Shown here piece after piece: positions 1 to 64,000 of a stretch of DNA of 64,000 nucleotides. Position 1 is the first letter of the stretch. Each line of letters starts with the position of its first letter. The notes beneath the pieces are model-generated. The model was given only the letters and a program-made list of their open reading frames with translations. It made no database searches and was not told the origin of the DNA. The stretch is from an uncultured Candidatus Saccharibacteria bacterium (GTDB taxonomy: Bacteria > Patescibacteriota > Minisyncoccia > Phycocordibacterales > UBA9973): contig CAZDGL010000003.1 in assembly GCA_964505155.1 (NCBI GenBank), positions 5,728 through 69,727 on the forward strand, given 5' to 3'. The position numbers and the translations under genes are program-made.

Positions 1-2
1 AT

Positions 3-2552
3 ACTACACCTAACAGTCTATTTACTGTAGGCCCAGCTTCAGAATTTCAAGTCAATTCTTCTGGTGCAATTATTGCTGCAACAGGGATAACAATGACTTC
101 AGGGGATATCATAACTTCAAACCTAGGAGTGAATTATACAGATTCAGACACAAACCCAGGATGTGCTGCTGGTGAATACAAAATATTTGCAGATACTTCA
201 GAAACAAAACTAAAGAAATGTACAAACGGCACTATCACTGATCTCGATACAACAGGTGGAGGTGGAATTACTGTCGGCGGGGCTATTGCAAGTGGTGCGA
301 CAAACCGTGTCTTGTATGAAGATGGCTCAAACCTTCTTGCTGAAAGTGCTAACTTTACATATGACGGTACTACATTAGGAGTATCTACATCTTCTACAAC
401 TGCTTCCAACAAAGCTTTGAACATAGCTCAAACTGGGGCCACCTCAGGCACTGATTATGCCGGCTACTTCTCAAACACTGGCGCTGCAACAACAAACGTT
501 GGTTTATATACTACTGCTTCCGGAGGTACAACAAATCTCGGACTTAATGTCGATGCAGGGCAAACACTTCTTGGAGGAACAACACTTAGTACAGGTACAC
601 TTGCAAAACTAAACATAGTCTCTACCATGGCTTCAAACGGTTCAACTACTGCTATCGCTGGAATTCATGGTGACTATACATTTAACAACGGTGGAACTGC
701 TAGTTTTGTCCAAGTCGGCAACAGATTTGTATTTAATAATGCCCCAACAACCAATGCCAACACTATGGTAGGTGAAGTCATAAGAACAGTAGACAATACT
801 TCTCTTGCAAACCTTGTCCGTGGTATTGAAATTACATCAAACGCTGGTAGTAACACTGCAGGAACAAATACAGGGTTACGTTCTACTGGTGCAACCTTTG
901 GTGTACAAGCTATCACAAATGGTGCTGCGGGAGGAGTATCAGTGCCAGCAGGTCTATACGCAGAAAACACTGGCACAACTCAGGGAGATGTAGCGAGGTT
1001 CTATACAGGATCCATGACTTCTGCTGCTTCAATGCTAAATGTCTATCACGACACCTCTACATTTACTGGAACAGCGCTTCTTATGGATATGGCCGTTTCA
1101 ACAGGAACATTTTCAGGTAATTTTGTAGACTTCAAAAATGCAAGCGTTAGTAAGTTCAAGGTTACATCTGCTGGTGTAGTTAGTATGGGCCTCTCTGGTA
1201 CCGCTTCTACAAATGCGGTTTGTTCAAGTTTAGCCAATGCCACTGCTCCTACTGCAGGTACAGCTTATGAGCTCAGAGATTGTAACGCAGCTCCAGCAGC
1301 TGACTATGCCGAAATGTATCCTGTAGAAGAGGGGGTAGAGTTTGGAGATATCGTCGCAACCGGAGTAGATATGGTAGATACTTACGATGTTACAGATGGA
1401 AATGTGGATTGGACAAAGCTAAAAGGTAAGATTACTCGTATGATCAAAACTACACAAAGTTACCAAAAAAATGTGGTAGGTATAGTTGTTGATAACTACG
1501 GAGATTTTTCTTCAGTTGGACACAATATAAAAGAAGAAGACAACCCTATGCCAATAGCACTCAACGGACGTGTACCAGTAAAGGTAGCAAGTGATTCCGA
1601 AATCATTATGCCAGGGGATTATTTGACAACTTCTAGTACAGAGCCAGGTAAAGCACAAAAAGCACAAAAAGCCGGTTTTGTTATTGGTAAAGCGCTAGAA
1701 GTTTGGACTCCAAATACAAATACTCCAACTGTTATGGTTTATGTCGAGCAAGGTTTTTATAACGGCATAGGGGTAAGTCAGTTTGCTGGTATTGAAGCAA
1801 CAAGCGAAAACTTTGCCAACCAAGTTCTTGGAGCATTGCTAAGCACACCACCAACTACAGTTTCTGTCTCAGAGGTACTTACCGATAGACTTGTTGCCGG
1901 ACTGGAAATCATAACTCCAAAGCTCTACGCACAGAGTGTTGCTACAGATGCACTTGTTACTGCTACAGGAGAAAAGATAGTTATAGGCTCTCCTGTAGAG
2001 TTTACTTTGCCTCCTATTTTCAATAAAAATACAGCCGGTTATGCTCTTATCAAGCAAGGGGATAAGAGGGTCAAGGTAACCTTTGATCAAGTATATGTGG
2101 CAACTCCTGTTGTAAATGTATCTATGACATTTGAAGTAGAAGATGATATAGATGACGAGGAGGCGCAGTCATTGTTTAACGATGATATACGTTTTATTGT
2201 CCTTTCCAAGGATCAGACTGGTTTTACTATACTTCTCAACAAACCAGCTACTCGTGATATAAGATTTTCTTGGAACGCTTTGGCTGTGAAAGATCCAAAT
2301 ATATTTGAAAGTATTGTAGAAGGGCTAACAATCGAACAAGAAAACAATCAAAACAATCAAAACAATCAAGGTACTCCTCCACCAGAAGAAACTCCAAATG
2401 AAGAAGAACCAGATGGGTCTGGTTCTTCAGAAGAGCCAGTAGTAGAGCCTGGGACAGATCCAGGAGATAGTGGCCCAACTATAGATCAATTATTAGACCC
2501 AGAACCCCAATCATCAGGTGAATCGACACCACAAGAAGAAGCATCATTTTAA
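3..2552 (+). CDS. Large secreted Gly/Thr/Ser/Asn-rich repeat surface protein, 5' end truncated by the window edge; acidic Pro/Glu/Ser-rich C-terminal tail
   Basis: Reading frame is open from window position 3 with no stop before the Met at 93, so the gene starts upstream. Composition is dominated by G/T/S/A/N repeats. Short in-frame simple repeats are present (KAQKAQKA; NNQNNQNNQ encoded by 9-nt aacaatcaa x3 at 2343-2369). Confidence 0.55.
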   Translation, partial: TTPNSLFTVGPASEFQVNSSGAIIAATGITMTSGDIITSNLGVNYTDSDTNPGCAAGEYKIFADTSETKLKKCTNGTITDLDTTGGGGITVGGAIASGATNRVLYEDGSNLLAESANFTYDGTTLGVSTSSTTASNKALNIAQTGATSGTDYAGYFSNTGAATTNVGLYTTASGGTTNLGLNVDAGQTLLGGTTLSTGTLAKLNIVSTMASNGSTTAIAGIHGDYTFNNGGTASFVQVGNRFVFNNAPTTNANTMVGEVIRTVDNTSLANLVRGIEITSNAGSNTAGTNTGLRSTGATFGVQAITNGAAGGVSVPAGLYAENTGTTQGDVARFYTGSMTSAASMLNVYHDTSTFTGTALLMDMAVSTGTFSGNFVDFKNASVSKFKVTSAGVVSMGLSGTASTNAVCSSLANATAPTAGTAYELRDCNAAPAADYAEMYPVEEGVEFGDIVATGVDMVDTYDVTDGNVDWTKLKGKITRMIKTTQSYQKNVVGIVVDNYGDFSSVGHNIKEEDNPMPIALNGRVPVKVASDSEIIMPGDYLTTSSTEPGKAQKAQKAGFVIGKALEVWTPNTNTPTVMVYVEQGFYNGIGVSQFAGIEATSENFANQVLGALLSTPPTTVSVSEVLTDRLVAGLEIITPKLYAQSVATDALVTATGEKIVIGSPVEFTLPPIFNKNTAGYALIKQGDKRVKVTFDQVYVATPVVNVSMTFEVEDDIDDEEAQSLFNDDIRFIVLSKDQTGFTILLNKPATRDIRFSWNALAVKDPNIFESIVEGLTIEQENNQNNQNNQGTPPPEETPNEEEPDGSGSSEEPVVEPGTDPGDSGPTIDQLLDPEPQSSGESTPQEEASF

Positions 2553-2557
2553 AAAGT

Positions 2558-3505
2558 ATGAATAATAACGAAAAAGAGTTTCATAAAAAAATAAAAAAAC
2601 AAAAAGTACTAATATTAGCGCTTTCGCTATGTTTGTTCATAGCTATTTTAATGTATCTAACGAAGTCTGGTGTAAATAGTTTATCAAAAGAGTTTACTTT
2701 ACTTGACCCATTGCGCCAATTCGTTCCTGCCGAAAACTATATTACAAACATACAAAGCTTAAGAGAATACCTACATCAATTAGAGGTAAAATATCCAGAA
2801 TCTATTTCCATTTATTATGAAAATATAAACTCAGGATCAAACATCTCTGTAAATAAAGATTTGCGATTGTTCCCGGCATCACTTTCTAAGCTTGTTCAGG
2901 CTATACTCATCGTAAATAAAGTTGAAAAAGGGCAAATGGCCTTTGATCAAAGACTCAAAGCCTTGCCAGAGGATCTATCATCAGGATCTGGAGAGCTTTA
3001 TAAAACTATAGGTGAAAGTTCTCTGACAGTAGAGGAATTATTGCAAGAATTAATTGTTAATTCTGATAACACTGCTCAAAATATTTTTAGACATTATTTG
3101 GATTTTTCAGATTATCAAGATTTTCAAAACAATACAGGTCTGCAGGACTTGTACAATGAAAAAGGTTTCATCTCATCTAAAGAGTACACTCGTATACTTC
3201 GTGTGCTTTACACCTCAAACTTTTTGAAACCAGAAAACTCACAAAAGATTTTAAAATACATGTCCCAGTCTTCTTTCAAAGATTATCTCTCTCAAGGTAT
3301 ACCAGATGGGGTAGTGTTTGCCCATAAGTATGGAGAAAACAAAGACTACAATATTTTTGCTGATTCTGGCATAGTATATGTCCCAGGCAAGCCTTACATG
3401 ATCTCAGTAATTATAAAAGGCAAAGACTCTAGCCCAGAAACAAGAGTTTGGGCAGCAAGCTTGATGAAAGAAATTTCACAAAGAGCATATGAAGTAAATA
3501 AATAA
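2558..3505 (+). CDS. Membrane-anchored class A beta-lactamase-like serine hydrolase (penicillin-binding fold)
   Basis: N-terminal hydrophobic anchor. S-x-x-K motif (ASLSKL), SDN motif (VNSDNTAQN, compare TEM SDNTAAN), and a KYG(E) element in the KTG position. Length of 315 aa is typical for the family. Confidence 0.55.
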   Translation: MNNNEKEFHKKIKKQKVLILALSLCLFIAILMYLTKSGVNSLSKEFTLLDPLRQFVPAENYITNIQSLREYLHQLEVKYPESISIYYENINSGSNISVNKDLRLFPASLSKLVQAILIVNKVEKGQMAFDQRLKALPEDLSSGSGELYKTIGESSLTVEELLQELIVNSDNTAQNIFRHYLDFSDYQDFQNNTGLQDLYNEKGFISSKEYTRILRVLYTSNFLKPENSQKILKYMSQSSFKDYLSQGIPDGVVFAHKYGENKDYNIFADSGIVYVPGKPYMISVIIKGKDSSPETRVWAASLMKEISQRAYEVNK

Positions 3506-3511
3506 TTAATT

Positions 3512-3544
3512 AAAAAAATCTTCACATGTGTGAAGATTTTTTTA
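3512..3544. terminator. Bidirectional intrinsic terminator between convergent genes
   Basis: A-run, perfect 9-bp inverted repeat atcttcaca/tgtgaagat (3518-3537), then T-run; located between stop codons at 3505 (+) and 3542 (-). Confidence 0.6.
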
Positions 3545-4252
3545 ATTAGGTTTTATTTTTATGATTCGAACTCTTTTTTTATCAATGAGAGGTATAGTGA
3601 CTCTTAGGAAACCGTGAGATAGTAGGGAATCCACTTTGTCTATTTCTATATTATAAGGCAAGTCTATAGTGCGTGAAAAATTTCCAAAAAAGATTTCTTC
3701 AATAAAAGTATTTTCTTTAGAAAAAGCATTTTGTTTTTTTCTTGAACCACCAATAGTTATATTGTCATACGTTACTTTTATTATAATATCTTCAGGGCTG
3801 TTGCCACCAACAAATGCCTCGATAAATAGTGCTCCATCTTTTTCATACATGTCGATAGGGAGCTCTGCTGTGCCCTCTTCTGTTTGAAACTGTGGAAAAC
3901 TATTTTGAACATAATTTGAAGACTCTATTTTTTCAAACCAAAGCTTAAAATAATCTATATTTTGAGGCGAAATAATCTCGATAATTTTTAGTAAATTTTC
4001 ACCGGTTGATACATCAGTAAGGTAGCTTTTACCATCGCTTGAGGGGAGTTTCAGTTGGTTACAATTTGTAACCAACTGCGGATTAGCCTTTTGTAATCTA
4101 CTTTTTAAGACCTTCCAATAATTTCGAGCATCAGAGCTTTCTGAGACTACTGCCACAACGTCAACAACAGAAAAGTACCATTGTTTGCTAGTCTCATCAT
4201 ATTGTCGACGAATTATGTTCTCGTCTATATCTTTGTGCCCGAGCGTATTCAT
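3542..4252 (-). CDS. Fusion protein: N-terminal Bro-N-like domain plus C-terminal Hsp20/alpha-crystallin domain
   Basis: N-terminus IRRQYDETSKQWYFSVVDVVAVVSES fits the Bro-N consensus (basic residue, W-F, DV..L). C-terminus GNFSRTIDLPYNIEIDKVDSLLSHGFLRVTIP matches the Hsp20 ACD signature (F-R-x-x-LP...vd...A...nGvL.i..P). ATG at 4252 preferred; the ORF-track start at 4282 is a TTG. Confidence 0.5.
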   Translation of the reverse strand: MNTLGHKDIDENIIRRQYDETSKQWYFSVVDVVAVVSESSDARNYWKVLKSRLQKANPQLVTNCNQLKLPSSDGKSYLTDVSTGENLLKIIEIISPQNIDYFKLWFEKIESSNYVQNSFPQFQTEEGTAELPIDMYEKDGALFIEAFVGGNSPEDIIIKVTYDNITIGGSRKKQNAFSKENTFIEEIFFGNFSRTIDLPYNIEIDKVDSLLSHGFLRVTIPLIDKKRVRIIKIKPN

Positions 4253-4338
4253 AATATATGTATAAATACTATTGTATAACAAGATTTTTTAGAAGACTAT
4301 TTGTACAGTTATGTTGTATAATTATCTGTATAAAAAAT

Positions 4339-7300
4339 ATGAATGTAGCTATCAAAAAAATACTAAAACCTTTAGCCATAATTTTCGCCGCAACTTTTGT
4401 TTTTTGTTTTTTTTCTAGTGAATATAGCTATGCCGCAACTCGTACTTGGACTGGAGCAACTAGTGGCTCATGGTCTGTAGGATCAAACTGGTCAGGAGGA
4501 GTTGCTCCGGTGACAGGAGATGATCTGGTTTTCCCAGGTGGTGCATCAAACCTATCCAACACCAATGACCTCACAGAAAATACTATCATCAACTCTATCA
4601 CTATCTCTGGTAGTGGGTATACACTCTCTGGTAATCCAATCATCTTGGGTCCCGGTCTTGCTGGCCTTACTGATAGTGCATCTTCTGGTGGCAACACAGT
4701 AGCTCTTGATATTCGTCTCGACGCTACTCGAGATATTTTTGTTACAAACTCTGGAGAGACTCTTACTATTAGCGGGCGCATTGCCGGTGTGGGTGGTATC
4801 AACAAAGAAGGAACAGGTAAACTCGTACTCTCAGGTGCAAATACTTTTGGTGGTATTTTAAAAATCAACGTAGGTATTGTTAATGCACAAAACAACACTG
4901 CGCTTGGAACCATAGCAGCAGGAACTGAAGTTGTTGGTAATGCAGCACTCGAACTACAAGGCAACATAGACATCAGTTATGAAGCACTGGCTCTTCGTGG
5001 TTATGGGGTAAGTAGTACTGGAGCCCTAAGAAATATTAGTGGAACCAATACATATCGTGGACTCATCACACTTTCATCTGCTGGTGGTACAGAGATAGCA
5101 TCTGACTCCGGAACCCTTACAATCACCGGTGGTATGTCAGGAGCATTTCCTCTTGTGATTGATGGCTCTGGTGATGTTACTTATTCAACAACACCAATAG
5201 CTACGGGATCTGGTACTGTCACTAAAAACGGTTCCGGTACACTCACTTACAACTTTCCAAATACTTATAGTGGTCTTACGACTATAAACGCTGGGACACT
5301 TCTTTATGGTGTCGATAATGCTATTCTCACTGGCGCTATTACAGTAACTGGTGGGACGCTTGATATAGCGACTTATTCAGATATGGTCGGATCAGTAGTA
5401 GTTGGAACTCTCGACCTTGCAAGTGGTACTATCACTGGCTCAACTGGTGTTCTAAGTAGTGCTGCGTGGACTGTTTACAACGGTACTATATCTGCCATTA
5501 TCGCCGGATACGCTGGAACACTAACAAAAAGTACAACAGGGACAGTGGTGCTGACTCGTGCCAACCAGTTTACAGGAAACACAACAATAAGTGCCGGTAT
5601 TTTAGAAATCCAAAATAGCACATCTCTTGGTTTTATCGATGGTATTACGACGGTATCAGCTGGAGCAACACTCCAGATCAATGGTAGTGGCCTTTCTATT
5701 CCCGAATATATTACATTCTCTGGTACTGGACATTTGTATACTGGCGCTATAAGGAATATGGGTGGGGATAATACCTTGACAGGCTTACTTACCCTTGGGG
5801 CAGCAGCCAGAATCAAGTCTGATGCCAGTACTACACTAACTATTGATTCCAAAGGCCTTTCTGCGACAACACTTGGTCTTACTATTGGAGGTGCTGGAAA
5901 CACAACTTTTACTTCTACGGCACCTATATACGGAACTACAGCTACTCTTACCAAACAAGATAGTGGTGTTCTAACAATGCAAGCTTTTAACAACTTTACT
6001 GGTGCTACAAACTTAAACCGTGGGGAGATTGTACTAAGTAGTACAGGAGCTATGCCTAACTCTACTATTACTGTAGGTAGTGGAGGAACTCTTACCCTAG
6101 ATAATTCATCTACAACTCTTTTAAATCGTATTAGTGATTCTGCTGCTCTTACTATGAATGGTGGAAGTTTCAATTTTATAGGCAACGCAACTGGTACCGC
6201 TCTTGAAAATGCTGGAGCTCTCACTATTGCTTCGGGGCACAATACGGTGACTGTAACTCCTGGTGCTGGAGGTCCGACAACTATGAATTTTGCAAGTCTG
6301 TCACGCACGGCTGGAGCCACGGTACTTTTTCGTGGAACAAATCTTGGTTCCAACCCCGCACCCAACATCTCTACTATCATGTTTACTTCCGCTCCGGCAG
6401 TACTAGGTGGAGGTGGTGGAGCTGGTACTACTACTGCTAGTATCATAAAAGGTGCATTTGGTGACAGCTCTCTCTCTGGAACAGGTTCTGATATGGTCAC
6501 TTATAATCTTGGAAACACCAATGGGCTCCGCCTTTTAAACGGTGCTGGTTTCTCTGGTGAATATGCTTTTACACTAGCAACAAATGCCAATGTAAAACTT
6601 GTTGCTGATACTGTAGCGAGTACATCTAGTATTAATTCTCTTATTTTAGACGGATTTAGTATTACAAACCCAGGGAGTGCACAGACTATCACTCTATCAT
6701 CTGGATCTCTTGCTGGAAATATTCTTATGAATTCAGCAACCAGTATAGCTGGCGCAAATACGACACTCGGTATAACTACTAACCATCTTGATATTTTGAC
6801 AACAGCGAGTGCTACGATCTCTGCTGTTATTGGTACTGCGGTGGCTGGATCAGTCGCTATCAGTGGCACAGGAAGTGCGACAGTAAGTGCGGCTAATCTT
6901 TACACTGGTACAACATTTATCAATAATGCAACACTTTTTGCTGGGGCAACCAATGCGCTCTCTAGTGGTGGCGTGACTGTAGTAGGAGGTACATATGACT
7001 TGGGAAACTTCAATGATACTGTAGGTGCTGTCATACTTCAAAATGGAACTATAACTAGTGGTTCGGGTACTTTGTCTGGAACTTCTTATAGTCTTCGTGA
7101 AGGAACAGTAAGTGCGATTCTCGGCGGAGGAGCTGCTACTGTCACACGTATCGCCACAAGTGCGGCAGCTGATAGTGTGGTCACTATGACTCGTGACAAT
7201 ACATATACTGGAACAACAACAATCACAAGCGGAATACTTAAACTCGGTGCAGCCGGCGGTGGAACAAATACACCACTGGGTACCACTGGTGGTGGAACAC

Positions 7301-10300
7301 TCATTGCTAGTGGAGGAGCGCTAGATCTAAATGGTTATACTCTCGGAACAGCTGAAGCTATCACGTCTTTGGCAGGAACAGGTTTTGGTGCTTCTGGTAG
7401 TAGTAATATGGGAGCTATTATGAACAGCTCAGCTTCGCCTGCAAGCTATAGTGGAGCCCTGACACTTACTGCTGCGGCTCGTATCAATGCTGATGCTGGA
7501 GCACTTACTATTAGTGGGAATGCTTCTGGAAACTTTGCTCTAACCTTCGGAGGATTTTCTGATATCACTTATTCAGGAGTACGCTCTGGTACTAGTACTA
7601 TTGTAAAGGATGGAGTGAATACACTAACTCTTTCAAGTGGAAGCTCTTCTTATACAGGGGCCACTACTATAAGTGCTGGTACTGTAAAGGTTGGTGCTGC
7701 TTCAGTTGGTGGCACAAACTCTCCGCTTGGTACAACTGGTGGTGCTACTACTGTCGCGCTCGGTTCTCGACTTGATCTAAATGGATTTAACCTTGGAATA
7801 GCAGAACCTCTTACCCTAAACGGTGTCGGGTATGGACTCGGAGACTTTGCAAGTGGAGCTCTTGTAAATAGCTCAGGATCTACTGTAACTTATAGCGGAC
7901 TTATTACACTCGGGTCTGCTTCTACTATCAAAGCTGATTCGGGTACTGTTAACTTGACTGCTGCGGGTACAATATCAGGAGCAACGTTCGGACTAACTCT
8001 TGGCGGAGCAGGCACAGGAACACTCTCTAGTATTATAGGAACAACAACTGGTACAGTTACAAAAATAGATACAGGAACATGGACGATTTCAGGAGTTAGT
8101 ACTTATACAGGTGCTACTACTGTTAGTAGGGGCACTCTTAGATTGGGTGGTGGTGCAGGGGGCCCGACAAACTCAGTTTTAGGTACTACAGGTGGAGCTA
8201 CATCTGTTTTGAGTGGAGCGGTCTTGGATTTAAATGGTATTACTTTAGGTATAGCTGAGTCGCTTACAATAAACGGACGTGGAATAGACGATGGAGGTGC
8301 TCTTATCGGTGGCGCTGTGACTTGGCCTGGTACTGTTGCTCAAGCTACTGATTCTCGTATTACATCTTCTTCTGGAACACTTACTATTACTGGCGCCGTG
8401 AGTGGAGCCTTTGCTCTTTATGTTGGTGGTGCCGGCAATACTACATTTAGTACAGCTACTGGTACTGCGGGACTTAGTTTAACAAAACAAGGTGCCGGAA
8501 CTTTGACGCTAACTGGTACCAATACTCATACTGGGGCAACTCGAGTTGAATCCGGCACACTGGCTTATGCTGCATCTACGACCTTAGCGGCGACTGCGCT
8601 CACTGTTCTCGGTGGTACTTTTAACAGCGGTGCAAACGCTGACACTATCGGTGCTGTAACACTTATCGGTGGAACTATTACAAACTCTGCCGCTCTTACA
8701 GGTACTGCATATACCTTTGAAGGTGGAAATATTAGCGGTATTTTAGCTGGAGCAATTGCTGTAACAAAAAATACAAACAACACTGTCACTTTATCTGGAG
8801 TCAATACTATTAGTAGTACCATAACTATCAATGCAGGAACACTTACTTTCAGTGGTTCGGGGTCAGCTACTAGTGTTACCGGTGTTACAGTAAACCTCGG
8901 TGGTACATTGACTCTTGATAACTCTACAACAGCTGTGGCTGATAGACTCAACGGTACGGGTGGTACAAATGCCATTGTGCTGACAATGAACGGTGGCAAC
9001 TTCAACTTCATCGGTAATGGGGCAGCAGCATCTTCTGAAACACTTGGTCAGCTTGCTCTTGCATCGGGACACAACATTGTGACAGTTACTCCTGGTGCTG
9101 GTGGATCTACAACTCTTACTTTTGCAACTAACCCTGGATTTAACAGAACAGCTGGAGCAACAGTACTCTTCCGTGGTACTAATTTCGGCTCAAACTCTGG
9201 CGCCAATGTCTCTACTCTCGTATTTTCTACTACCCCTACACTAACTGGTGCAGGTGGAGCATCTGGTTCAGCGACAGTTAGTATTATCAAGGGTGCTTTT
9301 GGGGATAGCTCTCTTTCTGGAACAGGTTCTGATATGGTTACATACCAAGGTGGAACAGGACTTCGCTTACTTAACGGTGCGGGGTTTGCCAATGAATACT
9401 CTGGAGATTTTCAAACTGCCAATGCTAACGTTAAGCTCACTGCTGATCGCGCAGCAGTTGCTACCAACACCAACTCGCTTATACTAAACGGCTTTAGTGT
9501 TACTAACCCTGGAGGCGCAGTTACTATACCTATGGCTTCGGCATCACTCTCTGGTAACATTCTAATCAATTCAACAAATAATATCGCTGGCGCAAATACA
9601 ACTTTGGGTATTACCACTTTTGAATTACCTATTTTGGCTACAGCAAGTTCCACTATTTCCGCAACCATTGGTACTGCCACAACTGGCTCTCTAACATTAA
9701 GTGGCTCTGGTAACGTCACTCTCACTGCAACAAACGCTTACACCGGTACAACATTTATAAACAACGCTATACTGACCTCTGGTGCAAACAATGTGTTATC
9801 AAGTGGAGGTGTGACAGTAGTAGGTGGAACATACAACCTAAACGGCAATTCAGATACTGTCGGTAGTATATCTATAAATGCTGGAACTATTGCGACAGGT
9901 GCTGGTACTCTTACTGGCAACGGAACATTTACTACTGTTGCAAATGCTAACTTTGCTTCAATAATAACTGGTAACTTAGGTCTTGGCGCTAATGCTACAT
10001 TTACTATCAACGATGGACTTATGGATAATGACGCAGTTATCTCTGCAGTGATTAGTGGGGGATTTACTTTTGCAAAAGCGGGTAATGGAATTCTAGAGCT
10101 CTCTGGTAGTAACTCATATACTGGCACAACTACTATAAGCGGAGGAATACTCCGCCTGGGTGCTTCCGGTGGAGCTACAAACACTCCTCTTGGAACTACA
10201 GCAGGAGGAACCACCGTCTCTGGTGCAAGTTCGGCGCTTGATCTCAATGGTTACTCTCTCGGTACCTCTGAAGCACTGACCTTAAGTGGCGCTCTAGCAA

Positions 10301-13300
10301 CAGGAGCTCTACAAAATACTTCAAGTACTGCTGTAACCTATACAGGTCTTATCACACTCGGAGCAGCAAGTACTATCATTTCTAACTATGGAGATATTAG
10401 TATTACTAATAGCGGAACTATTTCAGGAGCAACATTTGGCCTAACTATTGGGGGAGCGGGCAATGGACTTCTCTTTAGTATTTTGGGTACTACAAGCGGC
10501 ACTCTCACAAAAAACGGTGTAGGAGTTTGGACTCTTTATGGTTCTAGCACTTTTACTGGCACAACTACTATAAGTGCTGGAACTCTCAAGCTTGGTGCTG
10601 CCGGTGGAGCTACAAACACTCCTCTTGGAACTACTGCAGGAGCAACTAGTATTACTAGTGGAGCTGTCCTGGATCTAAATGGTTTTACTCTTGGTACTGC
10701 TGAGCCAGTAACAATTAACGGAACAGGTATTGCAAGTATTGGAGCATTTATAAATAGTTCAAACAATACTATTTCTTATAGTGGAGCTATCACTCTAGGA
10801 GCTGCTTCTCGTGTTGCCAACTATGGTAGTGGGTTAATGACTGTTTCTGGAAACATCTCAGGTAACTTTGCCCTTACAGTTGTAACTGTAGGTAACTTTA
10901 CACAAGCAACAAATAGTGTTTGGTCCGGTTCAGGTTCTCTTGTAAAAGAAGGCTCAGGGACACTTATTTTATCAGGACAAAATAGCACGACTGGTGCAAT
11001 GACTGTTAGTACTGGTAAACTCCAGCTCGGTGCTTCCGGTGGAGCTACAAACACTCCTCTTGGAACAAATGCCGGAGGTGTGACTGTGTCTTCTGGAGCT
11101 GTTCTTGATCTAAGTACATTTTCTTTAGGTGGTGCATCAACATATGAGACACTAAACTTAAGTGGTACCGGTATAAACAATAACGGCGCTTTAACTTTTT
11201 CTGCTTCTACCAACAACAACTTTGGTGCTATGACAGTAGCAGCCAATACCCGTATAATAAACTCTGGTAGTGGCACTGTTACTTTCGGGGGGACAATAAC
11301 AGCTGCCAATGGAATAACTTTGGCTATTGGTGGTACTGGCCCAACGTCTATAACTGGAGTTTTTGGCGCGACAGCAACAACAGCTACTTTGACCAAGTGG
11401 GATGCTGGAACTCTGACTATTAGTGCTGCAAGTATTACTACTGGTTTGGTCCGTATCAACGGAGGAACACTGAGATATGGTGTTGCTGACGCACTCTCTA
11501 CTCCAGCTGTCACAGTAGCTGGCGGTACACTAAACTTGAACGGATTTAGTGAGACAAACATCGGTGCAGTAACTCTTATTGATGGGTCTATAGTAAACAC
11601 CGGTGCCGCCGCAACTCTGACTTCTACTGCGACATATACCCTTGAAAACGGAACTGTCAGTGCTGTTCTCGGTGGTGCCGTTGTAGCTGCTATTGTTAAA
11701 AATACTGCAGGAAGAGTTATCCTCTCAGGAGACAATACCTTCAATGGTACTTCTGCTACTATTGCTATAAATGCTGGATATTTAAATCTGCGTCACAACA
11801 ATGCTTTAGGAGCGGCTGCTAGTGCAAACACAACGACTATTTTAGGAGGGGCAACTCTTGAGCTCGAAAATAGTATCACTATACCAAGTGTCAAAGCTAT
11901 CACTGCAAATGGTACTGGTATGGAAAGAAATGGTGCAATAAGAAATGTTAGCGGAACAAACTCAATCGGTGCAAACATAACCCTAGGTACTACCAATGTC
12001 CGGATAAATTCAGATAGCGGAACTCTTACAATACCTACTGTTTCTGGGAATACTTTCAACTCAATCTTTGGCGGTGCAGGTAATACTACAGTCTCTGGAG
12101 CTATAACTACCACAAGCGGAACTCTTACAAAGGATGGTGCAGGTACACTTACTCTCTCTGGAAATAATACTTATACCGGTACTACAACTTTGATAAATGG
12201 TACTATTGTAGCCAACACTACAAATTCATTGGGAAATGAAAGCTCCACAAATACATTTATTTTTAGAGGCGGTACTTTGCAAGCAACAGGTACTATAACT
12301 TCTGCTGCAACTCGTGCTTTCACTCTAGCTTCAAATGCAACTATAGATACCAATGGCAACAGTGTTAGTATTGCCGGTACTGTAGGATCTATCGGCGGAC
12401 TTACAAAAACTGGTGCTGGTACCTTAACTATCACAGGTGTTACTACAATAGGAGGCAACCTTGCTATATCTTCTGGTACCTTTGTTGCACCAACGACTCT
12501 AACCCTGGGCGGAGACCTAACCAATAGCGGAACATTTACTCATAGTAATGGTACCGTTACAATAGCACCTACTAACTCTACACTAACCACAAATATTTTA
12601 GGTACTTCAGATACTGCGTTTTATAATCTAACCAACAATACTGCTGGCTCAACTATCCAGTTCAAAGCCGGCAACACTTATACTTTTGCCAATACACTAA
12701 TAATAAACGGTAGTGAAGGAAACCCTGTCTCAATAAACTCAGATAGCGCAGGTGTTCAGTGGTTGATGACTCTATCAGGTAGTGCTTCTCTTGCACACCT
12801 AAAAGTTAAAGATTCAGGTTGTAGTGGAGGCAACACCGTCTCAGCTAGTGGAAATGTTTATGACTATGGAAACAATGGTATATGTTGGTCATTTATATCT
12901 CCTGGATTTAAGCGAGGGGGAGATTCTATAGAGTCTTCTGCTGCTCCAAGTGGCCAAGTAGGTGGCGGAGGTAGTGGTGGTAGCGGTGGTGGCGGAGTTA
13001 GTTATGCAGTAGCCACTGCTGTAGTTTCTTCAAACGTTGTACAAAGTGTCACTATAGATTCTGGGGGTAGTGGTTATACCTTTGCGCCTACAGTACTGTT
13101 TTGTGGTGGTGGTGGCTCTGGTGCTTTAGGTACTGCAGTTTTGACAGGTGATGCTGTTTCAAGTGTGACAGTAGATAACGGTGGCTCTGGATACTCTAGT
13201 GTTCCTACAGTAGTGTTCAACAGTAACTGTCCTACTTCTGGTGGTAGCGGTGGCGGAGGTGGTGGGGGAGATATAGGATTTTTGTATCAAAGAAGAAGAT

Positions 13301-13380
13301 TCTTTGCTTTGTATAATCCTATAAATATAACTATTTTCAACTTCCTTTCTCAGGCATTTGTTCTCCAACCTAAGATTTAA
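4339..13380 (+). CDS. Giant (~3,010 aa) secreted adhesin-like protein built from autotransporter-associated beta-strand (PATR-type) repeats
   Basis: Signal peptide MNVAIKKILKPLAIIFAATFVFCFF..SYA. N-terminal motif WTGATSGSWSVGSNWSGGVAPVTGDDLVFPG and many repeats of the form G.GTLTLSG.NTYTGTTTISAGTL.LGA.GG.TNTPLGTT are characteristic of PATR/TIGR02601-type repeats. The ORF-track start at 4258 precedes the signal peptide, so ATG at 4339 is chosen. The C-terminus has poly-Gly runs. Confidence 0.8.
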   Translation: MNVAIKKILKPLAIIFAATFVFCFFSSEYSYAATRTWTGATSGSWSVGSNWSGGVAPVTGDDLVFPGGASNLSNTNDLTENTIINSITISGSGYTLSGNPIILGPGLAGLTDSASSGGNTVALDIRLDATRDIFVTNSGETLTISGRIAGVGGINKEGTGKLVLSGANTFGGILKINVGIVNAQNNTALGTIAAGTEVVGNAALELQGNIDISYEALALRGYGVSSTGALRNISGTNTYRGLITLSSAGGTEIASDSGTLTITGGMSGAFPLVIDGSGDVTYSTTPIATGSGTVTKNGSGTLTYNFPNTYSGLTTINAGTLLYGVDNAILTGAITVTGGTLDIATYSDMVGSVVVGTLDLASGTITGSTGVLSSAAWTVYNGTISAIIAGYAGTLTKSTTGTVVLTRANQFTGNTTISAGILEIQNSTSLGFIDGITTVSAGATLQINGSGLSIPEYITFSGTGHLYTGAIRNMGGDNTLTGLLTLGAAARIKSDASTTLTIDSKGLSATTLGLTIGGAGNTTFTSTAPIYGTTATLTKQDSGVLTMQAFNNFTGATNLNRGEIVLSSTGAMPNSTITVGSGGTLTLDNSSTTLLNRISDSAALTMNGGSFNFIGNATGTALENAGALTIASGHNTVTVTPGAGGPTTMNFASLSRTAGATVLFRGTNLGSNPAPNISTIMFTSAPAVLGGGGGAGTTTASIIKGAFGDSSLSGTGSDMVTYNLGNTNGLRLLNGAGFSGEYAFTLATNANVKLVADTVASTSSINSLILDGFSITNPGSAQTITLSSGSLAGNILMNSATSIAGANTTLGITTNHLDILTTASATISAVIGTAVAGSVAISGTGSATVSAANLYTGTTFINNATLFAGATNALSSGGVTVVGGTYDLGNFNDTVGAVILQNGTITSGSGTLSGTSYSLREGTVSAILGGGAATVTRIATSAAADSVVTMTRDNTYTGTTTITSGILKLGAAGGGTNTPLGTTGGGTLIASGGALDLNGYTLGTAEAITSLAGTGFGASGSSNMGAIMNSSASPASYSGALTLTAAARINADAGALTISGNASGNFALTFGGFSDITYSGVRSGTSTIVKDGVNTLTLSSGSSSYTGATTISAGTVKVGAASVGGTNSPLGTTGGATTVALGSRLDLNGFNLGIAEPLTLNGVGYGLGDFASGALVNSSGSTVTYSGLITLGSASTIKADSGTVNLTAAGTISGATFGLTLGGAGTGTLSSIIGTTTGTVTKIDTGTWTISGVSTYTGATTVSRGTLRLGGGAGGPTNSVLGTTGGATSVLSGAVLDLNGITLGIAESLTINGRGIDDGGALIGGAVTWPGTVAQATDSRITSSSGTLTITGAVSGAFALYVGGAGNTTFSTATGTAGLSLTKQGAGTLTLTGTNTHTGATRVESGTLAYAASTTLAATALTVLGGTFNSGANADTIGAVTLIGGTITNSAALTGTAYTFEGGNISGILAGAIAVTKNTNNTVTLSGVNTISSTITINAGTLTFSGSGSATSVTGVTVNLGGTLTLDNSTTAVADRLNGTGGTNAIVLTMNGGNFNFIGNGAAASSETLGQLALASGHNIVTVTPGAGGSTTLTFATNPGFNRTAGATVLFRGTNFGSNSGANVSTLVFSTTPTLTGAGGASGSATVSIIKGAFGDSSLSGTGSDMVTYQGGTGLRLLNGAGFANEYSGDFQTANANVKLTADRAAVATNTNSLILNGFSVTNPGGAVTIPMASASLSGNILINSTNNIAGANTTLGITTFELPILATASSTISATIGTATTGSLTLSGSGNVTLTATNAYTGTTFINNAILTSGANNVLSSGGVTVVGGTYNLNGNSDTVGSISINAGTIATGAGTLTGNGTFTTVANANFASIITGNLGLGANATFTINDGLMDNDAVISAVISGGFTFAKAGNGILELSGSNSYTGTTTISGGILRLGASGGATNTPLGTTAGGTTVSGASSALDLNGYSLGTSEALTLSGALATGALQNTSSTAVTYTGLITLGAASTIISNYGDISITNSGTISGATFGLTIGGAGNGLLFSILGTTSGTLTKNGVGVWTLYGSSTFTGTTTISAGTLKLGAAGGATNTPLGTTAGATSITSGAVLDLNGFTLGTAEPVTINGTGIASIGAFINSSNNTISYSGAITLGAASRVANYGSGLMTVSGNISGNFALTVVTVGNFTQATNSVWSGSGSLVKEGSGTLILSGQNSTTGAMTVSTGKLQLGASGGATNTPLGTNAGGVTVSSGAVLDLSTFSLGGASTYETLNLSGTGINNNGALTFSASTNNNFGAMTVAANTRIINSGSGTVTFGGTITAANGITLAIGGTGPTSITGVFGATATTATLTKWDAGTLTISAASITTGLVRINGGTLRYGVADALSTPAVTVAGGTLNLNGFSETNIGAVTLIDGSIVNTGAAATLTSTATYTLENGTVSAVLGGAVVAAIVKNTAGRVILSGDNTFNGTSATIAINAGYLNLRHNNALGAAASANTTTILGGATLELENSITIPSVKAITANGTGMERNGAIRNVSGTNSIGANITLGTTNVRINSDSGTLTIPTVSGNTFNSIFGGAGNTTVSGAITTTSGTLTKDGAGTLTLSGNNTYTGTTTLINGTIVANTTNSLGNESSTNTFIFRGGTLQATGTITSAATRAFTLASNATIDTNGNSVSIAGTVGSIGGLTKTGAGTLTITGVTTIGGNLAISSGTFVAPTTLTLGGDLTNSGTFTHSNGTVTIAPTNSTLTTNILGTSDTAFYNLTNNTAGSTIQFKAGNTYTFANTLIINGSEGNPVSINSDSAGVQWLMTLSGSASLAHLKVKDSGCSGGNTVSASGNVYDYGNNGICWSFISPGFKRGGDSIESSAAPSGQVGGGGSGGSGGGGVSYAVATAVVSSNVVQSVTIDSGGSGYTFAPTVLFCGGGGSGALGTAVLTGDAVSSVTVDNGGSGYSSVPTVVFNSNCPTSGGSGGGGGGGDIGFLYQRRRFFALYNPINITIFNFLSQAFVLQPKI
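6050..7400 (+). repeat. Intragenic large repeat, copy 1 (within the giant adhesin gene)
   Basis: Protein segment NGGSFNFIGNATGTALENAGALTIASGHNTVTVTPGAGG...RTAGATVLFRGTN...IIKGAFGDSSLSGTGSDMVTY... and the following ~450 aa recur about 2.85 kb downstream. DNA identity is high locally, e.g. ggtgcatttggtgacagctctctctctggaacaggttctgatatggt versus ggtgcttttggggatagctctctttctggaacaggttctgatatggt. Boundaries are approximate. Confidence 0.6.
8900..10300 (+). repeat. Intragenic large repeat, copy 2
   Basis: Second copy: NGGNFNFIGNGAAASSETLGQLALASGHNIVTVTPGAGG...RTAGATVLFRGTN...IIKGAFGDSSLSGTGSDMVTY.... The similarity continues through GILRLGASGGATNTPLGTTAGG and beyond. Boundaries are approximate. Confidence 0.6.
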
Positions 13381-13409
13381 TTGCTCAAAAAAAATATTTG
13401 ACGTATAAT
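13381..13409 (+). promoter_or_regulatory. Sigma70-like promoter (TTGCTC-17-TATAAT) for the 13436 gene and surface-protein cluster
   Basis: ttgctc at 13381-13386, 17-nt spacer, perfect tataat at 13404-13409. Confidence 0.45.
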
Positions 13410-13435
13410 CTTAGAGCTTAACATTTATATTGTTT

Positions 13436-13846
13436 ATGACTAAGAAAAGTTTTAAAAATATTTCTCTAGCGGTAATTATCCTGATTGTTCTATCTTTAGG
13501 TGGATTTTTTTACTATAAACTGCAAAAAATGAAAAAAAATAGTGCTGACATGGTCAAAAAAGAATCTCAGGAACTTTTAAGTAAGGTTTCAAGACTCTAC
13601 TTAGTATCTACAAAAGAAGAACCCACTATCGCTACTGTTTCTGACCCTGATAAACTAAAAGATCAAGCATTTTTCTCTGAATCAAAAAAAGGTGACAAGG
13701 TCCTTATCTTTACCCAAGCAGGAAAAGCTGTACTTTATCGTCCAGATATAGACAAAATAATAGCCATTGCTCCTTTTGATACTAGTAACAACTCAGGGAC
13801 AAACCCTACACCAGATAATAAAGCAACTACCAACTCTGGCAACTAG
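13436..13846 (+). CDS. Small single-pass membrane protein with Ser/Thr/Asn-rich C-terminal tail
   Basis: Hydrophobic N-terminal helix (ISLAVIILIVLSLGGFFYY). ATG at 13436; the ORF-track start at 13430 is a TTG. Confidence 0.45.
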   Translation: MTKKSFKNISLAVIILIVLSLGGFFYYKLQKMKKNSADMVKKESQELLSKVSRLYLVSTKEEPTIATVSDPDKLKDQAFFSESKKGDKVLIFTQAGKAVLYRPDIDKIIAIAPFDTSNNSGTNPTPDNKATTNSGN

Positions 13847-13873
13847 GTTTGATTATCGTGTTATTATATATCT

Positions 13874-14881
13874 ATGTTTAGAGTGCCTTATTTAGTTAAA
13901 AAAATATTTGGCGTTATTTTCCTTTTAGTTTTTTTTATAACTTCGTTTGCTTATTCTGCGGATATGACCAGTTCTAGTTTTATTATTCGTGATCCATTGG
14001 TTGGGACAGGTGGATCTTACGGCTCTTCTGCTAGTTTCCAAGCTTTTGGTTCAGGAGATATGACTACTATCGGTAGGTCTACCTCCGCTAGTTTTGAAGG
14101 TAGATATGGATTTTTATGGTTTCCTTATGTAACTCAGGGTACGTTTACAGCTACTCCAAATGGCTCTCAGGCAGATCTTGCTTGGGGCGCTTCCACAGCT
14201 GGACTTGGTTGGAGTGTCTCTGGTTATAAAACAGGGATTAAACCCTCTGGTGGATCGTACTCTTATACTACACATGGTCTTATAACTAGTTATTCTTATA
14301 CAGGGCTTACTCCGGGGGGATACTGTTTTGTACTACAAACTTTAGATGCTTTCAGCAATGTCATAGCAACTTCAAGCGAAGAGTGTATAACCATACAAAC
14401 AGTTCTAACTTTCTCTGTTTCGTCTAGCTCTATAGGATTTGGGACTTTGTCTGCTTCCGGTCCAAGATATGCAACCACAAGTGGCGGTAGTGGGTCAAAC
14501 TCAGTCGCTCATACAATGTCAGCTTCAAGCAATGCAGGTAGTGGATATACAATAACTTATTTTGGACCAACATTAACTAGTGGTTCAAATACTATAACTC
14601 CTGCAACTATTACAAATGATGCTGATGGTACTCCAGGGTCAAGTCAATTTGCCCTTTCTCTTTCTTCTTCGGGAAGTGCTAGTATCACTTCGGCTTACAA
14701 CCAATCAAGTGGATCAGGAAATTGGAAGTTCGTAGCTAGTACAGTGGAACCGATAGCAAGTACGAGCGGAGTGACCTCTTCGGAGACTTTTAGCAACAGA
14801 TATTTGTCAAATATTTCCTCACTAACTCCAGCTGGTAGCTATGCCACAGATATCACCTACGTAATAAGTGCCAATTTCTAG
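13874..14881 (+). CDS. Secreted Ser/Thr/Gly-rich surface protein, paralog A, with conserved C-terminal module (WxL-like?)
   Basis: Sec signal peptide. C-terminal ~150 aa (TITPATITNDADGTPGSSQFALSLS...NWKFVASTV...AGSYATDITYVISANF) are clearly homologous to the C-terminus of the next gene. Confidence 0.6.
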   Translation: MFRVPYLVKKIFGVIFLLVFFITSFAYSADMTSSSFIIRDPLVGTGGSYGSSASFQAFGSGDMTTIGRSTSASFEGRYGFLWFPYVTQGTFTATPNGSQADLAWGASTAGLGWSVSGYKTGIKPSGGSYSYTTHGLITSYSYTGLTPGGYCFVLQTLDAFSNVIATSSEECITIQTVLTFSVSSSSIGFGTLSASGPRYATTSGGSGSNSVAHTMSASSNAGSGYTITYFGPTLTSGSNTITPATITNDADGTPGSSQFALSLSSSGSASITSAYNQSSGSGNWKFVASTVEPIASTSGVTSSETFSNRYLSNISSLTPAGSYATDITYVISANF

Positions 14882-14996
14882 AAAACTGTGGATAACTATA
14901 CGTTTTTGATTGATTAGATCTTTCAATATTGTTATACTATAAGTAAGTACTAGGTAAGTGCTTAAATTATTATAAATAAAATTAAATTTTTAAATT

Positions 14997-16085
14997 ATGT
15001 TAAAGAAAATTATTAGTTCTATCTCTATCTTGGCTTTTGTATTTGGTACATTGGCATACAACCCTTTTACAGCAGTCGCAGCTCAGTTTACTGGAGTCAA
15101 AGACACTCTTTCTACTGTTACAGTTAATACAACAGCAACTCACGTCATAACAGCAACTCTTGTTGGCGGAGACACTTTTGCTGCTGCTGAAACCCTAACC
15201 TACGATTTCGTAGATGCTGATTTTACCCTTAACGCTATTGGTTCTTGGCAGACAGCAGACTTTTCTTTCAACGATGGTACAGCTCGAACAATCACCGCAG
15301 TCTCATCTTCAAGTGGTGTTGATCCTACATGTACAGCAGGTGTTAACAACGTAGCTGTTACTATAAACACATCAACAAACAACTTTAAAGTTACTGCTTG
15401 TAGTACTTATACAGCTTCTTCAGCTAACGCTACAGTTACCTTTACTATCAATGGAACAACAGCTTCTGGTACAGGAACAATGACCAACAAATCTTCAGAT
15501 GTAGACTCTTCTACATTCTCTATAACAGAATCAAACGGAGATACTGCAAGTGGCGCAGTTGTTGCTGAAACTAACGGTACAGTTAACATCACTGCTACTG
15601 TTTCTCCTACACTTACCTTTGCAAATGATGACGCTTCTGTTGGATTTGGAACACTTACTTCTGGTGCAGCAAGATGGGCTAACGGTGCTGCGACTGGATC
15701 TGCTTCTACAACAACAGCTCATACTATGACGATAGGAACAAATGCTCCTACTGGATACACACTTACCTATAACGGTCCAACTCTAACTTCTGGAGGAAAT
15801 ACAATAGCACCTGCAACTATCTCTGGTGATGCTGATGGTACCCCTGGATCAAGCCAATTTGCTCTTGGTGTGACTGTGACAGGTACAGGAACAGCTTCTG
15901 CTGGTTATCAAACTGCTTCAGACAACTATAACTTTGTAGCTTCGACTGTTTCTCAGGTAGCAGCTGCAACAGCTCCTGTTTCTTCTGATACAGTGGCAGT
16001 AAGATACTTAGCAAACGTATCAGCTTCTCAAGCAGCTGGTAGTTATGCTACAAACCTAGACTGGGTTGTTACTGGTAACTTCTAA
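14997..16085 (+). CDS. Secreted Ser/Thr/Gly-rich surface protein, paralog B, same C-terminal module
   Basis: Signal peptide. C-terminus TIAPATISGDADGTPGSSQFALGVT...NYNFVASTV...AGSYATNLDWVVTGNF is parallel to paralog A. The terminal Y-x-T-x-L-x-W-V-V pattern resembles the second WxL motif of Gram-positive WxL domains. Confidence 0.6.
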   Translation: MLKKIISSISILAFVFGTLAYNPFTAVAAQFTGVKDTLSTVTVNTTATHVITATLVGGDTFAAAETLTYDFVDADFTLNAIGSWQTADFSFNDGTARTITAVSSSSGVDPTCTAGVNNVAVTINTSTNNFKVTACSTYTASSANATVTFTINGTTASGTGTMTNKSSDVDSSTFSITESNGDTASGAVVAETNGTVNITATVSPTLTFANDDASVGFGTLTSGAARWANGAATGSASTTTAHTMTIGTNAPTGYTLTYNGPTLTSGGNTIAPATISGDADGTPGSSQFALGVTVTGTGTASAGYQTASDNYNFVASTVSQVAAATAPVSSDTVAVRYLANVSASQAAGSYATNLDWVVTGNF

Positions 16086-16115
16086 AAAGATTTATTAACT
16101 TAAAAAAGAGAGTTT

Positions 16116-17129
16116 ATGGTAAGAAAAATACTTTTAACGATTGGAGTATCGCTTTTAGCAACATGCTTTTTGGCTACTAAAAGTGCTTACGCCCTTACCA
16201 TAACTCCTATACGTTATGAGATATCAGGAAATCCTGGGGAAACTGTTACTCAAAAAATGGGTCTCGTAAACGAGACCAACAAAACTCAAACATTCTTTGC
16301 TTCGTTTGAAAACTTTGAAGCTCAAGGTGATACAGGAAGTCCTAGTTTTGTGGAAGCAAAAGATGGCCTAGGTACATGGATGACAACAGAGCAGGCCTCT
16401 ATCACACTTGCCCCTGGTGCTCAAAAAGAAATGTCTTTTAGCATTAAGATACCAAAAGATGCAGAACCAGGAGGGTATTTTGCAGCTATTTTTTGGGGAA
16501 CATCTCCAGGAGGTAATGCTCCAGGACAAGTTTCTATAGGAACCAAAACTGGCCTTCTCATACTTTTGACCGTTAACGGAGATATTAGAGAACAAGCTGG
16601 ACTTGTAGATTTTGAGCTTCATAACAACAAACATTTTTATAAAATGTTGCCTGTTGGGTTTCAATATAGATTTTCAAACCAAGGAAATGATAGAGTAAAG
16701 CCAAAAGGCGATATTGTTATCCGTAGTATATTTGGATGGGTTGCAAAAAGAGTCAATGCAAATCCTTATGATGGTAACGTTCTTCCTGGTACTACTAGAA
16801 AATTCTCACCAGAGTGGAGCAAAAGAGACTCTGTAGAAGTCAGAGATCAAGAAATTTCTCGAAACGAGTCATATTCTTTCAAGAAAGCTGTGGGTGATCA
16901 ATGGCACAATTTTGCTTTTGGGATTTTTAGAGCAAAGGTAGTAGCTAGTTTTGGTGTTGCAAACCAGGTAGCAAAAAGTCAGGCTGTTTATTTTGTAGTT
17001 TTCCCTTGGGAGTTGATTTTGGTAATTATAGTTTTAGCTATTCCAGTCTATTTTATACTTAGAGCTTTGCTCAAAAGGTATAACAGAGCTGTTATTAGAA
17101 GAGCACAGAAGCAGATGGGTATGCGCTAA
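16116..17129 (+). CDS. CscA-like cell-surface protein (DUF916-like N-domain, DUF3324-like domain, C-terminal TM anchor with basic tail)
   Basis: Signal peptide, beta-rich region (LTITPIRYEISGNPGETVTQKMGLVNETNKTQTF...APGAQKEMSFSIKIPKDAEPGGYFAAIFWG). C-terminal TM (ILVIIVLAIPVYFIL) is followed by RALLKRYNRAVIRRAQKQ. Size (337 aa) and architecture match CscA-type proteins of WxL loci. Family assignment is inferred, not searched. Confidence 0.5.
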   Translation: MVRKILLTIGVSLLATCFLATKSAYALTITPIRYEISGNPGETVTQKMGLVNETNKTQTFFASFENFEAQGDTGSPSFVEAKDGLGTWMTTEQASITLAPGAQKEMSFSIKIPKDAEPGGYFAAIFWGTSPGGNAPGQVSIGTKTGLLILLTVNGDIREQAGLVDFELHNNKHFYKMLPVGFQYRFSNQGNDRVKPKGDIVIRSIFGWVAKRVNANPYDGNVLPGTTRKFSPEWSKRDSVEVRDQEISRNESYSFKKAVGDQWHNFAFGIFRAKVVASFGVANQVAKSQAVYFVVFPWELILVIIVLAIPVYFILRALLKRYNRAVIRRAQKQMGMR

Positions 17130-18025
17130 TGATTTATGATTTTGTTATGCCTTTCAAAACTAAGCACATTATCGTATTAAGTTCAGTATTTGTTTTACTA
17201 ACTTCTTTTTTTCTATATAAAAATTTAAATGCTCAAACCTTAACAGAATCAGAAACAGTTTCTATAGGAGCGATAGTGGGTAGTATTCCTAGTATAGATA
17301 CAGGTCCAGGAGGTGGAACGTATCAAAGCGGCGTACGTTTTTCAGGACTTGCTTATCCAAAGGCCTTGGTCACAGTTCAAAAAAGAGATACTACTTTTGT
17401 GACAGTTGTAGCAGATGAAACAGGAGCTTTTTCTATTCTTGTTCCAGAAACTTCTTGGCAGTTGTTTACCTTATTTGCTGTTGATACAAAAGGTCGCAAA
17501 TCAACACTCTTAAATTTCCCAACTATTTTGTACAGTGGTTATATAACAGATATATCAGGTATAAGATTTGCCCCTACTTTGGTCACTGATAAAATATCTG
17601 TAAAAAGAGGTGACTTTATAACGTTTTCTGGGTCTGCTCTACCAAATAAAGAAGTAGAAGTTTCTTTTGAGGGGGAAGAATCAAAAACTTTTTATCTTAC
17701 TTCTGATGAGCTTGGGTTTTTTAGCGCTACAGTTCCTCTTGATTTAAAAAATGGAGAATACGTAGTTAGAGCTTTTTATTCTAAAGACTCAAGAACCAGT
17801 AAGGCCCTTAGAATAACTATAGGAAACTCTACAATACTACGAAACGAAGCTACAAATAACATACCAGGGGATTGTAACTTTGATCAAAATATCACACTTG
17901 TTGATTTTTCAGTTTTGGCCTTTTGGTACGGCAAGCAAAACCCGCCCAAGTGTGTTGACGCAAACTCTGATAGAATAGTAAATCTAATAGACTTCAGTAT
18001 AGTTGCTTTTTATTGGAATGGTTAA
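17129..18025 (+). CDS. Secreted protein with two Ig-like/beta-sandwich regions and a C-terminal type I dockerin module
   Basis: C-terminus holds two canonical dockerin Ca-binding repeats: GDCNFDQNITLVDFSVLAFWYG and DANSDRIVNLIDFSIVAFYWNG (D1-N3-D5-V8-N9-D12 followed by a hydrophobic helix). Confidence 0.65.
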   Translation: MIYDFVMPFKTKHIIVLSSVFVLLTSFFLYKNLNAQTLTESETVSIGAIVGSIPSIDTGPGGGTYQSGVRFSGLAYPKALVTVQKRDTTFVTVVADETGAFSILVPETSWQLFTLFAVDTKGRKSTLLNFPTILYSGYITDISGIRFAPTLVTDKISVKRGDFITFSGSALPNKEVEVSFEGEESKTFYLTSDELGFFSATVPLDLKNGEYVVRAFYSKDSRTSKALRITIGNSTILRNEATNNIPGDCNFDQNITLVDFSVLAFWYGKQNPPKCVDANSDRIVNLIDFSIVAFYWNG

Positions 18026-18028
18026 AAT

Positions 18029-18934
18029 ATGAATCAGAAAAAATACAAAAAAATAAATTTAATTGTTATTCTAGTTTTAGGTATTTTTCTCTTACCTTTT
18101 AAAGTCGCCACAGCTTCTTTACTCGAGTTTTCTGCTTTGGAAAAAGTCTCTGTCAATGAAAAATTTTATTTAGATATTTTGGTTGATCCAGAATCTCAAA
18201 GTATAAACTCAGTCGGGGCATCTGTTCTTTTTGATCCAGAACTATTCACATATTTAGGATTTAGTTCGAAGCAAAGCAGTATCCCTGTTTGGGTAGAAGA
18301 GCCAAAACAAGAAAAACTAGGAACTATAAAATTTTCAGGAGTTATCCCAGGAGGTATAGAAAGAATCTATGATCCACTAAACACAGGACAAAGATCAATC
18401 CCTATCGTGAGATTGTTTTTTGCAGGTAAACAAGAAGGTTATGGAACCTTTACTTTTTCTGATGCTGTAGTTTTGAAAAATGACGGGCTAGGAACTACGA
18501 CTAAACTATCAGTAAAGAGCAAGTCTGTTTCAGTTACAAAAGGAAATTCTCTAAATGATGCTCAAAAAGATTTGGTTAACCCAGAGCCTTTTTCTATAAA
18601 GATAATAGAGCGATCTATCTTTGGGAGGTCTCCAAGGCTTGCCGTTTTTTCTTCAAATGATGAGGGGGGCGGTATAGAGCGTTATGAAGTCTCTATTTCA
18701 GGGGGTCCTTTTAAAATCTCTTCCAGCCCCGTTCCTTTGCCGTATAAATTGTTCTCATATGAGTTTATTGTTAGAGCTTATGATTATTCGGGTAATTTTA
18801 GAGAGCAAAAGATTTTGGTCTCCGGAGAGAAGATTTATGGCGCTGGTGGCATCATAGTTATTTTTATACTGATTCTTGGCTTTATTCGTTATAAATTTTA
18901 TAATAAGAAGAGGATAAACAATGAAAAGATTTAG
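18029..18934 (+). CDS. Membrane-anchored cohesin-like domain protein 1
   Basis: Signal peptide. The N-domain (FYLDILVDPESQSINSVGASVLFDPELFTYLGF...GTFTFSDAVVLKNDGLGT) fits the cohesin beta-sandwich pattern (F.v.V......i......yDP..l..........F.F......dG). C-terminal TM helix GGIIVIFILILGFI. Confidence 0.5.
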   Translation: MNQKKYKKINLIVILVLGIFLLPFKVATASLLEFSALEKVSVNEKFYLDILVDPESQSINSVGASVLFDPELFTYLGFSSKQSSIPVWVEEPKQEKLGTIKFSGVIPGGIERIYDPLNTGQRSIPIVRLFFAGKQEGYGTFTFSDAVVLKNDGLGTTTKLSVKSKSVSVTKGNSLNDAQKDLVNPEPFSIKIIERSIFGRSPRLAVFSSNDEGGGIERYEVSISGGPFKISSSPVPLPYKLFSYEFIVRAYDYSGNFREQKILVSGEKIYGAGGIIVIFILILGFIRYKFYNKKRINNEKI

Positions 18935-20003
18935 TTTATTTTTATTTCTGAGCTTAGCTTTGGCTTCATGCAAAGCCTCTTTTGCTAGTGAAAATTTTAT
19001 AATAAGTGTACCCAATAGAGATATAAGAGTTGGTGAAAGTTTTCCTGTCACTGTTTTTGTTAGTAGTAACTCTCAAGCGATGAATGCTGTTTCTGGTACT
19101 TTGCAAGCCTCAGGAGGGCTAAGTGTTGGCGGTGTCTCTAAACAAAGCAGTATTGTTGATTTTTGGACTATAGAACCACAAATCTTTGGTAGTCAGATTA
19201 AGTTTGAAGGAGTTGTCTTAAACCCAGGTTTTCAAGGTCAAAGCGGAAAACTCTTTACTATCAACTTTTTAGCCCGCAAAGAAGGTAATGCCTTACTTTC
19301 TTTTTCAGACGGAGCTATCCTCGCAAATGATGGTTTAGGGAGCAATATTATAGACTCTCTTTCATCAAAGAGTGTAAAGATAGTCGCAGGTGCTCCTGTT
19401 ATTGTTGATCAGATACCTAGAGCTCCTATTGCCGTGGATAAACCTTTAGTCCCAACAAAACTATCAGCTCTTCCTGTTATCACAGAATACTCTCAGGTTG
19501 TTGATTCTTCTGGCCGGGCATTTATCAAAGGTAGAGGTGAGCCCAATGCTATAACAAAACTATCTTTCAAAGATACTTCAGCTAAAAGTTTGGGTGAACA
19601 GTTTATCATTGCATTACAAACCAAAAAACAAAAACCAACAGAAGCTCTTGTAAAAAACGATAATCAAGGTGTATTTCAGTACATATCATCCAACAACCTA
19701 GTTGCTGGAGCTTATAACGTTACACCATTTTTGGTTGAAGAAGATAATCAAACCCAGAAACCTGGTTTCGGAGTTCAGCTTTTAGTCAATAACAGTAAAA
19801 TGGTACGTTGGTTGGTTGTGCTTATAAATGTCCTAGCTCTGCTTATTCCTATTGTTTGTTTGGGTGTTATTGTTTACTTTATCCCTTGGTACTCAAGACT
19901 TAGAATGAAAATCCTTAATCATAAGATAAAACTTGAAGATGAGAAACTAACTCTTACAGAAAAACAACTCAAAAAAGAAGAATCTTCAACCGAGCAAACA
20001 TAG
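18921..20003 (+). CDS. Membrane-anchored cohesin-like domain protein 2 (paralog of 18029 N-domain)
   Basis: Signal peptide. The N-domain (FPVTVFVSSNSQAMNAVSGTLQASGGLSVGG...ALLSFSDGAILANDGLGS) is paralogous to the previous gene. C-terminal TM (WLVVLINVLALLIPIVCLGVIVYFI) plus short cytoplasmic coiled coil. Overlaps the previous gene by 14 nt. Confidence 0.5.
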   Translation: MKRFSLFLFLSLALASCKASFASENFIISVPNRDIRVGESFPVTVFVSSNSQAMNAVSGTLQASGGLSVGGVSKQSSIVDFWTIEPQIFGSQIKFEGVVLNPGFQGQSGKLFTINFLARKEGNALLSFSDGAILANDGLGSNIIDSLSSKSVKIVAGAPVIVDQIPRAPIAVDKPLVPTKLSALPVITEYSQVVDSSGRAFIKGRGEPNAITKLSFKDTSAKSLGEQFIIALQTKKQKPTEALVKNDNQGVFQYISSNNLVAGAYNVTPFLVEEDNQTQKPGFGVQLLVNNSKMVRWLVVLINVLALLIPIVCLGVIVYFIPWYSRLRMKILNHKIKLEDEKLTLTEKQLKKEESSTEQT

Positions 20004-20039
20004 TAGAGTTTTGTTGTGATACAATATTTATATAAATAT

Positions 20040-21119
20040 ATGCTTCGATCTTTTTTGCTAACCCTTTTTATCTTTCTCTCTTTCACTTCTTTGGTAAGTG
20101 CCAATGTTCTTACTCCTGATCAGCGCTCTTGGCTGACCAGTCACAAAAACACTTTACTCGTTAGGCCAGAGCGCAATTATCCTCCTTTTTCTTTTTTATC
20201 TTCTTCTACTAGCGCTAGACCCAAAGGCCTTGCTGTTGACTACTTAGACCTTGTCGCAAAAAAGGTTGGAGCAGTTGCTACTTTCTTAGAACCAAGATCT
20301 CGAAGTGCTATTTTATCTGATATAAAATCAGGCAAAGAAGGTATTGTACTTGCTATATCAGAATCCGCTGATAGGTCTGACTATATGTACTTTTCTGAAC
20401 CCTTTATATCCTTACCAGCGGTTATTGTGACAAGAAAGGATTTTAAACATTCAAAAGATCTAACTTTGGCTGATTTTGAAGCTAAACAAGTAGCTGTAAC
20501 AGGTGGCTATGAAGCTTTTGATTATATAAAAGATAATTATCCAAAAATAATTTTAGAGTCTGTCTCTGACGACGAAGTCGCTCTCCAAAAGCTTCTCCTC
20601 GGAGAGGTAGATGCTGCCGTTATGGATCTAGCATCACTGTCATACTATACCAGCAAGGATGTGCTCTCTTATGTATCTGTTGGTGGGCAAACTGGTTTTG
20701 AGTACAACCTCTCTTTTGCAGTCCCAAAAACAATGCCAGAAATGGTTACTATTTTAAATGCGGGACTTAAAGAAATAACCCCAACAGAAAAAATCATAAT
20801 CTCTGATCGATGGATAACTTTTGAAGAAAATAGAGAAGATAAAACTCAAAAAGTTTTTGGTATTTTACAAAGTCCTTTTTGGATTTCTGTCAGTATCTTG
20901 GCTATAGTTATCATCATCGTTTTATTGACACTGATAATTGTTCACTCTAGAAGGCATCATAGATATCACCTTGCTAGCCTCAAGAGAACTCAAGAGCTTG
21001 CTGAGCTCAAAAATGAACTTTCGCGTTTGGAAGGTGCTAGTGATACCTTGGAACAAAATTTAGAAGAAATAGACTCGCTCAAAAGAGCTGTAGAGGAGAA
21101 AATAGAGCATATAAACTAA
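20040..21119 (+). CDS. Tethered Venus-flytrap (SBP_bac_3-like solute-binding) domain protein with C-terminal TM and coiled coil, paralog 1
   Basis: Signal peptide. Motifs LLVRPERNYPPFSF and GEVDAAVMDLASLSYYT are typical of family-3 periplasmic binding domains; followed by a TM helix and Leu-heptad tail. The ORF-track start at 20016 is GTG; ATG at 20040 begins the signal peptide. Confidence 0.6.
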   Translation: MLRSFLLTLFIFLSFTSLVSANVLTPDQRSWLTSHKNTLLVRPERNYPPFSFLSSSTSARPKGLAVDYLDLVAKKVGAVATFLEPRSRSAILSDIKSGKEGIVLAISESADRSDYMYFSEPFISLPAVIVTRKDFKHSKDLTLADFEAKQVAVTGGYEAFDYIKDNYPKIILESVSDDEVALQKLLLGEVDAAVMDLASLSYYTSKDVLSYVSVGGQTGFEYNLSFAVPKTMPEMVTILNAGLKEITPTEKIIISDRWITFEENREDKTQKVFGILQSPFWISVSILAIVIIIVLLTLIIVHSRRHHRYHLASLKRTQELAELKNELSRLEGASDTLEQNLEEIDSLKRAVEEKIEHIN

Positions 21120-21165
21120 GTGTTGATTTTATAGCTCTAAACACGCTACAATACCTTATATCAAC

Positions 21166-22266
21166 ATGTCTAAACTCAGCAATTTCCTTCTAGCCACATT
21201 TTTAGCTATTTTATGTTTTGGGTTCTATTTTGACCAAGTAGCTTTTGCTGAAAATTCTATTTTAACTCAAGAGCAAAGTTCTTGGCTTAGTAAAAGAAAT
21301 AATACTATTTTGATCCGACCAGAGCGTAACTATCCTCCTTTTGTTTTTTCTGTACAAAACGGGCTTTCAAATGTCATTCAAGGTTTGGGCGTTGATTATT
21401 TGGAATTAATCACAAAAAAGATAGGAGCCAAGGTTCAATACTTCGAACCAACACAGCTTTCAAATATTTTGTCTTCTTTTAAAGAAGGTAAAGAAGGTGT
21501 AGCAATTGCCCTTACTAAAACAGCTGAAAGAGAAGAGTATTTGTACTTTACAAAGTCTTTTATAAGCATTCCCGCAGTTATCGTAGCCAGAAAAGATAGC
21601 AACTTATCGCAGGGCGATACTTCTTTAGCTGATTTGTCAGGCAAGGTTGTTGCTGTTGGCAAGGCTCATGCTGTTGAATCATATATCAAAAGTTCTTATC
21701 CTAATATAGTTTTAGATTCTTTACCAGATGACGAGGTTTCTCTCCAAAAGCTCCTCCTTGGAGAGGTAGATGCTGCCGTCATGGATTTGGCATCACTGTC
21801 ATACTATACCAATAATCAGGCGCTTTCATATGTGTCTGTAGTTGGTCAAGCTAATTTCAACTACAATCTATCTTTTGCTATTTCAAAGAAAAATAAAGAA
21901 CTTCAAAATATTTTTGATACTGCTCTTGGTACAGTAACTCCACAAGAAGCATCAGCACTGAGAGATAAATGGATTACACTAAAAGATGTCTCAATCGTAA
22001 AGTCAGAACCTACTAGTTTATTTAAAAATCCGATATTTGTAGTAGTCGTATCTATACTAATCATATTTTTTATTTTATCTACCTCTGTTTTCTTATCTTT
22101 TTTAAAGAAAATACAAACTCTTTTGGCTCAAAATTTAAAATTTAATAAAAATAAAAATGAGATAGAAAGTAAATTAGAAAGCTTAGAAAATGCAAAAGCT
22201 ATGATTAAAAAAGAACTTGAACATATTGACGAGCTAGAAAATAATCTTAAAGATACTTTGGACTAA
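21166..22266 (+). CDS. Tethered Venus-flytrap (SBP_bac_3-like) domain protein, paralog 2
   Basis: Same architecture and shared motifs (ILIRPERNYPPFVF; GEVDAAVMDLASLSYYT) as the preceding gene; tandem paralogs. Confidence 0.6.
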   Translation: MSKLSNFLLATFLAILCFGFYFDQVAFAENSILTQEQSSWLSKRNNTILIRPERNYPPFVFSVQNGLSNVIQGLGVDYLELITKKIGAKVQYFEPTQLSNILSSFKEGKEGVAIALTKTAEREEYLYFTKSFISIPAVIVARKDSNLSQGDTSLADLSGKVVAVGKAHAVESYIKSSYPNIVLDSLPDDEVSLQKLLLGEVDAAVMDLASLSYYTNNQALSYVSVVGQANFNYNLSFAISKKNKELQNIFDTALGTVTPQEASALRDKWITLKDVSIVKSEPTSLFKNPIFVVVVSILIIFFILSTSVFLSFLKKIQTLLAQNLKFNKNKNEIESKLESLENAKAMIKKELEHIDELENNLKDTLD

Positions 22267-22302
22267 GTATTTTTTACTGACATTTTTATAGTAAATGAAC
22301 TT

Positions 22303-22378
22303 TGAGCCACTTGTCAGACTTGAAAGACCTTCGCTTTACCCACTTACGCTTCAGTGGACAGGCGTCAGCGTTGCTCTG
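22303..22378 (-). pseudogene. Degenerate tRNA-Thr copy (anticodon-arm region disrupted, 5' half missing)
   Basis: The reverse complement aligns to tRNA-Thr positions ~22-76 (GAGCAACGCT...AGCGAAGGTC..TTCAAGTCTGACAAGTGGCTCA). It carries a ~28-nt stem-loop insertion in place of the anticodon loop and a 5-nt deletion in the T-stem. There is no complementary 5' acceptor strand. Confidence 0.45.
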
Positions 22379-22395
22379 TTTAGATTAATTTTTTG

Positions 22396-22468
22396 AGCCG
22401 CTTGTCAGACTTGAACTGACGACCTTCGCTTTACAAAAGCGTTGCTCTACCAACTGAGCTAAAGCGGC
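22396..22468 (-). tRNA. tRNA-Thr (anticodon UGU)
   Basis: Reverse complement GCCGCTTTAGCTCAGTTGGTAGAGCAACGCTTTTGTAAAGCGAAGGTCGTCAGTTCAAGTCTGACAAGCGGCT folds as a canonical cloverleaf: 7-bp acceptor, GCTC/GAGC D-stem, anticodon loop TTTGTAA, GTCAG/CTGAC T-stem with TTCAAGT loop. Confidence 0.85.
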
Positions 22469-22473
22469 GATTG

Positions 22474-22494
22474 TGGCTCCAAAATTTGGAGCCA
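22474..22494. other. Perfect palindrome tggctccaaa-a-tttggagcca (hairpin) downstream of gene 22508-22897 (-) and upstream of tRNA-Thr
   Basis: The two 10-nt arms are exact reverse complements. There is no flanking T-run, so terminator function is uncertain. Confidence 0.3.
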
Positions 22495-22507
22495 ACTGAC
22501 TTACATT

Positions 22508-22897
22508 TTACACGTTTTTTGTTTTTCGTCTAGCTTTTTTCTTTCCACCATCTGGGGCATTTATCTTGTCTTTATTTTCGGAGATACTCATTAGAAAATA
22601 AGATGATGGTCCATGCTCAAGCCCTGCTAGTTCGTCTTTGGGCTCAAAGACTGTTTTGGCTTTGGGGAATACATAGAAAAATGCTTTGGCTATGATTTTG
22701 GTCATAAAACCTCTCAATCTTTTTGTGATCCTAAGGATTAAAAACCAAGCTTTTCTAAAACTTCTAGCATACTTGTTGGATATTTGCTCTAGCTCTTTTT
22801 CTGATTCTTTTTTGTGATGTTCTTTGAAAATAACAAACATGACAAGAAGCCAAAGAGCAAGTAGGGAAATGATAAGAGCAAATATTTTTCCAATCAT
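22508..22897 (-). CDS. Small membrane protein, hypothetical
   Basis: ATG start; N-terminal TM helix (IFALIISLLALWLLVMFVIF) and basic C-terminus. Confidence 0.45.
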   Translation of the reverse strand: MIGKIFALIISLLALWLLVMFVIFKEHHKKESEKELEQISNKYARSFRKAWFLILRITKRLRGFMTKIIAKAFFYVFPKAKTVFEPKDELAGLEHGPSSYFLMSISENKDKINAPDGGKKKARRKTKNV

Positions 22898-22901
22898 ATC
22901 T

Positions 22902-23681
22902 TTAGCCTAGAGTGTAGAGCTTAAAAGAAACTACTTCTGCGCCTGCGTTTTGAGCCATCTTTCCAACTGTTATTTCTGGGTTTTTGAAAAATGGTTGATC
23001 AAGGAGTGTTTGTTCTTTGAAGTATCCAGATATCTTTCCTTCCATCATCTTAGTTTTGATATCTTCTGGTTTACCACTTTCGTCTACTTCTTTTTTCAAA
23101 ACTTCTATCACAGCTTCTCTGTCAGATTCTTTTATATCTGTAGCTTGTAGATATGTAGGCTTCATAGCACTAGCGTGCATAGCGATATCTTTGGCTACTT
23201 CAGCGTTACCACCTTTAAGTACAACCACAGAAGCGCTTTTGCCGTTGAAGTGAATGTAAGATCCAATAGTTTCTCCAGAATACTCATCTATTGTTCCGAG
23301 CTGAATATTTTCTCCAGTTTTTAGAACCGCATCGTTAATAAAGGCAGATGATGCTTCCTTAGCCTTCTCTGTGCCTTCACTCCAAGCGCTAGAGAGGATA
23401 GCTTCTCCACAGTCTATGAAGCCTTGGTTTTGAGCCACAAAGTCTGTTTCGCAGTTTAGGGTTACCACTACCGCCTTACCGCCTTCGTTTTTGATAAATA
23501 CTCGTCCATCTACAGCACTTCGGTCTGACTTTTTCTCAGCCATTTCGCTACCTTTTTTGCGTAGGATTATCAAAGCCTTTTCCATATCTCCACCAGCTTC
23601 TTCTAGTGCCTTGCGACATTGCATAACTGATACACTTGTTTTGTCTCGGAGTTCTTTTACTTGTTCTGTTGTGATTGTCAT
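22902..23681 (-). CDS. tsf: Elongation factor Ts
   Basis: N-terminus MTITTEQVKELRDKTSVSVMQCRKALEEAGGDMEKA is the conserved EF-Ts UBA-like start; located downstream of rpsB in the classic rpsB-tsf arrangement. Confidence 0.85.
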   Translation of the reverse strand: MTITTEQVKELRDKTSVSVMQCRKALEEAGGDMEKALIILRKKGSEMAEKKSDRSAVDGRVFIKNEGGKAVVVTLNCETDFVAQNQGFIDCGEAILSSAWSEGTEKAKEASSAFINDAVLKTGENIQLGTIDEYSGETIGSYIHFNGKSASVVVLKGGNAEVAKDIAMHASAMKPTYLQATDIKESDREAVIEVLKKEVDESGKPEDIKTKMMEGKISGYFKEQTLLDQPFFKNPEITVGKMAQNAGAEVVSFKLYTLG

Positions 23682-23849
23682 TTTATATATCTTTAAACAC
23701 TACCTCAATATATTTTTCGAAGTACACGCATAAATTTCTGATGAAATTTTGCTCTGCTCGGCTCAGTCAGCCTGCGCAAGGTACTTCTCAAAACATATTT
23801 TCGTTCGTGTCCTAATTTACTTTATAAACTTTATAACTTTACAAACTTT

Positions 23850-24527
23850 CTACTTACTAAATGCGTCTTTAAGTATACCAAGAACTGCTGAAATACTAGA
23901 AGCACTACTATCGTTAGCGATGATAGGGTAGGAAATAGCGCGGATAGAACAGTCAGTGTTGCCGATAGCAACTACAGGCACGCCAACTTTGCGAGCTTCA
24001 GCTATAGCGATGTGTTCTTTTTTTGTGTCTACTATTACTACAGCCTCAGGCATTTTTGTAAGACCTGTGAGACCGCTAAAGTATTTGTTCAAACGATCCA
24101 TTTCTCGGTTTAGAAGGATTTGTTCCTTTTTGGTGTATTTATCAAAGCCACCACTTGTGCGTTCTTCTTTGAGTTCTTCAAGGCGAGAAATTCTTCTTTT
24201 GATTTCTGGGAAGTTTGTAAGTATTCCACCGATCCATCTCTCTGTGACATATGGCATTTTGAGGGATTGTGCTACTTCCATCACAATCTTGCGAGCTTCT
24301 GGTTTGACACCTACAAAGAGCACTGTTTTGCCAGCACTTCCGAGTTCACTCAGGAAGTTTGCCGCCGCTTCCATCATAGGAGCAGTCTTTTCGAGATCGA
24401 TAATATCTACACCACCTTTTGTTCCATATAGAAATGGAGTAACACTAGGGTGACGACGAGTACGTGAGTATCCATAATGGACACCCGAGTCCATAAGAGG
24501 ACTAAGTGATAGTTCTTTTTTTGACAT
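23850..24527 (-). CDS. rpsB: 30S ribosomal protein S2
   Basis: GVHYGY..RR..P...PFLYG.K.GVDIIDLEKT matches the conserved S2 N-terminus; 225 aa. Confidence 0.9.
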   Translation of the reverse strand: MSKKELSLSPLMDSGVHYGYSRTRRHPSVTPFLYGTKGGVDIIDLEKTAPMMEAAANFLSELGSAGKTVLFVGVKPEARKIVMEVAQSLKMPYVTERWIGGILTNFPEIKRRISRLEELKEERTSGGFDKYTKKEQILLNREMDRLNKYFSGLTGLTKMPEAVVIVDTKKEHIAIAEARKVGVPVVAIGNTDCSIRAISYPIIANDSSASSISAVLGILKDAFSK

Positions 24528-24633
24528 AAAATCTGTTTACAGGTTTTCCCCAAAAGGGTACTTACCTTACTTTGGTTGCCCAAAGCCTACTCTCTTTTAG
24601 TAGGTTTACTGAATAATTGCATCCTTTTACTTG

Positions 24634-24648
24634 TCCGCCTTGGGCGGA
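24634..24648. repeat. GC-rich palindromic hairpin TCCGCC-TTG-GGCGGA (core 13-mer CCGCCTTGGGCGG), copy 1, in the rpsB 5' leader
   Basis: The identical 13-mer recurs at 57184-57196. It is GC-rich in an AT-rich intergenic context. Confidence 0.6.
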
Positions 24649-24697
24649 AGGACGTTTCAATCTAACATTTCCAAGCCATTTTGGCAAGGCAAACTCT

Positions 24698-24725
24698 TTG
24701 ACAAAGTAACATTCTAATGTAGTAT
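24698..24725 (+). promoter_or_regulatory. Candidate sigma70-like promoter (TTGACA-16-TAGTAT) for gene 24744
   Basis: ttgaca at 24698-24703 and tagtat at 24720-24725; start codon 19 nt downstream. Confidence 0.35.
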
Positions 24726-24743
24726 TATTAAAAAATAAAAACA

Positions 24744-25265
24744 ATGAGTACAGACCTTTTAATGAAGGAAGAAAAAGTAGTTAGCATAAAAGAGTCAGAA
24801 AGATATGACTTATCAACTTTCTATCGTTTTGATGAAGTTGTCAATGGGGTTTATTTTTCTGCTAATTTTAAAGCCGTCATATTAGCCGCAACTGCAACAT
24901 CAAGTTTTAGCTCAATAGATCATGTTGCAAGCTCAATTCGTGTGATGGCAAATGAAAAGACAATTATGGCAAGAGATGTCTTTTTATTAAGTAATGATGA
25001 CCTTGTTTCCAGGCATGGGCGCATATGCGCCAAAGAAAGATTAAGTGTTGTTGCTTCACTTGTCTCTGAACAACTCAATGGTGAGCCCGGGGTATTAAGA
25101 GTCACCGGTGATCGAAACCACATTGGAATCTTCAGATTAGGTGACCGTGAAGAATATTTGGCATTTGTATACTGGAACATTAATCTTAAATCTTGGTGCT
25201 TTGATAGTTTTAGTGTGGAAGAATACAAAGCAGATCCTAGTTTATGGTTATTTTTTCTTTTTTAA
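24744..25265 (+). CDS. Hypothetical cytoplasmic protein
   Basis: ATG start, 173 aa, no recognisable motifs. Confidence 0.45.
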   Translation: MSTDLLMKEEKVVSIKESERYDLSTFYRFDEVVNGVYFSANFKAVILAATATSSFSSIDHVASSIRVMANEKTIMARDVFLLSNDDLVSRHGRICAKERLSVVASLVSEQLNGEPGVLRVTGDRNHIGIFRLGDREEYLAFVYWNINLKSWCFDSFSVEEYKADPSLWLFFLF

Positions 25266-25425
25266 TTTCAAACAAAAAACTACACGCCTAAAAGCTTGTC
25301 AAAAACAGGCTTTTTTATTACCCAAAATATGTGATTTGATAAAGAGAGATGATTGACTATTTATATAAAATATGCTCTAATATATAAGATAATCAAATTG
25401 TACAAAACCTTGAAAATATTAAAAT

Positions 25426-25650
25426 ATGAAAAGCAAAAAACAGTTTTTATTTAAACAAAGGAAAGCATATATAATTATTGTTTTGTTGACAATTATTTGC
25501 ACACTTTGTGTTTGTGTAAAGTTGTTATTTAATCCGACATGGATACTATGGCATATGGCTATTGCTAGCATATTTGGATCTGTTATTTGTTTATTGATTT
25601 TTTTACCAATGCTTAAGGCATTAAAATCTGATATTAATCAAATGTCTTAA
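25426..25650 (+). CDS. Small two-TM membrane protein, hypothetical
   Basis: Two hydrophobic helices in 74 aa; followed by a terminator. Confidence 0.4.
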   Translation: MKSKKQFLFKQRKAYIIIVLLTIICTLCVCVKLLFNPTWILWHMAIASIFGSVICLLIFLPMLKALKSDINQMS

Positions 25651-25671
25651 GTAATTAGTCGTTACGTTAAA

Positions 25672-25697
25672 GGCCTGCGCAAAGCGGGCTTTTTTTA
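25672..25697 (+). terminator. Rho-independent terminator
   Basis: Hairpin gcctgc-gcaaa-gcgggc followed by ttttttt; a second small GC hairpin cccgc-ccta-gcggg follows at ~25702-25716. Confidence 0.6.
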
Positions 25698-25749
25698 TTG
25701 CCTCCCGCCCTAGCGGGACACGTCAAAATATGCGATTATGTAGGTACTT

Positions 25750-27210
25750 ATGGCACAGGAACAGAAGAAGTTTGAAAATGCAATTACCCCTCGATCTGAG
25801 GATTATTCGCAATGGTACTTAGATATTATAGCTGCGGCTGATTTGGCTGAATACGCGCCTGTAAAAGGCTGTATGATTATAAAGCCTTACGGCTACGCTA
25901 TCTGGGAACAGGTACAAAAAGTACTTGATGAAGAATTCAAAACTAAAGGAGTTCAAAATGCATATTTCCCACTACTAATTCCTGAGAAACTATTAAAGAG
26001 AGAAGAACAACATGTCGAAGGTTTTGCACCAGAGGTTGCTGTTGTAACACATGCGGGAGGAGAGAAACTAGATGAGCCTTATGTGATTCGTCCGACATCA
26101 GAAACTATTATGTATGAAGTATTTTCAGGATGGGTACACTCATATCGAGATTTACCTTTATTAATAAATCAATGGGCCAATGTTGTTCGCTGGGAACTTA
26201 GAACAAAACCATTTCTTCGCACTACAGAATTTTTGTGGCAAGAAGGTCATACTGTACATAAAACTCTTGAAGAAGCTGATGCTTTTGCAAGAGAAATGTC
26301 AGAAGTTTACGAAAAATTTGCTAGAAACTATATGGCTATACCGGTAATTCGTGGAGCAAAATCAGATGCAGAGAGATTTGCAGGTGCTCACACTACATAT
26401 ACTTGTGAGGCTATGATGCAGGACGGAAAAGCTCTTCAATATGCAACTTCACATAATCTTGGAGATAACTTTGCAAAAGCATTTAATATTCAGTTTTTAA
26501 ATGAACAAAATGAACTTGTTTACGGCTATCAAACTAGCTGGGGGCTTTCGACTCGTTCTATAGGAGGTCTGATAATGACCCATAGTGATGATAAGGGTCT
26601 TGTACTACCACCTAAGATGGCCTCTATAAAAGTGGTTATTATTCCGATCTTTAAAGAAGAGACAAAGACTGAAGTTTTACCTGTAGCTGTTCTTTTGAAA
26701 GAGAAATTGGAAAAGACTTTGGGAGTAAGAGCTGTTCATGTTGACGATAGAGAGAACTTAAGAATGGGTGAAAAAATATATGAATGGGAAAAGAAGGGTG
26801 TTCCAGTTAGAATCGAAATAGGTCCTAAGGATATAGAAAAAGAAGAATTTGTTTTATCAAGACGAGATACAGGAGAGAAAGAAGGTATAAAATACAATAA
26901 TGATACTTTTGGTGAAGCGGTAGAAGATATTCTGGAGAGAATCCAAAACAGCCTTCTTGAGGTTGCAGAAAAAAGGTTAAAAGAAAATACAGTCGATGTG
27001 GATTCTTGGGAAGAATTTATTTCTTCAATTGAGGCAGGGAAATTTGTTCTTGCTCATTGGGATGGTACAGGTAAAACTGAAAAAATAATCAAAGAAGAAA
27101 CAGGTGCAACTATTCGCTGTGTTCCATTTAATATGAAAGAAGAAACAGGTGCTTGTGTGAAAACAGGAGCGCTATCAAAAGGTCGAGTCTTATTTGCTAG
27201 AGCATATTAA
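25750..27210 (+). CDS. proS: Prolyl-tRNA synthetase, archaeal/eukaryotic-type (no INS editing domain, C-terminal Zn-binding domain ending ...FARAY)
   Basis: Class II aaRS motifs; 486 aa; C-terminal RVLFARAY terminus is characteristic of the eukaryotic/archaeal-like ProRS type. Confidence 0.9.
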   Translation: MAQEQKKFENAITPRSEDYSQWYLDIIAAADLAEYAPVKGCMIIKPYGYAIWEQVQKVLDEEFKTKGVQNAYFPLLIPEKLLKREEQHVEGFAPEVAVVTHAGGEKLDEPYVIRPTSETIMYEVFSGWVHSYRDLPLLINQWANVVRWELRTKPFLRTTEFLWQEGHTVHKTLEEADAFAREMSEVYEKFARNYMAIPVIRGAKSDAERFAGAHTTYTCEAMMQDGKALQYATSHNLGDNFAKAFNIQFLNEQNELVYGYQTSWGLSTRSIGGLIMTHSDDKGLVLPPKMASIKVVIIPIFKEETKTEVLPVAVLLKEKLEKTLGVRAVHVDDRENLRMGEKIYEWEKKGVPVRIEIGPKDIEKEEFVLSRRDTGEKEGIKYNNDTFGEAVEDILERIQNSLLEVAEKRLKENTVDVDSWEEFISSIEAGKFVLAHWDGTGKTEKIIKEETGATIRCVPFNMKEETGACVKTGALSKGRVLFARAY

Positions 27211-27215
27211 AATAC

Positions 27216-28262
27216 ATGTTCAAAAAGCTCTACAGTAGATTTTCAAATGATATAGGTATAGATCTAGGTACTGCAAATACCTTGGTGTATTTGCGTGGCG
27301 CTGGAACTGTTATCAACGAACCTTCGATAGTAGCGCTCAATCAAAAAACCGGACAAATAGTAGCCATAGGTAGGGAAGCCAAAAAGATGGATGGCAAAAC
27401 TCCAGCGCATATTTCGATAGTGAGACCTCTTGTAGAAGGTGTGGTTTCTGACTTTGAGGTTACCGAAGAGATGCTTGCTTATTTTATAAGAAAGGTAGAA
27501 AAGATGAACAAAAAGTTTTTTCGCCCAAGAGTTATCGTGGGAGTGCCAAGTGGTATCACCAACGTCGAGATGCGCGCTGTTTATGACGCAGCTATCAATG
27601 CTGGAGCCAGAGAAGTTTTTTTGGTCGAAGAAGCGATGTCGGCTGCTATCGGAGTGCGTTTACCAGTACTTTCTTCGACAGCGTCTTTGGTGGTAGACAT
27701 AGGAGGTGGAACGACAGATATTGCTCTTATCTCTTTGGGCGGGATAGTTAGATCGCTCAACCTGAAAGTTGCTGGAGACCACTTCAATGCTCGAATTATA
27801 GAGTATTTGCGAGATGAATTTAAGCTCCTCATTGGTGAACAAACAGCTGAGCAGGTCAAGATGGCTATTGGTTCAGCGATAGAGACAGACTACGCTGAGA
27901 TAGAGGTGCGTGGTCGAGATTTGATCACAGGACTTCCTAGAGCGCTTGTAGTTACCGATGGAGACATTAGAGAGGCTTTGGCATATCCGGTTTCTCTTAT
28001 TGTCGCAGGTATTCGAGAGGTTTTGGAAACTGCTCCTCCAGAGATGCTCGTAGATATCATCTCTAGTGGAGTTATTTTGACAGGTGGTGGAGCACTTCTA
28101 AAGGGCTTGCCACAACTACTTGGCCAAGAGTTGAAGCTTCCTATATATATAGCTGAAGATCCTCTCTCGGCTGTAGTGCGAGGTACCGGTATAATACTAG
28201 AGTCGTTTGAAGAATATAAAAGCGCACTCCTTTCTATAGAAGACCATGTCACAGTTTCGTAA
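27216..28262 (+). CDS. mreB: Rod shape-determining actin homolog MreB
   Basis: IGIDLGTANTLVY phosphate-1 motif and DIGGGTTDIA phosphate-2 motif; 348 aa. Confidence 0.9.
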   Translation: MFKKLYSRFSNDIGIDLGTANTLVYLRGAGTVINEPSIVALNQKTGQIVAIGREAKKMDGKTPAHISIVRPLVEGVVSDFEVTEEMLAYFIRKVEKMNKKFFRPRVIVGVPSGITNVEMRAVYDAAINAGAREVFLVEEAMSAAIGVRLPVLSSTASLVVDIGGGTTDIALISLGGIVRSLNLKVAGDHFNARIIEYLRDEFKLLIGEQTAEQVKMAIGSAIETDYAEIEVRGRDLITGLPRALVVTDGDIREALAYPVSLIVAGIREVLETAPPEMLVDIISSGVILTGGGALLKGLPQLLGQELKLPIYIAEDPLSAVVRGTGIILESFEEYKSALLSIEDHVTVS

Positions 28263-28983
28263 AAACAAAAGTATAAATTGGAAATTTATCATTTTTTTAA
28301 TCATCTGTTTTTTTATTTTTTGGTTTTTGTTTTCTTGGATTAGAAAGTTTAGGGGAATAAGCACCCCTGTTTATAGTGATGTAGTTTCTCTTGCTCTCGA
28401 GTCCAAACAGTCTTTGGTCAAAAAGGTCACAGCGCTTCAAAGCTCTCTTGATGCCCAAAGTGCCTCTCTTAGTACTCTCTCTAGTTTACAAAAAGAAAAT
28501 GAAGATTTAAAAAAAGAGCTCGGTAGAGAAGATCATGTCAGTGGAACATTGGCCAGAGTTGTTGTGCCACCAAATCGCTCTATTTATGACACACTCGTTT
28601 TAGATGTCGGAGAGAAGCACAATATCACTGTTGGGCAAAAAGTATACGCTTTTGGCGCTATAGCTCTTGGGACTATCTCTGAGGTCTCAGAAAATTCTTC
28701 TGTTGTGCTTTTGTATAGTTCTCCAAACAGAGAGACAGTCGGGTCTGTATCGGGAAGTGATTTAAATATTACACTCATCGGCCGAGGCTCTGGTGAATAC
28801 GAAGTTCGCATGCCTAGAGATATAGCCTTTAGTGAAGGAAGTGTGATCACAGACCAGTCTCTTGCACTGTACCCGATAGCAACTATCCAAAAGATAATCA
28901 CTGATCCCCGTGATCCATTCCAAAGACTCCTTGCCAAGGCACCAGTAAATTTGCAGACACTTAAGTGGGTAATAATTAAATAA
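28246..28983 (+). CDS. mreC: Rod shape-determining protein MreC (probable)
   Basis: Overlaps the mreB stop; N-terminal TM, coiled-coil segment, then beta-rich periplasmic domain. Position and architecture fit MreC. Confidence 0.55.
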   Translation: MSQFRKNKSINWKFIIFLIICFFIFWFLFSWIRKFRGISTPVYSDVVSLALESKQSLVKKVTALQSSLDAQSASLSTLSSLQKENEDLKKELGREDHVSGTLARVVVPPNRSIYDTLVLDVGEKHNITVGQKVYAFGAIALGTISEVSENSSVVLLYSSPNRETVGSVSGSDLNITLIGRGSGEYEVRMPRDIAFSEGSVITDQSLALYPIATIQKIITDPRDPFQRLLAKAPVNLQTLKWVIIK

Positions 28984-29051
28984 AAACTAAGGTGATATTT
29001 TTCCTGCGGATGCCTACGCAGAGTCCTCGGTGCAAATATCACCTTAGTTTT
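28983..29051. repeat. Perfect 18-bp inverted repeat (aaaactaaggtgatattt / aaatatcaccttagtttt) enclosing a 33-nt GC-rich spacer with its own hairpin (ctgcg...cgcag)
   Basis: The arms are exact reverse complements (19 bp if flanking a/t is included). Lies between the mreC stop and the tgt start; no T-run follows. Confidence 0.7.
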
Positions 29052-29082
29052 TATAGTTTCAAAATTATGGTAAGTTGTATTT

Positions 29083-30270
29083 ATGAAATTCTCTATTGAG
29101 AAAAAGTTAGAAGGTACTCTTGCGCGAGCGGGGATGATAGAAACCAAAAATGGAGTTATACAAACACCAGCTTTTGTGACTGTGGGGACAAAGGCAACAG
29201 TCAAGGCTTTGACCGCTGAGCAGATACGAAGCTTGGGAGCTCAGGTGGTGCTTGCCAACACTTATCACCTATATCTTCAGCCTGGCACTGACATTGTCGA
29301 AAAGGCTGGAGGCTTTGGTCCTTTTATGGATTGGCATGGTCCGACAATGACTGACTCTGGAGGTTTCCAAGCTTTTTCTCTGGGTGCTGCTTTTGGTACA
29401 GCCGTATCCAAGGTGGCTTCCGCTGATGCACCTGTTGAAGATATTTCGCTTACTGCAGGACAGCTTGCAAATGTAACTGATGAAGGTGTGACTTTCAAAA
29501 GCCATATTGATGGATCTATGCATCTATTTACACCAGAGAGTTCTATGGAAGCACAATGGTCTCTCGGTGCTGATATGATATTTGCTTTTGATGAATGTAC
29601 TAGCCCAACTGCTCCTTATGAATATCAAAAGAAATCTTTGGCTCGCACACATGAGTGGGCTAAGCGTTGTCTCTCAAGACACAATGAATTGGATATCGAA
29701 AATAAACAAGCATTATTTGGTGTTGTACAAGGTGGAAGACATCAAGATCTCCGTGAAGAAGCGGCAAGAACTATTGGCGCGCTCAATTTTGACGGTTTTG
29801 GTATCGGAGGCTCTTTTACCAAGGACGATATTGCGACTGCCGTTTCTTGGGTCAACAAAATATTGCCAGAAGATAAGCCAAGGCATTTGCTAGGAATAGG
29901 AGAACCTAGGGATCTTTTTGATGCAGTAGAAGCCGGATGTGATCTCTTTGACTGCATCGCTCCGACTCGTATGGGCAGGCACGGCACACTACACACTCAT
30001 GATGGTAGGCTCAATATCAGAAATGCAAAGTTTGTCGAAGATTTTTCCACTATAGAAAAAAACTGCACTTGCTATACATGTACTCATCATAGTCGTGCTT
30101 ATCTAGCTCATCTCTTTCGCGCAGATGAGATGACGGCTGCAACTTTGGCTTCCATTCACAATATTCATTTTATACTTAGACTTGTTGAACAGATGCGAGA
30201 GGCTATTTTGGACGGGACATTTCTAGAATTTAAAAAAGAATTTTGCTCTCGATACTATAAAGGAGTATAA
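29083..30270 (+). CDS. tgt: Queuine tRNA-ribosyltransferase (tRNA-guanine transglycosylase)
   Basis: VQTPAFVTVGTKATVKAL...ANTYHLYLQPG matches the Tgt N-terminus; Zn-site CTCYTC...H near the C-terminus. Confidence 0.85.
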   Translation: MKFSIEKKLEGTLARAGMIETKNGVIQTPAFVTVGTKATVKALTAEQIRSLGAQVVLANTYHLYLQPGTDIVEKAGGFGPFMDWHGPTMTDSGGFQAFSLGAAFGTAVSKVASADAPVEDISLTAGQLANVTDEGVTFKSHIDGSMHLFTPESSMEAQWSLGADMIFAFDECTSPTAPYEYQKKSLARTHEWAKRCLSRHNELDIENKQALFGVVQGGRHQDLREEAARTIGALNFDGFGIGGSFTKDDIATAVSWVNKILPEDKPRHLLGIGEPRDLFDAVEAGCDLFDCIAPTRMGRHGTLHTHDGRLNIRNAKFVEDFSTIEKNCTCYTCTHHSRAYLAHLFRADEMTAATLASIHNIHFILRLVEQMREAILDGTFLEFKKEFCSRYYKGV

Positions 30271-30280
30271 TATTTATCAT

Positions 30281-30409
30281 ATGACACTTAGAAAAACCTT
30301 GATTTATTTTTTGATATTTACTTCTATCGCGTCTTTATTTGCTTATAAAATAATAGTTAAAGCTTACGGCAATGATTCTATGTACGATATAGAAAAGCTC
30401 AAAAGCTAG
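30281..30409 (+). CDS. Possible 42-aa single-TM micropeptide (MTLRKTLIYFLIFTSIASLFAYKIIVKAYGNDSMYDIEKLKS)
   Basis: ATG-initiated, hydrophobic core, falls in the tgt-uvrB gap; below the ORF-track length cutoff. Confidence 0.2.
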   Translation: MTLRKTLIYFLIFTSIASLFAYKIIVKAYGNDSMYDIEKLKS

Positions 30410-30446
30410 CTTCCTAAGATAGTCTTTTGCTATTATACTGACTCTT

Positions 30447-32525
30447 ATGGATAAGTTTGAGCTTATTAGTGATTTTGCCCCCGGTGGAGATCAGCCTACT
30501 GCTATCAAGGGCTTACTTTCTGGTCTCAAAAAAGGGCTTAAAATGCAAACCCTTCTCGGAGCTACAGGAACAGGAAAGACTTTTACTATGGCCAATATCA
30601 TCGCCGAAGTGCAAAAGCCCACTCTTATCATCGCTCACAACAAAACCCTCGCCGCACAGCTCGCTAGTGAGTTCAAAAGCTTTTTTCCAAACAATGCCGT
30701 TCATTATTTTGTTTCTTATTATGATTACTACCAACCAGAAGCGTACTTACCAACAACTGATACTTATATAGAAAAAGATGCGCAGATCAACAAAGAGATA
30801 GATAGACTTCGCCATGCAACCACACAAAGCCTTTTGACTCGCAAAGATGTGATTATTGTTGCATCAGTATCATGTATTTATGGTCTTGGTTCTCCAATAG
30901 AGTATGAACGGGTGAATTTCAAAATAGAAAAAGGTATGACACTTTCTCGTACTGAAGCGATGCAAAGACTCATCGGTATTCACTATGAGCGTACAAATGC
31001 TGACCTTTCGCCAGCACAGTTTCGAGCGCTTGGAAATACAGTTGAAATAATGCCTGTTTCTGAGACAGTTCAGTATCGAGTCTTGTTCTCAGGCAACAAA
31101 GTAGAAGAAATATTAAAGATAGATCCAGTATCATCTCGCATTTTACAAGAAGAAGACCATGTGTTTATCTTCCCAGCCAAGCACTTCATCACCGCTGAAG
31201 ATCAAAAAGAAAAAGCAGTCAAAGCTATAGCCGATGAGTTAAAAGTTCAGCTCGCTTATTTTGAAAAAGAAGGCAAGCTCCTCGAAGCTGAACGTCTTAA
31301 ACGTCGCACTAGTTATGATATGGCGATGATCAAAGAGATGGGGTATTGTTCAGGGATAGAAAACTATTCTAGGTTACTCTCTGGCAAAAAAGCAGGCGAA
31401 CCACCAGAGACATTGCTTTCATATTTCCCACACTCTAAAAACGGGGAACCAGAATTTCTTTTGTTTATCGATGAGAGTCATGTGACTTTGCCACAACTCG
31501 GAGCTATGTACGCCGGAGACGCATCGCGCAAACAAACTCTTGTGGACTTTGGATTTCGCCTTCCTAGCGCCAAAGACAACAGACCACTTAAGTTTGAAGA
31601 GTTCAAAGAGCGTATCGGTCAGACTATTTTTGTTTCAGCTACACCAGGGAAAAACGAAGCCGAGCTAAGCGAACAAACAGTAGAGCAAATCATTCGCCCA
31701 ACAGGACTTGTTGACCCAGAAGTTGTTGTGCGCCCTATTCTTGAAGATGGAGACTACCAAGGGCAAGTTCAAGATTTTATCAACGAATCTGTTGCTGAGA
31801 TCAAAAAAGGTGGTCGAGTACTAGCGACTACTTTAACCAAAAAAATGGCTGAAGATTTGTCAGCCTATCTTAAGGATAAAGGGGTCAAAGCTGAATACAT
31901 GCACAGTGATATCAAGACGATAGAGCGCATACAAATCATCACTAAGTTTCGTAAAGGAGCCTTTGATGTGCTTGTTGGGGTCAACTTGCTTCGAGAAGGA
32001 CTCGATATGCCGGAAGTTTCTCTCATCGGTATACTTGATGCTGACAAAGAAGGCTTTTTGCGTAGTGAAGTCTCTCTTATTCAGACTATCGGTCGTGCTG
32101 CACGCAATGCCAATGGCCGAGTGATTCTTTACGCTGATCAGATAACAGGTTCCATGGAGCGAGCTATGGGAGAGACTAAGCGTCGTCGTGATGTGCAACT
32201 TGCCTACAACAAAAAACACGGTATCACTCCGATGACTATTTCAAAAGCTATCAATGACATCACTCAAGGCATGGAAAGTGATCACTCAAAAGCTGTGAAT
32301 GCAGAGCTTGCTCTCGATATGGAAATATTTAAAGCGATTGAACAAGGAAGTAAGAGAAGCTCGCCCCGCAGTAGGCGTGGGAAAAATCCTATTGAGAAAT
32401 TGATAGCTCTCAAAGAAGCTGAAATGAAAGAGGCAGTAAAAGTCTTAGACTTTGAAACAGCAGCAATATTAAGAGATGAAATCGGAGTACTCAAAGAAAA
32501 AACTTATATAAATCCAGAAAAATAA
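30447..32525 (+). CDS. uvrB: Excinuclease ABC subunit B
   Basis: GATGTGKTFTMANII Walker A, helicase motifs, C-terminal UvrB/UvrC interaction coiled coil; 692 aa. Confidence 0.95.
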   Translation: MDKFELISDFAPGGDQPTAIKGLLSGLKKGLKMQTLLGATGTGKTFTMANIIAEVQKPTLIIAHNKTLAAQLASEFKSFFPNNAVHYFVSYYDYYQPEAYLPTTDTYIEKDAQINKEIDRLRHATTQSLLTRKDVIIVASVSCIYGLGSPIEYERVNFKIEKGMTLSRTEAMQRLIGIHYERTNADLSPAQFRALGNTVEIMPVSETVQYRVLFSGNKVEEILKIDPVSSRILQEEDHVFIFPAKHFITAEDQKEKAVKAIADELKVQLAYFEKEGKLLEAERLKRRTSYDMAMIKEMGYCSGIENYSRLLSGKKAGEPPETLLSYFPHSKNGEPEFLLFIDESHVTLPQLGAMYAGDASRKQTLVDFGFRLPSAKDNRPLKFEEFKERIGQTIFVSATPGKNEAELSEQTVEQIIRPTGLVDPEVVVRPILEDGDYQGQVQDFINESVAEIKKGGRVLATTLTKKMAEDLSAYLKDKGVKAEYMHSDIKTIERIQIITKFRKGAFDVLVGVNLLREGLDMPEVSLIGILDADKEGFLRSEVSLIQTIGRAARNANGRVILYADQITGSMERAMGETKRRRDVQLAYNKKHGITPMTISKAINDITQGMESDHSKAVNAELALDMEIFKAIEQGSKRSSPRSRRGKNPIEKLIALKEAEMKEAVKVLDFETAAILRDEIGVLKEKTYINPEK

Positions 32526-32546
32526 AAACCGAAAATATCGGTTTTT
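32525..32546 (+). terminator. Rho-independent terminator after uvrB
   Basis: Hairpin aaaaccga-aaata-tcggtttt overlapping a T-run, immediately after the stop. Confidence 0.55.
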
Positions 32547-32786
32547 AGGAGGCGATTAGAAGTTTTTCTTCATTTACTTATAAGAGAAAAACTAATAAAA
32601 ACATAACCGTTTACAATACTGTTTACTTTGTTTTTACATATAACTCTTGTGTGCCGTATTTGCAGAGCTATTAACTGGTTTTTATTTTTAAACTAAGCAA
32701 ACCAAGATATCTTAGTCATCCCCAAAGATTTACTTTATTTGGAGAACCATAAATTTAAAATTCGCCTCCTTCTGTTAGATTTTATA

Positions 32787-33758
32787 CTACCTTCTTTTTA
32801 AAAGATAGTCCAAACTCCAAGGACCGGCGCCGGTGATAAATAGGGCAGAGAGCACGCCAAAGAGTGTGACGTGTGAGTAGACCTCTTCTTTGAAGAAGAA
32901 AAATGTAGTCATAAGTACTACAAATGCCACAGCAGTTACAAGACGAGTTTGAAATCCGATAAGGATGAAGAGTCCAACAGCGAGTTCTATCATTCCGACA
33001 GCAAAGACCCACATAGCTGCTCCGACTGGGATGATATTGTCGAGTCCGTATTTGACGACAACAAGATCAGAAACATGAGGGTTCAATACTTTTTCATAAA
33101 GAGATAAAAAGACAAGAGCGCCTCCGATACCAAGACGAAGTAAGAGTGGGACGTATTTTTTGAATCTATCTGTTTTGATATGTGGCACGCCAAAGAGATC
33201 ATCAAGTCCAGGACGCATACTTCCTAAAATAAGCAGAGAGATAAGTGCTGAGGCTAGTTCTAGATTGCCAGCGATATAAAAGCTTTGTGAAAGCGCTACC
33301 ACGTAAAGCACTAAGGCGATTATTGCGCTCGGTACAACCAAAAATCCAGCCAAGAGTGCAAATCCTACTATCAGTTGTATGGCAGAAAATGCTCCAACCT
33401 GCAAAACGGGTGAGATAAGTACGTGTGCAACTGATGCACCTATCAAAGCTATTCCCAAAGATAGTCGCAAAATCCAAGGCACGTATTCGTCATATGTATC
33501 AAGGCGAGCTCTTAGAGCAATGATACGGTTGCGAATAGGTTTTATTTTCCAAGCTAGAAAATAAAGTACAAACACTCCTACCAAGGTAGCAAGTATCATC
33601 AAAATATTGTTTTTATTTGAAAGGGGAGAAAAAAAGTATGAACTATCACGGCCTAGACTTGCACTAAAGTCTGATTGCCCGACTACGTACCCGACATGAG
33701 CATAAGCTTTGCTAGTAAAATTACTAAAGATTGAAAGTAACAAAAAAATAATATTCAT
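32787..33758 (-). CDS. Polytopic integral membrane protein (about 8 TM; DoxX-like?)
   Basis: Signal/TM start MNIIFLLLSIFSNFTSKAYA at the ATG at 33758; the longer track ORF (to 33953) has a non-protein-like N-extension. Repeated hydrophobic helices. Confidence 0.5.
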   Translation of the reverse strand: MNIIFLLLSIFSNFTSKAYAHVGYVVGQSDFSASLGRDSSYFFSPLSNKNNILMILATLVGVFVLYFLAWKIKPIRNRIIALRARLDTYDEYVPWILRLSLGIALIGASVAHVLISPVLQVGAFSAIQLIVGFALLAGFLVVPSAIIALVLYVVALSQSFYIAGNLELASALISLLILGSMRPGLDDLFGVPHIKTDRFKKYVPLLLRLGIGGALVFLSLYEKVLNPHVSDLVVVKYGLDNIIPVGAAMWVFAVGMIELAVGLFILIGFQTRLVTAVAFVVLMTTFFFFKEEVYSHVTLFGVLSALFITGAGPWSLDYLLKRR

Positions 33759-33789
33759 ATGTTTTAGTATATAACGCTTTAGCTTAAAT

Positions 33790-36456
33790 ATGCTACAATC
33801 GCTTATATTTATGAAGAAAGAGAGCCAAAAAAAAGAAGAAACACAAGGGCTTATTGTAGTTAAAGGGGCTCGGACCCATAACCTCAAAAATGTCTCTGTC
33901 GAAATGCCGAGAGGTAAGATGATTGCTATTACTGGACTCTCTGGTAGTGGCAAGAGTTCTTTGGCTTTCGATACTATTTTTGCTGAAGGACAGCGTCGTT
34001 ATGTGGAGAGCCTATCTTCATATGCAAGGCAATTTTTGAATCAAATGCCCAAGCCTGATGTGGACGAAATCTCTGGTCTTTCACCAGCTATTTCTATCGA
34101 TCAAAAGTCTCGCTCCAACAACCCTCGATCTACTGTTGCGACCATCACTGAGATGTATGACTACATGCGTGTTCTTTATGCACGTGTCGGCAAGGCGTAT
34201 TGTCCGGTTTGCGGCACTCTTATCCAAAAACTCTCTCCAGAAGAAATCAACACTTTTATTCTTGGAAAGATTAAAGATTTTTCTAAAAAGAAAAATCCGC
34301 CAGCTGGAGGAAAATCTGTTATGGGAGTTTCTTGGAATGACACTCGCATCCAAATCTACGCTCCTATTGTTCGTGGAAGAAAAGGTGAATACTACCAACT
34401 CCTTTATGATCTTATCGGTAAAGGCTTTAGTACTGTGCGCATCGATGGCAAGATTCACAAACTTCGAGAGCGTATAGAGCTCAAGAAAAATGATAAGCAC
34501 ACTATCGAAGTCTTGGTAGACGAACTTGCAGTACATGAATTCAAAGACAGCCCTAGAGATGCCGAGCTTCGCCTTTTTGAAGCAACAGAGCGAGCGCTCC
34601 TAGAAGCTGATGGCTTGGTACAGGTAGTCTTTGGTGTTTCCGAAGACTTTGATATGCAGACAGAACCTCTTCAAGAGTTTTTGATGTCTTCCAAGTTTTC
34701 TTGTCCAAATGATGGATATTCTTTCCCTGAAATAGAGCCAAGACTATTTTCTTTCAACTCTCCTTATGGAGCTTGTCCAGAGTGTAATGGTATCGGAACT
34801 AAGTTCTTCGGTGGGACTGAAGCATGTGAAGTCTGTGGTGGCAAAAGACTTCGTCCAGAAGCATTAAATGTATTTCTAGATTCTGGTAAAAAGAAAACCA
34901 ATATAGTTGATCTGACTTCTTTTTCTGTTGAAGAAGCATTTGAATTTTTTGGATCTCTTAAACTCTCTGCCAAAGACATGGAGGTTGCCAAAGCCGTACT
35001 TAAAGAAATAGAAGACCGACTCAACTTTTTATTAAATGTGGGGCTCAACTACTTGGCTTTATCTCGTACCGCCAACACTCTCTCTGGAGGAGAAGCACAA
35101 CGTATCAGACTAGCCTCACAGCTCGGTTCTCGCCTTGTCGGAGCGATGTATGTACTGGACGAGCCAACTATTGGACTTCATCAAAGAGACAATGAAAGAT
35201 TGATTCGTACTTTGGAAGATCTGCGTGATGTCGGCAATACTATCTTGGTTGTTGAGCACGATGAAGATACCATTTATGCTTCTGATTATTTGGTAGATAT
35301 TGGTCCTGGTGCTGGGGTTCATGGTGGGCAAGTTATAGTCTCAGGCTATCTAGACAAACTTCTTTCTGCCAAGAAAAACGAAAGTGGCTCTCGTACACTT
35401 GCTTATTTGCGCAAAGAAGAAGAGATAGAGACACCAGAGAAACGTCGTGATGTAGATAAAGGCATGCTCAAGATAGTTGGAGCAAATCTTCACAACATTC
35501 ACAATCAAAACATCGATGTGCCACTTGGTAAAATGGTTTGTATCACCGGAGTCTCTGGTAGTGGCAAGAGTACATTTCTTTATGAAATTCTTTATAAGAA
35601 TCTTCAAGCTCGTTTTGAACGCAAGCTTCGTAGTGCCAAAGTTTACAACTGTGCATCTTTTACTGGTACTGAGTATCTCGCTCGCGCTATTATGATAGAT
35701 CAGTCGCCAATAGGTCGCACTCCGAGAAGCAACATTGCAACTTACACCGGAGCCTTCACTCATATCCGAGATATCTTTGCTCAAACAGAAGAAGCTAGAC
35801 TACGTGGCTGGAAGGTCAATAGATTTTCTTTTAATGTCAAAGGTGGCAGGTGTGAAGCTTGTGAAGGTAATGGCGAGATAGCTGTAGAGATGCACTTTTT
35901 GCCGACCGTGTATGTGACTTGTGATGTTTGTGGTGGAAAACGTTTTGACAAAGAAACTTTGACAGTCAAATACAAACGTAAAAATATTTACGATGTTCTT
36001 CAGATGTCTGTTGAAGAAGGTTTGGAGTTTTTTGCTGATATTCCTGCTGTTTACGATAGACTTAAGACTCTCTCTGAAGTAGGGCTCGGTTATGTGAAGC
36101 TTGGTCAAAGCGCGACCACTCTCTCAGGTGGAGAAGCACAGCGTGTTAAAATTGCCTCAGAACTTTATCGTCCATATCTCGAAAAGACTATCTACCTACT
36201 TGATGAACCAACTGTTGGGCTACACTATGATGATGTTAAAAATCTTATAGGAGTTTTAAACAGGCTTGTCGCCAAAGGCAACACTGTTGTTGTGATCGAA
36301 CACAACCTCGACCTTATCAAATGTGCTGATCATCTTATAGACTTTGGTCCCGAAGGGGGGATAGCAGGAGGCAAAATAATTGCCAAAGGTACCCCAGAAG
36401 AAGTCGCAAACAATAAACACAGTTTTACAGGAGAGTATTTAAAAAAGATTTTATAA
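33790..36456 (+). CDS. uvrA: Excinuclease ABC subunit A
   Basis: GARTHNLKN start motif, two ABC ATPase modules (GLSGSGKSSL; GVSGSGKSTF), Zn-finger Cys clusters. The alternative ATG at 33811 (MKKESQ...) may be the true start. Confidence 0.95.
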   Translation: MLQSLIFMKKESQKKEETQGLIVVKGARTHNLKNVSVEMPRGKMIAITGLSGSGKSSLAFDTIFAEGQRRYVESLSSYARQFLNQMPKPDVDEISGLSPAISIDQKSRSNNPRSTVATITEMYDYMRVLYARVGKAYCPVCGTLIQKLSPEEINTFILGKIKDFSKKKNPPAGGKSVMGVSWNDTRIQIYAPIVRGRKGEYYQLLYDLIGKGFSTVRIDGKIHKLRERIELKKNDKHTIEVLVDELAVHEFKDSPRDAELRLFEATERALLEADGLVQVVFGVSEDFDMQTEPLQEFLMSSKFSCPNDGYSFPEIEPRLFSFNSPYGACPECNGIGTKFFGGTEACEVCGGKRLRPEALNVFLDSGKKKTNIVDLTSFSVEEAFEFFGSLKLSAKDMEVAKAVLKEIEDRLNFLLNVGLNYLALSRTANTLSGGEAQRIRLASQLGSRLVGAMYVLDEPTIGLHQRDNERLIRTLEDLRDVGNTILVVEHDEDTIYASDYLVDIGPGAGVHGGQVIVSGYLDKLLSAKKNESGSRTLAYLRKEEEIETPEKRRDVDKGMLKIVGANLHNIHNQNIDVPLGKMVCITGVSGSGKSTFLYEILYKNLQARFERKLRSAKVYNCASFTGTEYLARAIMIDQSPIGRTPRSNIATYTGAFTHIRDIFAQTEEARLRGWKVNRFSFNVKGGRCEACEGNGEIAVEMHFLPTVYVTCDVCGGKRFDKETLTVKYKRKNIYDVLQMSVEEGLEFFADIPAVYDRLKTLSEVGLGYVKLGQSATTLSGGEAQRVKIASELYRPYLEKTIYLLDEPTVGLHYDDVKNLIGVLNRLVAKGNTVVVIEHNLDLIKCADHLIDFGPEGGIAGGKIIAKGTPEEVANNKHSFTGEYLKKIL

Positions 36457-37314
36457 ATGATTTCAAAAGAAGTTTTATCAAGAGCCAAAGCAATAACCAA
36501 GCTTTATGGCCGAGGATTTTATCGGGCTTCTTTTTTGTTTCCCAAAAAGACAAGAGAAGCTACTTGGGTGCTTTATGCTTTTGTGCGCATACCGGACGAG
36601 ATGGTAGATAGTGAACCTGACAAAAGCGTCGCCAAAGCTAGTTTAGAAAAATGGATGGTAGATTGGGAAAAGGTAGTAAGAGGATCAAAAGAGCAAAGTG
36701 TAGATCCTATACTTTTTGCTGCCAAAGAAGTTTTTGATGAATATAAGATAGATATCAAATACAGTTATGATTTTTTCTCATCAATGCATCAAGATTTAGA
36801 AACTACTAGATATCATTCTTATAAAGAACTAGAGAGTTATATGTATGGCTCCGCAAGTGTTATCGGCATTATGATGAGCCACATCATCGGTTTTAAACAA
36901 GGCGCTTTGCCTTATGCTAAAAGCTTAGGAGAAGCTTTTCAGCTCATCAACTTTTTACGCGACACACAAGATGATTATAGAACTCGTGGAAGAATCTATA
37001 TACCAAAGGAAGATATGGATAGGTTTGGTGTCTCAGAAGATCATATAAAAAACAGTATTAACGATAGCGCGTGGAAAGCCCTGATGAGTTTTGAGGTTGC
37101 TAGAGCAAAAGGTTTACTTGAAGAAGGAAGAAAAGGTATACCACTTTTAAATGGAAGAGGACAAAAGGCTGTATATGCGTCATATCTTATATATAAAAAG
37201 CTTTTGGAAGAAATAGAACGCTTGGATTATGACACTTTTTCAAGACGTGTTGTTATTAGTCCGCTTGATAAGACAATGCTATTATTGAAAGCACTATGGA
37301 ACAAAAGTCTGTAA
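36457..37314 (+). CDS. crtB: Phytoene/squalene synthase family protein (phytoene synthase-like)
   Basis: YGRGFYRASFLFP...WVLYAFVRIPDEMVD Asp-rich motif region of trans-isoprenyl diphosphate synthases (head-to-head). The start overlaps the uvrA stop (taaatg). Confidence 0.75.
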   Translation: MISKEVLSRAKAITKLYGRGFYRASFLFPKKTREATWVLYAFVRIPDEMVDSEPDKSVAKASLEKWMVDWEKVVRGSKEQSVDPILFAAKEVFDEYKIDIKYSYDFFSSMHQDLETTRYHSYKELESYMYGSASVIGIMMSHIIGFKQGALPYAKSLGEAFQLINFLRDTQDDYRTRGRIYIPKEDMDRFGVSEDHIKNSINDSAWKALMSFEVARAKGLLEEGRKGIPLLNGRGQKAVYASYLIYKKLLEEIERLDYDTFSRRVVISPLDKTMLLLKALWNKSL

Positions 37315-38801
37315 TCATAATAGGAGCAGGTATAGGAGGCTTGGCTTTGGCCGGCATGCTTGGAAAAGCTGGTTACAAAGTTACAATCATAGAAAAAAAC
37401 GAAATGGTTGGTGGGCGTGCGCGTATATTTTCTGACAAAGGATTTATGTTTGATATGGGTCCAAGCTGGTACATGATGCCGGATGTCTTTGAACACTTTT
37501 TTGAAATAATGTCTGAGGATATAAAGAGTCACTATCATTTAGAAAGACTTTCTCCCTCTTATCAGATAACCCTCAAGAGCGATGGGAAGAGTTATAAGTT
37601 TTATTCTGATATGACTAAAAACAAAGCTCTTTTTGAAAGCATCGAATCAGGAGCAGGCGAAGTGCTTGAGAAGTTTTTGGCTGAAACAAAATGGCAATAC
37701 GAACTTTCAAAGAGCGAGTTTATGTACAAAAACTACAACTCTGTTCGTGACTTTATGACTCTTAGGATTATGCGTCAGGGCGCCAAGCTTCCTCTTTTTA
37801 AAAAACAAAAACAAATCATCGAAAAGAAATTTAAAAGTGAAATTCTTCGTAAGGCTCTTCAGTATCAAACAGTGCTTCTCGGTACTGCTCCAGGAGATAC
37901 GCCTGGGATTTATACTCTGATGAACTATGTCGACCTTGTTCTCGGTGAATGGTACCCATCGGGTGGCATCAGAGCTATCCCAAACTCTCTCGAAAAAATT
38001 GCCAAAAAGTACGGGGCAGAAATAATACTAAACACACCAGTCAAAGAAATATTGGTTCAAAACAACCTCGCAAAAGGTGTGCTTTTGGAAAATGGCCATA
38101 CTTTAAACGCAGATATCGTTGTTTCTAATGCAGACATTTGGCATACCGATACAAAGCTTCTTCCTCAAGCATTTCGTACCAAGAGCGACAAATACTGGAA
38201 CTCACGCGTTTTGGCGCCGAGCGCATTTATTATCTATCTCGGAGTCAAAGGTAAGCTTCCACAAATGGAGCATCACAATCTTCTTTTTACCAAAAATTGG
38301 GAAGAGGGCTTTGGTCAAATATTCAAACATCCTGAGTGGCCTCATGACCCTTCTATGTATATCTGTGTTCCAAGTAAAACAGATCTATCTGTCGCTCCTA
38401 TTGGTGATGAAAATCTTTTTGTGTTAGTTCCTATAGCTTCAGGGCTTGAGTATACAGAAGACTTTGCCAAAGAATACGGAGATAAAGTCCTTGGTGAAAT
38501 AGCGCAGTATTACAACATCCCCGATCTTAAAGAGCGCATCGTTGTGAGGCACCACTACAGCGTCAAAGACTTTATGGCTGATTACAATGCTTTCAAAGGC
38601 ACAGCACTCGGGCTTGCGCATACACTCACACAAACCGCTATTTTCCGTCCCAACAATGTCCATCCTAAAATCAAAAATATGTACTATGTCGGAGCGGGAA
38701 CAAATCCAGGTATTGGTATGCCTATATGTCTCATTTCAGCCGAGCTTGCATATAAGCGTATAGAAAATATTACCCACCCATTTCCGCTTGAGAAAATATA
38801 A
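37296..38801 (+). CDS. crtI: Phytoene desaturase family FAD-dependent oxidoreductase
   Basis: N-terminal Rossmann motif VIIIGAGIGGLALAGMLGKAGYKVTIIEKNEMVGGRA; ~500 aa; overlaps the crtB 3' end by 19 nt. Confidence 0.8.
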   Translation: MEQKSVIIIGAGIGGLALAGMLGKAGYKVTIIEKNEMVGGRARIFSDKGFMFDMGPSWYMMPDVFEHFFEIMSEDIKSHYHLERLSPSYQITLKSDGKSYKFYSDMTKNKALFESIESGAGEVLEKFLAETKWQYELSKSEFMYKNYNSVRDFMTLRIMRQGAKLPLFKKQKQIIEKKFKSEILRKALQYQTVLLGTAPGDTPGIYTLMNYVDLVLGEWYPSGGIRAIPNSLEKIAKKYGAEIILNTPVKEILVQNNLAKGVLLENGHTLNADIVVSNADIWHTDTKLLPQAFRTKSDKYWNSRVLAPSAFIIYLGVKGKLPQMEHHNLLFTKNWEEGFGQIFKHPEWPHDPSMYICVPSKTDLSVAPIGDENLFVLVPIASGLEYTEDFAKEYGDKVLGEIAQYYNIPDLKERIVVRHHYSVKDFMADYNAFKGTALGLAHTLTQTAIFRPNNVHPKIKNMYYVGAGTNPGIGMPICLISAELAYKRIENITHPFPLEKI

Positions 38802-38931
38802 AAACCCGATCTCTCGGGCTTTTTACACTAGCTGTTTATATGCCAGGTAGCTAGTTCTGCTGGGGTCTTTATACACCGACAATTACTTTTTTTAATACTA
38901 CTAATTTCTATATAAAAATCAAATTTAAGAT

Positions 38932-39792
38932 CTAGAAAATATTCTTGGCAAAAAGTTCCATTGAGACTAGAGCGCCGATGAGGGTGTTAATGAGTGGGAA
39001 GTAGGTATAGAGCTTAAAGAGTGCTTCAGGTGTCTTTGCTCTTTGGCTACGCCACATAAAATATGAAAATGTTATGACGCCTATGATAGAAGCTATAGGT
39101 ATGATGTCTCGCACGAGATATCCAGCAAATGCATAGAGGAACCAGCACAGAGCAATAGTGCGTCTCTCGCCAATCATGATAGCGATAGTATGTAGCCCTG
39201 CTTGTAGGTCTGCTTTGATGTCAGGCACTGCGCTATAGGCATGCATTGCTATAGCCCAACACATTCCAGCAATCACGCCGACAGCAGGGAAGGCTACTCC
39301 TCCGGCAAGATAATATCCAAACACACCAGTTGCCACGTAGTGCCCAGCAGAAAATAGTGAGTCTATAACAGGTTTGGCTTTGGCTCGTATCGGACTTGCA
39401 GAATAAAACGATGCAAAAAATACAAAGGCAAAAAAAGAAATAAGTAGAGGAGTATAAAGTGAAAAGAATATAAGAAAAAAGAAAAAAGGAATATTGGTCC
39501 ATATTATCCAACGCCAAAGTGCTCGCTGTCTCTCAGGGGGCACGAGTGCTTCGTAAGCATTGTCACCTTTTTTGGGGTTGAGTTTGTCTGTCTCATAATC
39601 AAAGATATCGTTGATACCATATATCAAGATATTTGCTGGGATTAGGAAGTATAGTGCAAATACCCAGTACCTCCAGTCTGAGAAAAAAGACAGTCCTTGT
39701 AGTGCCCCTACTGTACCCACAAGTCCAAATGTTGCTGCTTCATAAAGCCAAAAACGTGGTCTAGATATTTTGATAACTTCTTTGAATTTCAT
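38932..39792 (-). CDS. UbiA-family polyprenyltransferase (possible lycopene elongase / prenyltransferase)
   Basis: Multi-TM protein with Asp-rich motif NDIFDYETDKLN (first UbiA motif) and a second D-rich region; convergent with crtI. Confidence 0.75.
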   Translation of the reverse strand: MKFKEVIKISRPRFWLYEAATFGLVGTVGALQGLSFFSDWRYWVFALYFLIPANILIYGINDIFDYETDKLNPKKGDNAYEALVPPERQRALWRWIIWTNIPFFFFLIFFSLYTPLLISFFAFVFFASFYSASPIRAKAKPVIDSLFSAGHYVATGVFGYYLAGGVAFPAVGVIAGMCWAIAMHAYSAVPDIKADLQAGLHTIAIMIGERRTIALCWFLYAFAGYLVRDIIPIASIIGVITFSYFMWRSQRAKTPEALFKLYTYFPLINTLIGALVSMELFAKNIF

Positions 39793-39851
39793 AAATAGAT
39801 ATTACCACAAATAAAACCACCCTCATTGGCTTGAGGGGGTAGTTTTGTTTA

Positions 39852-40025
39852 TTTAATATTTTTTACTACTGCAAAACCAGGTTCTGTTTCTACAGTACTC
39901 ACTTTTTCTACTTTTTCTTTAAAGCTCAGAGGGTACTTTTTGCTTTCCTCTAATGCCTTGAAGGACACAAAGATGACAGAACCTATAATGAGGAGAAGTA
40001 CTCCTACAAAGCTATAGGTTTTCAT
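39852..40025 (-). CDS. Possible 57-aa membrane micropeptide
   Basis: ATG start, N-terminal TM (SFVGVLLLIIGSVIFVSF), not in the ORF track because it is shorter than 60 aa. Confidence 0.25.
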
Positions 40026-40095
40026 GTTGATTGTTTTTATAATTATATAACAAAATAAATACTTTCACTTACTATTTTATCATATAATTAGTGAT

Positions 40096-40124
40096 TTGTC
40101 AAGTCAAAAAATACTTGCTATGCT
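40096..40124 (+). promoter_or_regulatory. Candidate promoter TTGTCA-17-TATGCT for uvrC
   Basis: Hexamers at 40096-40101 and 40119-40124, 12 nt before the ATG. Confidence 0.3.
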
Positions 40125-40135
40125 AAACTTGTTTT

Positions 40136-41380
40136 ATGATTCGTCAAGATTTAGACAAATTAAAATTGCCTGAAACTCCGGGTGTATATGTCTGGCGTGA
40201 TAAGGAGGGCAAGATTTTGTATATAGGTAAGGCTACATCACTTCGCGATCGTGTGCGGAGTTATTTTGCGCCTGACGTGATCAAGGCTCGCGGTGCTCAT
40301 ATCGTTGATATGGTATTTAAGGCCTCTACAGTGACTTATCAAGAAACCATGAATGCTCTTGAAGCCTTGATACTTGAAGCCAACCTTATCAAGCGCTATA
40401 AGCCTTATTACAATACCAAAGAAAAAGACGACAAAAGCTTTAACTGTGTGGCTATTACCAAGGAACCATTTCCAAAAGTCATTCTCGTCCGTCAAAAGGA
40501 TATAGATACCAAAAACAAAACAGTCAAAGTTTTGCGTGATCCAAAACCTATATCTTACGATACTGTTTTTGGCCCATATCCGAAGGGTTCTTCTATCAAA
40601 GAGGCCCTCCGAATACTACGCCGGATTTTTCCATTTAGAGATATCGTTTCTTCCAAAAAAGATAACACTGTCTTTTATCGCCAAATCGGTCTTGCTCCAG
40701 ATACTGCTTCTACAGAAGCAGAGCTCATGTACAAGAAGACTATAAGTCGACTCAAGATGATCTTTGAAGGCAAGTATCAAAAGCTTTTGAGTGCTTTGAA
40801 AAAGGATATGATGGTCGCTGCCAAGCGTGAGCAGTTTGAGCTGGCAAATGAGTTAAAGCAAAAAGTCTTTGCCTTGGAACATATCCAAGATATTTCTTTG
40901 ATCAAGAGAGATTTGTCTTCAAGTATCTCTGGTGAGCAGTTTCGTATCGAGGCTTATGATGTCGCGCATATCTCTGGCAAGCAAATGGTCGGTGTGATGA
41001 CGGTGGTCACAAATGCTGTAGCTGACAAAAATGAATATCGAAAGTTTGTTATCAAAGGCTTTGAAAAAGCAAATGATGCTGGAGCACTCCGAGAAATCCT
41101 AACAAGACGCTTTGCTCATCCAGAGTGGACTTTGCCAAATGCCATAGTAGTAGACGGTAATGCTATCCAAATAAATGTAGCTAAAGAAGTTTTGAAAGAA
41201 TTAAATCTAAAAATAGAAATCATTGCTGTTACCAAAGATGAACGTCACAGAGCCAAAGCCATAACAGGGAAAAAAGAGATAGTCGAAGCTCGTAAATACG
41301 ACATTTTGCTAGCCAACTCTGAAGCCCACAGATTTGCTATATCTTTCCACAAGCAAAGACGCAAAAACGCCTTTAAATAA
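40136..41380 (+). CDS. uvrC: Short UvrC-like excinuclease (GIY-YIG plus RNase H-like endonuclease domain; lacks the C-terminal (HhH)2)
   Basis: GIY-YIG block GVYVWRDKEGKILYIGKATSLRDRVRSYF; central UvrB-binding-like helix; C-terminal ...NSEAHRFAISFHKQRR matches the UvrC endonuclease-domain motif. Only 414 aa versus ~600 for canonical UvrC. Confidence 0.8.
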   Translation: MIRQDLDKLKLPETPGVYVWRDKEGKILYIGKATSLRDRVRSYFAPDVIKARGAHIVDMVFKASTVTYQETMNALEALILEANLIKRYKPYYNTKEKDDKSFNCVAITKEPFPKVILVRQKDIDTKNKTVKVLRDPKPISYDTVFGPYPKGSSIKEALRILRRIFPFRDIVSSKKDNTVFYRQIGLAPDTASTEAELMYKKTISRLKMIFEGKYQKLLSALKKDMMVAAKREQFELANELKQKVFALEHIQDISLIKRDLSSSISGEQFRIEAYDVAHISGKQMVGVMTVVTNAVADKNEYRKFVIKGFEKANDAGALREILTRRFAHPEWTLPNAIVVDGNAIQINVAKEVLKELNLKIEIIAVTKDERHRAKAITGKKEIVEARKYDILLANSEAHRFAISFHKQRRKNAFK

Positions 41381-41398
41381 AGGTTTTTTGGAAAGTAC

Positions 41399-41427
41399 TT
41401 GACAAAAAAGTATATATAAGCTATGAT
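41399..41427 (+). promoter_or_regulatory. Strong sigma70-type promoter TTGACA-17-TATGAT
   Basis: ttgaca at 41399-41404, exactly 17 nt, tatgat at 41422-41427; just downstream of the uvrC stop. Confidence 0.55.
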
Positions 41428-41434
41428 AATAAAA

Positions 41435-42020
41435 AAGTTATTTATATGCTAAAAAACGATTTATCATTTTGGGTTTGAAGGGGAAAGCAAAAAGAAACTT
41501 TCCAGTCTTCACCTAGTTACTTGGTAACAAAAATACATGTTTCAGAGCCAAAGATACACTAATTTGGGCCAGAATCTGAGCTTATATTTAAAATGGTAAG
41601 TAAGTATTATCAATAGTTAGATATGTTTCTAATCAGACTCCTACGAGTACAGAGTCTATGTGTCGTTGGGTCAATTAAAAAGTTCCTCAATGATTAACAT
41701 GATAGGTCTGGGACCAATTACGCCACCTCGTAAAAAGCGGCGTTATCTGTAGATTACATATCCTCTTTGTTGAAAGTTGCGATCGCAATAAGTAAGCAAT
41801 GCAGTTTTAAGTAGTAAAACCGAGCTGTGATTCTCTGGATAGAATCGTTATGTGTTAACAAACAGCGCTTTTTGTTTCAAACCACGTTTTGTGGAAATCA
41901 AAAAGAGGTTCAAGGACTTATTACCGAAAATACTGAGAAGAGTTTAGTGAACACTACCTGATCAGTACACTAAGCCAAACAAAAGAAACTTAACAAAACC
42001 TCGATATTCGGGGTTTTTTA
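41435..42020 (+). ncRNA. Candidate ~590-nt non-coding transcript (unidentified structured RNA or long leader) between the promoter at 41399 and the terminator at 41995
   Basis: No ATG ORF longer than 24 codons on the + strand across ~600 nt in an otherwise tightly packed window; bracketed by a consensus promoter and an intrinsic terminator. RNase P RNA CR-I/CR-IV motifs and a tmRNA tRNA-like end were looked for and not found. Confidence 0.3.
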
Positions 42021-42026
42021 TTTACC
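41995..42026 (+). terminator. Rho-independent terminator
   Basis: 9-bp stem aaaacctcg/cggggtttt with loop atatt, followed by ttttatttac; 30 nt upstream of the ATG at 42056. Confidence 0.65.
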
Positions 42027-42055
42027 TCAGGGTTTAAATGTTGTAAAATACAAGT

Positions 42056-43105
42056 ATGAATACATCTAAGAAGATTTGGGTTATTGTTGTTTTTTCTGTA
42101 GTTATTTTGACTTCTGGGTTTTTGACTTCTATTTTTTTGACCAGCAAAATAGATAGAGAACAAAGAGAACAGCTTTTGATAGATGCCAAGCAGGCTGCGC
42201 TTTTGGTGCCGACTTCTACTCTTAGCACTCTTTCAGCTAGTCCTTCTGATGTTGGCAACCCTCTTTATTCAGAAATGAAAGAAAAGCTAATGATGTTTCG
42301 CCAGTACAATCCACAAAACCGCTTCGTCTATGTTTTGGGCTATAAACCAGAAATCAAAAAACAGTTTTTCTTTGTAGACTCAGAACCTGTCTCTTCTAGT
42401 GACTATTCAGCTCCAGGTGCCCTTTTTCCAGATACAAGAGAAAAAGATATAGAAAATTATCTCAAAGGTGAAGCTTATACCGATGGACCTTATAGTGATA
42501 GTTGGGGTGAATGGGTCTCTGGTTATGCACCTATCAAAGATAATAGTGGAGAAATGATAGGGCTTTTGGGTATAGATACAGCAACTAGCATTTGGCATGA
42601 GCAAATAGGTTTTGTGCGCACTGTTGTTTTGCTTATATCAATACTGCTTTGTTTGTTGTTTGGTTTTATAGTCTATGTTTTAAACAAAAAGCAAAGCTCT
42701 ATCAATACCTTGGTAAAAGAAAACCAAAATCTTTATAACAAAGAAAATAAATTTAAAGAAATGCAGGATTTGGCTCACTTAGGAAGGATCTCTGTTTATT
42801 TTCCAGAGCAAACTTTTGTTTTTGATGGCGCGATAACCAAAAGCCTAGCTATATCTGATGGGGAGAGGCTTAGTAAAGAAGATTTTTCAAATTTTATAAA
42901 AGATTCTGACAAAGATAAGCTTCAAAGTTTCTTGGACTCTTTTAAGGAGACCAAAGATGTCTATGGATGGCTTGATATAGCGCTTGGAACAAAAGATCGA
43001 GGTTATAGAACATTTCATATCTATGGCAACTTACAGAGAGATGAACTACTGGCGCCAAAGAAATTCTCTGGTATCATCCAAGACATTACTGACATAAACA
43101 ATTAA
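42056..43105 (+). CDS. Membrane protein with two TM helices flanking an extracytoplasmic sensor-like domain and a cytoplasmic coiled coil
   Basis: TM1 IWVIVVFSVVILTSGFLTSIFL, ~160-aa extracellular region, TM2 VVLLISILLCLLFGFIVYVL, then a helical C-terminal region. No kinase or output domain. Confidence 0.5.
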   Translation: MNTSKKIWVIVVFSVVILTSGFLTSIFLTSKIDREQREQLLIDAKQAALLVPTSTLSTLSASPSDVGNPLYSEMKEKLMMFRQYNPQNRFVYVLGYKPEIKKQFFFVDSEPVSSSDYSAPGALFPDTREKDIENYLKGEAYTDGPYSDSWGEWVSGYAPIKDNSGEMIGLLGIDTATSIWHEQIGFVRTVVLLISILLCLLFGFIVYVLNKKQSSINTLVKENQNLYNKENKFKEMQDLAHLGRISVYFPEQTFVFDGAITKSLAISDGERLSKEDFSNFIKDSDKDKLQSFLDSFKETKDVYGWLDIALGTKDRGYRTFHIYGNLQRDELLAPKKFSGIIQDITDINN

Positions 43106-43107
43106 CA

Positions 43108-43845
43108 ATGGCAACTGAAAAAATATATCTATATGGCAAACATGCTCTCTCAGAGGCTCTTTTGGCTCACCCAGAAGTAGTGCAAAAGGTATTTTTGAGT
43201 AAGGAAATGGAGTCCGATAGTGAGCTTGGCGGTCTTTTAAAAAAGCACAATATCGCAGTCAGTAGTATGAAAGGGGAAGTCAAAAAGGACGTTGGCAGTG
43301 ACGCAGTTCACCAAGGAGTTATTGCAGTTATAAATCCTGAGAAGCTCTATAGCACCATGGAGCAAGCTTTAGAAGAAGCTTCAAAAAAACAAAACCCTTG
43401 TATCGTACTTCTGGATGAGCTTCACGATCCACACAATGTCGGTGCTATTGTTCGTAGCGCTGTAGCTTTTGGTGCTAGTGCTATTCTTATGCCTAAACAC
43501 AACCAGTCCCCAATAACTGGTGTGGTGATCAAAACCTCAGTTGGCATGGTTTTTCGCATACCGATAGTTTTGATAGGCAACGTCAACCAGACTATTCGTG
43601 ATCTCAAAGAAAAGGGATACTGGTCTTATGGACTTGTGATGAATGGTAGCACCAAGCTCTCTGAAGCTAAGTTTGATAGTCCGACGCTTATCATAGTAGG
43701 AAACGAATCAGTTGGCATAAGAGAAAAGACACTTGAGCTTTGTGATATCCCTCTTTCTATCCCGATGGACCAAAGGTGCGAGTCACTAAACGCTGCTACT
43801 GCTACTTCAGTAGTTTTATATGAATACAGTCGTGCAAATCTCTAG
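43108..43845 (+). CDS. rlmB: SpoU/TrmH-family 23S rRNA (guanosine-2'-O)-methyltransferase RlmB-like
   Basis: N-terminal L30e-like substrate-binding domain (LYGKHALSEAL); SpoU motifs LLDELHDPHNVGAIVRSAVAFG and IIVGNESVGIR...IPM. Confidence 0.8.
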   Translation: MATEKIYLYGKHALSEALLAHPEVVQKVFLSKEMESDSELGGLLKKHNIAVSSMKGEVKKDVGSDAVHQGVIAVINPEKLYSTMEQALEEASKKQNPCIVLLDELHDPHNVGAIVRSAVAFGASAILMPKHNQSPITGVVIKTSVGMVFRIPIVLIGNVNQTIRDLKEKGYWSYGLVMNGSTKLSEAKFDSPTLIIVGNESVGIREKTLELCDIPLSIPMDQRCESLNAATATSVVLYEYSRANL

Positions 43846-43877
43846 TTTGTACAAAAATTCTGTTATAATATTAAGTA

Positions 43878-45719
43878 ATGCAAAATGATGGTGAACGAAT
43901 AACATATTTCGGCGAAACAAATTTTCGTAACCAACAAACTCGCTTTGGTATCAAAAGTCGAGATAGAACTCGTCACATGTATGTGGTAGGAAAGAGTGGT
44001 GTAGGAAAATCTACGCTTTTAGAGAACATGGCTATACAAGACATTCAAAACGGTGAAGGTGTGGCAGTGCTCGATCCGCACGGAAGCTTTGCTGAGAAAA
44101 TGCTTGATTATGTTCCAGAGCATCGTATCAAGGATGTAGTTTATTTTGCTCCTTTTGATATAGACAATCCCGTTTCTTTTAACATGCTCGAGGATATCGG
44201 CGAAGACAAACGTCACTTTGTGGCGTCAGGTCTGATGAGTACCTTCAAAAAGATTTGGGTAGATGCCTGGAGTGCTCGTATGGAGTACATTCTCAACAAT
44301 ATTCTTTTGGCTCTGCTTGAATATCCAGATGCAACACTTTTGGGGGTAAATCGCATGCTCTCTGATAAGGCTTTTCGAAAAAAGGTTGTTGAAAATATCA
44401 AAGACCCTTCTGTTAAAGCTTTTTGGACTGATGAGTTTGAAAAGTATGGTGAGCGCTATATGCAAGAAGCTGGCGCAGCTATTCAAAACAAGATCGGTCA
44501 GTTTACTGCCAATCCGCTTGTTAGAAATATTATCGGTCAACCCAAGTCAAGTTTTGATGTTCGAGAAATGATGGACAACAAAAAGATTTTGATAGTCAAC
44601 TTATCAAAAGGGCGAATAGGAGAGCAAAACACAAGTCTTCTAGGGTCTATGATTATCACCAAGATATATATCGCAGCTATGAGTCGCGCAGACGTTTCGC
44701 ACACTCGTATGTCCGAGCTTCCGCCATTTTATTTTTATGTCGACGAGTTCCAGTCTTTTGCTAACGAATCTTTTGCCAACATTCTCTCTGAGGCGCGTAA
44801 ATACAAACTCGCTCTCATCATCGCCCACCAATATATTGCTCAAATGGAAGAATCTGTCCGTGACGCTGTCTTTGGAAACGTAGGGACAAGTGTTTCTTTT
44901 CGGGTTGGACCACTTGATTCAGAAATGCTCGAAAAGGTATATGCACCACAGTTTACTGCCAATGACTTGGTAAACCTAGGTTTTGCGCAGATCTACCTTT
45001 CTTTGATGATCAATGATATGGGTTCACAACCTTTTTCTGCCAAAACCTTAGCCCCAATACCTCGGCCCGATATTACTTACAAAAACGATGTTATCGAATG
45101 GACACGAAGTCGCTATGCTTTACCTAAAGAAAAAGTAGAACAAAATATCAGAGACTGGTTCTCTGCTGGAAATGAAGTACCCCCCAACTCTGAAAAACCA
45201 TCTTATGAAAAAAAGCCTTATGTTCCAAATGCAGGCAAAGACTCTTTTGCACCAAGATCAAAACCAGCTTATCAAAATACAAGCAACTCTTCACCCAAGA
45301 ACTTCTCAGAAAATAAAACTGAAAAACCAAAGGTCCACATGCCATTTAAAAAGGTCTTTGATGTTGATTTAAAAACTGAAAAACCAAAAGAAGAGACAGA
45401 AATTTCTTCTTTACTTGACTCTTTGGACACTGAGTCATCCAAAATTAATCAGTCCCCACAGCCTAAAATTTTTCCAAAGACCTCAACACCTTTCTCTGGA
45501 GAAAAGCCTCTTTCAGAGACTATTGCCCCAGTAAAGGTGGCAGAGAGAGGTCCTAAAGAAGCTAGTCGTAATCTTCTGAAAGAAGCTTTAATGAAAGCCA
45601 ATTTTCCCATAGAGGATAAAAAAATAGAACAAAAAGATGTTAATATAAAAACAGGAGATAAATCAGCAGATCAAACAGGTGAAATCTCTCACCAAGATTT
45701 ACAAAAAATATTAGAATAA
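43878..45719 (+). CDS. Soluble TraD/VirD4/TrwB-family (coupling-protein-like) P-loop ATPase with a ~180-aa disordered Lys/Pro/Ser-rich C-terminal tail
   Basis: HMYVVGKSGVGKSTLLE...GVAVLDPHG (P-loop plus DP.G), Walker B FYFYVDEFQSF, and TraG-D_C-like ...LALIIAHQYIAQ...VFGNVGTSVSFRV. No N-terminal TM helices. Confidence 0.65.
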   Translation: MQNDGERITYFGETNFRNQQTRFGIKSRDRTRHMYVVGKSGVGKSTLLENMAIQDIQNGEGVAVLDPHGSFAEKMLDYVPEHRIKDVVYFAPFDIDNPVSFNMLEDIGEDKRHFVASGLMSTFKKIWVDAWSARMEYILNNILLALLEYPDATLLGVNRMLSDKAFRKKVVENIKDPSVKAFWTDEFEKYGERYMQEAGAAIQNKIGQFTANPLVRNIIGQPKSSFDVREMMDNKKILIVNLSKGRIGEQNTSLLGSMIITKIYIAAMSRADVSHTRMSELPPFYFYVDEFQSFANESFANILSEARKYKLALIIAHQYIAQMEESVRDAVFGNVGTSVSFRVGPLDSEMLEKVYAPQFTANDLVNLGFAQIYLSLMINDMGSQPFSAKTLAPIPRPDITYKNDVIEWTRSRYALPKEKVEQNIRDWFSAGNEVPPNSEKPSYEKKPYVPNAGKDSFAPRSKPAYQNTSNSSPKNFSENKTEKPKVHMPFKKVFDVDLKTEKPKEETEISSLLDSLDTESSKINQSPQPKIFPKTSTPFSGEKPLSETIAPVKVAERGPKEASRNLLKEALMKANFPIEDKKIEQKDVNIKTGDKSADQTGEISHQDLQKILE

Positions 45720-45726
45720 ATTTTTT

Positions 45727-47052
45727 ATGATTCGTAACTTAGCGATATTTTTCGTTATAGTTCTTATAAAAACAAGCAGTTGCTATGCTGATATTTTAGT
45801 CACCGAAATAAACTGGATGGGAAGTACTGATAGTCAGTTTGCCGAATGGATAGAACTCTACAACAACTCAGATGAGGAGGTAAATCTTTCAGGTTGGAAG
45901 CTTTATGAAGCAGGTGGAGATACTTTGGTTTTTACTTTTACAAAAAAGATAGCAGGCAAATCTTATCTTTTGCTTGAGCGGACAACGACTAGTTCGCCAG
46001 ACCCAGTACCAAGTGTAAATGATGAATTAGGATCTTTTGGTGGGAGTGGGTTTTCAAACTCGGGTGAGTTTTTGGTTTTGAAAGACAATGCCAATAATAC
46101 TGTGCAGTCTTTAAACTTTTCTCCAGGCTGGCCAGCAGGAGATAGTGAAAGCAAAAAGACTATGCAGTGGGATGGATCAAAGTGGATAACCTCAAGTCCA
46201 ACACCAAAGGCAGGACTCACCAGTACTACTATCACCCCAGAAGAGCCAACTACTTCTGGAGGCGGGAGTTTTGTTCCTGAGAAATTTGAACCCAAAGTGA
46301 CTCTTAGTCTTCCTAAGGTTATCTACACAGATATCGTTTATGAATACAAGGCCGAAACGTATTTGGAATACGGGCTAGTTTATAATGGAGTTTTTGTTTG
46401 GAATATGGGAGACGGCACTATATATAAAAGCCAAAATCCGGAAATAGTGAAGCACAGATACAAATACCCTGGATCTTATATGGTATCTTTTGGGTACTAT
46501 CGAAATCCTTATGAAAAAAAGCCAGTTCTTTTTACCAAAGAAAAAAGATTGGTTGAAAATTCAAAACTAGTCTTTAAAGTACTTCCCGATAAAGGCTTTG
46601 AAATCACCAACAATACAAGCGATGACTTTGATGTCTCTCTTTGGATTATAAAGCTCTCTGACAATAACACTCTGACTTTACCAGAGCTTTCTTTGATTGC
46701 CCCTAAATCAACAATAATCATACCTTTTTCTAACTTCGGATTATCTTCTTATTTGGGTGAAGCGACTTTGTTGACCCCAGAATGGTTAGCTTTTGGGGCT
46801 GATCAGACTGAACCTATAAAATACACTAGCGTAAAGGTTGATAACAAAAAATCTCCTAGTCAAACTGGGGAAGTTTTAGGTGAAAGTGCTTTTGGAGAAA
46901 ATATTATAAAAGAAGAACTCAAGCAAGAAGGTGAAAAACCGATAAAAAACAACAAAGACTATACCCGTATTATAATCCTCAGTATAGCCTTAGTTATTGT
47001 TATTTTTCTTTTTGTTCTTTTAGAGAAGTTTATTGGGTCAAAGGAGGAGTGA
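45727..47052 (+). CDS. Lamin-tail-domain (LTD) containing cell-surface protein with C-terminal TM anchor
   Basis: Signal peptide; ILVTEINWMGSTDSQFAEWIELYNNSDEEVNLSGWKLY matches the LTD signature (Ei......d..EwiEl.N......L.Gw.L); C-terminal TM IIILSIALVIVIFLFVLL. Confidence 0.7.
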   Translation: MIRNLAIFFVIVLIKTSSCYADILVTEINWMGSTDSQFAEWIELYNNSDEEVNLSGWKLYEAGGDTLVFTFTKKIAGKSYLLLERTTTSSPDPVPSVNDELGSFGGSGFSNSGEFLVLKDNANNTVQSLNFSPGWPAGDSESKKTMQWDGSKWITSSPTPKAGLTSTTITPEEPTTSGGGSFVPEKFEPKVTLSLPKVIYTDIVYEYKAETYLEYGLVYNGVFVWNMGDGTIYKSQNPEIVKHRYKYPGSYMVSFGYYRNPYEKKPVLFTKEKRLVENSKLVFKVLPDKGFEITNNTSDDFDVSLWIIKLSDNNTLTLPELSLIAPKSTIIIPFSNFGLSSYLGEATLLTPEWLAFGADQTEPIKYTSVKVDNKKSPSQTGEVLGESAFGENIIKEELKQEGEKPIKNNKDYTRIIILSIALVIVIFLFVLLEKFIGSKEE

Positions 47053-47749
47053 TTTCTTCTACTACATCAGGCATATCGTCACCAAGCTCTTTTTCTATTT
47101 TCTCAAGCTCTTTTGAAACGATTTTATCTTCTTGTTTTGAAACCTTGGCCAAAGTTTCATCTACCGCCTTGAAAGCATCTTCATTTTTTTCATCTCCTTC
47201 AGTTGCGTATTTTTTGAGTTCTTCTTTTTGACTTTTTAGACTCTCTTCTAGATCCGCTGTTACCTTCAAAGCCTCTGTTGTATCTGTTTTTGCAAGTTCT
47301 TCAGAAAGATTTTCTATATGAGTGTCGAGTGCCCGTTGAGCTGTTTCTTGTTTGGCTTTGGTCAGTGTTTTGGTTGCGGCGAGTGTTTTTATTTCTCCTA
47401 GACGATTGTCTATGCGAGATTTTTGCCAAGAGATTTTATCACTTGGATTTTTGATAAATGCACCTTTAACTTCTTCATTGACATTAACCTTGAAAGAGTA
47501 AAGTGCGTCTCCTGGAAGAGAGTTGTCAGCCACTACAGAAACACTACCACCGACAAAGATTATAAATATAAAAGTAGAAAGTCCGATACGCAGTCCGTGT
47601 TGTAGACCTGTATAAAATATAGAAACACGAGGTTTTGATTCGAGTGTCTGGATACTACGAGCAACTGAAGCACGCAAAACAGACCTCTCTTTTTCCGTTA
47701 GAGAGATACTCTTTAGCATCTTTAGTTGTTCTAGTTTTTTATCAATCAT
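47030..47749 (-). CDS. Putative anti-sigma factor (single TM, extracytoplasmic coiled-coil domain)
   Basis: Translationally coupled, overlapping the stop of the upstream ECF sigma gene by 8 nt; short cytoplasmic N-domain, one TM (IGLSTFIFIIFVGGSVSVVA), helical C-terminus. Confidence 0.5.
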   Translation of the reverse strand: MIDKKLEQLKMLKSISLTEKERSVLRASVARSIQTLESKPRVSIFYTGLQHGLRIGLSTFIFIIFVGGSVSVVADNSLPGDALYSFKVNVNEEVKGAFIKNPSDKISWQKSRIDNRLGEIKTLAATKTLTKAKQETAQRALDTHIENLSEELAKTDTTEALKVTADLEESLKSQKEELKKYATEGDEKNEDAFKAVDETLAKVSKQEDKIVSKELEKIEKELGDDMPDVVEEITPPLTQ

Positions 47750-48260
47750 AATGTGTTTCGTTGTAAAATGTTTTGAGTTTTTGAATAATTCTATGAATTC
47801 TAACTGTCATAGCATTGGTTGTTTTGTTGAACAATGTCGCTATCTCTTCTATAGGCTTTTCTTCGGTATAGCGTAAAAAGATTATTTGCCTACTTTCTTC
47901 ATCAAGTTCTTCGAGGAGTCCTTGAACCATTTTGATGTCGTCATTTTTTAGTATTTCTTCGCTATGGTTGTTGGTCTGTGGTTCAAAGCCAGAATCAAGC
48001 AGATCTTCAAGTGAAGAGCTTTTACTTTTTTTGTAGTAGTCGATAACCGCATTTTTGGCAATTCGATACACAAAAGCTTGCTCGTGCTCTATAGCACCGC
48101 CCTTTGCTATATAACCCCAAAGTCTGACAAAAGTGTCCTGGGTGATGTCTAGGGCTGTTTGCCTACCTCCTACACGAAAAAAAACAAAACGAAATATCGC
48201 ATCTTGGTACTCTTCAAAAAGCTTGTGAAATAAGGCTTGTTTTTGGTTTTCGGAATTCAT
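47742..48260 (-). CDS. ECF-type RNA polymerase sigma-70 family factor
   Basis: Region 2 (DITQDTFVRLWGYI...AFVYRIAKNAVIDYYKK) and region 4 HTH (IIFLRYTEEKPIEEIATLFNKTTNAMTVRIHRIIQKLK). ATG at 48260; the track start at 48287 is TTG. Confidence 0.75.
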   Translation of the reverse strand: MNSENQKQALFHKLFEEYQDAIFRFVFFRVGGRQTALDITQDTFVRLWGYIAKGGAIEHEQAFVYRIAKNAVIDYYKKSKSSSLEDLLDSGFEPQTNNHSEEILKNDDIKMVQGLLEELDEESRQIIFLRYTEEKPIEEIATLFNKTTNAMTVRIHRIIQKLKTFYNETHYD

Positions 48261-48340
48261 AGAACCATTTACTCTTAGTGACGACAAAACGCCACAAATA
48301 TTACATTATTATAGCCTAAAATACCGATTTTGGGCATATC

Positions 48341-48349
48341 TGGTATAAT
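48341..48349 (+). promoter_or_regulatory. Extended -10 promoter element TGgTATAAT for the NDH-2 gene
   Basis: tggtataat 10 nt upstream of the ATG at 48359; no good -35, consistent with an extended -10 promoter. Confidence 0.4.
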
Positions 48350-48358
48350 CTTTATATT

Positions 48359-49558
48359 ATGGACAAACAGTCTCCCAAAAAAGTCGTTATTATCGGAGGT
48401 GGTTTTGGTGGGATTGCAGTAGCCAAAAAGCTTGCTAAGCAGAAAAACCTTGAAATAACCCTCATTACTAAAAACCCTCTTTTTGAGTATTACCCAGCGC
48501 TCTATAAGCTTGTCACCGGTGCTTTGGCTATCGAAGTCTGTGTCCCTTATAACAAGATTTTCAAAGCTTCTAGCAATACAACGGTTTTGGAAGGTTTTTA
48601 CGAATCATACGATAAGGACTCCAAAATAGTCACACTCCTTGATGGTAGGACATTTTCTTATGATTATCTAGTTTTGGCGATGGGAAGTCAGACCAACTAT
48701 TTCAACATTCCAGGGATAGAGGAGTTTGCCTTTGCTTTCAAGTCTTCTTTTGAAGCACTCAAGCTCAAACAACATTTTCTAGATCTCTTGCGTGTATCTC
48801 AAGATATATCTAAGGAAGAGCTGGTTGAAAGATACCACGTAACAGTTGTCGGAGGTGGTCCATCAGGGGTTGAGCTTGCTGGAGATATCACTACTTATCT
48901 ACGCAAAATGACTAAGCGCTATCATGTAGACCCTAGCTTTGTTACTGTGGATCTCATCGAATCCAATCCTAGGGTTTTGGCAATGCTTCCTGAGAGTGTT
49001 TCTCGAAAAGCTGAAGCTAGACTGCGAAAACTAAAGGTCAATATCTATACCAACAGAACTTTGCAAGCCCAAGACTTAGACAATGTCACCGCTAGTGGTA
49101 TGACTATGCGTTCGGGGACAGTAGTTTGGACTGCTGGCACAAAGATTAACGACTCATTTTCTTCTTTTGATTTAGATGCAAAAAAAAGAGTTAAGGTCAC
49201 AGGAGATTTTTCACTAGAGAATGATCCAAATGTTTTTGTGATTGGTGACGGCGCTGGTGCTCCAGGAGCAGGGTTGGCTCAAGGCGCTATTGTTCATGGT
49301 AAATACGTAGGCGAGCTTATTGTCTCAAAAATTAAAAATAAAAAACTTAAACCTTTCAAACTCAAAACTATCGGATATCTTGTGCCTATCGGACACTCTT
49401 GGGCTGTGCTTAGTTACAAAAACATAACAATTTCAGGATTTATTCCTTGGATTATGAGAAGTTTTGTAGATTTTAAATACTTTACAAGTATTGTCCCGTT
49501 TTCTTATGTTTTGGAAGTCTTTAGACAAGGTAAAAAATATAGAAAAGGACAATGTTAA
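48359..49558 (+). CDS. ndh: Type II NADH dehydrogenase-like FAD/NAD(P)-dependent oxidoreductase
   Basis: Two Rossmann motifs (KKVVIIGGGFGGIAVAKKL; HVTVVGGGPSGVELAGDI) and C-terminal membrane-association helix; 399 aa. Confidence 0.8.
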   Translation: MDKQSPKKVVIIGGGFGGIAVAKKLAKQKNLEITLITKNPLFEYYPALYKLVTGALAIEVCVPYNKIFKASSNTTVLEGFYESYDKDSKIVTLLDGRTFSYDYLVLAMGSQTNYFNIPGIEEFAFAFKSSFEALKLKQHFLDLLRVSQDISKEELVERYHVTVVGGGPSGVELAGDITTYLRKMTKRYHVDPSFVTVDLIESNPRVLAMLPESVSRKAEARLRKLKVNIYTNRTLQAQDLDNVTASGMTMRSGTVVWTAGTKINDSFSSFDLDAKKRVKVTGDFSLENDPNVFVIGDGAGAPGAGLAQGAIVHGKYVGELIVSKIKNKKLKPFKLKTIGYLVPIGHSWAVLSYKNITISGFIPWIMRSFVDFKYFTSIVPFSYVLEVFRQGKKYRKGQC

Positions 49559-50298
49559 AAACAGACTGGGACAATATATCATCATGGTACGAAGACTATC
49601 TAGGAGGAGAAGATACCTACCAAGCCAAAGTTATTGCGCCCAACCTTTTGCGTATGCTCGAGATCAAGAAAGGCGAAAGTGTCTTGGATCTTGCTTGTGG
49701 GGAAGGGTTTTTTGCTCGGTTGGTAAGAGCTAGTGGGGCAGTAGTCTCTGGAGTAGATCTCTCAAAAGAGCTCATCTTAAAAGCTCAAAATAAATCAAAA
49801 GACATTGGTTATCTCAATTCTCCAGCTCATAATACTAAGATAGAAAAAGAGTCTTTTGATAAAGCTTTTACCGTTTTGGCATTTGAAAATATAAAAAACA
49901 TAGATGAAGTAGTTTTGGAAATCAAGAGAGTGCTCAAACCAGGAGGGAAGTTTTTGTTGGTTATGCTCCATAATGCTTTTCGTATACCCAAGCATAGTGA
50001 CTGGGCTTTTGACTCCAAGAAAGATTTGCAATATAGAAGAGTAGACAAATACCTCTCAGAAATAAAGATAGAGATAGAACTCAACCCTCACAAAGGAAGC
50101 AAAAAAACTAGCTCAATCACTTTTCACCGACCTCTTCAGTGGTATATGAAGATTTTCAAAAAGCATGGTTTTGTTATGACAGGCTTAGAAGAATGGATTT
50201 CTCACAAGAAAAGCGGTGCAGGTCCTAGACAAAAAGCAGAGGATTTAGCCCGCAAAGAGTTTCCGATGTTTCTTGCTCTTGAACTCAAAAAGCTTTAG
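49552..50298 (+). CDS. Class I SAM-dependent methyltransferase
   Basis: Motif I VLDLACGEGFF, motif post-I VSGVDLS, motif II-like LKPGGKFLLV; overlaps the ndh stop. Confidence 0.7.
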   Translation: MLKTDWDNISSWYEDYLGGEDTYQAKVIAPNLLRMLEIKKGESVLDLACGEGFFARLVRASGAVVSGVDLSKELILKAQNKSKDIGYLNSPAHNTKIEKESFDKAFTVLAFENIKNIDEVVLEIKRVLKPGGKFLLVMLHNAFRIPKHSDWAFDSKKDLQYRRVDKYLSEIKIEIELNPHKGSKKTSSITFHRPLQWYMKIFKKHGFVMTGLEEWISHKKSGAGPRQKAEDLARKEFPMFLALELKKL

Positions 50299-50348
50299 AT
50301 AAATTGACTTTTGTATTTTTTGTCTTATACTGAAAAAAATTAACAACT

Positions 50349-50558
50349 ATGAAAAATAAAATAAGTCGAATTGGATGGTGGACAACCTTAACCATTGTCG
50401 GACTGGTGATTGCCATAGTGATCCAACTATTTACCAGATATTGGATTTGGTGGGAGTGGATTATCTATGCAGTTATTTTCATCGTAGTATGCCTTTTAGT
50501 TTTTTTAGGTTGTTTTCTTTGGATTTTTAAAGATGTAAATATAGAAGATGACCAATAA
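50349..50558 (+). CDS. Small two-TM membrane protein, hypothetical
   Basis: 69 aa with two hydrophobic helices. Confidence 0.4.
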   Translation: MKNKISRIGWWTTLTIVGLVIAIVIQLFTRYWIWWEWIIYAVIFIVVCLLVFLGCFLWIFKDVNIEDDQ

Positions 50559-50625
50559 AGATTTTTATCAAAGGCGTTATTCATTGTAAAAGAGCTTACT
50601 ATTTTGTAAGCTCTTCTTGTTTTCA

Positions 50626-50838
50626 TTAATACTTTTTACCACCAAAGTTATTTTTTGTTGTTCCTGCGTATTGCGGTCCCCCTTTTTCATCGTAGACTGA
50701 AGATATCTCAGAGTGTTTTGTTTTAAAAAACTTTTCTTCGATTCCGTCGTCTTCATCTTCAAACTTCTCGCTATCTTTAGTAGGTGGTATAAGCTCATTG
50801 GTTAGGTACAGTGTTTTTATGCTTTTTATATCTAACAT
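50626..50838 (-). CDS. Hypothetical small acidic protein (uncertain)
   Basis: ATG-initiated portion of the 85-aa track ORF; competes with an overlapping 73-aa ORF in another frame. Weak. Confidence 0.2.
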   Translation of the reverse strand: MLDIKSIKTLYLTNELIPPTKDSEKFEDEDDGIEEKFFKTKHSEISSVYDEKGGPQYAGTTKNNFGGKKY

Positions 50839-50869
50839 AACTAACGTTTTGTATACTGTATCATAATGT

Positions 50870-51481
50870 TTATTTTTCCTCAATTTTCTTTAATATTAAG
50901 AGTATTTTTTTGAAGTCTTTAATCAATACTTCTCTCATACTGCCATTATATAAAGCGGCGGCAGGGTGATATAGAGGTAAGAAATGTTCGGTATCTATGC
51001 CAGGAATATTTTGGACGATGAGTTTGCCATGTGCTTCAGAGATTTTTAATTCTGGAAAAAAGTGATTCATAGAATGTCGTCCCAAAAACACTATGAGCTT
51101 GGGTGCGATAGTATTGAGCTCTTCATGTAGCCACTCTTTGCAAGCTTCTTTTTCGCTTGGTAGTGGATCACGATTATTAGGTGGTCGGTATTTTACAATA
51201 TTGGTTATATAGATATCAGAGCGAGACATTTTGATACTTGCAAGCATCTCGCTTAGAAATTTTCCTGCAGCTCCGACAAATGGCACGCCTGTCTCGTCTT
51301 CTTTTTTGCCAGGTGCCTCACCGATAAATACCACTTGTGCTTTTGAGTTCCCATCGCCAAAAACTGCTCTAGTGGCAGTATTTTTGAGCTCACAAGTGCA
51401 GTTTTCCTGCCAAAAAGTATTTATTTCTTCTAAGCTTTTTTGGCTAGATTTAGGCATGGTTTTATGATACCATGAAGGCAT
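50870..51481 (-). CDS. ung: Uracil-DNA glycosylase, family 4
   Basis: FGDGNSKAQVVFIGEAPGKKEDETGVPFVGAAGKFL matches the family-4 UDG motif GEAPG..ED..G.PFVG.AG. ATG at 51481 gives a typical 203-aa protein; the upstream 340 nt of the track ORF are low-complexity. Confidence 0.75.
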   Translation of the reverse strand: MPSWYHKTMPKSSQKSLEEINTFWQENCTCELKNTATRAVFGDGNSKAQVVFIGEAPGKKEDETGVPFVGAAGKFLSEMLASIKMSRSDIYITNIVKYRPPNNRDPLPSEKEACKEWLHEELNTIAPKLIVFLGRHSMNHFFPELKISEAHGKLIVQNIPGIDTEHFLPLYHPAAALYNGSMREVLIKDFKKILLILKKIEEK

Positions 51482-51716
51482 GTTTGGACTAAAAAAGATG
51501 CTCACCAACAAACTGTTGGAGCGACAATTAAAAGCTTTGCCAGAAGCACAAAGACAAATGATTATGGAGGCGGTGAACGCCAACCCTGATTTTTTCAACA
51601 AGCTTGCCAAAGAAATAGAGGCTGAAAAAAAGGCCGGCAAAAGCGAGATGGCAGCTTCTATGGAAGTTATGCGTAAGCACCAAGGCGAATTACAAAAACT
51701 AATGATGGGTAAGTAG
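51480..51716 (+). CDS. Small helical hypothetical protein (78 aa; alternative start 51498)
   Basis: Charged, helix-prone sequence (LPEAQRQMIMEAVNANPDFFNKLAKEIEAEKKAG). Its start abuts or overlaps the divergent ung start, so either its true start is internal or it is not expressed. Confidence 0.3.
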   Translation: MFGLKKMLTNKLLERQLKALPEAQRQMIMEAVNANPDFFNKLAKEIEAEKKAGKSEMAASMEVMRKHQGELQKLMMGK

Positions 51717-51827
51717 TTTCTGAGCCTCTCTTTTGGTATCGTGTTGATGTAGTACAAAATGACAAGGGAACAAAACCGATACTGTTTCAGTCTGGAATCA
51801 AATTCTTTTATCACAAATGTCATTTGT

Positions 51828-51861
51828 CAATAAATAAAAACCTCTCGATTGAGAGAGGTTT
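51828..51861 (-). terminator. Rho-independent terminator for gene 51868-52206 (-)
   Basis: 9-bp stem aaacctctc/gagaggttt; on the minus strand it is followed by TTTTTATTTA. Confidence 0.55.
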
Positions 51862-51867
51862 GGTGTC

Positions 51868-52206
51868 TTAAACACAAATTTCTTTTTTGCAAAGATCGAT
51901 ATATTTTCGTGTAAGGCGGTACCTTTGAGGATCTGTTGCTATTGGGTAATCAAAGCAGTCTTTGATGCCAAAATTATAAAAGGCATGCATAAGTTTTTTC
52001 CATCGAACAACACCAACGCCGTGGGAGACGTTGTAATCCCTTGTCCACATTTCTAAAAGGTCACCTACACAGGTTGCTTTTTGAAGGTGCGTGTTAAAAG
52101 GACGTTTGATGATACCTTTCCAGTCTTTAAGGTTTGTGAAAGTAAAAAAGTGTTCCAGGGGCGTCTTTAAGAGCCAAGTTTTCTGATCTATTTTTTTGAA
52201 CTCCAT
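51868..52206 (-). CDS. Hypothetical protein (112 aa)
   Basis: ATG start; Trp/Cys-containing globular-looking sequence; own terminator; divergent from the 52292 gene. Confidence 0.5.
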   Translation of the reverse strand: MEFKKIDQKTWLLKTPLEHFFTFTNLKDWKGIIKRPFNTHLQKATCVGDLLEMWTRDYNVSHGVGVVRWKKLMHAFYNFGIKDCFDYPIATDPQRYRLTRKYIDLCKKEICV

Positions 52207-52239
52207 TTTATAACGTTTTCTCTACCTTACGACATTTTA

Positions 52240-52268
52240 TTGACTTTGTAAAGTAGGTAGGCTAGAAT
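52240..52268 (+). promoter_or_regulatory. Sigma70-type promoter TTGACT-17-TAGAAT
   Basis: ttgact at 52240-52245, 17-nt spacer, tagaat at 52263-52268, 24 nt before the ATG at 52292. Confidence 0.55.
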
Positions 52269-52291
52269 ACAAAAAATAAAAATTGTTACTT

Positions 52292-53302
52292 ATGGAAAAT
52301 GCATTAAGCAGATTCATTAAAAATCGTAATATTTCCCCTGAAATCCTTCAAAGAAAAGCTGTTTTAAAAGTTAGAAACGGTGCATCGTTTCCGTTAAACT
52401 ATCTTCGAACTTTGCTCAAAAATGAAAATGCGGGTATTTCCCTTTCAAACATCGACCGACTTGATAAGGCATACAATCTTACCAAAGAAGAAAAAGAAGA
52501 TTTGCAAAGAATGGTTAAAAAAAGCGTTGGGGGCAAGGGGAGGCCTAAGTTTTCAGAAGGAGAATCAGAAGAAAGAAAGAGGGAGAAACAGGTCTTTAGG
52601 GCTGTTCGTGAACATCAATATACTCTTTCACAGTGTAAAGATGTGAGAAGGTTAATTGCTGAACTTAGACAAAAAGCTATTGAGTTTAAACTACTTCTCT
52701 GTGTTAACTGGAAACAACATGCGGAGGTCAATAAGCTTTCAAACCATGAAACACTCCATGCTTTCATTAAGGCCCACCAAAAAAACCGCACAGAAGCAGC
52801 AAACATCCAGCTTAACCTTCTGGGAATCCTTTGTAAGCTCATGATTTTTGTCGAAGAAGGTTTAAAGAATGAGATTGAAATTTTTGGAAGTATTCCTTCT
52901 GTATTTATGACCCTTGATGCTGATGGAATTAGAAAACAGACACAGGAGGTAGTAAGACATGGTGAGGAGAAACTTTTCTCACTAATGAACAAAGACGTCT
53001 CAGCCGCCCAACAGCACTACATGCAATGGATCAATGTGGAAGCAAAGAATAATAGTGGAATTGTTGATATAACGAAGTATCAACCACCCACAGATATTCT
53101 TAGATTTAATGCATGGCTTGGGTGTTTAACTTTTGAAGACCTTGCGTATTGTAAAACAGATATGTCTTTCTTTGGGGGAGGGGGTATGGCCAAGGAAACC
53201 TTAGCTTTTTATGGTGTCGAGGAAGTTATTACGATTATCGAAAAATCTGTAAACAAAAGGATTGCTGACCTTACTTCAGTAAAAAAAGCCTTATTTATAT
53301 AA
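52292..53302 (+). CDS. Hypothetical protein with N-terminal HTH (XRE-like) region and ~230-aa C-terminal domain of unknown function
   Basis: N-terminus ...ISPEILQRKAVLKVRNGASFPLNYLRTLLKNENAGISLSNIDRLDKAYNLTKEE resembles a Cro/C1-type HTH. ATG at 52292; the track start at 52283 is TTG. Confidence 0.5.
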   Translation: MENALSRFIKNRNISPEILQRKAVLKVRNGASFPLNYLRTLLKNENAGISLSNIDRLDKAYNLTKEEKEDLQRMVKKSVGGKGRPKFSEGESEERKREKQVFRAVREHQYTLSQCKDVRRLIAELRQKAIEFKLLLCVNWKQHAEVNKLSNHETLHAFIKAHQKNRTEAANIQLNLLGILCKLMIFVEEGLKNEIEIFGSIPSVFMTLDADGIRKQTQEVVRHGEEKLFSLMNKDVSAAQQHYMQWINVEAKNNSGIVDITKYQPPTDILRFNAWLGCLTFEDLAYCKTDMSFFGGGGMAKETLAFYGVEEVITIIEKSVNKRIADLTSVKKALFI

Positions 53303-53313
53303 GGCTTTTTTCT
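53284..53313 (+). terminator. Rho-independent terminator overlapping the stop of gene 52292-53302
   Basis: 9-bp stem aagccttat/ataaggctt with ttat loop, then ttttttc. Confidence 0.6.
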
Positions 53314-53344
53314 TTTCTTCATTTTTCTGCTACTATAGAGCTCT

Positions 53345-54346
53345 ATGTCACTATCTATCGGTATCGTCGGGCTCCCTAATGTCGGCAAATCTACGCTTTT
53401 TAATGCACTCACCAAAAAAGGGGTTCCAGCAGAGAACTATCCTTTTTGTACTATCGATCCGTCTGTCGGTATTGTTCCTGTGCCAGATGAGAGACTCTAT
53501 AAGCTTGCAGAATTTTCCAAAACTCAAAGTACTATCCCAGCTGTTATCGAGTTTGTAGACATCGCTGGTCTTGTCGCTGGAGCAAGCAAGGGTGAAGGTT
53601 TGGGCAATAAATTCCTCTCCAACATTCGTGAGACTGATGCCATACTTCATATGGTGCGAGTATTTGAAGACAAGGATGTCATTCACGTGGCCAACAAAGT
53701 CGACCCGCTCTTTGATATCAGTGTCATCAACATGGAGCTTATCCTCTCTGATCTTGAAACAGTTAACAAAAGATTGGAGACAAATGCCAAAGACCAAAAG
53801 CGTGGAGTCAAAGAAGCTATCATTTTGCACGAGGCACTAGAGAAGATAAAGAGGGCACTAGAAAATGAAGTCATGGCTTCAAGTGTTGTCCTAGAAGACG
53901 CAGAGAAGCCATTAGTCGCACAGCTGAACCTTCTGACTATGAAGCCTATGCTTTATGCTCTCAACACTTCGTCAGCCACAGAGAATAAGGTTGCTGGAGT
54001 AGTTAGCGAGCTTCCAGGACCATATATAGAGATAGATCCTGTTTTTGAAACTGGCTTTGATGACATGATCCGGGCTTGTTACAAACTTCTAAACCTTGAG
54101 ACTTATTTTACAACTGGAGAAAAAGAAACCCGTGCCTGGACTATCAAGGCTGGAAGTACTGCCCCTGTCGCCGGAACTGCTATTCACACCGACTTCAAAG
54201 ACAAATTCATCCGTGCTGAGGTTGTATTTTGGAAAGATCTACTTGATACTGGTAGCTACGCCGAAGCCCGCTCCAAAGGCCTTGTACGGATAGAAGGGAA
54301 GGAATACATAGTAAAAGACGGCGACGTTATTGAATTCAGAATATAA
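53345..54346 (+). CDS. ychF: Ribosome-binding ATPase YchF (Obg-family GTPase)
   Basis: [20 protein letters not shown]1 motif, DIAGLV G3 motif, C-terminal TGS domain ([23 protein letters not shown]). Confidence 0.9.
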
Positions 54347-54480
54347 CCTCTAAGTATAAAAAGGAGATGCCTGCCCCGTTGGAAGCGATTAGCTTTCCTG
54401 CGGGGTTATAGAATTTAGAATATAGACTTGACTTTTTAGGTAAAAGGTGCTATACTTAATTACGAACTAAATCAATACAT

Positions 54481-54699
54481 ATGAAAAAGAAGACCATATT
54501 TTTCTGGATGTTTTATACTCTGGTGGTAATGGCTCTGATTTATCTAACAAAAGGCTTCTCCTTTCCTTCGGGCGGTGATACTGCACAAGGAGGATTCCAG
54601 CTTATTTGTTGGACTGCAACTTTTTCTCCTGTGATTTTAAAATTGTTTATTAGTCCAATTGCCAAGTTTTTGGCACAAAGGAATCAAAAAAGAGTATAA
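54481..54699 (+). CDS. Small membrane protein, hypothetical
   Basis: 72 aa with two hydrophobic segments; followed by a strong terminator. Confidence 0.4.
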   Translation: MKKKTIFFWMFYTLVVMALIYLTKGFSFPSGGDTAQGGFQLICWTATFSPVILKLFISPIAKFLAQRNQKRV

Positions 54700-54700
54700 A

Positions 54701-54748
54701 ATAAAAATCCCCGCCAACTTGTGGCGGGGATTGTTTTTTTATTTTTTT
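54701..54748. terminator. Bidirectional intrinsic terminator between convergent genes
   Basis: 9-bp GC-rich stem tccccgcca/tggcgggga (54708-54730) flanked by an A-run upstream and ttgtttttttattttttt downstream. Confidence 0.7.
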
Positions 54749-55251
54749 AACTGTTCTATCTCTTTTTGAAGTTGAGTCAGGATGGTTTGGATAGCAGCGA
54801 TAGCGTTGGCTTCTTTGGTCTCTACTTTCAAGTCTTGATCGCTATCTTCTTCAATCTCCTCAATGTCTTCTTGGATCTCATCCACATCCTTTTGGATCTC
54901 ATCGACGTCTTTTTCGATCTCTTCCACACCTTCTTCAATCTCCTCAATATCTTCTTGGATTTCCTCCACGTCTTCCTGAATGATTTCGATGTCTTTGGTG
55001 TTTTTGTTGACTGACATTTGAATGAAGATAGCTAGGTATATAGCCTCGAGAGATAGTAGGGTAGTCAAGACAAGTAAAACTCTCTCAAGACTTATACCAA
55101 AGAGTGGCAGACTAAAAGCTCCCAGAAACAAAATAGTGTGAACTATCAGACTACGAGTAGAGCCTATCCAGCGTGTAGCTTTGTCAGCAGTTTTTTCTAG
55201 TTTTATTTTGTTGCGCTTAAATTGCTCCTCCATGTCCTTGTTGTACCACAA
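54739..55251 (-). CDS. Membrane protein with two TM helices and a cytoplasmic acidic tandem-repeat tail (E/D/I/Q-rich)
   Basis: Hydrophobic helices (LIVHTILFLGAFSLPLFGI; VLLVLTTLLSLEAIYLAIFI), then repeats of DVEEIQEDIEEIEEG / DVDEIQKDVDEIQEDIEEIEED encoded by a periodic 15/18-nt DNA repeat at ~54835-54990. Confidence 0.55.
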   Translation of the reverse strand: MWYNKDMEEQFKRNKIKLEKTADKATRWIGSTRSLIVHTILFLGAFSLPLFGISLERVLLVLTTLLSLEAIYLAIFIQMSVNKNTKDIEIIQEDVEEIQEDIEEIEEGVEEIEKDVDEIQKDVDEIQEDIEEIEEDSDQDLKVETKEANAIAAIQTILTQLQKEIEQLKK

Positions 55252-55270
55252 AAATTATATTTTAAGCAAG

Positions 55271-55319
55271 AAAAAACCCCCATAAAGATACTTATTTTAA
55301 AATAAGTATCTTTATGGGG
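55271..55319 (-). terminator. Rho-independent terminator for gene 55328-55759 (-)
   Basis: Perfect 21-bp inverted repeat ccccataaagatacttatttt/aaaataagtatctttatgggg (55277-55319) followed on the minus strand by TTTTTT. Confidence 0.7.
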
Positions 55320-55327
55320 TATGTTAA

Positions 55328-55759
55328 TTAACCCATCTTTTCTTTTAGTTTTTGAAGAGCAGATAGATTTCCGAGTGTTGCAGGTGTGGAATCATCGATA
55401 TATCTAACAGCGACATCCGTACCTTTGCGCCTTTTTAAGTCGTAAAGAGTAGTTTTGGTTTTACGTCTCCACACTTCATCAAATCCGTAATAGGGATCTT
55501 TGTAAACCTCTTCCGCGATTTGGACTGCTTTTTGAAGTTCATCCTCAGAAAGAGGAACTTCCTCAAGTTTCCATTCACGGCGCATACGCCAGAATTCTCT
55601 TTGATCAAGGAGCAGGTCAGGATTTTTTTCTGTTCCTTTCCAGGTTCGATGGTTCATTTCTTTGTCTGTGAAAAAGACCACAGGCGGTTCTTCAGCAAGC
55701 ATTACTTTTACGCAGTAACCATTATTGGTCACAAGCATAGACACTGATTTGATTTCCAT
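55328..55759 (-). CDS. Hypothetical protein (143 aa)
   Basis: ATG start, charged W/R-rich sequence, own terminator. Confidence 0.5.
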   Translation of the reverse strand: MEIKSVSMLVTNNGYCVKVMLAEEPPVVFFTDKEMNHRTWKGTEKNPDLLLDQREFWRMRREWKLEEVPLSEDELQKAVQIAEEVYKDPYYGFDEVWRRKTKTTLYDLKRRKGTDVAVRYIDDSTPATLGNLSALQKLKEKMG

Positions 55760-55923
55760 ATTTAATGAGCATTTTGGTTAAGAAAAATACAATTCTCAGA
55801 CTACGAGGGAGCTAAGCGCTGTATTTTTCTTAACCTTTTATTTATTATAGCATTTATAAGTATAAAAGTCAAGGTTTATATAACTTGCTCAAAATGGGCC
55901 TCTCTGGTATAGTATTCGGACCT

Positions 55924-56082
55924 ATGGCACAAGATAACCTAGTAAAACTCGTAAATAAAGAAACAGGAGAGACTTATTGGTCTACCAAAAACCGCAAAAA
56001 GCTCGCGGGTATTAAGCTTGAATTCAAGAAATACTCTCGTAAACTTCGAAAGGTTGTATCTTTCAAGGAGTCAAAGAAATAA
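55924..56082 (+). CDS. rpmG: 50S ribosomal protein L33
   Basis: MAQDNLVKLVNKETGETYWSTKNRKKLAGIKLEFKKYSRKLRKVVSFKESKK fits the L33 pattern (KL.S..TG.FY.T.KN.r....KLE.kKydp...khv.fkE.K). Upstream in-frame TTG (55885) and ATG (55894) alternatives exist. Confidence 0.7.
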   Translation: MAQDNLVKLVNKETGETYWSTKNRKKLAGIKLEFKKYSRKLRKVVSFKESKK

Positions 56083-56134
56083 AATAAAAAAAGTAGCAAA
56101 TAGCTACTTTTTTTGTTATAGTTTTCTAGTTCTA

Positions 56135-56205
56135 GGGCGATTAGTTTAGTGGTAGAACGAAGGTCTCCAAAACCTTTGGTGTGGGTCCGATTCCTACATC
56201 GCCCG
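56135..56205 (+). tRNA. tRNA-Trp (anticodon CCA)
   Basis: GGGCGATTAGTTTAGTGGTAGAACGAAGGTCTCCAAAACCTTTGGTGTGGGTCCGATTCCTACATCGCCCG: 7-bp acceptor, anticodon stem AAGGT/ACCTT with loop CTCCAAA, T-loop TCCGATT. Follows rpmG, a common rpmG-tRNA-Trp arrangement. Confidence 0.85.
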
Positions 56206-56209
56206 CAGT

Positions 56210-57091
56210 TTATTTCGCATATTTTTTAAACCAAGTTCTTTGGCGTTTGACGTATTGCCAGCTATCTTTTTGTATATTTTCTATCATTATCTCTTTTGAA
56301 ATTTTGTTTTGTAAAAATAGAGCAAGGTATTTATATTCAAGTCCAAGTGACTCGAGTCGTTCCCAAGACACTCCTTCCGTGTGTAGTCTTTCTACTTCTT
56401 CTACCATACCCATATCTAATCTTTTTATTAGTCTGTCATGAATACGTTTTTTTAGTACATCATCTGGTAGGTCTAAATAATGCCAGTCTATATCATACTC
56501 AGGATTTTTTGTTAGTTCCGGTACAGTTCCAAGTTCTGTGGCTATTTCTATAGCACGGATAAGACGAACTTTGTTTTTTTTATCAACGAGATCAAAGCGT
56601 CGTGGATCGAGAGTTTCTAATCTTTGTTGTAAATCCTCCAAAGAAAGTTCTTGAAGTTCTGTACGAAGTTTAGGGTTTGGTGGAACGGCAGGGAAGATGG
56701 TACCGCAAACAACAGCGTCTATATATAGTCCTGTACCACCACAAATGATCGGTGTATGCCCTCGAGCAATAATCTCATCAATAGTCTTGGTCGCAAGGCT
56801 TTGGTACTGTGTGACCGATAAGACGTCTTTTGGATCAGCTACATTGAGTAAATGGTGGGGGATGCCATGCATTTCTTCGGTAGTGATTTTGCCACTTCCT
56901 ATATCAAGACCTTTGTATACTTGTCGCGAGTCAGCAGAAATAACTTCGCCTAAAACTTCTCTTTGAGAAGTTCGGCCGACCACGCTGTTTGCGTGGTTTA
57001 GGTCACCAAGATTCTTGGCAAGTTCTACGGCATAATCACTTTTGCCTGTAGCAGTCGGCCCACAAACGACTATTATTTTTTGCTTTTTCAT
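56210..57091 (-). CDS. miaA: tRNA dimethylallyltransferase
   Basis: N-terminal P-loop IIVVCGPTATGKSD; conserved MiaA core (DSRQVYKGLDIGSGKIT); 293 aa. Confidence 0.85.
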   Translation of the reverse strand: MKKQKIIVVCGPTATGKSDYAVELAKNLGDLNHANSVVGRTSQREVLGEVISADSRQVYKGLDIGSGKITTEEMHGIPHHLLNVADPKDVLSVTQYQSLATKTIDEIIARGHTPIICGGTGLYIDAVVCGTIFPAVPPNPKLRTELQELSLEDLQQRLETLDPRRFDLVDKKNKVRLIRAIEIATELGTVPELTKNPEYDIDWHYLDLPDDVLKKRIHDRLIKRLDMGMVEEVERLHTEGVSWERLESLGLEYKYLALFLQNKISKEIMIENIQKDSWQYVKRQRTWFKKYAK

Positions 57092-57095
57092 TTTG

Positions 57096-57176
57096 TGCCC
57101 GAGGAGAGACTTGAACTCTCACCCCTTACGAGACTCGATTTTGAGTCGAGCGCGTCTACCATTCCGCCACTCGGGC
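57096..57176 (-). tRNA. tRNA-Leu (anticodon CAA), type II with long variable arm
   Basis: Reverse complement GCCCGAGTGGCGGAATGGTAGACGCGCTCGACTCAAAATCGAGTCTCGTAAGGGGTGAGAGTTCAAGTCTCTCCTCGGGCA: acceptor GCCCGAG/CTCGGGC, anticodon stem CTCGA/TCGAG with loop CTCAAAA, 13-nt variable arm, T-stem GAGAG/CTCTC. Confidence 0.85.
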
Positions 57177-57182
57177 TTTTAA

Positions 57183-57197
57183 CCCGCCTTGGGCGGG
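57183..57197. repeat. GC-rich palindromic hairpin CCCGCC-TTG-GGCGGG (core 13-mer CCGCCTTGGGCGG), copy 2, 7 nt upstream of the tRNA-Leu 5' end
   Basis: Identical 13-mer to 24635-24647. On the + strand it is followed by aatttctttatttt. Confidence 0.6.
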
Positions 57198-57254
57198 AAT
57201 TTCTTTATTTTACATGGTTTCTCAGGGAAGTAAATATAAGAAATAAATACTTAC

Positions 57255-57282
57255 TTGACAATATTTGTCAAAGGTGTATACT
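57255..57282 (+). promoter_or_regulatory. Sigma70-type promoter TTGACA-16-TATACT inside a palindrome TTGACAATATTTGTCAA (possible divergent promoter pair)
   Basis: ttgaca at 57255-57260, tatact at 57277-57282. The palindrome places a TTGACA on the minus strand as well, oriented toward tRNA-Leu/miaA. Confidence 0.5.
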
Positions 57283-57288
57283 AAGAGT

Positions 57289-57700
57289 AAGAATAAATAA
57301 GTTCTTACTTCGTAGTGAATATGTAGCTACGGAATATACAAATCAAAAAAACAAAGAAGATGAAAAAACAACGATCTGCGGAATCTCCGCCTGGCTCAAC
57401 AGCCAACATCTTTTCCGGCCACAGCGCCAAAAATATTAATTTTTATTTTCCTGTTTCCGGAATGAACCCGGTAATTTCCTGCTGATCCGCCAGCTGGCCC
57501 GGGGCTACAAATCCAACATAGGAATGTAGACCTCGGGGCCGAAGCCGGAATATTTCAAGAATCGAGCCGTATATTTACCCTGCTCAATAAGTTAGAGGGT
57601 GGCTCAAAAAAATCTGCCCATGTCGTGGCAGGCAAGATTGTGCCGGACTATCCGGTAAAAAGAGAAAGCCCCAACAAATGTTGGGGCTTATTTTATTTTT
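57289..57700 (+). ncRNA. Candidate ~400-nt transcript with an anomalously GC-rich (~50%+) structured core, ending in a strong terminator just upstream of parB (unidentified ncRNA, leader, or decayed foreign gene fragment)
   Basis: Promoter at 57255. Perfect 8-bp hairpin agtaagaa/ttcttact at ~57286-57309, then multiple GC hairpins (ccgg-aatgaac-ccgg; ctgcc..ggcag; ccgga-cta-tccgg). Contains only a 41-codon ATG ORF (57360-57485). GC content contrasts sharply with the flanks. Confidence 0.3.
57666..57700 (+). terminator. Rho-independent terminator
   Basis: Stem aagcccc-aa/tt-ggggctt (about 9 bp) followed by ttattttatttttt; 28 nt upstream of the parB start. Confidence 0.7.
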
Positions 57701-57727
57701 TATACAAAAAAGTTTTTATGTTATCAT

Positions 57728-58774
57728 ATGTTCATGTCAAACCTTTATTCAAATTCTATTTTCTTTATCGATACGGACAAGATTTTTCCCAACCCATATC
57801 AACCTCGTCGAGAATTTGAAGAAGGTCCACTTAAAGATTTGTCAGAGTCTATTCGTCAATACGGAGTGTTACAACCTTTGACAGTCTCTCGTGTAGAAAA
57901 AGAAACTCCAGAGGGAGGACTCAAGACAGAATACGAACTCATTGCCGGAGAGCGACGATTGCGCGCTGCCAAGTTGGCAGGTATACCACAAGTGCCGGTG
58001 ATTATCCGTGTCGGAGATGATCCGATGATGAAGCTTGAGCTGGCGATCATCGAAAACGTTCAGCGCGAAGATCTCAATCCTGTAGAGCGAGCCAGAAGCT
58101 TTGCGCGTTTGGTAGAGGAGTTCAAGCTTACTCACACCCAGATAGGTCAAAAGGTAGGTAAGAGTCGTGAATATGTTTCAAACTCTTTGCGTATCTTGGC
58201 GATGCCGGCAGAGCTACTCGATGCTCTTTCAGCTGGCAAGATAAATGAAGGTCACACCAGACCACTTCTCATGCTCTCTAGTCGCCCAGAAGAGCAGATG
58301 ACGCTTTTCAAGGAGATAGTTTATCGCAAGATTTCAGTGCGTGAGGCGGAACGTATAGCTCGCAGAATAGCTGTAGAGAAGTCTCGCAAAAAGGAACTCC
58401 TGCCGACACCTGAGCTGATGGAGATAGAAAAGCAGTTGGCTGAGAAGCTCGGTACTCGCGTACATATCCAAAAGAGTGAAGTCGGAGGCAAAATCACGAT
58501 AGATTATTTCTCTGATGAAGATTTAGGTGTGATAGTCGATGTTCTTGGCAAGGCTGAGGCTGGTAGAAGTAGTGCTGAGTCTTTCCAATCCATGATAGCG
58601 AGCAAGGAAGGAGGCGAGACTGTAGCTAGAGACGACCTAGCAGATAAAAACGAAGACAAGGTAGCTGAAGAAAAGCTTGAAGTAGAAATGCTCGACGATA
58701 GAGACCCACAAGAGAAAAAAGAATCAGAACAAGACGTAGACGATCTCTACAATATCAAAAACTTCTCTCTCTAA
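57728..58774 (+). CDS. parB: Chromosome partitioning protein ParB/Spo0J
   Basis: ParB box region YELIAGERRLRAAKLAGIPQVPVIIR and HTH (QIGQKVGKSREYVSNSLRIL); acidic C-terminal tail. Confidence 0.85.
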   Translation: MFMSNLYSNSIFFIDTDKIFPNPYQPRREFEEGPLKDLSESIRQYGVLQPLTVSRVEKETPEGGLKTEYELIAGERRLRAAKLAGIPQVPVIIRVGDDPMMKLELAIIENVQREDLNPVERARSFARLVEEFKLTHTQIGQKVGKSREYVSNSLRILAMPAELLDALSAGKINEGHTRPLLMLSSRPEEQMTLFKEIVYRKISVREAERIARRIAVEKSRKKELLPTPELMEIEKQLAEKLGTRVHIQKSEVGGKITIDYFSDEDLGVIVDVLGKAEAGRSSAESFQSMIASKEGGETVARDDLADKNEDKVAEEKLEVEMLDDRDPQEKKESEQDVDDLYNIKNFSL

Positions 58775-60222
58775 AATTTTTCTTGGTTTTCTAGGAAGCC
58801 TCTGATCTTTCTTTTGGCGAAGCTACTTTTGGCATGATCCAACCATTTGCTAGTTGGATGAGAGTTTTTGCTAGTTGTTACCTCTACAATGTCGCCATTT
58901 TTGAGCTTGGTATCTATGCTAACCATTTTTTTGTTGACCTTGGCTGCGCTTAGATGTCCGCCAATGTCTGAGTGGATAGCATAAGCAAAATCTATAGGAC
59001 TTGAGTCTTCTGGTAAGTCTACGACATCACCTTTTGGTGTGAAGACAAATATCCGGTGGGTAAAAAAGTCGAGTTTGAGCTCGTTCATATCGTCAATACT
59101 TTTTACCATACTTGAGAGCTCTTTGAGCTGGCTCAGCCAAGACTGTTGTTCACTTGGTTTTAACTTTTTTTCTGCGGAATTTTGTTTATAAACTAAGTGT
59201 GAGGCGATACCCAACTCAGCATCATCGTGCATTTCTTTGGTTCTTATTTGAATTTCGACTATACCGTCATTTGTAATAACTGTCGTGTGAAGAGATCTAT
59301 AGCCATTTGGTTTAGGAACAGCTATCCAGTCTTTGATGCGACCTTGTACAGGTTTCCATTCCATATGCATCAAACCAAGCACTTGGTAACAATCAGGGAT
59401 ATTTTCAACCAATATTCTAAGAGCGACGATGTCATGAATCTTTTCTCTATTCATTTCATACTTAACAAGTTTTCTATACAAACTATAGGTGTGTTTAACT
59501 CTTGCTTCAACAGAGCCTTTGATACCAAAAGAATCAAGTATTTCTACAACTTGGTTTTTTACTTTTGTAACAACCTTGGTTGCCTCGGGCACCATTTGAT
59601 TCATTAGCTCTATCGTTTCTTCGCACTCTTTTGGATAAGCGAAAGGGAAGGCATAGTCTTCGAGAAGGCCTTTGAGTTTACCCATACCGAGACGTCCTGC
59701 AAGAGGTGCATAGACTTCTATGGTCTCTATAGCGATGCGTTTTTGTTTGTCCTCTCTCACATGTTCTAGGGTTTGAACATTGTGAAGTCTGTCAGCTAGT
59801 TTGATGATCAGTACGCGCACGTCTTCTGCTAGTGCGATAAAAAACTTACGCATACTTTCTACGTGGCGCTCTACGCCTTGATATTTTAGAGTTCCTAATT
59901 TTGTTACTCCTTCAACCAAAAACACTACGTCATCTCCAAATATTTCTCTGATTTCTTCTGCGCTAGCTTCTGTGTCTTCTAAGGTATCGTGAAGCAAGGC
60001 TCCAGCGATAGTAACAGCGTCAGCACCCAAGTTAGCGCAGTTTTTGGCAACTTCTACAGCGTGGTAAAAGTAGGGTTCGCCACTATTTCGCTTTTGCCCA
60101 TCGTGAGCATTTTGGGCAAAGTTGTAAGCTTCTTCTATCAAAGCCCTTTCGCTATCAGAGAGCTCTTGTTGTGAGCTTTGGTATATTTCTTCTAGAGAGG
60201 CTTTACTTTCCATGTTGTCCAT
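58771..60222 (-). CDS. rel: Short RelA/SpoT-family (p)ppGpp synthetase/hydrolase (HD, synthetase and TGS domains; no ACT domain)
   Basis: HD motif HDTLEDT, synthetase motif YRSLHTTVITNDGIVEIQIRTKEMH, TGS-like IFVFTPKGDVVDLPEDSSPIDFAYAIHSDIG; 483 aa. Confidence 0.85.
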   Translation of the reverse strand: MDNMESKASLEEIYQSSQQELSDSERALIEEAYNFAQNAHDGQKRNSGEPYFYHAVEVAKNCANLGADAVTIAGALLHDTLEDTEASAEEIREIFGDDVVFLVEGVTKLGTLKYQGVERHVESMRKFFIALAEDVRVLIIKLADRLHNVQTLEHVREDKQKRIAIETIEVYAPLAGRLGMGKLKGLLEDYAFPFAYPKECEETIELMNQMVPEATKVVTKVKNQVVEILDSFGIKGSVEARVKHTYSLYRKLVKYEMNREKIHDIVALRILVENIPDCYQVLGLMHMEWKPVQGRIKDWIAVPKPNGYRSLHTTVITNDGIVEIQIRTKEMHDDAELGIASHLVYKQNSAEKKLKPSEQQSWLSQLKELSSMVKSIDDMNELKLDFFTHRIFVFTPKGDVVDLPEDSSPIDFAYAIHSDIGGHLSAAKVNKKMVSIDTKLKNGDIVEVTTSKNSHPTSKWLDHAKSSFAKRKIRGFLENQEKF

Positions 60223-60319
60223 TATACAGTACCATTAGTTGTAACTAAGTTAAGCGGTGAAAATAATGTCCTCAACGTCCACACCGTTTAGCAAACCCTC
60301 CTGGTTCTCCAGGCGGGTT

Positions 60320-62524
60320 TTATTTTACTTTCTTTTGAAAGTCTCTGGGTTTTTTCTCTTGTGCCAGAAGCTCAAGTGCTTGGTTAAGGGTAATAGTATA
60401 AACGTCCAGTGGTGCCTTGATAGAGCGGAAGTTGCCATCATGAGCCACATAAGGACCAAAGCGACCATTGTTAGCGGTAACATCCTTACCACTTTCTGAG
60501 TGTGTTCCAAGGGTTCTAGGAAGAGATAAATACTTTAGCGCCATCTCTAGTGTCACAGTGCTTGGGTCAACAGTCTTTGGGATAGAAGCCATTTTTGGTT
60601 TTGGCAGGGAAGATTTTTTACCCTTTACTTTCTCTGGCATTTCTCCAAGCTGGACATAAGGGCCAAAGCGTCCGACTTTTGTAAAGATAGGTAGGGAAGT
60701 CTCCGGATCGATTCCGATAGGTTCATCAGCTTTTATCTCTGTTCCGTCTAGCATCAAAGCGCCGTTACATTCTGGATACCTGTCACAAGAGAGAAACTTA
60801 CCGCCACGACCGAGTTTGACTACCATGCCACTACCACAAACTGGACACTTGAACTTGGCGTCCGCTACTTCAAGGGTTGTAGCTTTGTCGAGCTTTTCTT
60901 TTTCTTTTACTTCTTTTTTAAAAGGAGTATAAAAGTCTTTGAGTGTTTTGGTATAGTCTCGGTCACCATTTGCGATATCGTCGAGCTCATTTTCCATTTC
61001 TGCGGTGAAGGTGTCAGAAATATAGTTCATAAAGTTTTGTTCCAAAAATGTCGAAACAACTTCACCTGTATCAGTGGGCTTGAGTGAGCGATTGATCTTT
61101 TCGATATAACCCCTGATTTCAAGAGTACTAATGATAGCTGCATAAGTAGACGGACGACCTATGCCTCGAGCTTCGAGCTCTTTGACGAGTCCTGCCTCAG
61201 AGTATCTGTTGGGTGGTTCTGTTTGTTTTTCGAGATCAGTTATCTCTACTAGATCGAGAGTGTCACCTTCTTTGACTTTTGGTAGTTCTACATCTTCACC
61301 ACGAGCGTCAGAGTCGACAGAGAGCCATCCAGCGGAGAGCAGTCTTGAGCCGTTGGCAGAAAAGTCGGGGATAGAGTCACCTTTTACATTGGCAAGGATG
61401 CGAGTCTTGAGGAGTTTGGCATCTACCATTTGTGAAGAAACAGTACGCTCCCAAATAAGTGCATAGAGACGCTTTTGTTCTTCATTGTTTCCGGCAGAGA
61501 GTTTTTCTATGTGTGTAGGGCGGATAGCTTCGTGAGCTTCTTGGGCATTTTTGGATTTGGTTTTGTAGGTTCTCTTCTCTAACATGTCTTTGCCGTACTT
61601 TTTTTCGATAAGTTTGGAAATAGAATCAACTGCTTGAACAGAGAGGTTTGTAGAGTCAGTACGCATATAAGATATGTGTCCAGCTTCGTAAAGCTTTTGT
61701 GCTACTTGCATAGTGCGACTAGGAGAAAATCCCAATCGTGAAGAAGCAGTTTGCTGAAGTGTGGAGGTGGTAAATGGCGCACGCGGAGAACGCTTTTGTT
61801 CTGATTCTTTGACCTCTTTGATGTACCAAGAGCCTGACTTTGCCTTAGACAAAATACTTTCTACTTCACTTTTTTGTTTAGGTTCTTCTACACAACCAAA
61901 GACCACTTCTTCTTTTTTGCCTGTTTTTAGTTTGGCTGAGATATTCCAATACGTCTCTGGGATAAAGGCTTTGATTTCTCGTTCACGCTCTACAAGTATA
62001 CGTAGTGCTGGAGACTGCACTCTTCCTGCTGATAGTCCGTAGCGCACCTTTTGCCAGATGATACCTGAAAGGTCGTAACCAACAAGACGGTCTAGTACTC
62101 GGCGAGCTTCTTGAGCTTTGCGTAAGTTTGTATCTATATCTCTAGGGTGTTTAAGGGCTTCTGTTACAGCTTCTTTGGTGATTTCGTTAAATGTGACTCG
62201 TGAGATAGGTGCTTTGACGCGCTTGTCAGCTTTCAGTATTTCTTCCAAGTGCCAAGCAATAGCTTCTCCTTCTCGGTCCGGGTCAGTTGCTAGCACGATA
62301 CTTTTTGCTTTTTCAGCTAGCTCTTGGAGTTCGTGAACGACTTTGTCTTTGCCTTTGCTTATCTCATAATGTGGCACAAAACCAGCTTCGATATCGATAG
62401 CTTTTTTGTTGGACTTTGGTAAGTCGCGCACATGTCCAACAGAAGCGCGCACTGTATATGCCCCATCTAGATACTTTTCAATAGTTTTTGCTTTTGAGGG
62501 TGACTCAACGATAAGTAAATTCAT
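60320..62524 (-). CDS. topA: DNA topoisomerase I
   Basis: N-terminal Toprim MNLLIVESPSKAKTIEKYL, active-site Tyr region (HISYMRTDST), C-terminal Zn-ribbon repeats (CPVCGSGM...C..YPEC). Confidence 0.95.
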   Translation of the reverse strand: MNLLIVESPSKAKTIEKYLDGAYTVRASVGHVRDLPKSNKKAIDIEAGFVPHYEISKGKDKVVHELQELAEKAKSIVLATDPDREGEAIAWHLEEILKADKRVKAPISRVTFNEITKEAVTEALKHPRDIDTNLRKAQEARRVLDRLVGYDLSGIIWQKVRYGLSAGRVQSPALRILVEREREIKAFIPETYWNISAKLKTGKKEEVVFGCVEEPKQKSEVESILSKAKSGSWYIKEVKESEQKRSPRAPFTTSTLQQTASSRLGFSPSRTMQVAQKLYEAGHISYMRTDSTNLSVQAVDSISKLIEKKYGKDMLEKRTYKTKSKNAQEAHEAIRPTHIEKLSAGNNEEQKRLYALIWERTVSSQMVDAKLLKTRILANVKGDSIPDFSANGSRLLSAGWLSVDSDARGEDVELPKVKEGDTLDLVEITDLEKQTEPPNRYSEAGLVKELEARGIGRPSTYAAIISTLEIRGYIEKINRSLKPTDTGEVVSTFLEQNFMNYISDTFTAEMENELDDIANGDRDYTKTLKDFYTPFKKEVKEKEKLDKATTLEVADAKFKCPVCGSGMVVKLGRGGKFLSCDRYPECNGALMLDGTEIKADEPIGIDPETSLPIFTKVGRFGPYVQLGEMPEKVKGKKSSLPKPKMASIPKTVDPSTVTLEMALKYLSLPRTLGTHSESGKDVTANNGRFGPYVAHDGNFRSIKAPLDVYTITLNQALELLAQEKKPRDFQKKVK

Positions 62525-62580
62525 ATTTGTTCATGAAGTAGTACCATGATAATAAAAAAAGGGCAAATTTAAAAATACGA

Positions 62581-62615
62581 AAGCCGTCTCATAGGACGGC
62601 TTTATTTTATGTTTT
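62581..62615 (-). terminator. Intrinsic terminator between dprA and topA (T-runs on both strands)
   Basis: 8-bp stem aagccgtc/gacggctt with a T-rich tail on the + strand and TCGTATTTTT on the minus strand. Confidence 0.5.
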
Positions 62616-62750
62616 GGTAATGATTTTTTGATGTCTTGGCTTATAGAAAGCCACTTTTGTACAGAGTCTGATTTTTGATTTCCAGTTGAAGAATAATTTT
62701 ATTTTTCTCATTCAATGATATTTTTTATAATCCTACAACTTTTTTTATTT

Positions 62751-63644
62751 TTAGGCAATTCGCTCTATAAGCCCATAGCTTTCTTTTATTAACCCCTTGA
62801 TCTCAAGAGTAGAAAATATCACGTTGGCTTCGCTAGTGCTAAGCCCCAACTCTTCGATGATGGTGTCTTTAGTTTTGGGTTCGTTTAGTGCGTCGAGTAC
62901 TCTGCCTTCAGCTTCATTTACCACCAAAGCAGACAGTGGCATATCCTTTTTCTCAAGGCCAAGTTCTTTGAGAATGTCTTCGCTTGAAGTTATTGGTACA
63001 GCGCCGAGGCGAAGTAGCCAGTTGGTACCAGATGAAGAAGAACTAAAGATGCTTCCTGGTACAGCGCCGACTATCTTGTTGTACTCAGTACCAAGTCTGG
63101 CAGTGATGAGAGCGCCAGACTTTCCTTGGGCTTCTACTATGATGACTATGTCAGCGATGCCGGCAACTATTCTGTTTCGCCTCGGAAATGTCCAGATAGC
63201 TCCGCGTGTTTCTTCTGGATATTCAGAAAAAAGCGCACCGCCTTTTTTGAGGATTTCTTTTGCCAAATCCCTGTTGATTGCTGGATGAATGTATTTCCAG
63301 CCGAGACCAGATCCCGGAAAAGAGATAGTAGTAAGACCAGCATCCAAAGAAGCCTTGTGCGCTACTGTATCTATGCCCATGGCAAGCCCCGAAACTATAG
63401 CAACATTGTACCCACGCAAGCCTTCTATAAGTGCTCGACAAGCATTCATCCCATAACTAGTACAAGCCCGAGAGCCAACAAAAGCCACAATCTTTTTGTG
63501 TTTGATATTTTCAAGTGTTCCTCTCATGTAGAGTTGCTTGGGCTTTTGTGGTATTTCAGAAAGAGAAGGGAAAACTTCAAAATGGTTTATTTCTTTGATG
63601 GGAAATTCCTCGCTACTATCCATAGTATTGAATAATTGTAGCAT
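62751..63644 (-). CDS. dprA: DNA processing protein DprA (Smf)
   Basis: Rossmann-like DprA core VAFVGSRACTSYG...AIVSGLAMGIDTVAH...IIVEAQGKSGALITA; C-terminal winged-helix-like domain. Confidence 0.85.
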   Translation of the reverse strand: MLQLFNTMDSSEEFPIKEINHFEVFPSLSEIPQKPKQLYMRGTLENIKHKKIVAFVGSRACTSYGMNACRALIEGLRGYNVAIVSGLAMGIDTVAHKASLDAGLTTISFPGSGLGWKYIHPAINRDLAKEILKKGGALFSEYPEETRGAIWTFPRRNRIVAGIADIVIIVEAQGKSGALITARLGTEYNKIVGAVPGSIFSSSSSGTNWLLRLGAVPITSSEDILKELGLEKKDMPLSALVVNEAEGRVLDALNEPKTKDTIIEELGLSTSEANVIFSTLEIKGLIKESYGLIERIA

Positions 63645-63662
63645 TTTGGTACTATGAGAGAT

Positions 63663-64000
63663 ATGTTAGATATTAAATTTATCAGGGAAAACCCTGACCT
63701 TATCAAAGACGCAGTGCGCAAAAAGCACCTATCCTTTGATGTTGACACTCTTCTTGCTGTCGAAGAAAAAAGAAAACAAACTCTTTCTCACTTTGAATCT
63801 CTAAGAGCAAAGCAAAACGAACTCTCAGATGAGATACCAAAGGCAAGTGACCAAAGCAAAAGAGCGGAGCTTATAGAAGCCCTCAAACCTATCAAAGAAG
63901 AAGTTCAAAAGGCTGAAGAGTCTGTGCGTGAAGTAACCAAAGAGTGGCAACAACTCATGCTCCAAGTACCAAACGTGCCAGATGTTTCTGTACCAGAAGG
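63663..64000 (+). CDS. serS: Seryl-tRNA synthetase, N-terminal coiled-coil arm (3' end beyond the window)
   Basis: MLDIKFIRENPDLIKDAVRKK... is the conserved SerRS N-terminus followed by a long helical arm; truncated at the window end. Confidence 0.8.
   Translation, partial: MLDIKFIRENPDLIKDAVRKKHLSFDVDTLLAVEEKRKQTLSHFESLRAKQNELSDEIPKASDQSKRAELIEALKPIKEEVQKAEESVREVTKEWQQLMLQVPNVPDVSVPE

Follow-up and report, generated by a model that had tools for sequence, protein, structure and literature searches.

A hypervariable, putative small-protein gene with a structured 3' region between tRNA-Leu and parB in one clade of Paceibacteria

Results

Gene order and neighboring promoters

The window (the whole stretch of DNA analyzed here, 64,000 nucleotides) carries, between the genes for tRNA-Leu(CAA) and ParB, a unit that extends from a promoter of its own to an intrinsic terminator. 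The surroundings of the unit are listed below; the labels of the protein-coding genes were taken from the Pfam assignments of their relatives.

56210-57091, minus strand: miaA
57095-57176, minus strand: tRNA-Leu(CAA)
57207-57234, minus strand: promoter of tRNA-Leu(CAA), TTTACT-16-TAAAAT, left boundary of the unit
57255-57704, plus strand: the unit, from promoter to terminator, between tRNA-Leu(CAA) and parB
57719-57727, plus strand: extended -10 element of parB itself, TGTTATCAT, right boundary of the unit
57734 (feature 57719-57736), plus strand: conserved start of parB, ATGTCAAAC, apparently of a leaderless mRNA
57728/57734-58774, plus strand: parB
58771-60222, minus strand: relA/spoT-type gene

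Related loci were collected by ParB-anchored searches of GTDB genomes and JGI metagenomes and by exact-protein look-ups of ParB relatives, and yielded about 30 informative loci (L numbers below) with the synteny of the window. The order miaA, tRNA-Leu, unit (where present), parB and relA/spoT is maintained among these relatives. The closest relatives of the ParB protein belong to MAGs named Candidatus Paceibacterota/Nomurabacteria, and an exact-protein look-up of the ParB of the window itself returned no record.

Both boundaries of the unit are conserved promoters. The promoter motif of tRNA-Leu (cttattttacatgg..gaagtaaat) is kept in all relatives, including L006, which is devoid of the unit. 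At the other side, an extended -10 element (TGTTATnAT), located a few nt 5' of ATGTC, represents the parB promoter in all informative loci and is retained in L006 and other relatives without the unit. Most genes of this genome look leaderless or independent of a Shine-Dalgarno (SD) sequence. The unit adjoins the 5' (promoter) side of the tRNA-Leu gene, not its 3' end. No inflection of the GC skew was found near 57 kb, and a replication origin was thus rejected.

Boundaries, composition and folding of the unit

The following features were delineated within the unit:

57255-57260 and 57277-57282, plus strand: promoter with -35 TTGACA, a 16-nt spacer and -10 TATACT, 11/12 to the consensus
57288-57307, plus strand: 5'-terminal hairpin UAAGAAU / AGUUCUUA, at or near the predicted transcription start (MFE structure)
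57309-57333, plus strand: second hairpin of the 5' UTR, 8 bp, with the conserved loop GAAUAUGUA (RNAalifold, 6 sequences)
57360-57485, plus strand: small ORF of 41 codons plus UGA, MKKQRSAESPPGSTANIFSGHSAKNINFYFPVSGMNPVISC, the only ATG ORF in the segment
57495-57541, plus strand: P7, a long irregular hairpin UGGCCCGGGGCUAC ... GUAG-A-CCUCGGGGCCG just 3' of the stop codon (RNAalifold)
57553-57568, plus strand: UUUCAAGAAUCGAGCC, the most conserved stretch of the 3' domain (alignment A2)
57564-57605, plus strand: P8, with the closing stem GAGCC/GGCUC (alignment and RNAalifold)
57606-57631, plus strand: A7 run followed by the hairpin Hx (57614-57631), CUGCC-CAUGUCGU-GGCAG (terminator scan and inspection)
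57643-57655, plus strand: optional hairpin Hy, CCGGA-CUA-UCCGG (MFE structure and sequence comparison)
57666-57704, plus strand: intrinsic terminator with a 10-bp stem (57666-57689, 6 G-C pairs) and a T-tract

An earlier sequence-only reading of the segment had proposed that it possesses its own promoter and a strong intrinsic terminator before parB, and both elements were recovered; the T-tract ends ~28 nt ahead of the first parB ATG (57728). The -35 element sits within a palindrome, TTGACAATATTTGTCAA (57255-57271), and the promoter (TTGACA..TCAAAGGTGTATACT) is nearly invariant among the homologues. Judging by the position of the -10 element, transcription would start at ~57289. In the terminator stem the structure is kept while the sequence varies; at pair 204:212, for instance, 4 sequences have GC and 3 have AU (RNAalifold). 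In comparison with shuffles, the 413-nt putative transcript reached z = -6.7 on the plus strand and -4.2 on the minus strand, in agreement with the earlier description of the segment as full of hairpins.

The reported jump of the GC content to 50-55% was confirmed only in part. The rise is real, but the windowed calculation gives 47.8% for 57360-57660, a value among the highest 2.6% of all 300-nt windows (mean of the window 39.5%, sd 4.7); with 200-nt windows, the unit peaks at 47.5% and parB reaches 52.5%. The contrast is mostly due to the AT-rich spacers that border the segment at the promoter and the terminator, and not to a foreign composition.

The 41-codon open reading frame

The segment had also been described as ORF-poor, with a single ATG ORF of 41 codons. 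The second part of this statement is correct; the first was not confirmed: this frame is open in all alignable homologues and is the best-supported coding feature of the unit. Eleven homologues (group A) could be aligned: L081, L082, L001, L198/L199, L200, L201, L002, L010, L209/L210 and L212/L213. All of them share the ATG at 57360, and in 11/11 the frame stays open for 39-57 codons, whereas the two alternative frames of this stretch contain 0-5 stops, with at least one in all but one case. For each sequence taken alone, the length of the ORF is not significant (the probability of a shuffle at least as long is 0.055-0.195). The homologues have partly diverged beyond alignment, and the frame is kept nonetheless. 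In pairs that align cleanly, the indels within the ORF are multiples of three (9, 3, 3, 3, 6 and 3 nt between L001 and L198; 15 nt between the window and L082), whereas those in the 3' region of L001 and L198 (1, 1, 1, 10, 3, 1 and 2 nt) are non-triplet. The start context (no SD sequence, A/U-rich, AAA AAA after the ATG, MKK..) is like that of other genes of this genome, and gene calling at JGI independently yielded the homologous ORF in L198/L199 and L209/L210 (56 and 47 aa). According to our comparison of homologues, the 41-codon ORF appears to be translated.

The predicted peptide includes MKKQRSAESPPG.. In the homologues, about 23 N-terminal residues are conserved as the motif MKKQ-x4-SPPG[FSY][TN]A-x2-4-G[HQ]SA, followed by a hypervariable C-terminal part. 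Synonymous codons are exchanged within the motif (Ser9 TCT/TCA/TCG, Pro CCT/CCC, Ser22 AGC/AGT), and its dN/dS is 0.25-0.86, against about 0.5-1.7 for the whole ORF. Most of the peptide sequence thus seems to be under no detectable purifying selection, which would also fit a situation in which translation matters and the peptide does not. The peptides are hydrophilic and have a high content of S/T/N/G/P, a basic N-terminus, clusters of F and Y and no membrane helix. No match to the 41-aa peptide was found by a word-indexed search and phmmer against 1.84 billion representatives, and none to ten homologous peptides in Pfam and NCBIfam, searches that have low power at such a length.

The ORF stretch as a whole shows little folding (mean z about -0.2 in 19 homologues, range -2.6 to +1.4), the window being an outlier at -2.6. 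A hairpin within the ORF recurs with different sequences, GGCU..AGCC in the window, GGUGG..CCACC in L201 and GGGC..GCCC in L010. By inspection, it seems to be maintained by compensatory change, which hints at a constraint at the RNA level within the coding part.

Structured 5' and 3' regions

Most related units have the AGUUCUU(U)A motif in their leaders as well. Compensatory double changes were detected in 4 of the 8 pairs of the second 5'-UTR hairpin (RNAalifold, 6 sequences). The leader that follows, up to the ATG at 57360, is A-rich, unstructured and devoid of an SD sequence.

Downstream of the ORF, the stop codon of which is placed within the conserved cUGAUCCGCC, a non-coding and hairpin-rich region of ~180 nt (57486-57665) was revealed. 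RNAalifold on seven sequences predicted 31 pairs, of which 8 show compensatory double changes, and the 3' domain had folding z values from -1.5 to -6.1 in 15/19 homologues. It is also the best-conserved part at the nucleotide level (82% vs. 71% identity to L001). The suggestion that the segment encodes a structured RNA can therefore be retained for this 3' half, on account of its compensatory pairs and negative z, but not for the ORF part, which appears to be coding.

The modules of the 3' region differ in their conservation. In P7, which is truncated in L081, pair 22:58 occurs as GC and as CG in 3 sequences each, and pair 23:57 is GC or AU (RNAalifold). The first ~11 nt of UUUCAAGAAUCGAGCC are predicted to be unpaired, and the last 5 nt provide the 5' arm of P8; 5/7 sequences of alignment A2 (window, L001, L081, L082 and L083) carry an exact copy of the whole 16-mer, and the 10-nt UUUCAAGAAU is invariant in 7/7. 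The inner hairpin of P8 is variable (ACCCU..AGGGU in the window, other sequences in the relatives), and L200 has lost P8 altogether. On inspection, Hx has G-C as its third stem pair in the window and L081, A-U in L010, C-G in L212 and G-U in L211; together with the A7 run, Hx resembles an intrinsic terminator when read on the minus strand. Hy was seen in the window, L081, L211 and L212 and is missing from the L001 group. A covariance model of the P7-P8 part (R1) found the 7 closest members only, with 81-128 bits.

Searches against known families and foreign DNA

At gathering thresholds, Rfam 15 recognized three tRNAs in the whole window and nothing in the unit, and a search of 14 homologous loci likewise revealed tRNAs only; this covers, among others, RNase P, 6S, SRP, riboswitches and the large ornate RNAs. 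In E-value mode, the matches within 57150-57780 were far below threshold, the best-scoring alignments being driven by the terminator hairpin; weak cmscan matches to the Phe and Thr leaders stem from the terminator alone. A tmRNA, which is defined by a tRNA-like domain (acceptor stem formed from both ends, T-arm, CCA) and a tag ORF without AUG, was considered and rejected: ARAGORN and Rfam gave no match, the 3' end consists of the terminator hairpin and a U-tract, and the ORF starts with AUG. Nothing relevant was found in the literature on small RNAs or motifs of CPR bacteria.

One frame (57475-57660, …NVDLGAEAGIFQESS…) had been taken for a possible protein remnant. It is interrupted in L001 and carries stops and non-triplet indels in homologues. 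Searched as an 85-aa frame, it has no homologue among 5.8 billion proteins or in Pfam, and eight other stop-free stretches also gave no match. With blastn against phages and plasmids, only a 34-nt terminator-like match was obtained. A 15-mer scan of viral contigs gave 37 matches, none of which extends beyond 15-19 nt except one of 27 nt at 89% identity, and these were attributed to chance.

Distribution, hypervariability and mosaicism

The spacer between tRNA-Leu and parB falls into two classes. It measures 62-97 nt in L006, L012, L013, L014, L016, L089, L091, L092, L096, L100, L101 and L102, and 230-670 nt, with one or two promoter-to-terminator units, in relatives with a ParB at least 79% identical as well as in L011 and L093. 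Since short and long spacers are enclosed by the same two conserved promoters, the unit is, as far as the compared loci tell, a discrete, clade-specific insertion that is sporadically absent and on which parB does not depend. Judging from the same set, it is restricted to one Paceibacteria clade and missing from some members. Two different units in tandem were found in L204, L207 and L081. The more distant units at the locus contain ORFs of 11-34 codons with other sequences (e.g., MKRRQS…KAQLII..) and other 3' modules, and share a common architecture: a promoter, the AGUUCUU(U)A leader motif, an ATG with K/R-rich codons, hairpins and a terminator. Given these differing short ORFs, the units would constitute a loose "family."

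Between strains with flanks 97-100% identical, the interior of the unit is 50-70% identical. L081 and the window have ParB proteins 100% identical in amino acids and flanks ~97% identical in nucleotides, and share ~98% identity over the promoter, 5' UTR, first six codons and terminator of the unit; in the interior (57388-57666), they match at only 18-37 of 50 positions, with many gaps. L198 and L200, whose ParB proteins are identical, represent an independent pair with a similarly divergent interior. L082 is a patchwork: it is window-like at 57358-57447, identical to L081 at 57448-57462, window-like again to 57552, L081-like at 57553-57612, and unlike both from there to the terminator. Mosaics in metagenome contigs could partly be assembly chimeras of co-occurring strains.

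Because the divergence of the interior is so far above that of the flanks, it cannot be neutral drift in place, and requires recombination among old, diverged alleles or local hypermutation. The allele pattern points to diversifying or frequency-dependent selection, or to a very relaxed constraint beyond transcription, translation and folding. A target of a diversity-generating retroelement, which would be recognized by a closely matching template repeat, adenine-specific substitutions and a nearby reverse transcriptase, is unlikely: the variation consists of indels and block replacement, not of point changes at A, and no part of the unit occurs a second time, as a template would, in the 64-kb window or elsewhere in the fetched loci.

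Discussion

A small-protein gene with a structured 3' UTR

Based on these results, we regard the unit as probably a stand-alone, fast-evolving small-protein gene with a stabilizing or insulating 3' UTR. The near-consensus sigma-70 promoter would initiate an RNA of ~410 nt; the unit is probably highly expressed and its transcript abundant. The two 5' hairpins, one of them at the extreme 5' end, probably protect this transcript. The A-rich, unstructured leader without an SD sequence would then present the AUG in the start context usual for this genome. The 41-codon ORF would give a hydrophilic, probably disordered peptide, whose N-terminal ~23 residues are conserved as protein sequence while the C-terminal half is free to vary. 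The ~180-nt string of hairpins at the 3' side and the terminator most likely stabilize the message and shield the leaderless parB promoter from read-through; alternatively, the 3' region could function as an RNA itself. The alleles of the unit outpace the flanking genes in divergence by far, their modules being reshuffled, presumably by recombination.

A regulatory or dual-function small RNA

The main rival to this interpretation is a regulatory or dual-function sRNA, and the present data do not separate the two. In that case the RNA would be the product, exposing, for example, the single-stranded UUUCAAGAAU between hairpins, and translation of the ORF would be incidental, or would control the folding or stability of the RNA, as in RNAIII/hld or SgrS/SgrT. 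We consider it a real possibility, though not a likely one. The 3' domain is the part best conserved at the nucleotide level, and it folds significantly, covaries and contains the invariant unpaired 10-mer; dN/dS is about 1 across most of the ORF while the frame is kept regardless, and a strong promoter and terminator are typical of sRNA genes. The synonymous-codon pattern in the N-terminal motif, by contrast, argues for a functional peptide. Moreover, the complement of the putative seed (UUUCAAGAAUC) is not enriched in the window (14 matches vs. 12.9 expected), the 3' domain turns over rapidly, to the extent that R1 finds 7 members and L200 is devoid of a whole module, and there is no match in Rfam.

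The known dual-function sRNAs and small-ORF mRNAs (RNAIII-hld of Staphylococcus, SgrS-SgrT of E. coli and SR1-SR1P of B. subtilis) resemble the unit in that each extends over a few hundred nt from a single promoter to a terminator, with a short ORF and a non-coding part of several hairpins, alone between housekeeping genes. The unit has no relationship to them in sequence or in Rfam, and no target pairing was identified. The known systems are also conserved within species, whereas the interior of the unit is hypervariable between near-identical strains.

A strain-specific peptide precursor

The allelic pattern of the unit resembles that of pherotype or bacteriocin precursor loci. It is conceivable, if rather doubtful, that the unit encodes a strain-specific, "pherotype"-like peptide precursor, possibly together with an RNA, in which the N-terminal ~23 aa serve as a conserved handle and the hypervariable C-terminal part as a swappable cassette. 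ComC/CSP pherotypes, class II bacteriocins and the prochlorosin ProcA likewise combine a conserved N-terminal part (~23 aa in the unit) with a hypervariable C-terminal part (~18-30 aa in the unit) at a similar overall size, and they, too, occur as mosaic, recombining alleles between close strains; ComC is also 41 aa long. The peptide of the unit differs from these precursors in having no double-glycine or other recognized cleavage motif, and in an N-terminus that is basic and not of the leader type. No GG/GA motif of a RiPP or double-glycine precursor was found, and no exporter, peptidase, maturase or sensor gene adjoins the unit in the window or in the relatives. Were the precursor interpretation true, the peptide might serve recognition, competition or host interaction in episymbiotic CPR bacteria, and the locus would represent a type of diversifying-selection locus so far undescribed in Patescibacteria, concealed in an annotated intergenic gap.

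Attenuation, toxin-antitoxin function or decay

The proposal that the segment is a riboregulatory leader of parB amounts, in its translated form, to an attenuator that governs read-through from the strong upstream promoter into parB. As in trpL, pheL and pyrL, a short ORF, hairpins and an intrinsic terminator lie directly ahead of a gene, and a frame kept with little sequence conservation, with clusters of F and Y, is what leader peptides show. We nevertheless find this unlikely, as parB has its own extended -10 element and leaderless start in every relative, whether or not the unit is present. Between the stop codon and the terminator there are ~180 nt and 4-5 hairpins, a long distance in comparison with the known attenuators, and no antiterminator is conserved: the sole candidate pairing (57403-57410 with the 3' arm of the terminator) is absent from L081, the terminator of which is the same. 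Read-through would, in addition, give parB a long leader without an SD sequence in a genome of leaderless starts.

A type I toxin-antitoxin-like locus, in which the mRNA of a toxic peptide would be overlapped at its 3' side by an antisense RNA ending on the minus strand at Hx and its U-run, is very improbable. Such loci (bsrG/SR4, txpA/ratA) are also small ORFs on structured mRNAs with terminator-like hairpins on two strands, and are typically variable and patchily distributed. In the unit, Hx with the A7 run and the reverse complement of the main terminator can both be read as minus-strand terminators, and a promoter-like TTGAAT-18-TATGAT lies on the minus strand at 57752-57723. However, the peptide is hydrophilic and has no membrane helix, unlike type I toxins, and the promoter-like site is located inside the parB promoter and coding sequence, equally so in L006, and is thus no peculiarity of the unit; an antisense promoter specific to the unit was not found.

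Finally, a decaying remnant of a horizontally acquired gene, as suggested by the sequence-only reading with reference to tRNA genes as integration hotspots, or a non-functional, fast-evolving spacer would be compatible with the patchy distribution, the extreme divergence and the adjacent tRNA gene, but is hardly credible: no homologue exists for any reading frame in the searches above or in phages and plasmids, the relatives keep the promoter, ORF frame, hairpins and terminator alike, the unit adjoins the tRNA gene on its promoter side and not at the 3' end where integrases act, and its GC content is like that of the neighboring genes.

Implications for Patescibacteria

Overall, the unit illustrates that a GC "spike" in an AT-rich genome may be a tiny gene and not necessarily an ncRNA or junk. 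The genomes of CPR/Patescibacteria are tiny and tightly packed, so that one would hardly expect a 450-nt "intergenic" unit with a consensus promoter to be idle, and it appears that unannotated small-ORF genes with structured RNA tails occur in this group. As a small gene/RNA family, the unit is new and unannotated but of a known general kind; what is unusual is its hypervariability at the strain level. The spacer between tRNA-Leu and parB is a hot spot, with zero, one or two mini-genes per relative, and a shuffling of modules that is far faster than the change of the housekeeping neighbors is the signature usual at conflict or recognition loci. If its expression is confirmed, the unit would provide a compact means of studying strain-level diversification within an uncultured symbiont lineage.

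Elements around tRNA-Leu and parB

The -35 region of the main (type-1) unit is a perfect 7-3-7 palindrome (TTGACAA TAT TTGTCAA, 57255-57271), which is kept as a palindrome in most of its close homologues (related loci L081, L001, L002, L010, L201, and L211, from other genomes or metagenomes). It could serve as an operator for a repressor; alternatively, two -35 boxes may lie back to back here.

A second mini-unit (type 2), unrelated to the type-1 unit, lies 5' of parB in relatives (L204 660-850, L207 470-650, L081 1-45, L005, L007, L093, and L206). It combines a promoter, TTGACA…TGCTATTAT, with an ORF of 11-15 codons (MN[AT]LIGYYYLKE.. or MKKFMHRLSAKH) and also carries a GGGACGGCGACCC motif or a CCTCTGTTTCTACAGAGG terminator. 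Since the type 2 unit is found there either on its own or together with a type-1 unit, the two in tandem, the spacer between tRNA-Leu and parB is a hot spot for mini-genes.

In many relatives, tRNA-Leu is separated from its conserved promoter by an insert of ~120 nt (L001 2350-2470; also L198, L200, L201, L002, L011, L009, and L209). This insert constitutes a long structured 5' leader of tRNA-Leu on the minus strand, with two near-perfect hairpins, one CACAAAATATACTG…CAGTATATTTTGTG-like and the other GGATAAAAGTAAAGCAGTTTACTTTTATCC; a short hairpin (57183-57197) is all that the window shows at this position.

Other units and genes in the window

The "intergenic" gaps house two genes for small hydrophobic proteins, each with a canonical -35/-10 promoter, a short leader, and its own terminator, and a further promoter-to-terminator unit occupies 41399-42025 (+):

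50304-50560, plus strand: small hydrophobic-protein gene, ~69 aa (MKNKISRIGWW…)
54428-54700, plus strand: small hydrophobic-protein gene, ~72 aa (MKKKTIFFWMF…)
41399-41427, plus strand: canonical promoter (TTGACA-17-TATGAT) opening the 41399-42025 unit

Downstream of the latter promoter, ~570 nt without a long ORF are closed by a terminator (…aaaacctcgatattcggggttttttattt) immediately ahead of the gene at 42056. A search of this unit against Rfam returned zero matches, even at E<=1; it may be a group of small genes, or else a second long non-coding RNA that annotation has missed.

Positions 4258-13380 (+) form one ORF of 3040 aa; proteins of giant size are a typical feature of CPR genomes.

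Start signals

Among ~40 ORF start regions in the window (for example, at 13874, 30447, 43878, 48359, 53345, and 57734), most combine an extended -10 element (TGnTAnnAT) only 5-10 nt 5' of the ATG with the lack of a Shine-Dalgarno sequence. Leaderless or Shine-Dalgarno-independent initiation would thus appear to be the norm for genes of this genome, parB among them.
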